Part shown: positions 1 to 35,707 of the stretch, one piece after another
How the letters are laid out: every line of letters starts with the position of its first letter
How positions within the stretch are numbered: position 1 is the first letter of the stretch
Assembly (NCBI GenBank): GCA_963711735.1
Contig: CAVQFA010000005.1
Span: forward strand, 335,778-371,484
Reading direction: 5' to 3'
DNA length: 35,707 bases
Source of the DNA: Candidatus Gottesmanbacteria bacterium
Lineage (GTDB): Bacteria > Patescibacteriota > Microgenomatia > UBA10105 > UBA927
Translations under genes and position numbers: made by a program
The notes under the pieces: generated by a model
The model's input: the letters and a program-made list of their open reading frames with translations, nothing else
Told to the model about the DNA's origin: nothing
Databases searched by the model: none

Positions 1-1
1 A

Positions 2-490
2 ATTGCCATTGGTGGTGTATCTGTTGGGGAGAGTAAAAAAGAAATGACAGATGTCATGGATTGGGTTATGCCGATACTTCCTGAAAACAAACCCAGACAC
101 CTTTTAGGTGTCGGAGAAATTGATGATATTTTTATGCTCATAGAGCATGGTGTGGATACATTTGATTGTGTCCAACCAACGAGACTTGCGCGGATGGGGC
201 ATGTATACACACAGTCAAAAGAGAATAGTACACACAATGTATTCGATATCACAAAGAGTACTTTTGCAGATGATCTGACACCGATTGATAAAAAATGTTC
301 ATGTTATACGTGTCAACATTTTTCCCGTGCGTATATTCATCACCTTTTTAAAGTTCGGGAGCTTCTGTCTTACCGCCTTACGACAATCCATAATATGCAT
401 TTTATTCATTCACTCGTACGCGAGATACGGGCATCTGTTGCGGATGGTACATTCCTTGATTGTAAAAAACGATGGCTTTACAATGATTAA
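2..490 (+). CDS. tgt: tRNA-guanine transglycosylase (queuine tRNA-ribosyltransferase), 5'-truncated by the window edge
   Basis: The frame is open from nt 2 (IAIGGVSVGESK). It has TGT motifs PRHLLGVG and DTFDCVQPTRLAR, plus Zn-binding CSCYTC...H (SRAYIHHL, TIHN). Confidence 0.95.
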   Translation: MAIGGVSVGESKKEMTDVMDWVMPILPENKPRHLLGVGEIDDIFMLIEHGVDTFDCVQPTRLARMGHVYTQSKENSTHNVFDITKSTFADDLTPIDKKCSCYTCQHFSRAYIHHLFKVRELLSYRLTTIHNMHFIHSLVREIRASVADGTFLDCKKRWLYND

Positions 491-519
491 AAGTATTGTG
501 ATAAAAGGAGGTGTTTTCT

Positions 520-666
520 ATGGGTAGCTTCGGAGGATATTATAAAGGTGATAAAAAAAAGCAAAAGAAATCCGCATTAGAAAAAAAAGCACAAAAAAAT
601 ATAAATAGCGGGTCATACAGTATGCCGGCAGTGGAAATTATAAAAAAGGGAAAGAAAGAATGGTAA
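520..666 (+). CDS. Small Lys-rich hypothetical protein, 48 aa (MGSFGGYYKGDKKKQKKSALEKKAQKNINSGSYSMPAVEIIKKGKKEW)
   Basis: Translated by hand and absent from the ORF track. A strong SD (AAAGGAGGTG, 504-513) lies 6 nt before ATG 520. The ORF fills the gap between tgt and the next gene. Confidence 0.75.
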   Translation: MGSFGGYYKGDKKKQKKSALEKKAQKNINSGSYSMPAVEIIKKGKKEW

Positions 667-1593
667 AACATGTGCGGTATACATCACGTATTGGTATTTT
701 TCAGCGCATACTGATCATAGTTATATTTATAACCGGAATATGCGCTGTCGCTTTTCGGTATCCGGAGTGCATTCGGGAGCAGTTGGGGCTATGTTCTGGC
801 CGTAGGATCAGATCCGATCCAGATACTCTGGCGGGATAAAGACTCAGGTTTATATACCGTTATACGGTTGGATATCCGTCTTGCATCCGGTCAGCCGGAT
901 GAAAAATACAGCTCGTATCCGCTTTCTTCGCTTTGGAAATTGAGTACACTCGGGAACAATAACGAAAAACTTTTTCCTGAATTTTTGTCACGCATACTTC
1001 ATATACCGCTCGGGGATTTTGTCGGTTATCGTGACGGAACACTGATACCGAAGGACCAGCTTCAGATCCGGTCTTTTCTTCCTTCACCGCTTTGCGTGCT
1101 TACACATACGTGTACATCAACGATTCCGTTTCTGACATACCTGTCTATAGTGAAGGATACGCTTCTTTTTCCGAATGATAAATTTCAGGTTATTTCTTTT
1201 ACGGGAAATAAAACGACAACACTCAGCGACGGATCGCGGGTGTATATTATTGATCAGCAGGCACTGGACCGTCAGCTTCAGGGTGTGTTTGAAATGCGTT
1301 CTCTGCGCCGTGAAACATCCGGCATTCATATTGTGAACGCCACCGGAATAAAAGGATACGCGACAAATAAAAGTCAGGAGATTACCTCTATCGGAGGTCA
1401 TGTACTTTCAGTGACTGGCGATACGGAACTTACGAAGCATTGTCTTCTGTATGGATCGAAAGAATCTCTCAGGACAAAAACATCCCGCATTTTACAATCT
1501 TTTTACTCGTGTACACCCATTATCGTATCGCGTACTACCGGCGTACAGGATCTGCAAAATGATATCCGGATTGTTTTCGGAAAAGGGGAATGA
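660..1593 (+). CDS. Membrane-anchored protein with C-terminal LytR_C-like domain; apparent frameshift near 750
   Basis: ATG 660 gives a basic N-terminus and a TM segment (ILIIVIFITGICAVAF). Near the T-run at 752-755 coding moves into the frame of the 868-1593 ORF. The C-terminus IHIVNATGIKGYA...DIRIVFGKG matches the LytR_C pattern. Confidence 0.65.
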
Positions 1594-1606
1594 TGTTATA
1601 TGGATG

Positions 1607-2392
1607 TCAATCAACTTTCAGATCTTCTTCACCTGTTTCGGATGTATCCGGTTTTTCTATATCAGGAGCCATTTCTTTTACAAGGTATCCCATGGAAAAC
1701 GTGTTTGACGTGAAAGACGGTTGATTCGCAAATTTTTTTCCTCTCGAAATTTCCCTAAGAAGAACTGTAACGGTATTTTTGCACACATTTTTTACTATGC
1801 ATGAATACGTATTGTTTCCTGCCATAAGTTTTATTAGACGGAAGGATATATCATCCGGAAGAGCAGCAAGATACCGGTTTGATTCATCCCGTATTTCTAT
1901 GGTGTGGTTTTTCGGTTTGAGAAACACTTCCTGTCCGCAATGTATGCATGAAAGTGTTTGATTTGGTGCTATGTTGATGCATTGTACAAGTTTAGTTTTT
2001 CCCGGATCTTCAAGAAAGTCCAGAGGAGAAACAGGATAAGGATTATTGTTTTGATCGTCAGGTGAAATTTTCTGTTTAAAAGCGGATTCCAGTTTGTTTA
2101 GATTTTTTTCGGCAATTTGATTATACGGATCCAATTTTTTGACCTTCAGAAAAGACAGGCGTGATTTTTCTGTTTGTCCGATACGCCAAAATGCGTACCC
2201 AAGGCGGTTCAATGCATCTATATTTGTTTTATCCTTTGCCAGGATCGATTCATTTATGGAGACTGCCTCTTTCCAATCGTTTGCAAGAGCGGCTGAGATT
2301 GCTTTAGCCTTTAAATCTTCAAAAAGAGCTGCGAATTCTGATGTGTCATCAGTAGAATGACGTGTTTGAGCAGTTTTGGAACGTCCGGTCAT
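1607..2392 (-). CDS. Tetratricopeptide-repeat protein
   Basis: TPR-like helices (NIDALNRLGYAFWRIGQTEKS...KKLDPYNQIA). The start is placed at ATG 2392 because the longer ORF would overlap yebC. Confidence 0.75.
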   Translation of the reverse strand: MTGRSKTAQTRHSTDDTSEFAALFEDLKAKAISAALANDWKEAVSINESILAKDKTNIDALNRLGYAFWRIGQTEKSRLSFLKVKKLDPYNQIAEKNLNKLESAFKQKISPDDQNNNPYPVSPLDFLEDPGKTKLVQCINIAPNQTLSCIHCGQEVFLKPKNHTIEIRDESNRYLAALPDDISFRLIKLMAGNNTYSCIVKNVCKNTVTVLLREISRGKKFANQPSFTSNTFSMGYLVKEMAPDIEKPDTSETGEEDLKVD

Positions 2393-2414
2393 GGGCAGAA
2401 GAGTACCGGGTTTC

Positions 2415-2443
2415 TTGTGAATTGTCAAGGGAGTAAGTACAAT
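2415..2443 (+). promoter_or_regulatory. sigma70-type promoter of yebC (TTGTGA-N17-TACAAT), probably leaderless
   Basis: -35 at 2415-2420, -10 at 2438-2443, ATG 6 nt downstream, no SD. Confidence 0.55.
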
Positions 2444-2449
2444 ATCCAC

Positions 2450-3175
2450 ATGTCCGGACACTCGAAATGGTCAAAAGTAAAACATCAAAAAGCTACGACT
2501 GATGTTGTTAAAGCTTCATTATTTACCCGCGCAAGCCGGGCAATAACTGTGGCAGTTCAAAAAGGCGGAGGTATCACTGATCCTGAAAGGAATTTTCATC
2601 TTCGTTTAGCAATTGATCAGGCGCATGAAGTGAATATGCCGAATGATAATATAGAGAGGGCTATCGCAAAATCCGTCGGAAAGGACGCATCGTCACTCAC
2701 GAATGCCCAGTATGAAGCATACGGTCCGGGTGGCACGGCACTCCTTATCGAAACGGCATCCGACAACAATAAGCGTACCGTATCAACAATAAAAAATATT
2801 TTGGACCGTAACGGGGGCAGGTTAGGTAGTCAGGGTTCTGTTTCATTTCTTTTTACGCAGTTCGGATGCATAACAGCGCCAAAGGGCATTAAGACGTATG
2901 ACGATTGGGTAGAAATCGCATTATCTGCAGGCGCCGATGACACAAGTGAAAGTGATGATTCATTCGAACTTTTCACAAAACCCCATGATTGTATGAAGAT
3001 TAAGGATTTATTGACCCGAAAGGGGATAGATATACTCAGTGCCCAGCTTATTATGAAACCAAAAGTGACAATTGTGATTAACGAGGATACAAAGAACAGA
3101 CTGGACAACCTGTTGTCGGTATTATCCGAATGTGAGGATGTTCAGGAAATATATACAAATACGGATTCCTTATGA
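2450..3175 (+). CDS. yebC: YebC/PmpR family protein
   Basis: Canonical N-terminus MSGHSKWSKVKHQK, plus YEAYGPGG, SDNNKRT and DVQEIYTN. The true start is ATG 2450. Confidence 0.95.
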   Translation: MSGHSKWSKVKHQKATTDVVKASLFTRASRAITVAVQKGGGITDPERNFHLRLAIDQAHEVNMPNDNIERAIAKSVGKDASSLTNAQYEAYGPGGTALLIETASDNNKRTVSTIKNILDRNGGRLGSQGSVSFLFTQFGCITAPKGIKTYDDWVEIALSAGADDTSESDDSFELFTKPHDCMKIKDLLTRKGIDILSAQLIMKPKVTIVINEDTKNRLDNLLSVLSECEDVQEIYTNTDSL

Positions 3176-4017
3176 TTTCATTTATCTTACGCATTATCCA
3201 CAGAATGAAAGCGCGGTATAAACGGTGGAACAAAAGAATCGTTATATCCAAAAGACAACAGTATGTAGCAATTACCATGCTTATGTCGGTTTTCCTAATT
3301 ATTACTCAGGTATTTTCGTCGGAATTCCGGTATTTTATGGTAGGAGTCATCGCGATTATTGCATACTTTCTCACCGCGTACGCACTTCGTGAAGATCTGC
3401 GGGGTATAGAATGGTTTACGCTACTTTCACTTCCTTCTTTGTTTACAGCCGCAATTTCTATTTTCTATTTTCTGCTGCCTGAGCGATGGCTCACACGCTT
3501 ACCGATTGTTATGTTGTATGCCGTCGGATTTTATGCTCTCCTGTTGACGGAAAATATATATAATGTTGCCGTGAATCGGACGATTGCACTTCTTCGGGCA
3601 GCACATACTGTGGGTTTTCTGTTAACACTTGTCACGTTTTTTCTGCTTCTTCAGACATTATTTTCATTACATACCTATCCGTTTATCACCGTCCCGGTTG
3701 TCTTTGTGCTTGCATTTATATTATCGCTGCAGTTTTCCTGGTCATTGATCCTGGAAAATACAATTGCGGAACGGGTATGGTTTTTATCGCTTATCAGTGC
3801 AATTGTTGTTGCACAGTGTACGTTTATTTTATCGTTTTGGCCTGTAAATACAACAATACAGTCACTCTTTATTACATCCCTGTACTACAGCGTGAGCGGT
3901 ATGTCCCAACAGTATCTTCAGGAACGTTTGTATAAAAAAACAATTCAGGAATTTTTTATTGTTACTGCAATTGTATTTTTTATTCTCATATACGTTACTA
4001 ATTGGCATGGTATGTGA
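3172..4017 (+). CDS. Polytopic integral membrane protein of unknown function (possibly DUF5656-like)
   Basis: About 9-10 hydrophobic segments. ATGA overlap with the yebC stop suggests co-translation. Confidence 0.75.
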   Translation: MISFILRIIHRMKARYKRWNKRIVISKRQQYVAITMLMSVFLIITQVFSSEFRYFMVGVIAIIAYFLTAYALREDLRGIEWFTLLSLPSLFTAAISIFYFLLPERWLTRLPIVMLYAVGFYALLLTENIYNVAVNRTIALLRAAHTVGFLLTLVTFFLLLQTLFSLHTYPFITVPVVFVLAFILSLQFSWSLILENTIAERVWFLSLISAIVVAQCTFILSFWPVNTTIQSLFITSLYYSVSGMSQQYLQERLYKKTIQEFFIVTAIVFFILIYVTNWHGM

Positions 4018-4165
4018 AGGGGAGAGGGGGAGAATGGTACGGTAATAGGTGATATAGTTTGATACATTTAAGTCCTAGATAGCCTATAGTATTTGTGGAT
4101 AAGTTTTCACGATAAATTGATAATTATTTCACAGCATAAGCAAACGGACATTCATACTGCTTAAT

Positions 4166-4767
4166 TAGCCTCAATATTGTCTATTTAGTGCGTCATATTG
4201 CTCTATATTTCGTTTAGTGCTCTGTCCATGAATTGTCACCGTGCTGTTTTTTCGGAAAGATAGCCTCAAATTACTTTGTTTAGCGCGTATGAAAGCGCTA
4301 TATTTATAATATATTACAGGCAAGACACGACAAGATAGAGAATATTACGCTCAAAAGTGTTCGTTTGGCGCATTGTTATGCTCTAAAATAGAACATATGA
4401 CGATCGGTATATTCGCTGATACAAATACGGTATAGTTTACCGGGAACAGAGTGTCAAATCAGCTTTAAATTGCATTGCATGGAGCGTCATTATGCTCTAT
4501 TTCCATAATAACTTTAAATAACAGGATGTAGAACGTAGCCTCAAAAACATTAAGTTAGATTATTAATACGCTCTAAATCATGTTTGCATAAACAGCATAC
4601 AATCCGGAATGTTCTGTAAATAGGTTAGAATCAGCTTCGAAAAACACCACGCGGCGCATCAGCAAGCTCTATATGTCAACATACTCTGCAGTTCTCCATA
4701 TACATATGCCGGAATATGTATGTTATTTAGCTTCGGAAACGGCACTGCAGAGCGTAATAATGCGACG
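4166..4767 (+). repeat. Array of seven degenerate, co-oriented 40-bp units (YAGCYTCRA-N10-ttRGnGCRT-N6-GCTCTA) with unique 36-74 bp spacers
   Basis: Units start at 4166, 4261, 4346, 4460, 4536, 4632 and 4728 and align without gaps. GCTCTA is at unit positions 35-40 in 5 of 7 (GCGCTA in a sixth). Positions 21-40 form an imperfect dyad. Confidence 0.85.
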
Positions 4768-5010
4768 TCTCAACACTATAGAGAAGTGTTCATAAAAAAC
4801 CCGAACGGGACTTCTATATCATTGTAATTCTCGCTATTTTCCTGTTTGACACACAGTATACCGAACCATACGGAAATATACGCGGCTGGAAATGAACGGA
4901 AGAGATAGTGCTTCCCTGCGGTTGTACGTACGCTTATGATATATACGTGTCGATATTGCATATTTTATATCCGGTTCCGTTTTAAAAGGAGGGCATATCA
5001 TTTCTCTTAC

Positions 5011-5038
5011 ACGTCGCAGAATAATACTTTTGCGACGT
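5011..5038. other. dif-like Xer recombination site, ACGTCGCAGAA-TAATAC-TTTTGCGACGT
   Basis: 28-bp 11-6-11 architecture with arms 10/11 inverted-complementary and an AT-rich core. The arm resembles the XerC arm of E. coli dif (GGTGCGCATAA). A Xer recombinase gene lies 1.3 kb away. Confidence 0.75.
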
Positions 5039-5373
5039 TAAGTAGCCTCAGAACGCTGAGAGGGCTCCCCTTATGGTTTTTAGGACTTTTTGATGATTTG
5101 TATTTTTTTATGATTCATTATCCTTTTCTCCTTTTTATACATTTTGTATAAATATCCTCATATTCCTCTATTTATATTTCCTGTATACGAAGTTTTTGAT
5201 TTTTCCCTGCGCGTTTTTAAAACACCTTACCATTACGTTTATTTTGCAGAAAATTATCGATAATATTGTTCTATCGCTTCAGATAAATCTATGGAGAGAA
5301 AAACTACATGACCAGTTAGTCCTCAAACAGAAAATGAGCCGTCTACGGGCAATACAGGAGCTTAAAACTGAGG

Positions 5374-6315
5374 CTATTTTGAAGGTATCCTTTCTTCGTA
5401 TACACCGGCATTTTTCAGGAGTTTTTTAGCTGCGTAATAATTCGTTAAGTGATCACCGTCCGGTTCAACAAGTATTCTTACATCGGATCTGTTTTTAAAA
5501 AATTTCAGCAATTGAATTGTTTCAGAATAATTCGGTAAAGCCTGACCGGATGTAAATACCGGATTTTCAAGTGTATTATGATAGTCCGTTCCGTTAAACG
5601 GCGGGACTAAAAATCCCATATGGATTAGTTGCGTAACAGGTGCTGCTTTTTCGGTAAATGTGAGGAGATTACGCCATACTTTTTGCCTGTCGTCGGATAT
5701 GATTTGGGCTGCCGTATGGCCAAAATCATTCGCAAGCGCTGTTTTTGAATCCAAAACTGCCTGAAGTACTGATTGACTATCGGGTTGATATATCGGGATT
5801 CTGTTTGCGGGTGTACGTGAAGCTTCATTATCGATTGTGTTGTACGGTGGTACGGTTTCTATAGTCAGAGCCACATATCGTGATGCTGCGTATTTTCCGA
5901 GCTCTGACAATGATTCAACAAGAACATGATTTGAAGCATTTGTATCTGCCGGTTTCGTTAATACCTGAAAAGACATATCAGTTAAATTCATACGCATATG
6001 CGCGCGCGATCCCGGATGGATATTCACATAATGCGATTTATTTATTGCAGCAATATCAATCGTTTGTTTTATACGGATTTTTGATTGTGTACGTATGTCA
6101 TTGTCCGGATAAGACAGGTTGACCATAGTGCCGTCAGGTATGGATCCCCAGAAATGCAGATTGGTTTCAATACCCAATCTATGTGTTTCTGCAAATATAT
6201 CCGCATACATCTCAGGCTTATCTGCGTTATACCAAATTTCGCAAAAAAACGGACGGACGCGTTTTAGGTTATCTATCGCTTTTTGATCCGGTCCTGCTTT
6301 CATTCCCAATATCAT
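5374..6315 (-). CDS. Xylose isomerase-like / AP-endonuclease-2 TIM-barrel protein
   Basis: VNIHPG, TIETVP, NDFGH, QLIH and terminal LVE metal-ligand pattern. Confidence 0.7.
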   Translation of the reverse strand: MILGMKAGPDQKAIDNLKRVRPFFCEIWYNADKPEMYADIFAETHRLGIETNLHFWGSIPDGTMVNLSYPDNDIRTQSKIRIKQTIDIAAINKSHYVNIHPGSRAHMRMNLTDMSFQVLTKPADTNASNHVLVESLSELGKYAASRYVALTIETVPPYNTIDNEASRTPANRIPIYQPDSQSVLQAVLDSKTALANDFGHTAAQIISDDRQKVWRNLLTFTEKAAPVTQLIHMGFLVPPFNGTDYHNTLENPVFTSGQALPNYSETIQLLKFFKNRSDVRILVEPDGDHLTNYYAAKKLLKNAGVYEERIPSK

Positions 6316-6343
6316 ATGTCATAAGTATATCAAATACCTTCTC

Positions 6344-6372
6344 TTGACAATCCTCTCCCCTCGTCGCACAAT
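6344..6372 (+). promoter_or_regulatory. Promoter of the Xer gene (TTGACA-N17-CACAAT) overlapped by a dif-like half-site TCGTCGCACAA (6361-6371)
   Basis: Perfect -35 at 6344-6349, -10 at 6367-6372, ATG at 6379. The half-site matches the 5011 arm at 9 of 11 positions. Confidence 0.6.
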
Positions 6373-6378
6373 TATATA

Positions 6379-7371
6379 ATGACACAGAATAAATCCCTCT
6401 CTGCACTTAGTATTGAATTTCTGGAATATTTGGAGATTGAAAAAAACGTTTCAAAACTTACAATCAGAAATTATGCTCATTATCTCAACCGTTTTCTTAC
6501 CTTTCTTTCAGGATTAGTCGTATCCCCTTCCGCAAAGACAGATGCACCTAAAAGTGAAAAATCTAAGCTTGATGCCGTCGGAATAAACGCACTCACCGGA
6601 GAGAATATCAGGGAATACAGGTTGTTCCTGTCGCGGTATGTTGATGAACACGGGATTAGCCTCAAACGTGTGACCCAGAACTATCATCTGATTGCAATAC
6701 GTTCGTTTCTGAAATATTTATTGAAACGGGATTATACTGTGATTGCTCCGGAGAAAATAGATCTTCCCAAAGCAGAATCACGTTCTTTAAAATTTTTAGA
6801 GCGTGAACAGGTTGAACGGTTGTTAAACATGCCGGAAATATCCAAAACTGACGGACTTCGTGACAAAGCAATTCTTGAAGTACTTTTTTCTACCGGACTT
6901 CGTGTATCTGAGCTCGTATCGTTGAATCGTGACCAGATCAATTTAGAGCGTCGTGAATTCGGTGTCATAGGTAAGGGCAGGCGCCCCCGTGTGGTATTCC
7001 TTTCTGAAACGGCAACGCGCTGGCTACGGCAATACCTTGCAAACCGTGATGACGCATCCCGGGCTGTATTTATCCGCTATTCAGGAAAAACACCCGATCC
7101 GACCGACACTTCCGGGAATGAGTTAAGGCTTACTGCCAGAAGCGTTCAGCGTTTAGTAGAGAAATATGTCAAAAAAGCGCGGTTGCCTCTGAAAATTACA
7201 CCGCACGGGTTACGCCACAGTTTTGCTACTGATCTTCTGACAAACGGAGCTGATTTACGTGCAATTCAGGAAATGCTCGGACATAAGAACGTTTCCACAA
7301 CGCAGATATATACACACATTACAAACCCACAACTCAAAGAAATCCATGATAAATTCCACAGACATGTCTAA
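6379..7371 (+). CDS. Tyrosine recombinase, XerC/XerD family
   Basis: SAM-like N-domain (EFLEYLEIEKNVSKLTIRNY). Catalytic motifs TGLRVSEL, GKG, HGLRHSFATDLL, LGH and TTQIYTH are all intact. Confidence 0.95.
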   Translation: MTQNKSLSALSIEFLEYLEIEKNVSKLTIRNYAHYLNRFLTFLSGLVVSPSAKTDAPKSEKSKLDAVGINALTGENIREYRLFLSRYVDEHGISLKRVTQNYHLIAIRSFLKYLLKRDYTVIAPEKIDLPKAESRSLKFLEREQVERLLNMPEISKTDGLRDKAILEVLFSTGLRVSELVSLNRDQINLERREFGVIGKGRRPRVVFLSETATRWLRQYLANRDDASRAVFIRYSGKTPDPTDTSGNELRLTARSVQRLVEKYVKKARLPLKITPHGLRHSFATDLLTNGADLRAIQEMLGHKNVSTTQIYTHITNPQLKEIHDKFHRHV

Positions 7372-8737
7372 TATGTCACCAGTGAGCGGAAACACACCTT
7401 TTTTCCGTGTAGATCATCTGAATTTCTCGCCTTCCGAGATAGTTTTTTCAAAAGCCGGTTCATACACTGATACGGCTTTTCTTTTAGGAAGTAAGGAACG
7501 CGGTATTGTTCATGATAAACTCAAAAGCTTACAGCATTCATCCGTTTATCATGACTCAATGACACAATCATCACGATATCTTGACTCTTTGCGGACTTTT
7601 GCAAAGAGTACGATGTTTGTTTACGGTAATGTCAATTATATGAACCGGTATTATATGCGGGTTCTTGCATATGCGAAGGGCGCCCGGATTACACCTCTCG
7701 ATACGGTTCTTCTTCAGACAGAACCGGTTCCCGGTTGTCAGACTGCTTCTTTTTTTGATAAGAAAACAGGTATTCTTGCCGGTTTTCATATGGAAGAAAT
7801 AGTCAACGATAAGTATGTACAGGATGCGCAGAAAATTTTGGAGGAAGGCTCGGATAGCGCGGACGCCTGGAAGCGGGTACGTCACATCCCGTACAGATAT
7901 CGTGTCGTTCAAAGCCGGACGGATGATGAGCATGTCGAGTTTTTTTCGTATCCGTATTTATGTGCCGGCGGACCGGCGTTTGGTATCAATCATGCGAAAG
8001 GAACACTCATTTTTGTTGATGCATTATATACTAAATCACACACGGATAAACCGATGGAGTTGTATGCAAATGCCGTAGCGTCAATATTTTTTGACGCAGG
8101 ATCAGTTCAGGCAATGCGTGCATTTATGCGCACCATGCGCAGTCATAATATACGTGTTTCCGACGGGTATGCACTGCACGTCGTATCAACACGGGTGTCG
8201 TCTTTTCTTATGTCATCTTTTGAATTCGGATCATCGTACGGTACGAGCGTCCGTTCAACCCGATCAAAAGATATCGTATATATAGCACAAACCAACTATC
8301 CGCGATCACGCTTGCTTACCGGTATTGATGAGTTATACCAAGCACGTCATTCAAAAACTCCCAACCTGTACCTGTTACAGCAGTCTTATGTCACGCAAGG
8401 AAGACGGAAACGCCTTAAACAATTTATAAGGTCTTTCTGTCATAAGGCAAGAATAACCCCTACAGGAGTAACGGATATTCTGAAAATGGTTACTGTCCAA
8501 AACGGAGATGTAGAAACCACCAAAGACGGACAGAAGATATTCACCGGTTATATCACTCCGTATCTGACAGGATACGCCGCATGGTATCTGTCACGGGATC
8601 TGCATCAGGTGGTTTTTGGTAAATATGCACCGACTTTTAAAGGACGGATACATTCAGTCCATCGTTGGTTTCATACGGATCCCGGAAAAAAATATCCTCC
8701 GGATACAAAAGATATCTGGGATATGATTTCAAAGTAA
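7364..8737 (+). CDS. Putative Ntn-hydrolase, peptidase C45/acyltransferase-like
   Basis: Internal GCQT (candidate autoproteolytic Cys) followed by FHMEE, FGIN and AQTNY, in the order of the C45 motifs GCT...HNED...GxN...HTNH. Start is ATG 7364 or 7373, at the xer stop. Confidence 0.5.
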   Translation: MSNMSPVSGNTPFFRVDHLNFSPSEIVFSKAGSYTDTAFLLGSKERGIVHDKLKSLQHSSVYHDSMTQSSRYLDSLRTFAKSTMFVYGNVNYMNRYYMRVLAYAKGARITPLDTVLLQTEPVPGCQTASFFDKKTGILAGFHMEEIVNDKYVQDAQKILEEGSDSADAWKRVRHIPYRYRVVQSRTDDEHVEFFSYPYLCAGGPAFGINHAKGTLIFVDALYTKSHTDKPMELYANAVASIFFDAGSVQAMRAFMRTMRSHNIRVSDGYALHVVSTRVSSFLMSSFEFGSSYGTSVRSTRSKDIVYIAQTNYPRSRLLTGIDELYQARHSKTPNLYLLQQSYVTQGRRKRLKQFIRSFCHKARITPTGVTDILKMVTVQNGDVETTKDGQKIFTGYITPYLTGYAAWYLSRDLHQVVFGKYAPTFKGRIHSVHRWFHTDPGKKYPPDTKDIWDMISK

Positions 8738-8765
8738 AAAGTATGAATATTTCTAAAATGTCGAT

Positions 8766-9758
8766 ATGCACATAGCAGTTATTTATTCCGTAGCGGTCAC
8801 TTCGGGGTACCGTCCGTCCCATCAGGAAGCAGAAGATGATACGCGCGTTTCAGCTGAACTCATCCGGGATGCCTGTGTTCGTCTCGGACACAGGACGGAG
8901 CTTATACCGGTCAAACCATCCAACCTTACGGTTTTGGACCAACTCACTGCCGATTGCATATTCAACTGCATCGAATGGACGGGGGCGGATTTACCGCTGG
9001 CTGATGATGCATTTATGCGTCTGGAACGTTCGGGTATTCCGGTTACCGGTGCGTCGCGGAAAAATTATCTGGAAACAACGGACAAAATACACATGAAAAA
9101 AAGACTTGTTGAATTGAAATTACCAACACCGCCATACTTTGTGTGCGTTACCGGCAGAGAAAAAGTACCGGAATTTCACATGCCGATGCTTGTAAAAATT
9201 GCGACGGAACACAGCGGTGTCGGTTTGAGAAAGGATTCTCTTGTCTATTCGGATGACGAACTGCGTGCTCGCATACATGATCGTATAAAAGAATTTCATG
9301 AGCCCATTTTAATTGAAGAGTTTATAAGCGGACGCGAGTTTGAGGTGACACTGCTTGAAGGACCGGAGGGGCTTATTATATTTCCTCCGGCAGAAAATGC
9401 ATACGATTCTCATAGTCCTTCCATGTTTCTGACGTTTGAAGGCAGATGGAATGATGAGCATAACAAATACGTGTCATATGATATAAAAATACCCCGGCTT
9501 TCCGACGTAAGCATTCATAACCTTCACGAACTATGCCAGAGAGCATTTATCGGTTTCGGATTTTCCGGATATGCACGGTTTGATATGCGGATGAAAAAAG
9601 ACGGTTCGTGGGTATTTATCGAAACTAATTCAAATCCGGGTCTTGATGACAATGTGAAAGGCAACGGACTTGCCGCATCATTCCATAAGGGAAGGTATAC
9701 ATTTGATCATTTTATTTCGGATATTATTGCAACGGCCGTTAAAAAGACCGGTGCCTGA
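8766..9758 (+). CDS. D-Ala-D-Ala ligase-like ATP-grasp enzyme
   Basis: TTDK, LVKIATEHSGVG, IEEFISGREF, GYARFDMR and IETNSNPG. It lacks the classical Ddl N-terminal GGxSxEH motif. Confidence 0.85.
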   Translation: MHIAVIYSVAVTSGYRPSHQEAEDDTRVSAELIRDACVRLGHRTELIPVKPSNLTVLDQLTADCIFNCIEWTGADLPLADDAFMRLERSGIPVTGASRKNYLETTDKIHMKKRLVELKLPTPPYFVCVTGREKVPEFHMPMLVKIATEHSGVGLRKDSLVYSDDELRARIHDRIKEFHEPILIEEFISGREFEVTLLEGPEGLIIFPPAENAYDSHSPSMFLTFEGRWNDEHNKYVSYDIKIPRLSDVSIHNLHELCQRAFIGFGFSGYARFDMRMKKDGSWVFIETNSNPGLDDNVKGNGLAASFHKGRYTFDHFISDIIATAVKKTGA

Positions 9759-10350
9759 ACGGTTCAATAATTTTACTGTATCGTTTTCGTGATACGGGGG
9801 GAAGATCCGTTATCGACTTACCGATAATGAAAAGCGGTTGCGGGTGAACGGTTTTTATTATCCGGAAATACCGTTTTCCAACGACTTTTTTCCGTTTATA
9901 CTCGACATCGATCCATCGTTTGCGGAAATCCTTCCAGCTGTATGATTTACGTTTCCCCGAATAACTGTCGAGAACCGTTATTTTTCCTTTTGACGGAGAA
10001 TAGGTTGATATGACTGCCCAGTGTCCTGAATCTGCTTCAGGTCTGCCTTCATCATTTATATCATACAGATAATTTGTGAGAATAGCCCGTTTATGTTTTT
10101 GTGTCTGATATAACGCACATTTTATATGCGTGAGAGATGCCCTTTTTTTTATTGAACAGATAAGTCCGAGCGATCGTATCGCACGGATCATCGAATCATT
10201 GGATGTACCGTTTCGGCTGGTTTTGCAAAGGCTGATCAAACCGTGCATTGTCCGCCGGATATTCAGGATTCTGCAAACGAGTTGAAGTGCGGCCGGTCCG
10301 CATGTCACATCATTTGGTTGCTTAATTGGCTTGATTTTTGATCTTCCCAT
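9739..10350 (-). CDS. C39-like (papain-fold) cysteine peptidase, stand-alone
   Basis: Q-x5-CG (QPNDVTCGPAAL), GHWAVI and VLDS give a Cys-His-Asp triad pattern. Confidence 0.8.
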   Translation of the reverse strand: MGRSKIKPIKQPNDVTCGPAALQLVCRILNIRRTMHGLISLCKTSRNGTSNDSMIRAIRSLGLICSIKKRASLTHIKCALYQTQKHKRAILTNYLYDINDEGRPEADSGHWAVISTYSPSKGKITVLDSYSGKRKSYSWKDFRKRWIDVEYKRKKVVGKRYFRIIKTVHPQPLFIIGKSITDLPPVSRKRYSKIIEPFRHRSF

Positions 10351-10478
10351 AGGTGATTTCTGCTCCCCTATTATGCTCAGGTTTGCGAACGGGGAGGCTT
10401 ATTATACCCCAGACGACGCCCCTCTTCAATGAAGGTAATATTACTATAGGCCATTAGTATGATCGTGAAATATGACTA

Positions 10479-11330
10479 TTATAGGCTTCTTGAAGTCTGT
10501 GTCTTTGCAGCTTCAACAAGATTTTTCATAAGACACGCTACATTAACCGGTCCTACACCACCCGGTGTTGAGGTGAAATACGCAACTTTATCTTTGATTT
10601 CGTCTTCACGGTAATCTCCATGATACGTACTGTCAGCACCCCGCCATATACCGACAGAGATAAATACGGATCCGGGTGTGGCATATTTTTCAGTGAGTAC
10701 GCGGTCCCTTCCTACACAGGATATGACAATATTGCTGTTACGTACTTTTTTGATTTTTTCATTTTCCGGAGTTTTTGAGTGGATAATGTCCGGTTTTACG
10801 CCCAAACGCATCACATACCCTGCAATTGGTTTTCCGGCTGTCTCCCCTCTTCCGAGAACAGTAACTCTCATTGAAGAAAGCCATTCGGAAAAAAGTCCGG
10901 ACCCTTGCGTGAGATTGTGGACATAGTGAAGTATCATACCGACCGCAAGTGCAACAGGTACCGTATATGGGGACTTATAAACAAACCCGTCTACATCTTT
11001 CTCTCTGGAAACGAGGTCCAGCATACCGGATGCAAGAATTTTGTCAGGAACCGGACGCTGAATGATAATACCGTGAACGGACCTATCATGATTATATACA
11101 TCGATGACATCTTTCAATTTTTCAGCTTGTACCCCGGTGGGTAGTACGTGATGAAGAACACGTGCTCCAACGAGCGCCGCTGTTTTTTGCTTTTGGCGGA
11201 TGAATGATGTGGATGACGGATCGTTACCGATTTGTATTACGGCAAGCGTAGGTTTGGTATTGAGCCCTCCTGCTGACCGTTTTACTTCCCGGCATATCGA
11301 ATCTGCAATATCTTGGCAATCTATCTTCAT
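10479..11330 (-). CDS. folD: Bifunctional methylenetetrahydrofolate dehydrogenase/cyclohydrolase
   Basis: VHGIIIQRP, EKDVDG, LGRG...GKP, HSKT and TPGGVGPVNVACL. Confidence 0.92.
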   Translation of the reverse strand: MKIDCQDIADSICREVKRSAGGLNTKPTLAVIQIGNDPSSTSFIRQKQKTAALVGARVLHHVLPTGVQAEKLKDVIDVYNHDRSVHGIIIQRPVPDKILASGMLDLVSREKDVDGFVYKSPYTVPVALAVGMILHYVHNLTQGSGLFSEWLSSMRVTVLGRGETAGKPIAGYVMRLGVKPDIIHSKTPENEKIKKVRNSNIVISCVGRDRVLTEKYATPGSVFISVGIWRGADSTYHGDYREDEIKDKVAYFTSTPGGVGPVNVACLMKNLVEAAKTQTSRSL

Positions 11331-11392
11331 AGTTGGATTATATACCCTAAGGAGAAAACCTGAGAAGGTTACATTAACGTTGTGAATGATAT

Positions 11393-13885
11393 TTATTTGG
11401 TAAGGCAGGTAGCTGCAGCAATAGTGTCCGATTTATCAGCAAACCGCATAAGGATGACACCGCTTGTTGCACGACCCAGACGGGGAATTGAATTAATCGG
11501 TAGTTTTACTACCTGACCTTTCGTAGACGTCAGTATGACACTTTCACAATCCTGAGGAACCAGTTGTGATACGGTAATTAAACCGGTTTTATCCTTAACT
11601 TGGGCGACTTTGATTCCCTGTCCGCCACGCCGTTGTTTCGGGAAGTCGCTCACTTTTGTCTTTTTACCTAAACCCTTTTCCATAATTGTCAGGAAATCCG
11701 ATCCTTTTGTATCAGAATTTATGATGCTCATCGATACGACAGTATCACCTTTAGAAAGAAGGATTCCACGTACGCCCATCGTATCGCGTGCGGTTGGTCT
11801 TACTTCATCTTCTTTGAACCGTATGGATTTGCCTGAACGGGCAACAAGAAGAATATCATTATCTCCGCCGGTTAACTTAGCCCAAATAAGCTCATCCCCT
11901 GATTCCAGCTTGATGGCAACAAGTCCGTTACGCCTGATATTTTCGTATTCCGTGAGTTTAGATTTTTTTACCGTACCATTTTTGGTTGCCATGACGATGT
12001 ATTTGATGCCCTTTTCTTTTTGGTCGACGGACCGAAGCGAATATGTGAGCACGGACGTAACTCTTTCCGAGGATTCTATATTTATTAGATTGATGATTGC
12101 CTGACCTTTGGATTGTCTGTTCGTTTCCGGTATATCCCAAACACGCACCTGGTATACTTTCCCTTTGTCCGTAAAGAAGAGCATATTATCATGCGTTTTA
12201 GCGGAAACAATCATATCTATTGTGTCCTCTTCTTTCGTTGTCATACCGATGACACCTTTACCCCCGCGTTCCTGAGTTTTAAATGTAGTTTTGGGGAGGC
12301 GCTTGATATATCCGGACTGACTCATTGTTATTATCGCGTCTTCGTTGGCTATCAGTTGTTCTTCAGAGAACTCTCCGACTTTGGATTTATAGACTTTTGT
12401 TTTTCTGTTATCACCGTATTTTTCTTTAAGTTTCGTCAGTTCATTTTTTATAACGAGCAGCATTTTGTCAGGATGTGCGAGAAGATCCACAAGATAATTG
12501 ATTGTTTCCCGAATCATTGCAAGTTCATCCTCAATTTTCTGGCGCTCAAGTGCCGCAAGACGCCGGAGCTGCATATCCAATATTGCCGTAGTCTGGATAT
12601 CGGTAAGTCCGAAACGCGTCATGAGTTTGACTTTTGCTTCATCGGCGTCCTTACTTTTTTTGATAATGGAAATCACTTCATCAATATGATCAACAGCTAT
12701 TTTTAATCCTTCCAGGATATGTTCACGGGCTTTTGCTTCCGCCAGTTCAAATTCACTTCGTTTACGGATAATATCCCGGCGGTGTTTAATGTATTCCTCC
12801 AAAATCGTTTTCAGATGTACCGTTTGCGGTGTATTGTCTACGAGCGCAACCATGTTGACCGGGAAAGTTGTCTGAAGAGCCGTTTGTTTAAACAGGTTGT
12901 TGAGGACCTGTTTGGGGCGTGCGTCACGTTTCAATTCAACAACGACACGGATACCCCTTCTGTCTGATTCATCGCGGAGATCCGATATGCCTTCAATTTT
13001 TTTCTCCTTGACGAGGTCTGCAATTTTTGCGACGAGGAGGGCTTTGTTTACCTGGTACGGAAGTTCCGTTATGGCAATTGCAGACTTACCCTGCCCGATA
13101 TCCTCAATTTCCGCAATACCGCGCATGACGATTTTCCCTCTCCCTGTTGCATATGCGGATTTGATTTCGTTTATATCATATATAGCGCCGCCTGTCGGGA
13201 AATCAGGACCCTGAATGAAATTCATGAGCTCCTCTAAACCCACTTCATATGATATTTCAGTTTGTCCGTCTTCTCCTTTAGTTAATTTTGATTTATCAAT
13301 CAGGTATACAATTGCATCGATAACTTCTGTTAAATTATGCGGTGGTATTTTTGTTGCCATTCCGACAGCGATACCTTCTGAACCCATGAGAAGCAGATTT
13401 GGAAGTTTTGCAGGAAGGTAATCAGGCTCATCAATCGTTCCGTCAAAATTCGGAGTGAATTTTACTGTATTTTTTTCGATATCATAGAGCATTTCGTCAG
13501 CAATGGATGCCAGTTTGCACTCCGTATACCGCATTGCAGCAGGCGGATCTCCGTCTATGGACCCGTAGTTACCCTGTCCTTCTATAAGCCGGTATCGCAT
13601 GGAGAATTCCTGTGCAAGACGTACGAGAGCTTCATATACAGCTGAATCACCATGCGGATGAAATTTACCTAAAACTTCTCCGACGACTTTAGCACTTTTT
13701 GTATACCGTGACGTATGATGTAAACCCATTTCGTGCATGGCAAACAGAATTCTCCTATGGACCGGTTTAAGACCGTCTCTGACGTCGGGAAGGGCACGCG
13801 CCACAATAACGGACATTGCGTAATCGAGGTACGATTTTTGCATTTCCGTCACTATTTCCGTTGGTAGTATTTTTCCTATTTGCAT
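11393..13885 (-). CDS. gyrA: DNA gyrase subunit A
   Basis: [22 protein letters not shown], catalytic AAMRYTE and GyrA-box QERGGKG with beta-pinwheel CTD. Start at ATG 13885. Confidence 0.97.
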
Positions 13886-13895
13886 GGCAGTTATT

Positions 13896-15923
13896 TTATT
13901 TCCCGATAAAGGAAATGACAAATGGGGCAATCAGAAGTGCCACGATTTGTACGATTTTCATCATTGGGTTGAGTGCCGGACCCGCTGTGTCTTTGAGGGG
14001 ATCACCGACGGTATCTCCCACTACAGCCGCTTTATGAGTATCTGACCCTTTTCCGCCGAAATTCCCATCTTCAATGTATTTTTTTGCGTTATCCCAAGCA
14101 CCTCCTGCGTTGCACATATAGAAAGCAAGCATAAGCCCGCTTACGACAACTCCTCCGAGAAAACCGCCCAGTGCCTCGCCGCCCAGAAGGCTTGCAGCGA
14201 CAGGCATCGTAACAACGATGAGTGCCGGTATCACGAGTTCTTTCTGTGCTGCTTTTGTAACGATCTCAACTGCCCGTGAATAATCCGGCAATTGTTTACC
14301 CTGCATGATCCCCTTTATTTCCCGGAATTGTCTCCTTACCTCTTCGACCACTTCAAACGCTGCCCTTCCGACTGATCCTATCAGCCTCGAGCTGAAAAGG
14401 AACGGGAGCGCTGCACCCAGAAGTAGTCCTATAAATACTTTCGGATTTGCAATATCAATAGCCTTCAGTCCGGTTGCTTCAAAATATGTCGCAAAAAGCG
14501 AACTTGCCGCAATTGCAGCTGATCCGACAGCAAAGCCTTTTGTGAGGGCTTTCGTGGTATTTCCGACCGCATCAAGCCCGCTTGTCACAACAGCTGCTTT
14601 CGTTTTTTCCAGACCGGCCATTTCTATCATACCCTGCGCGTTGTCGGAAATGGGACCAAACGTATCAAGAGCCATAATAATACCGGTTGTTGCAAGCATT
14701 CCCATGCCTGCAAGGGATATACCGTAAAACCCAAGGAGCGAATATCCTGCAAAAATTGCTCCTGCAACAATGAGTACTGAAACAAATGTAGATTCCATGC
14801 CTATGGATAAGCCGGAAATCAGGTTTGTTCCTGCTCCGGTTCTGGATGCTGTGGCAATTGCCACAACAGGTTTTTCTCCCGGACCGGTGTAGTATTTCGT
14901 AACATAGAGAAGAAGAATCATTGCGATGATTCCGACAACGGCTGCATATCCGGCATTAACATTCCCGAGGAGAAATACAGCAAGTCCCATGAATATGATA
15001 ATTGCCGCTCCTGCGGATACTATAAATCCGCGGATAAGCGGTTTTATCGGATCTTCCTGATCATTTTTGGCTTTCACAAAAAATGTTCCGAGTATTGACG
15101 TAAGAATTGCACCGGATCTGGCAAGAAGCGGAAATACGACACCTTTGAGGCCAAAAACGCTTCCTCCGAGAATCATCGCAGCGACAATGGTAAGGGCATA
15201 GGATTCGAAAACATCAGCAGCCATACCTGCACAATCACCCACATTGTCACCGACGTTGTCGGCAATTGTTGCAGGGTTTCTGGGGTCATCCTCAGGAATC
15301 CCCTTTTCAACTTTTCCGACGAGATCCGCTCCGACGTCAGCTGCTTTGGTAAATATTCCTCCGCCGACCCGCATGAAAAGGGCAAGAAGTGCTGCACCGA
15401 AGCCATACCCGATGAGAACCGACGTGGCTTGTTTGGTAACAACATCTGCACCCTGCGATATGAAAGTGAAGTACGACCACATATAGATAATCGAAACACC
15501 CAGAAGACCGAGTCCTACGACGAGCATTCCGTTTACCGTACCGGCACCGAATGCAATTGTGAGAGCCGCATTGAGACCTTTCATAGCAGCATTAGCAGTT
15601 CTCACATTTGCTTTGACGGCTATCCACATTCCGCAGTATCCGATGAGTGCCGAGAATGTTGCTCCGAGAAGAAAAGTTAGTGCAATACCGACACCAAGTG
15701 TGACGGATATAAGTGCAGCAAGACCAATCATGATAGGGATGACTATCCGGAATTGACTGGCGAGGTATGACATCGCTCCGTCATGTACGGCTTTGGCAAT
15801 TGCACGGAGTTTTGGGCTCCCTTCTTCTTCGCGTATGACTTTTTTTGATAAATAGAAACCGTATACCAGGGCAATAAGTGCAGTTATAGGAGCAGTGAAA
15901 AGGGCAATAATTTGAATATCCAT
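13896..15923 (-). CDS. hppA: Membrane-bound proton-translocating pyrophosphatase, predicted K+-independent
   Basis: [37 protein letters not shown] and [16 protein letters not shown] has Lys at the K+-determining position. SD AAGGAGG at 15933-15939. Confidence 0.95.
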
Positions 15924-16003
15924 ACAATCATTCCTCCTTATCTATATATACAAGGCAGTTCATTATACGAGTAAATCAGCTTCCTATCAAATTCCTTACA
16001 ATA

Positions 16004-17986
<1,983 letters not shown>

Positions 17987-17993
17987 TTATAGA

Positions 17994-18671
17994 TCATTGT
18001 ACATATTCATATGCATCTTGTCCAGTCTCTGTTAGCATGTAAATCCAGTCCAAACAGCTTCGGATTGACACATTATGCTCTGCCATAAATTTGGCGTGTG
18101 TAAGGGCGTGAATTCGTGATGCAACCGACCGGGTCGGACTTCTTTTTAAGCGTATGGTATAAGCGTTTAAAAGTGAATACAGGACATCTTCCTTATGAAC
18201 ATGGGACAGAAATTCATCGATGCGTTTCAGTTTATTACCGGGTGTCAGTGAGTCAATATCCTCAGTAAATTTCAGGCATATATCAAGCAAGGTATCAGGA
18301 TGTGACTTCTCTGCTGGTAAAACTATTAGCTGGCACCTGGACCGGATTGTCGGGAGTAGCGTAAGCTCAGATGATGTTAAAAGAAAAAATATCGTATGGG
18401 GTGGCGGTTCTTCAAGAAGTTTAAGGAATGCATTTTGTGCTTCAACAGTGAGTGTATCAGCGTCAGGAAATATTCCTGCTTTTTGAGGTGATGCATACGG
18501 GGCAAGCTGCATCGTATGCGTAAATGCGCGTATTGCATCAATACCGATACTTATTTCGTCCGCGACAACGAACGTCCGGTCTGCAGGTATTATTTTCCGT
18601 TTTGAACATTCACTCTCAACAAATTCAGTACGGTCTTTTTTTGAACCTCCGCTTATGATCCATGCATGCAT
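17994..18671 (-). CDS. holB: DNA polymerase III delta-prime-like subunit (short form)
   Basis: IGIDAIR, AQNAFLKLLEEPP and LLPTIRSRCQ clamp-loader motifs. Confidence 0.85.
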   Translation of the reverse strand: MHAWIISGGSKKDRTEFVESECSKRKIIPADRTFVVADEISIGIDAIRAFTHTMQLAPYASPQKAGIFPDADTLTVEAQNAFLKLLEEPPPHTIFFLLTSSELTLLPTIRSRCQLIVLPAEKSHPDTLLDICLKFTEDIDSLTPGNKLKRIDEFLSHVHKEDVLYSLLNAYTIRLKRSPTRSVASRIHALTHAKFMAEHNVSIRSCLDWIYMLTETGQDAYEYVQ

Positions 18672-18712
18672 AGCTCTTGCATTATACCCATTGTACTTGT
18701 CATAATGGAAGT

Positions 18713-19693
18713 ATGCCCGGAACTGCCCAGGAAATTCTTACTATTCTCGTATCAGACGGAAAACTGACAAAGTCAGCGGCTGATGAGATCAATACAGAAG
18801 CAATAAATGCGGATGTTCCGATCGAGTCTATTCTTCTTAAGCGTCATTTAATTACTGAAACCGATTTTGCAAAAGCCCGTGCAAAATCCCTGGATATCCC
18901 TTTTTTGACTCTCGCCGATCAGGCAATATCACCGGACGTCGTTAATTACATCCCTGAACCGGTTGCGCGGAAGTACGTACTGGTACCGGTTAAGTTTGAC
19001 AGTAAAACCGGTGAACTTCATGTTGCCATGGAAGATCCTTTGGATTTTCAGGTACTTGAGTTTCTTGAGAAAAAATCCGGGAAAAAAGTACGTCCCTGCA
19101 TGGCGATGAAAGAAGATATCCTTTCTGCAATTGATGCAACGTACACTCAGGGGTTGGGAGATGATGTCTCAGCAGCTCTGAAAGAAACCGCTGCAACAGA
19201 AGTGAAAACGTATGAAGCAGGAAAACTCGGAGAAGTGATCCGTGAAGCTCCTATTGCACAGATCGTTTCTGCTGCACTCGAGCAGGCTATGAGACTTAGG
19301 TCTTCCGATATTCACATCGAACCACAACCGGGAGACACGCGTGTTCGCTACAGGGTCGACGGCATATTACAGGAAAGGCTCACACTTCCGAGGCGTCTGC
19401 ATGATGCTGTGGTATCCAGAATCAAAATTTTATCAGATATGAAAATTGATGAAAAACGCATACCTCAGGACGGTCGTTTTAATTTTAAAATGGGAGATAA
19501 GGAAGTGGATCTTCGTGTTTCAACATTACCGACAGTGCACGGAGAAAAAGTTGTCATGAGGCTACTCAAGAAATCAGGAGGAGTCCCTACCCTTCCGGAG
19601 CTCGGCCTTCGGGGATTGGCGCTCAAAAACCTCGAAACGAATATGCTCCGGCCGCACGGTATTATACTCGTTACCGGTCCGACAGGTTCCGGA
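18713..19693 (+). CDS. GspE/PulE/PilB-family type IV pilus/T2SS ATPase, truncated in Walker A at the junction
   Basis: T2SSE_N-like domain (AMEDPLD), SDIHIEP, RYRVDG, PQDGRF, DLRVST and VTGPTGSG. The expected KTT is replaced by antisense read-through of an unrelated gene, so the 554-aa track ORF is artefactual. Confidence 0.92.
19688..19693. other. Junction between low-GC and high-GC sequence at a shared TCCGGA
   Basis: TCC GGA encodes Ser-Gly of the PilB Walker A on + and Ser-Gly of the ABC signature (RNLSG) on -. Composition changes abruptly at this point. Confidence 0.92.
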
Positions 19694-20897
19694 GAGGTTG
19701 CGCAACAGCTGCTCCAGCGACGGCGTCTTGATGCTGAGCCTGCGGACGTACTCCTCGGTCGCGTGCTCGACCCGCTTGGCCTGGACGAAGAGGCCCCGCG
19801 TGTAGCGGTCATAGGTCGCGAGGACCACGTTGTCCTTGACGGTCATGCCGAGCGCGAGGCCGAAGCGCTTGCGGTCCTCGGAGAGGTAGCCGATCCCGTA
19901 CGCCACCGCATCCCGTGGCGAGCGGATCACGGCGGGCCGGCCGAAGACCTCGATCGTCCCGCTCTGCGTCTCGTCGGCGCCAAAAACTGCCCGCGCGGTT
20001 TCCGTGCGTCCGGCCCCCATGAGCCCGGCAAATCCGAGGATCTCTCCCCTGCGGAGTTCGAAGCTCACGTCCCTGACCGCGTTGCCGGCGTTCAGGTGCC
20101 GGACGCGCAGCACCACTTCGGCATCCGCCGGGACGCGGCTGCGGGTCTTGGGCTCCTCGTAGATCACGCGGCCGACCATCATGTTGATGATGTCCTGCTT
20201 CGTGATCTCGGAGACGGGGCGCGGTCCCGATCGTCTCGCCGTCCCGCAGCACGGTCACCCTGTCGGCGATCCTGTGGATCTCGTCGAGGCGGTGGGAGAT
20301 GTGGATCATGGCCACGCCGCGGCGGGCGAGGTCCCGCATGATGCCGAACAGCTCTTCGATCTCCGCCTCCGTGAGCGCGGCGGTCGGCTCGTCGAGGATG
20401 AGGATCTGCAGGTTCCGCGAGACCGCCTTCGCGATCTCCACCATCTGCTGCTTGCCGACGGTGAGGCCGGCGAGGGTCGCGGCGGGGTCGATCTTCATGT
20501 TCAGCCGCGCCAGAAGTTCCGCCGCGCGGCGGTCCTGCGCCTTCTTGTCGAGGAAGACCCCGCGGCCGCGGGTGGACTCCCGCCCGATAAAGAGGTTCTG
20601 GGCCACCGTGAGGTGGTCCATCATGTTGAGCTCCTGGTGAATGATGCCGATCCCCATCGCGAGCGCGTGCGCCGGGTCGCGGGGATCGAAGAGTCGTCCG
20701 AGGTACCTGATCTCGCCCGAATCGCGCCGCTCGATGCCGGTGAGGATCTTCATGAGCGTCGACTTGCCGGCCCCGTTCTCGCCCACCAGGGCGTGGATCT
20801 CGCCCGCAGAGAGGTCGAAATCGACCGCCCTCAGCGCGTGAACGCCCGCGAACCGCTTGTCGATCCTCCGCACGGAGAGCACCTGCTCAGCCGCCAT
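19688..20897 (-). CDS. Sugar ABC transporter ATP-binding protein (RbsA/MglA type), frameshifted near 20215 and truncated at the junction
   Basis: GENGAGKST, LILDEPT and HISHRLDE. The second domain has GEILGFAGLMGAGRTE, YLSEDRK and RNLSG, and then breaks off before GNQQK. Confidence 0.9.
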
Positions 20898-21022
20898 CCT
20901 TGCCCCTGTCGCGAAGCGGTATGGTCCCACAGGACGCCTTCAATGTAAAGTGTGGAGCTCGCCGCCGGCGAGCGCCCGCGCGCCGCGGCGCGCGGCGGTG
21001 CGAGGCGGTGCGCCGCGGGGGT

Positions 21023-21052
21023 TTGACCGCCGCTGCCGGCTCACCCTACAGT
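21023..21052 (+). promoter_or_regulatory. Putative sigma70 promoter TTGACC-N18-TACAGT, with SD GGAGGAG downstream
   Basis: Lies in the divergent intergenic gap upstream of ATG 21070. Confidence 0.45.
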
Positions 21053-21069
21053 GCGGCGGGGGAGGAGTG

Positions 21070-22203
21070 ATGAAGGACAAGGTTCGCATCGGCATCATCG
21101 GCGTCGGCCAGATCGGCACCAACCATCTCAACCACTACGCGCGAGATCCCGGAGGCCCAGGTCGTGGCGGCGGCGGATCTCTTCCCCGAGAAGCTCGAAG
21201 CTGCGCGGGCGAGAGGTTCGGCATCCCCGACACCTACGGCGACTACAAGGAGCTGCTCACGCGCGACGACCTCGACGCGGTCGACGTGTGCGTGCACAAC
21301 AACAAGCACGCGCCGATCGCGATCGCGGTGCTCGAGAGCGGCAAGCACGTCTACTGCGAGAAGCCGATGGCCGGCACCTTCCGCGACGCCGAGAGCATGA
21401 TGGCCGCGGCGCGCAAGGCCGGCCGCATGCTCCACATCCAGATGGCCACGATCTACAAGCCCGAGACGCACGCCGCCAAGCGGCTCATCGACGAGGGCCA
21501 CCTCGGCCGGATCTACTACGCCCGCTCGTTCGGCTACCGCAGGCGCGGCAGGCCCTTCGTCGACGGCTACGGCACGGCCAACTTCGTCGACCGCAGCATC
21601 TCGGCGGGCGGGGCGCTCTTCGACGTGGGCATCTACCACCTCGCCCAGGTCCTCCACCTGATCGGCAACCCCGGCGTGAAGACGGTGACCGGCGCGACGC
21701 ACCAGGAGCTGGACATGTACGAGGACCGGCGCAAGTTCAGCAACTACAGCGTCGAGGAGATGGGCCTCGGCTGGGTGCGCCTGGACGGCGGCATCTCGTT
21801 CGACATCGAGGAGACCTGGGCCGTGCACCACGACGGCCAGGAGGCCAGCAAGGTGCTCGGCAGCAAGGGCGGCCTGCGCCTCGACCCGCTCACGTTCTTC
21901 TCCAGCATCGCCGACATGCCGGCGAGCAGCACCTTCGACCTCAAGGCCTCGGACACGCGCTGGCACGCCTGCTTCCCCGAGACCGCCTGGTACGACTCCT
22001 CGCAGCGCCACTGGGTCGGCGCCCTGCTCGGCCGAGGTGAAGCTGCTGCCGACCGCCGAGATCGCGCTCAACGCGGCGCTCATCAGCGAAGGGCATCTAC
22101 CAGTCGGCCGGCTCGGGCGCGAGCTCACCGCCGAGGAGATCCGCAAGCGCCTCCAAGAGCATCGCGATCGACCCGTATACGCCGGAGAAGGTGTGGAAAC
22201 AAC
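21070..22203 (+). CDS. Gfo/Idh/MocA family oxidoreductase (several frameshifts; end approximate)
   Basis: IGIIGVGQIG Rossmann motif, GKHVYCEKP and GGALFDVGIY. Confidence 0.88.
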
Positions 22204-22984
22204 ATGAAGAAGAAGGTCCCGATCGGCTTGCAGCTCTACTCGGTCCGGGCCGAGTGCGAGAAGGACCTGGCGGCGACGCTCGCCGAGGTCGCCCGCATCG
22301 GCTACCGGGGCGTCGAGCCCTGGGGCTACGACGGCTCGACGCGTGACGTGGATGGGCCACGGCGCCGCCGAGATCCGGCGCGATGCTCGACGACAACGGC
22401 CTGGCCTGCTGCGGCATCCACCTGCGGACCGAGGCGCTGCGTCGGCGAAGCCTCGCGCGCACCGTCGAGCTCAACCGGATCCTGGGCAACCGCTTTCTCA
22501 TCGTCGCGTCGGACAAGGCAGCGCATGGCCTCGACCGCAGGGCATCCGGGAATCTCGCCGGCATCCTCGACCGGCGGCCGCCGAGCGTGAGAGCGGATCG
22601 GGATGTTCGTCGGCTACCACTCCCACGGCTTCGACTTTGCGCCGGGTCGACGGCGAGATCGCGTGGGACACGGCTGTTCTCGACGGACACGCGTCGGACG
22701 TGATCATGCAGCTCGACAACGGCAACTGCGCGAGCGGCGGCGGCGACCCGATCGCGACCCTGCGCAGGTTTCCCGGCCGCGCCCGCTCCGTGCACCTCAA
22801 GGAGCACGGCGGCCCTGCCGGCTCGGTGATCGGCGAGGGCACGATGGACTGGAAGGAGACCTTCCGGCTGTGCGAGACGACGCAGAACACCGAGTGGTAC
22901 GTGGTCGAAGAAGGGTCGGCCGACGGCAGCGGCTTCGACATCCCGCGGCGCAGCCTCGAGGCTCTGCGCCGCATGGGCAAGTGA
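22204..22984 (+). CDS. Sugar phosphate isomerase/epimerase (IolE-like TIM barrel), frameshifted
   Basis: IGLQLYSVR, IGYRGVE, GYHSH, MQLDNGN, SVHLKE and YVVEEG, spread over three frames. Confidence 0.85.
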
Positions 22985-22993
22985 GGGCGGCGG

Positions 22994-24248
22994 ATGATCA
23001 CGGAAGTTCGGCGACGGCCGCGACTGGTTCTTCGAGAAGCGCTTCGGCCTGTTCGTGCACTGGGGGCTGTACGCGATCCCGGCGTGGCACGAGCAGATCC
23101 TGTGGCGCGGGGGCGTGAAGCGGCGCGACTACGAGAAGCTCGTCGCCCAGTTCAACCCGCGCAGCTACGACCCCGAGCGCTGGCTCGACGCGCTGCAGGC
23201 GGCCGGCATGGAGTACCTCTGCTTCACCACCAAGCACCACGACGGCTTCTGCATGTGGGACACCGCGCAGACCGACTACAAGGTGACGAACACGCCGTAC
23301 GGGCGGGACGTGCTCGCCATGCTGGCCGAGGCCTGCCGCAGGCGCGGCATTCTCCTCGGGCTCTACTACTCGCTGCCGGACTGGCATCACCCCAACTACC
23401 CGAACCTGGGCCGCCACCACGAGATGTTCGGCCCCCGGCCGGGCGACGAGCCCGACGAGGCGAGGTACCTCGAATACGTGCGGGCGCAGGTGCGCGAGCT
23501 GCTCACGGGCTACGGCCCGATCCACGAGATGTTCTGGGACGTGAACGTCGCCGAGTTCTCCGACCCGAGCTTCAACGCGATGGTCCGCGAGCTGCAGCCC
23601 GACTGCCTCATCAACGACCGGGGCCCGAGCCCGGGCGACTACTCGACGCCCGAGCGCCACGTGCCCGAGGGCGGCGCCTTCGAGCGCCTCACCGAGGCCT
23701 GCCAGGCCATGGGCCGCGAGAGCTGGGGCTACCGCGAGGACGAGGACTACTACAGCCACGAAGTTCCTGATGGCGAGCATCGACCGGATCATGGCGATGG
23801 GCGGCAACTACCTGCTCAACGTCGGGCCGAAGCCCGACGGCACGCTGCCCGCCGCAGTGCGTCGCGGACCTCGCGCGCATCGGGCGCTGGTACCACAGGG
23901 TCAAGGAGGCCTTGTCGGCGCCGACTCCCTGCTCCTCGATGCTGGCGGCCGGCGGCTCCTACCCCTTCCGCTACGACGACGTGCTGCTCACCCGCAAGGG
24001 CAACACCTTCTACGTGCACTGTCCGCAGGACCTCCAGACCTCGGCTATCGTGCTGCCCGGCATCGACGCGTGGCCCCGCTCCGCCGCGCTGCTCAACGAC
24101 GGCAGGCCGCTGCGCGCCGTCGTGGACACGATCCCCTGGCGGTGGAAGGAGAAGCCCTGCCTGCGGATCACCGGCCTGCCCGGTCAACGAGATCACCGAC
24201 GAGCCTCTCGTCGTGAGGCTGCAGTTCGACGACGCGGTGGCGGAGTGA
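22994..24248 (+). CDS. Alpha-L-fucosidase, GH29 (frameshifted)
   Basis: FGLFVHWGLY, TTKHHDGFCMWD, YYSLPDW, nucleophile motif FWD, INDR and GGNYLLNVGP. Confidence 0.9.
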
Positions 24249-24296
24249 ACCCGCGGGTTTGACCGCCCCGGCCGGCGGTGCTACCGTGCAGCCGCT

Positions 24297-25506
24297 ATGG
24301 AAAACCCGTCCGGTCCCTGGGAGAGCGAGCACTGGTTCTGCAGCCCTCACAACTTCGACGCCTCGATGCGCGTGGCCGATCACAAGGTCGAGCTGCACGA
24401 CATCACGGTGCGCGACGGCGAGGAGTGCGCCGACGTCGCCTTCACCGTCGACGACAAGGTGCGCATCGCCGAGGCGCTCGCCCTCGTCGGCATCCGGCGC
24501 ATGGAGCTGTTCCTCACCGTGCCCGGGCTGGCTGGAGGCCGTGCGCGCCATCATGCGGCCGCCGCCTCCCGCTCAAGCTGTACGTCACCTGGCACCCGGG
24601 CCGCGTCGAGCGGGCGCTCGAGGTCGGCGTGCGGCACATCATGGTCTGGTACCGCATCGGCGAGCACCAGCAGAAGCACGACCTCAAGACGCCGCGCGCC
24701 GCAGCTCCTCGACGAGGCCGTCGCACAGGTGGCCGCCGCGCGCAAGGCCGGCTGCGAGGTCAACCTCTTCATGCCCGGAGGCCGTGCGCGCGACCCTCGA
24801 CCAGATCAAAGAAGCGGTCCTGGCGGCCAAAGCGGCGGGCGCCTCGGCGGTCACGGTCGTCGACAGCCACGGCGTGGCGCGGCCGCCGGCCATCGGGTTC
24901 CTGGTGCGCCAGGTGCGCGAGTGGTGCGGGCTGGAGGTCGACGTGCACTGCCACAACGACTTCGGCCTGTCGACGGCCAACGTGCTCGCGGCCTACGACG
25001 CCGGCGCCGTCGGCCTGAACGTGGCGGTCAACGGCCTCGGCTACCGCGCCGGCAACGCCGCCCTGGACGAGGTCGCCACGGCGCTGCGCATCCTCTACGG
25101 CGTCGACACGGGCGTGCGCCTGGAGATGCTGCCGTGGCTGAGCGGGCTCGTCGAGGAGATCACGCGGATCCCGATCGGCTACTTCAAGCCGATCGTGGGC
25201 AAGGGCGCCTTTTCGGTGGAGCAGTGGGGCTCGGCCGCGGCCATGGAGGCCGCCGGCGTGCGGCGCTTCGCCTTCGCCTTCGAGCCCGAGGTCGTCGCGC
25301 GCAAGCCCCGGGTCGTCGTGGGCAAGTGGAGCGACGTGGGCGCGGTGGTCAAGAAGCTCACCGACTTCGGCCTGACTGCCTCGCCGGAGCAGGCGCGGGC
25401 GATCCTGGTCGAGTGCCAGCGCGCCGGCATCGCCCACCACAGGCCGCTCAACGACGACGAGTTCCTCGCGATCGCGAAGGCCGGCGGCGCGAAGACCGCG
25501 GAGTAG
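24297..25506 (+). CDS. DRE-TIM metallolyase, isopropylmalate/homocitrate/citramalate synthase-like (frameshifted)
   Basis: DITVRDGEE, HCHNDFGLSTAN and NGLGYRAGNAALDEV. No LeuA regulatory domain. Confidence 0.85.
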
Positions 25507-25512
25507 CCGGCG

Positions 25513-27352
25513 CTATCGGGCGCCGCTCCTCAGCAGCTCCTCGTAGCGCGCCAGCGGCTCCTCGAGGGCGTGGATGCCGGCGGCCCAGAACTCGGGCCTG
25601 CGGATGTCCTCGCCCAGGGCCTGCCGCACCACCTCCTCGGCCGATCCGCTGCCGGTCAGGCGCAGAAAGCGCTCGTAGTCCGCCAGGAACGCGGCGCCCT
25701 TCTGCCTGAAGAGACGCACCAGCGCCATGGCCAGCAGAAAGCCAAAGGTGTAGGGGAAGTTGTAGAAAGTCGTCCCCGTGATGTAGAAGTGCAGCTTGCT
25801 CGCCCAGAACCACGGGTCCACTCCGTCGCTCAGCAGGGCGTCGCCCCAGACGCGGCGCTGCGCCGCAACCATCAGCTCGCCGAGGCGCGACGCCCCGACC
25901 TCGCCTGCCGAGCGCTCGTCGTGGAAGGACCGCTCGAACTCGTAGCGGACAGTGATGTCGAGAAGCATGATGGCGGCGTCGCAGAGCTCGCCGTCGAGCA
26001 TGAGCAGCTTCTGCGCGTCGGGCAGGCCCGGGTCGTCGGCAACGCCTTCGGCCAGGATCTGCTCGGCGAAGACCGAGGCCGTCTCGGCCAGCGTCATCGG
26101 GTAGCCGTGCGCCATCGGGCGCATGTCGCGCATCAGCCAGCCGTGCCAGGCGTGACCCGTCTCGTGAGCGAGCGTGGAGGCGTCGCGCAAGGCTCCCCCG
26201 AAGGTCATGTACACTCGCTGCTCTCCCGTCACCACGCTCCCCGTGCAGAAGGCCCCGGGCCGCTTGCCCGGCCGCTTCTCGCTCTCGATCCATCGCTTCT
26301 GGATGGCGCTCTCGTAGTACTCGGCGAGGCCGGGATAGACCCGGGCAAAGGCGCGGCCCACCATCCGCGAGCCGCCTTCCCATGTGACTTCTCCCGAGTC
26401 TGCCGACGGGAGAGGAAGGGGAGCTTCCCGCTCGAACCACCAGATGCCGGAGCGGCCAAGGGCCCGCGCCTTGGCCCTGAAGATGCGCCGCGGGATCTCC
26501 ACGTTCGCGTGGATGGCGCTGTACATCGCCTCCAGCGTTTCGAGGTCGACCTGCGACTGGTAGAGCGCGGGCTCGAGGTAGTGGCCGTGGCCCCTGTACC
26601 TGTTGAGCGTGAGGCGGTTGCCGGCGATGGCGTTGATGGCCGCCGCGCACACGTCGCCGACGCGCGCCCACTCGCGGTTGCCGCCTTCGAAGGCGGCGCG
26701 GCCGACCTCGCGGTCCGCGGAGCTCATGAGGGCCCGCCACTGCGCCATGGGCACCCTCTCGCTCCTGCCTTTCGACGGGCCTTCGGGCCACTTCATCTCG
26801 AAGTCGAGCTTGCCGCTGACTGTGTTGTACATCCGCCCCCAGGCGTGCAGGCCATCGACCGCGAGGTCGGCCGCGAGCTTTTCCTGCTCCCGCGACATCG
26901 TGTGCCGCGCTCGCCGCCGCAGCCGCCGCAGCCTGTGGCCTGCGCTGCGCAGCCTGTCGCGGGCGGCGAAGGCGGCGAAGTCGTCGTCGCCCGCCGCCTT
27001 GAAGGCGTGGAGCAGGTCGACCTCGGCCTTTTCCGCCTCGGCCCCGAGCTGCGTGAGGCCCGCCTCCTCGCGGCTGTAGGCCTCGCTGGCGGCGTCGGCG
27101 GCGCCGAGGCATTCGACGTAGGCCATGACGTGGCCGAGGCGCGCCTCGATGTCCTCGAGGCTGAGCACGACGGCTTCCCAGACGCCGGCCGCAGCTGCGG
27201 TGAGAGGCCCGGCGACCGCCGCCTGCTCCTGCACCGCCGCCACGTCGTCGGCCAGCCGTTTCTTGAAGGCCCGCATTTCGGGCCCGTCAAAGGAGGGAAA
27301 GAAGCTCGCAGAGATCCCAGACCTGCAGGCCCGGGGTGGCTGCCTTGCTCAT
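25513..27352 (-). CDS. M3 family oligoendopeptidase (PepF-like); frameshift near 27310
   Basis: GKRPGAFC, TLAHETGHA (HExxH), AETAS and FYNFPYTFG. N-terminal WDL..FFP motif after ATG 27352. Confidence 0.92.
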
Positions 27353-27413
27353 GGTGCGGCCATTATGGCGGGCGGCCGCCCCGCTGTCACGGGGCAGCCG
27401 CCTTCTTCACGGG

Positions 27414-30400
27414 TCACTTCCATTTGGCGAATCGGGCGCCATTCACGGGCACGAGATACCGGACGGTCGAGCTGTCCTGCCGCCAGTAGAAGTCGGCGGC
27501 GGAGCCGCCGGACACCTCGGTTCCCGTGTCGAGATCGCTGCTGTAGGTGCCGTCGATCTCGAGGCCGTTGACGACTGTCGCCTGCGTGATCCCGTCGGCG
27601 CCGTACGTCACCAGGTTGACGGTGAGGATGTTGTAGCGGAAGGTGATCGCCGGGAAGGTCGACACGATCCTGATCGCCTCGAAGCTCACGATCTCCATCT
27701 TCCCGTACTTCCCGGAGCTCGTGTAGTAGACCAGGACGGAGCCGGGCGCGAGGGAGCTCGAGGCGATCGGGTCGCTGCCGTTGATCGCACCCGTGCTCAT
27801 GTAGGAGCTTGCGGCCGTCGACGAAACGGTGGTGGAGTAGGCGCCCCACAAGTCCTTGCCGGCGATGCTCCCATACGTCTCGGCCAGGCTCGTCTGGTCG
27901 TAGATCGAGCCCGAGACGTTGCCTGCGCCGTCCTTGAACTGGGCGTAGACGGTCTTGAGGTTGTTCAAGGGCATGAGGTACCACGCCGGGCTCGTCCTGC
28001 TGCTCGTGTAGGCCTCCCAGTCCGACCAGGCCGGTGCTCCGGAGTTGTACATTCGCCGCTGGACGACCCCGGACAGGTTGTCGGTGATGTAGAAGTACAG
28101 GTACGAGTCCGTGTAGGGGGTGGTCGCCAGGTTGCTCGATTCGATGTAGAAGTATCCGCTCGGCGGCGTGACGTCGTACACGATGCTGTCGTACACGATG
28201 GAAGAGATGTTGCCCGCCGTGTCCCTGACCTGCGAGTATGCGTACTTCGTCCCCTCGGTGGTCGTGCCGCCGTAGGTCGCCGACGTGATGTCCCAGCCCG
28301 ATCGCGTCGCGCTGTAGGTCTCCCAGCCGGTCCAGGTCGAGGAGTTGTTGGAGAAGCGCATCTGGTAGAGGCCGCTGCTCGGCGCCGCGTCGCCCGCTGT
28401 CAGGGTGATCGTAACCGCAGCGCTGTTGGCGTAGGTCGCGCCTGCGTTGAGGCTCACCGCGGCCGTGGGAGCGACCGTGTCGTAGATGATGGCGTCGGTG
28501 GCCGTGTACGTCACCGCGCTGCCGTTGCCGAGCGGGTCCTTGATCTGCACGTAGACGGTCTTGGTGCCCTGGCCCGTGGTGCCGCCGTAGCCCGAGATCA
28601 CGCTCCACGCCGCCTTGGTGGCCGCGTAGGCCTCCCAGCCGCTCCACGACGCTGCCGTTGTTCGAGAAGCGCATCTGCAGCTGGCTCGAGGCATAGACGT
28701 TGTCCGAAGCCGACAGGGTGAGCGTCACCGAGCCGGAGTTGGTGGCAGCCGCGCCGGCGTTGCACCGAGAGCGTTGCCGTCGGTGCCGTGTTGTCGAAGA
28801 CGACCGTTGCCGTCCTGCTCGTGATGTTGCCGGCGCCGCCCGCGAGGTCGGCGTACTGCGCGTAGATCGTGCGGGTCCCGTTCGTTGTCGAGCCGCCGGG
28901 CGAAGAGACCACGCTCCAGCCTGCGTACGTAGGCGTTGTATGCCACCCACGAGCTCCAGGCGCTGTTGTTGTTCGAGAAGCGCATCGACTGCGCGCCGCT
29001 GATGGCGGAGGTTGATCGTGACCGTCCCCGACTGAGTCGGGTTGGGTGACGCCGAGAAGGAGCCCAACGGAGGCTGCGTGTCGAGAGATGACCGTGTACG
29101 AAGCGTTCGCCGGGGTCGGATTGTTGCCCGCCGCGTCCCTGAACCAGGCGTAGACGGTCTTGGTCGCTGTCGCCCGCGGTCAGCGTCCACGATGCGGTCG
29201 AGGCCGCCGGGATCCAGCTCGTCGGGACCGGCGGTGTCGGTGTTGGAGAACGCCATCTGCGTGACGGCGCTGCCGCCGCCTGCGGACGGCGGCGTGATTC
29301 CGGTCAGCGTCACCGACGTGCTGTTGACTTTGCCCAAGGTGTTGACGATGCTGAACGACCCGCCCGTTTGCGCAATATCTGTCGTAGAGGATCGTCTGGC
29401 TGACGGTGCGCGTGTTGCCCGCCTGGTCCTTGATCCTGAGGCTGATCGCCTTGTTCCCCTGGCGTCGAGCCGTCGAGGACCACGTTGAGCACACCGCTCG
29501 CCGCGGTGTAGTCGAACTCCGCGCTTGCAGGGGGCGTCCCGGACAGGGTCCCGTTCAGGGGCCCGGCGCCGACCAGGCCGAGGCCGCAGCCAGACCGGCG
29601 CTCGGCTCGATCTTCAGCTTGGAGAGGCCGCTTCCCGTGCCGTCTCCCGCGGTGAGCGCGAGCGCGATCGAAGTGAGCGTTGGTCGCGAGGCCGCCGGCC
29701 TGGAGCTGGTAGCTCAGCGTCGGGGCCGTCGTGTCGAGGTAGATCCGGTCGCTGTAGGCCGGCGAGCTGTTGCCGACCGCATCCCGGAACTGCCGAGTAG
29801 ACGGTGTAGGTGCCCTCGGCGGTGCCCCCGAGGACCCAACCCGGCCTTGCTCGTGGCGTAGGTCTCCCACGAGGCGCCGGCGAGCTCGCGATTGGCTGTT
29901 GCCGAAGCGCATCTGCTTGCGGTTCTGCGTGTCCGAGCCGTCGCTAGACTCGCCGCTTCCCTTGACGCCGCCCGCCAGTCGGATCGGAGGCCGAGAGCGT
30001 GAGCCCCACCGTCGTGCTCCCCACGAACTCCGCGCCGGCCGGTGCCGTTGACCGTCACGCTGCCGGTGGGCACCGCCGGCGTCGACGATGATCGTACGGG
30101 TGGTTGCCGACGCTGGGGTTGACGTTGCCGTTGGTGTCTTCGAAGGTCATCTCGATCGTCTTGACGCCTTCGGTGAACGGGACGGCCCAGTGGATCGTCG
30201 GGTTGGTGTCGTAGGAGTAGGCGTCGGCAGTTGCGGGTCACCCGCGTTGTGGACGAGGGTGAGCGCGATGCCCGCGTCGTCGGTCGCCTGGATGTCGCTC
30301 AGACGTGACGCCGGCGTCGGCCGTGTAGTGGGGGTCGCCGGTCGAGCCGGTGACCGTGAAGCCGACGACCGCGGGCGGTTCGGTGTCGGCATCCTTGCCG

Positions 30401-31123
30401 GTGACGAAGGCGGCCGTGTACCCCGAGCCGCCCATCAGGAGAGTGCTGTCCGTGATGATGTAGTTGCCCTGCTGGTAGGACGCGATGTCGAGGAACCCCC
30501 TGACCTCCGGGGCGACGGATACGACGTAGTTCGAGTAGAGGTTGAGATCGTTCGACGGGGTTGAACTTGATCGTCTTGCCGTCCGCCGACATCGAGTAAG
30601 CGCCGGAGGCGATCTGGTCGTAGCCGCCGCGCAGCACCTTGAAGTTGGTGAGGCCGATCGAGTCGAAGTCGACCTGCGTCGAGAAGACCGCCGTCACGTT
30701 GGCGTTGCAGCGAGATGTCGTTGCCGATGGGCGTCGTGTAGAGGATCTTCGGCCTCTCCACGAGGATCGGCGCGATCGAGCGCGTTGCCGCCATGGACGG
30801 TCACCGTCACGCCGGACGCAGTCTGGGCGAAGGCGATCACGCCGGGACCGGCGATCTGTTGCCAGCCGATGAGGCCGTAGGCGGGGAACGGTGTCGCGGT
30901 CACGGTCAGCGGGCATGTTGTCCTTGGACGCCCGTGGCCCCCGAGGGCGACACGATCCCGTAGGCGCTCGGCTCGATCGTAAGCACCCGATCGCTGCGGT
31001 GGCCACCTCGACCTCGTCGGCGATCTGCGACTCCAGGTCCTTGTCGTCAAAGGGATTCGGGCAGGAGACCAGAAAAACACGACCGCGAGGACCGCGAGTA
31101 CCGATGACACCCGCCGTTTTCAT
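27414..31123 (-). CDS. Large surface lipoprotein with SbsA/Big_5-like and tandem Ig-like repeats (many frameshifts)
   Basis: Signal peptide ending LVS-C-PNPF. Recurrent ~100-aa Thr/Ser/Gly-rich modules with QMRFSN...W..WEAY...GTKTVY.Q..D.AGN...I.YDT..P. Confidence 0.7.
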
Positions 31124-33179
31124 TCTTCGCTCCATGCGCCGCCGCCGGCCCGCTGCGAAGCCGAAGCCGAGGCCCGGGCCGCCCCGTCGGTCCGCGACGC
31201 GAGGTATGCATAGTCGGAGGCGAGCTTCGGGTCGATTCGTTCGACCAGGGCGAACGCGCGGCCCGCCTCGGGAAAGTTCTCCAGCTCGTACTGGGTGCGC
31301 GCCAGCCCGAGCAGCGCCGCCTTGCTGTTCGGGGCGCGGCTGAGCGCCTCCTGGTAGGTGGCGATGGCTCCTGCGAAGTCCTTCTTCAGATAGGCCACGT
31401 TGCCGAGGTTGATCAGGGCGGGGCGTAGCCGCCCCTGACGGCCAGGTCGAATTCCGATCCGGGCTTCGGCGAGCAGGCCGTAGCGAGCGTACAGGACGCC
31501 GAGCTTGTTCACCAGCGCGGGGCTCCCGCCGCCCAGGCGGATCTCGCCCCGCAGCCTGTCTGCGCGCGGCGTCGACCTCGCGCTCGATAAAGCGGGCAAG
31601 GCTCGTGCTGTAGGCCCGCACGACCTCGTCGGCTTCGGGAAGCACGATGCGTGTGTCCTCGCCGGGCATCCCACCGGCTCGTACGTCTCCCACGCCGAAG
31701 CGATCACGATGAGGCGGCGGTCGAGGCCTTGGCATTGTCCTGCCATTGCCTGGCTCCGACGGTCCACGCCTTGTTGAACCCCTCGTTGACGAGCGTCATC
31801 TCGACGGGCACCCACACGGCGCCTTCGGCAGAAGATCAGCTCGTCGGGATTGAGGAACGTCGAGCGGGCTGCCGCCTCGTCCATGGCGAGGGCGAAGGCC
31901 ATGTAGATGTGGCCCGGGATCGTGATGAACGCCGTCTTGATGCCCACCGACTCGAGCACGGCCGCGTACATGATCGAGAGGTCGTCGCAGTCTCCGCCGC
32001 GGTACACGAGCGTCTGGTAGGGAAGCTGCAGGTAGTCGAGCGCGCCCTTGTCCTCGGACGAGATCTCCTTGTAGGGGGTCGTCGGGATCGACGACGTAGT
32101 TCAGCCCGTAGAGACGAAGCCCTTCGAACAGCCCCATGCCGAAGCGGAGGTTCTGGTCGATGTCGGCGCTGCCCGTTTCCCGGATGAGGCCCGCGGCGAA
32201 CTTGGAGTAGCGCAGGACCGCCGGGTCCTTGGCGCTGACGAAGGCCGCAGCCTTGCGGTCGTCGTCCCATGTCATGGCGTTGCGATGGTGAAGCCGCAGG
32301 GTGTCGTGAAGCGCGCCTGCCGCTGCGAGCCGAGGAACGAGTAGTCGACGACGATCTCCGCGGAGACCCGCGTGCTCTCGGTGAGTCGCAGGACCTGCTC
32401 GTTGAAGAGGGCGACACGGGACCTCCACGGACCGGCCCCGGGCAAGCGACGGGTAGGCAGCGCTCACCTTGGGCTGGTCCATGTACTGCTTGACGAACAC
32501 ACTGACCTTGACGTTCTGGATGTCGCCGTCCTCGCGGTTGACGATGGTGACCGCGCCGAACGGGTTCTTGTCGTAGTAGGCGTGGAAGATGGGGAAGATT
32601 GGGTCGAGCCTGACCGACGACGCCTCGACGTTGGTGCCGCCGCGCAGCCCGCCCAGGTTGATCGCGCCGGTGAGCGTCACGCCGAGTCCCTGGAAGAGGG
32701 CGTCGCCGCGCCGAGGTAGTGGCCGTAGGCGACCCGCCGAGGCCGACGGAGAACGTCGGCGTGAACCGGTACGCGGCGTCGGCGCGGGCTTTGGGTAGAA
32801 GCGCGCGGCCGATTCGTCGCCCCACGCGGCTGAGTAGTACCCGCCGCCTGCTGAGGCCGTGAAGCTGACGCGGGGGCTGACGCGGTGCTCGAACCCGGCG
32901 CCGATGCCGCTGGAGAGCAGGGACAGGCTCTCGTCCGCCGGCGTGGGCATCACGCCGTAGCCGACCTCGGCAGAGGGGAAGAACGGGGCAAAGGAAGGCA
33001 GGGGCAGCCGGGCTTCGAGGCAGCCGCCGGCCCCGACCTTGTACAGATCGGCGCTGGCCGCGAGCGGGACCAGCACTTCGGGCGCCAGCCGCAGCACGAG
33101 CGAGTCGAGCGGCTGGGCGGCCGCAGGGCGCCAGGAGCAGGGCTGCGAACAGCAACGCGGTGACGGTACGTCGCGTCAC
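31120..33179 (-). CDS. Exported protein with beta-rich N-terminus, transglutaminase-like domain and C-terminal TPRs (many frameshifts)
   Basis: GGDCDDLS...PGHIY...PVEMT, plus TPR motifs NKLGVLYARYG and ALINLGNVAY. Its stop overlaps the lipoprotein start (ATGA). Confidence 0.7.
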
Positions 33180-33279
33180 TAGATAGCCTCCGGCGTCGAG
33201 GTCGCTTTGTGTTGGCGGCCGGCGAAGCTAACACAATTCTAACACGGTCGGCTCGGAGGTCGAGTCGGTCAACGGTATG

Positions 33280-33314
33280 AAAAAAGATGAGGCGCTGCCG
33301 TGCGCGGCAGCGCC
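33280..33314 (-). terminator. Probable intrinsic terminator downstream of the LVIVD gene
   Basis: Perfect 10-bp stem GGCGCTGCCG/CGGCAGCGCC (33291-33314) with a 4-nt loop, followed on - by TCATCTTTTTT. Confidence 0.65.
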
Positions 33315-33333
33315 CCCCTGTCGCTCAGCGGAG

Positions 33334-35707
33334 CTACTGGAAGAGCCGGATGATGCGCAGGCCCACGGTCGAGTCCGACACGTAGGCGTATCTTCCGCTG
33401 AGGATCACGTCCTGCGGGCTCGATCCCGGCCAGTCGATGGCGCGTATGAGCTTGCCGTCGTTCAGCGCCGTCGGATTCGAGATGTCGACGAAGGCGAGGC
33501 CGCTGTAGGGGTCACCCGCGTAGGCGTAGTCGCCAGAGGCGGCGATCCCCCTGGGCGCGCCGGTACTGGAGCCCGCAACCGTGTCGCAGGGCCCGTATAC
33601 GGTCTTGTAGGCGCCGCTGGAAGGGTTGATGTTGACGGCCCAGACTCCCGTGCCGCCTGTGAACTCGTCGCTCACAAAGGCGTAGTCGCCCGCGAGCGAC
33701 AGATGCTGCAGCATCATGCCAAAGGCGACTCGGGCCACGAGCGTCGGCAGGATGGGATTGCCCGCGTCGATGATCTTGAGGTCGTTGGGCTGGAAGTAGG
33801 CGCCTTCGCTGGCGTAGACGTAACGGCCCCTGACCGCGACGTCCTGGATCCCGCCCTGGCCGTCGGCGTCGAAGAAACCGACGCCGACGGGCTCGTCGGG
33901 TCGGCGATGTCGTAGATCTGCACTCCCGTGCTGCCCGCCAGGTAGGCGTAGTCGCCCTTGACTGCAATGCGGTGCACGCTGCCGGAGATGACGGCGCTGC
34001 GCCCGCCGCCGCGGGCGCCGAGGCGTTGGCGATGTCCACGACGCTCAGGCCGTTGGCGCCGGCTGCGACAAAGGCATAGGGGCCCGAGAGCGCCACGGCT
34101 GCGGCGCCTGGGATGGCGACAGGCGCCGCCGGCCACGGGCACAGGAGCCGCCGGGTTGGAGACGTTCAGGATCTGCAGCTGCGAGGGGCCGCCCGTGGCG
34201 GCATAGAGGTAGGGACCGCGCACCACGGCCGCCGTCATCCCGTAGCGCCCGCCCGCGTCGTAGGACCCGGCGATCGCCGGGCTGTTGGGCAGCGCGAGGT
34301 CGACGGACTGGAACCCGAGGTTCCCCGAGGCGACAAAGGCGTGACTGCCGTCGGCGGCGACGCCGCTGGAGGCGCCCGGCGTGTTCCAGAAGCCCGCGAG
34401 GCTTGGGGCGCCGGGCGCGGCGACGTTGACCGCCTGCAGGCCCCGGCCGTCGGCGAGGTAGGCCGTGGTCCCGGCGACCGCGATGTCGGCTATGTCGCCG
34501 CTGGCGCCCCCCCACTCGCCGACCTTGGCAAGGGCGGAGGGATAGCGACTGAGCACGAGCAGCGCGTACGGGGGCGGCGGCTCGAGAAAGGCCTTCGCCA
34601 TGGACAGCGTGTAGACGTAACTGCCGCTCACGGTCACGTAGCTCGGGCCGGTAGTTCCCGTCGGAATGAGACCTGTAGGGAAGTAGATCGTCGCGGTCGG
34701 GACGTGCAGGTAGAGGACTCCAGCAGCAGGTCGGTGTTCGTGGTGGTGAGATAGAGAAAGGCAGGTCCGCCGAGTGGAGTTGGCGTCGATGATCCTGAAC
34801 CTGGTAGGTGCGTCCGCCCGGGTGAGTCGTCGACATGAGCGTCATCTTCGGCTTGCCCGCACCGTCCAGGGCGACGTTCAGGGCGAGCACGCTGGCGGCG
34901 CCGAGCCGTCGATGACGTAGGCGCGGCCGGCCTCGGACGCCAGGAGACCGCGATCGCGTCGCCGAGGGCGCCCGCGTAGGTGGCCGCCACATTCGGCCGC
35001 AGCGGGTTGGAGATGTCGACGGCACGCACCTTGCCGCTCCCGTCGGCCACAAAGGCGTACCTGGTCCCGCCGCCGTAGTCGTAGAGGTCGACGTCCTTGG
35101 CGTTGGTCGTGGCCACGCTTGCGACGACGGTCGGGCTCGGCGGGTTGGAGACGTCGACGACGAGGAGGCCGGACGAACCGGCCGCCACGTAGGCGTAGCC
35201 GCCCGAGACCTTGACCTTGTTCGCAGGCCCCGGCGTTCCTGTGGTGACGATGCCGGACTCGGAGGTTGCCGGGATCTGGAACGTCTGCGCCGCGTTGGCT
35301 GCGCTCTCGATGCTGCCGCTCTGGGCCGGCCGGACCTTGTAGTAGTACCACTGGTCGTCCGACACGCCGGTGTCGACAAAGCTGTTGCCCTGGATGATGC
35401 CCGTGTAGTTCTCGAAGGGCCCGGCGGGGCTGGTCGAGCGGAGGACCTCGAACTGGCTTGTCGCCGCGATCTCGGCCCATTCGAGGCGGATCTCGCGGTA
35501 GCCGCCGGTGACAAGGGGCGCCAGCGTCATCTGCGAGAGGGGGATGACCGACACGTAGCTGGAGTAGCGGGCGCTGCCGCCGGGCATGCTGCCTTGAGCA
35601 GGAAGATGTGCGGGGCGCCGTTCTTGAGACCCGTCAGGAGGTGCGAGGTCGCCGGCACCGCGAGACGCTCTTCCCGTAGGTCTCGGTCGGCAGCGTGCCG
35701 TTGCTCG
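33334..35707 (-). CDS. LVIVD-repeat beta-propeller protein with fibronectin-III-like domain; 5' end outside the window, frameshifted
   Basis: Many V.VSG.YAYVA.G..GL.VVDVSNP repeats. FN3-like LEW...FEVLRS...FVDTGV...YYYKV. Confidence 0.8.

What the first reader, a model, noticed from the sequence alone, without database searches (positions are those of the whole stretch)
4166..4767. Unexplained array of seven co-oriented 40-bp bipartite sites next to a dif-like site and Xer recombinase
Seen: seven units align gap-free. 4166 TAGCCTCAA tattgtctat TTAGTGCGTC atatt GCTCTA; 4261 TAGCCTCAA attactttgt TTAGCGCGTA tgaaa GCGCTA; 4346 TACGCTCAA aagtgttcgt TTGGCGCATT gttat GCTCTA; 4460 CAGCTTTAA attgcattgc ATGGAGCGTC attat GCTCTA; 4536 TAGCCTCAA aaacattaag TTAGATTATT aatac GCTCTA; 4632 CAGCTTCGA aaaacaccac GCGGCGCATC agcaa GCTCTA; 4728 TAGCTTCGG aaacggcact GCAGAGCGTA ataat GCGACG. 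Block spacing is invariant, while the internal 10-nt segment and the spacers (55, 45, 74, 36, 56, 56 bp) are unrelated. That points to selection on geometry, not recent duplication. It does not match CRISPR repeats, attC, parS, matS or Tus-Ter consensus as I know them. Inference: a terminus-associated cis system, such as a polar fork trap, a ter-organising or segregation platform, or an accessory array for Xer recombination. An array of processed small RNAs is an alternative.
Basis: partly seen in the sequence, partly recalled or inferred. Interest (0 to 1): 0.85.

Follow-up and report, generated by a model that had tools for sequence, protein, structure and literature searches.

The report
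Polar binding-site array beside chromosomal dif
Seven similar 43-bp protein-docking sites sit beside the spot where this tiny bacterium's chromosome finishes copying and resolves dimers, and a whole order of Candidate Phyla Radiation bacteria keeps the same layout, which points to undescribed chromosome-end machinery.

Summary
Seven co-oriented units at 4166-4770 share an invariant geometry. Leave-one-out scoring ranks 5 of 7 above every one of 2.2 million genome positions, and there is no second copy in the genome.

Each unit is YAGCYTCRAAA-N7-TTTRGAGCRT-N4-ANGCKCTAAAT: one half-site-like block plus a 24-bp imperfect palindrome. The palindrome shows no base-pair covariation (70.8% paired against 71.8% in shuffles), so it reads as a double-stranded DNA protein site and not an RNA hairpin.

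The array lies 250-850 bp left of a 25-bp inverted-arm site at 5013-5037. That site is single-copy in 86 of 201 genomes of the class, lies upstream of a Xer gene, and marks the GC-skew and gene-strand flip, so it is a dif site.

Units were found in 82 of 87 genomes of the order (relatives titled Gottesmanbacteria). They are always on the same side and strand of dif.

A like palindrome follows the promoter of a second Xer paralogue. That paralogue lacks the catalytic Lys and His in 31 of 31 orthologues.

Best reading (0.33): an accessory array of pseudo-core sites, probably bound by this degenerate Xer, that controls events at dif. Main rival: a polar replication-fork barrier. The binding protein and the function are inferred, not shown.

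The parts
4050..4064 (+). Left border element TGATATAGTTTGATA. It reads as TGnTATAGT, an extended -10-like promoter pointing into the array.
   Evidence: Found with up to 3 mismatches in 29 of 30 order loci, 500-1080 bp left of the 25-mer; duplicated 19 bp apart in 7 loci. Alignment. Promoter function is inferred from the consensus only.
4094..4133 (+). Left border module: TGTGGATAA (reverse complement of the recalled DnaA-box consensus), then TTTTCACG, then a second TTTCAC 22 bp further on.
   Evidence: TGTGGATAA (up to 1 mismatch) in 29 of 30 loci; TTTTCACG in 30 of 30, and a second copy 22-23 bp on in most. The 2-4 nt variable gap between the two motifs breaks any common reading frame. Binder unknown.
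4166..4208 (+). Unit 1
   Evidence: Leave-one-out score 31.6; 0 of 2.2 M genome positions as high.
4261..4303 (+). Unit 2
   Evidence: Leave-one-out score 32.2; 0 positions as high. Perfect TAGCGC/GCGCTA arms.
4346..4388 (+). Unit 3
   Evidence: Leave-one-out score 26.2; 0 positions as high.
4460..4502 (+). Unit 4
   Evidence: Leave-one-out score 27.2; 0 positions as high.
4536..4578 (+). Unit 5
   Evidence: Leave-one-out score 20.2; 1 position as high. Best unit under the 39-unit matrix.
4632..4674 (+). Unit 6
   Evidence: Leave-one-out score 27.6; 0 positions as high.
4728..4770 (+). Unit 7 (degenerate). Its right arm is replaced by TGCGACG, which matches the right arm of the 25-mer.
   Evidence: Leave-one-out score 15.1; 5 positions as high. 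The arm resemblance is read from the sequence.
4798..4807 (+). AACCCGAAMG motif between the last unit and dif
   Evidence: Present (up to 1 mismatch) in 24 of 30 order loci, in 16 of them 165-233 bp before the 25-mer, in the rest further away. Role unknown.
5013..5037 (+). dif-like site GTCGCAGAA-TAATACT-TTTGCGAC(G): 9-bp inverted arms around a 7-bp asymmetric centre
   Evidence: One copy and never two in 86 of 201 genomes of the class (up to 3 mismatches); 0 hits for the reversed control. GC skew is higher on its left in 20 of 21 loci. It sits at the skew sign change in single-contig genome G018. It is upstream of xer1 and on the + strand in 61 of 61 loci where it was found. Arm variants break pairing, so it is not a hairpin.
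5043..5085 (+). Block-1-like TAGCCTCAG, a short hairpin and a T run just right of dif
   Evidence: AGCCTCAG-type block at +30 to +39 in 4 of 11 order loci. Terminator-like hit at 5060-5072. Weak; role unknown.
6379..7371 (+). xer1, a Xer-type tyrosine recombinase with a complete catalytic set
   Evidence: PF00589 at 2.2e-46. XerC/XerD models score below their cut-offs. R, K, H, R, H and Y are kept in 79-81 of 81 orthologues.
3172..4017 (+). Left flank gene, a DUF5656 membrane protein (synteny anchor)
   Evidence: PF18900 at 8.3e-9. A 255-285 aa + strand ORF lies left of the gap in 19 of 21 loci.
5374..6315 (-). Right flank gene, an AP_endonuc_2 / xylose-isomerase-like TIM barrel, lying between dif and xer1
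   Evidence: PF01261 at 3.2e-9. A 303-323 aa minus-strand ORF sits here in 7 of 11 order loci.

Best explanation
The array is a set of double-stranded DNA binding sites. It is neither a gene nor an RNA.

Each unit carries a 24-bp imperfect palindrome, TTTRGAGC-N8-GCKCTAAA. This has the geometry of a tyrosine-recombinase core site: inverted arms around an AT-rich centre. A third, half-site-like block (YAGCYTCRAAA) lies in direct orientation three helical turns upstream.

Two to eight such units, all pointing the same way, fill the 250-900 bp on one side of the chromosomal dif site.

Proposed mechanism (inferred). The units are non-recombining pseudo-core sites. They are occupied by the second, catalytically degenerate Xer paralogue of this lineage (Xer2). 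Together they build a polar nucleoprotein arm next to dif. That arm works as accessory architecture for the Xer1-dif reaction: it fixes how two dif sites synapse, favours resolution, or hands dif to FtsK. Plasmid cer/psi accessory sequences and the DR1-DR2 motifs of Tn4430 do this for their core sites.

Shown: the sites, their uniqueness, their polarity, their order-wide conservation next to dif at the terminus, the absence of hairpin covariation, and the degenerate catalytic set of Xer2.

Inferred: that Xer2 is the binder, and that the output is control of recombination.
For: 1. The sites are real and unique to this locus.

2. They are conserved at the same locus.
- Units occur in 82 of 87 genomes of the order.
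- In 30 of 31 loci read in detail, every full unit lies 224-917 bp left of the 25-mer and on its strand.
- In 43 loci oriented on xer1, all units are upstream of the 25-mer. These loci come from the same genome set, so they are not independent of the previous count.

3. The 25-mer behaves as dif.
- It is single-copy in 86 of 201 genomes of the class.
- There is a skew step in 20 of 21 loci.
- It lies exactly at the skew sign change in single-contig G018, whose origin is at dnaA.
- Gene-strand bias flips there in 3 of 3 single-contig genomes.

4. The sites are DNA sites, not hairpins.
- For 10 candidate pairs over 39 units, 70.8% of cells pair against 71.8% in shuffles; 408 of 500 shuffles pair at least as much.
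- The most variable pair has 15 Watson-Crick cells of 39, with 10 A-G and 7 C-T.
- G-U-type cells (38) do not outnumber A-C-type cells (30).

5. The spacing inside a unit never varies: 39 units align without a gap. Block 1 best resembles the right arm at +31 bp (r = 0.49, the top of about 110 offsets).

6. Links to Xer2.
- The best palindrome hit outside the array in G000 lies about 100 bp upstream of xer2, just after its conserved TGATATTATAGG promoter element.
- Like palindromes scoring 14.2 or more lie there in 6 of 30 orthologous loci, against about 0.006 expected per locus. By eye, a 24-bp TTTAG-N14-CTAAA element starts 16-18 nt after the -10 in about 10 of 30.
- This is the position that the 25-mer holds before xer1. 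It is also the position that an 11-6-11 palindrome holds before the replacement Xer of G024.

7. Xer2 looks non-catalytic but is under selection.
- It has no Lys in the beta-hairpin in 31 of 31 orthologues, and Asn in place of the His of HxxR in 31 of 31.
- It stays 66-82% identical across the order.
- Xer1 keeps both residues in 81 of 81.

8. In G024 the 25-mer and xer1 have been replaced by a 38%-identical Xer with its own site, yet four good units persist. The binder is therefore not Xer1, and the array goes with the locus and not with the 25-mer sequence.
Against: - No binding was tested, so Xer2 as the binder rests on position and analogy.
- The xer2-upstream palindrome was seen in only 6-10 of 30 loci. 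The f2 family has arrays but a leaderless xer2 with no such site.
- Xer2 orthologues also exist in families where no units were detected.
- Known accessory sequences abut their core and have a fixed architecture. Here the last unit ends 180-350 bp from dif. Unit number (1-8) and spacing (72-227 bp) vary between genera. That fits a tolerant platform or a roadblock better than a precise synaptic filter.
- FtsK with a gamma domain is present, so the ordinary control of Xer is available.
- The gap holds further conserved elements that this model does not use: the left border module and AACCCGAAMG.
- Which Lys of GKGxKxR is the catalytic one is recalled, not looked up. Xer2 has a Lys in neither column.
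Confidence: 0.33

Rival explanations
1. Polar replication-fork barrier (Ter-like). The units bind a terminator protein and stop the fork that arrives early from the shorter replichore, so that termination happens beside dif.
For: - In four single-contig relatives the array-side arm is only 36-40% of the chromosome: 366, 411, 370 and 388 kb, against 608-700 kb for the other arm.
- In G018 the skew sign changes exactly at the 25-mer, 143 kb from the antipode of dnaA.
- Gene-strand bias flips at the 25-mer and not at the antipode in 3 of 3 genomes.
- Tandem, co-oriented, composite asymmetric sites of variable number suit a redundant roadblock. One-sidedness is explained if only the short-arm fork needs stopping.
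- Tus and RTP are unrelated to each other (recalled), so a third kind of terminator protein is conceivable.
Against: - In G227 (6 units) and G273 (5 units) the skew only steps down at the 25-mer: +0.10 to +0.03..0.05, and +0.07 to +0.007..0.044. The sign changes near the antipode, so most short-arm forks seem to pass. The step itself could come from the flip in gene orientation.
- The four genomes are kin (3 genera of one family), so the asymmetry counts as roughly one observation.
- No RTP or Tus homologue was found in G000 at E up to 1; the genome is 90.9% complete.
- Known chromosomal Ter sites are spread over tens to hundreds of kb and lie beyond dif for the fork they stop (recalled).
Confidence: 0.22
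2. Terminus-organising or segregation platform (matS/MatP-like or centromere-like). The array anchors the dif region to the division site or to a partner protein, with no direct role in strand exchange or fork arrest.
For: - It is a clustered multi-site array, unique in the genome, lying at the terminus.
- Unit spacing shows modes at 72-78, 85-89, 95-96, 100-105 and 114-116 bp. There is a weak periodicity near 9.6 bp (Rayleigh R = 0.57, P about 0.004 against uniform; kin are not independent). This would fit proteins lined up on one face of the DNA.
- It persists in G024 after the Xer/dif module was swapped.
Against: - No MatP homologue was found in G000.
- No SMC hinge was found in 0 of 41 genomes of the class sample. 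The known XerD-type role of unloading SMC at the terminus (passages of PMC12322038) therefore has no obvious client.
- Strict polarity and strict one-sidedness are not needed for an anchor.
Confidence: 0.12
3. Transcribed array. The conserved extended -10-like element at 4050-4064 drives a transcript of about 1 kb through the units. That transcript acts either as a non-coding RNA with repeated modules or as a long regulated leader of xer1, with the palindromes serving as operators or roadblocks.
For: - TGATATAGTTTGATA is kept in 29 of 30 loci and points into the array.
- All units share one strand.
- A hairpin plus T run follows the 25-mer.
- Where no gene intervenes, xer1 lies downstream on the same strand.
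- xer2 has one such palindrome between its promoter and its start codon.
Against: - There is no covariation in the only obvious helix.
- No Rfam family matches, even at E up to 10.
- Promoter-like hits are not above shuffles: 5 against 6.5.
- In G000 and 6 other order loci a gene on the opposite strand lies between dif and xer1.
- Seven operators for a housekeeping recombinase in a 1.1-Mb genome would be extravagant.
Confidence: 0.15
4. Not a functional element: chance similarity, a decayed repeat-protein gene, a degenerate CRISPR array, or a remnant of a mobile element.
For: Unit 7 is weak. A few stray matrix hits of score 15-21.5 occur elsewhere in the 16-kb loci.
Against: - The leave-one-out and shuffle statistics argue against chance.
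- The array is conserved across 40 of 41 genera.
- No ORF in the array exceeds 50 aa under code 11 or 60 aa under code 25, and unit spacings are 2, 1, 0, 1, 0, 0 modulo 3.
- Spacers of 36-74 bp and degenerate repeats do not fit CRISPR.
- There is a single locus per genome, so it is not a dispersed repeat.
Confidence: 0.02

Closest known systems
Accessory sequences of the plasmid Xer sites cer and psi, bound by ArgR/ArcA and PepA
   Same: Protein-binding DNA lies on one side of a Xer core site, with fixed orientation. It imposes selectivity for resolution (abstract of bioRxiv 10.64898/2026.02.23.706985 in the listing; the rest recalled).
   Different: Those are about 180 bp long, abut the core, have a fixed architecture, sit on plasmids and are bound by housekeeping proteins. 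Here the array is chromosomal, has 2-8 repeated composite units over 200-600 bp, lies 180-350 bp from the core, and has no known binder.
Tn4430 IRS: IR1-IR2 core plus DR1-DR2 accessory TnpI-binding motifs
   Same: Extra recombinase-binding motifs lie in direct repeat next to an inverted-repeat core. They are dispensable for catalysis but impose resolution selectivity and the order of strand exchange (abstract of PMC2847244).
   Different: There the same active recombinase binds both the core and the accessory motifs, and the whole site is 116 bp (recalled). Here the unit motif differs from the dif arms, and the proposed binder is a separate, degenerate paralogue.
Bacillus subtilis Ter sites and RTP
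   Same: Composite asymmetric sites made of imperfect inverted repeats, polar in action. One lies next to the terminator gene, which it autoregulates (recalled). That parallels the palindrome at the xer2 promoter.
   Different: No RTP homologue was found. Ter sites form two opposed groups spread over the terminus region. Here there is one tight cluster on one side only.
XerD at non-dif terminus sites in B. subtilis (SMC unloading)
   Same: A Xer protein is used as a sequence-specific terminus factor apart from recombination (passages of PMC12322038 citing Karaboja et al. 2021; the original paper is not held).
   Different: No SMC hinge was found in 0 of 41 genomes of this class sample. Those sites resemble dif halves and are not tandem arrays (recalled).
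xerS-difSL module of streptococci and lactococci
   Same: The dif site lies immediately upstream of its recombinase gene (Discussion passage of PMC1914069). Likewise the 25-mer lies upstream of xer1 in 61 of 61 loci where it was found.
   Different: This concerns the dif-xer1 pair and not the array. No array is described for difSL in that passage.

Membership tests
Chromosomal dif site (for the 25-mer at 5013-5037) | One copy per chromosome | tested here: met
   Exactly one match in each of 86 genomes, none with two; 0 matches for the reversed control.
Chromosomal dif site (for the 25-mer at 5013-5037) | Lies at the replication terminus (skew switch) | tested here: met
   G018: the sign change falls between 112,000 and 113,001, and the site is at 112,657. 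There is a skew step in 20 of 21 loci. In G227 and G273 there is only a step, with the sign change near the antipode.
Chromosomal dif site (for the 25-mer at 5013-5037) | Two inverted recombinase-binding arms around a 6-8 bp centre | tested here: met
   The 9-7-9 layout is read from the sequence. Variation is concentrated in the centre and at one arm position.
Chromosomal dif site (for the 25-mer at 5013-5037) | Recombined by Xer in an FtsK-dependent way | not testable with these tools
   xer1, xer2 and ftsK with a gamma domain are present.
Xer or tyrosine-recombinase accessory sequences | Adjacent to one side of the core, in fixed orientation | tested here: met
   30 of 31 loci; all units on one side and one strand.
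Xer or tyrosine-recombinase accessory sequences | Bound by an accessory protein or extra recombinase subunits, and changes the selectivity or topology of recombination | not testable with these tools
   Only indirect evidence: the palindrome at the xer2 promoter and the degenerate Xer2.
Replication fork trap (Tus-Ter, RTP-Ter) | Two opposed groups of polar sites flanking the terminus | tested here: not met
   No inverted units lie right of the 25-mer in 31 loci.
Replication fork trap (Tus-Ter, RTP-Ter) | Homologue of Tus or RTP | tested here: not met
   PF05472 and PF02334 give 0 hits at E up to 1 in G000, which is 90.9% complete.
Replication fork trap (Tus-Ter, RTP-Ter) | Forks stop at the sites | tested here: inconclusive
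   Skew says yes in G018 and largely no in G227 and G273. Gene orientation flips at dif in 3 of 3.
CRISPR array | Near-identical repeats, spacers of uniform length, cas genes nearby | tested here: not met
   Units are 62-71% alike and spacers are 36-74 bp. No cas domain among the 10 neighbouring proteins scanned.
Structured RNA (any Rfam family, or a hairpin array) | Match to a covariance model, or compensatory base changes | tested here: not met
   No Rfam hit at the gathering threshold; the best E-value is 2. Covariation score 0.172 against 0.185 in shuffles.
matS/MatP | MatP homologue, and a 13-bp palindrome spread over a terminus macrodomain | tested here: not met
   PF06303 gives 0 hits. 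The sites are clustered within 0.6 kb. The matS consensus is recalled.
Dispersed repeats (REP/BIME, MITE) | Many copies around the genome | tested here: not met
   Full units occur only at this locus in G000 and in 5 relatives listed in full.
Integron attC array | Cassette ORFs between the sites, and an integron integrase with attI | tested here: not met
   Spacers are 36-74 bp without ORFs. The integron-integrase models score far below their cut-offs for both Xer proteins. attC structure was not modelled.

The most novel reading that the evidence does not exclude
A catalytically dead Xer paralogue (Xer2) has been co-opted as a sequence-specific terminus protein. Bound to the tandem pseudo-core sites, it forms a polar roadblock and docking arm. 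This arm stops the early fork of the constitutively shorter replichore right beside dif and presents dif to Xer1 and FtsK. If so, it would be a third, independently invented replication-terminator system after Tus and RTP, and one derived from a recombinase. It would be found in a lineage in which no SMC hinge was detected.
Probability: 0.1. Interest if true: 0.85.

Novelty: new variant of a known kind. Interest (0 to 1): 0.62.

Why it matters
Nothing is in print on how Candidate Phyla Radiation bacteria finish and separate their chromosomes. Two full-text searches combining dif, Xer or chromosome dimer resolution with Candidate Phyla Radiation or Patescibacteria listed no paper that treats both.

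This report adds three things:
- A class-wide dif site paired with its recombinase gene.
- A conserved, catalytically degenerate second Xer.
- In one order, a 1-kb non-coding control region in genomes of about 1 Mb, packed with a polar array of composite sites.

If the array steers Xer recombination or fork arrest, it would be a chromosomal counterpart of plasmid and transposon accessory sites, or a new terminator system. It also gives a concrete, clonable DNA-protein pair to test in vitro from organisms that cannot be grown.

Tried and rejected
**Readings rejected**
- tRNA or tmRNA: none in the window.
- Known RNA families: none.
- A hidden gene under code 25 (TGA = Gly): no ORF over 60 aa inside the gap.
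- oriC, despite the DnaA-box-like TGTGGATAA. The origin and dnaA are on contig C3 at about 120-155 kb. Contig C5 has positive skew up to the locus, and the flanking genes converge on it.
- Block 1 as a general promoter element: 22 genome matches against about 18 expected.
- The units as sigma-70 promoters: the position that would be A-11 shows no preference, and promoter-like hits are not above shuffles.
- A leader peptide in TGTGGATAA..TTTTCACG: the 2-4 nt variable gap breaks the frame.
- A regulon for the palindrome: solitary hits in relatives lie next to unrelated genes, and two of them are copies of one repeat beside a transposase-like ORF. Only the association with xer2 held up.
- An integrated Xer-exploiting element: only one 25-mer per genome. 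Extra right-arm-like copies downstream of dif occur in G002, G018, G008 and G020 and remain unexplained.

**Steps that gave no answer**
- A simple ungapped repeat search in the gaps of other families was too insensitive; it barely sees the array in the window itself. 'No units in other families' therefore means 'not detected with this matrix'.
- RNA folds of 1051 nt gave no shuffle statistics.
- RNA or DNA runs: none was listed.
- Complex prediction, structure prediction and the large protein searches were not used, because no protein-protein claim is made.
- Supplements of papers were not opened.
Full report
**1. The observation**

They lie in a 1,356-bp stretch with no credible ORF (4018-5373). 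No frame inside the array exceeds 50 aa under code 11 or 60 aa under code 25.

The window is G000:C5:335778-371484, part of a 1,097,878-bp genome in 6 contigs.

- A weight matrix built from the seven units scores them 32-41 bits. The best other position in the genome scores 19.7.
- Leave-one-out matrices remove the circularity. Five units beat all 2,195,288 positions outside the array. Unit 4536 is beaten by one position. Unit 4728 scores 15.1, with five positions at least as high.
- A degenerate consensus with up to 3 mismatches hits 6 times, against 0.01 expected from 100 shuffles.
- No tRNA and no Rfam family is present.

**2. Relatives**

A BLAST of the gap against 41 related genomes did not find the array as such. 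It found two short conserved stretches, at window 4044-4133 and 5005-5054. In six relatives both were found, 0.6-0.9 kb apart.

Scanning those loci with the matrix showed the same kind of units between the two stretches. After iteration there were 39 units in 11 genomes, and they align without a single gap. The consensus is YAGCYTCRAAA-N7-TTTRGAGCRT-N4-ANGCKCTAAAT.

A sequence-only model built from the 39 units finds units in 82 of 87 genomes of the order. That is 75 of 80 in family f1, 6 of 6 in f2 plus the window's own genome, and 40 of 41 genera, with 1-12 hits per genome. In five genomes whose hits were listed in full, every full-length match lies in one cluster on one strand. Elsewhere there are only weak matches to the palindrome alone.

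Record titles of relatives found with Xer1 read Candidatus Gottesmanbacteria, Microgenomates or Patescibacteria. Some bear titles of other phyla.

With this matrix no units were detected in 9 loci of other families of the class. Loci whose Xer1 is 63% identical or less, titled Curtiss-, Levyi- or Shapirobacteria, gave none apart from two single hits. My attempt to find other repeats there was too insensitive to count as evidence.

**3. The 3' conserved stretch is a dif site**

Its core is GTCGCACAA-TAATACT-TTTGCGAC; in the window the left arm reads GTCGCAGAA.

- With up to 3 mismatches it occurs exactly once in 86 of 201 genomes sampled from the class. It never occurs twice, and the reversed control never matches. 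One of the 86 is the unpublished genome G096.
- Variation sits in the centre and at one position of each arm. The arm changes break complementarity (C opposite A is common), so it is a protein site and not a hairpin.
- Oriented on it, GC skew is higher on the left in 20 of 21 loci.
- In the single-contig genome G018 (1,020,299 bp) skew is negative from 113 to 475 kb and positive everywhere else sampled. The origin is therefore at dnaA (479,046), and the terminus lies between 112,000 and 113,001. The site is at 112,657.
- In the window's own contig, skew is positive for 340 kb and then falls at the site. dnaA and the opposite switch are on contig C3.
- In 80 loci oriented on xer1, the site was found in 61. 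It was always on the + strand and always upstream of xer1. This resembles the xerS-difSL module (PMC1914069, Discussion passage).
- G000 has two Xer-type genes and an FtsK with a gamma domain.

**4. Position of the array**

In 30 of 31 order loci read in detail, every full unit lies 224-917 bp to the left of the 25-mer and on its strand. Minus-strand hits lie 17 bp from a plus-strand unit, so they are the palindrome read backwards. A few stray hits of 15-21.5 bits occur elsewhere in the 16-kb loci. No inverted array lies on the other side.

The exception is G024, which is 100% complete and has no 25-mer. There the DUF5656 gene is followed by four good units. Next come a promoter-like element and a perfect 11-6-11 palindrome that abuts the start codon of a Xer only 38% identical to Xer1. 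The array therefore outlived a swap of the recombinase-site module.

G020 has a 25-mer with a diverged centre.

**5. DNA site or RNA hairpin**

The right two thirds of a unit form an imperfect palindrome. If it mattered as a helix, its variable positions should co-vary, and they do not.

- Over 10 pairs and 39 units, 70.8% of cells pair against 71.8% in shuffles; 408 of 500 shuffles are at least as high.
- The covariation score is 0.172 against 0.185.
- The most variable pair has 15 Watson-Crick cells of 39, alongside 10 A-G and 7 C-T.
- G-U-type cells (38) hardly exceed A-C-type cells (30), so there is no strand-specific wobble signature.

The two halves behave as independent copies of a half-site. 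Block 1 looks like a third, diverged copy in direct orientation with the right arm, 31 bp away (r = 0.49, the best of about 110 offsets).

Spacing between units clusters at 72-78, 85-89, 95-96, 100-105 and 114-116 bp. This hints at helical phasing (R = 0.57 near 9.6 bp, P about 0.004). Many of these spacers are orthologous, so they are not independent.

**6. The rest of the gap**

The left border is conserved:
- TGATATAGTTTGATA, an extended -10-like TGnTATAGT, in 29 of 30 loci.
- TGTGGATAA in 29 of 30.
- TTTTCACG in 30 of 30, with a second copy 22-23 bp further on in most loci.
- AACCCGAAMG after the last unit in 24 of 30.

These elements are not explained by any reading given here.

**7. A link to the second Xer**

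The best palindrome hit outside the array in G000 lies between the conserved TGATATTATAGG promoter element of xer2 and its start codon. That promoter element occurs once in the genome.

In 30 orthologous loci, 6 have a palindrome scoring 14.2 or more in the 430 bp scanned, against about 0.006 expected per locus from the genome-wide rate. By eye, about 10 have a 24-bp TTTAG-N14-CTAAA element starting 16-18 nt after the -10.

Xer2 is found in 38 of 41 relatives and is 66-82% identical within the order. Aligned with XerD and XerA structures and with 81 Xer1 sequences:
- Xer2 keeps both Arg, the last His and the Tyr.
- It has no Lys anywhere in the beta-hairpin motif in 31 of 31 orthologues.
- It has Asn for the His of HxxR in 31 of 31.
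- Xer1 has both residues in 81 of 81.

A strongly conserved but catalytically degenerate recombinase, with a core-like site at its own promoter, is a natural candidate for the protein that sits on the array. This is inference only.

**8. Fork barrier?**

In four single-contig relatives the array-side replichore is 366, 411, 370 and 388 kb, which is 36-40% of the chromosome.

Gene-strand bias flips at the 25-mer in all three genomes sampled. In G018 the skew does too. This is what a barrier for the early fork would produce.

In G227 and G273, however, skew only steps down at the 25-mer and changes sign near the antipode of dnaA. That suggests most forks pass, and the step may simply reflect gene orientation. 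The four genomes are kin.

No Tus, RTP or MatP homologue was found in G000. No SMC hinge was found in 0 of 41 genomes of the class sample. That weakens an SMC-unloading role like the one reported for B. subtilis XerD (passages of PMC12322038).

**9. Verdict**

About 0.8 of my belief is that this is a polar array of double-stranded DNA protein-binding sites functionally tied to dif and the terminus.

Within that, I favour an accessory, recombinase-type architecture bound by Xer2 (0.33). Next comes a one-sided fork barrier (0.22), then a transcribed array or leader (0.15), then a terminus anchor (0.12).

The nearest precedents are the cer/psi accessory sequences and the DR1-DR2 motifs of Tn4430 (abstract of PMC2847244). 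None is chromosomal, tandem and variable in number like this one.

Two literature searches listed no paper on dif or Xer in this phylum.

Noticed in passing
window 19500-35707: G+C jumps from about 43% to about 68% near 19.6 kb and stays there to the end of the contig. The T2SSE/PilB-like ORF at 18677-20341 matches its Pfam model only up to residue 340 (profile positions 5-155 of 370), so the gene seems cut at the jump. This looks like a chimeric assembly join or foreign DNA. Contig C5 has other high-GC stretches at 30-50 kb and 130-210 kb.
   Followed up: partly
G000 contig C3:98389-99249 (outside the window; L034:790-1650): A second Xer paralogue with a degenerate catalytic set: no hairpin Lys, and Asn for the His of HxxR, in 31 of 31 orthologues. 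It is conserved at 66-82% identity across the order and has an almost invariant TGATATTATAGG promoter element. In family f2 the start codon follows the -10 by 8-12 nt, so the transcript looks leaderless.
   Followed up: partly
41 genomes of the class sample: No SMC hinge domain (PF06470) was found in 0 of 41 genomes, 32 of them at least 90% complete. G000 also has no MatP, Tus or RTP. The lineage may lack the usual condensin.
   Followed up: partly
G018, G227, G272, G273 (single-contig relatives): Replichores are strongly unequal. The arm from dnaA to the dif-like site on the array side is 36-40% of the chromosome in all four. Gene orientation flips at the dif-like site and not at the antipode of dnaA.
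   Followed up: partly
L087 (G024:C7:33000-37700): The 25-mer and xer1 are replaced by a Xer only 38% identical to Xer1, preceded by a perfect 11-6-11 palindrome that abuts its start codon. The array and the DUF5656 gene remain.
   Followed up: yes
L019, L021, L022 and L173, 40-110 bp right of the 25-mer: Two or three extra copies of the 25-mer's arm (CGCAAAAG / TTTTGCG-type), in both orientations, lie downstream of dif in G002, G018, G008 and G020. They could be extra recombinase-binding sites or the scar of an element that used dif.
   Followed up: no
window 11393-17968: gyrA-like (11393-13930, minus strand), H+-pyrophosphatase (13896-15923, minus strand) and gyrB-like (16004-17968, minus strand) genes lie 6-13 kb from the dif-like site, co-oriented with the fork expected from that side.
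   Followed up: no
L024 +73 and +172; L029 +80 and +180 (other families of the class): An AAAnCCCGAAA motif like the one between the last unit and dif in the order occurs twice to the right of the 25-mer in two families that lack the units.
   Followed up: no
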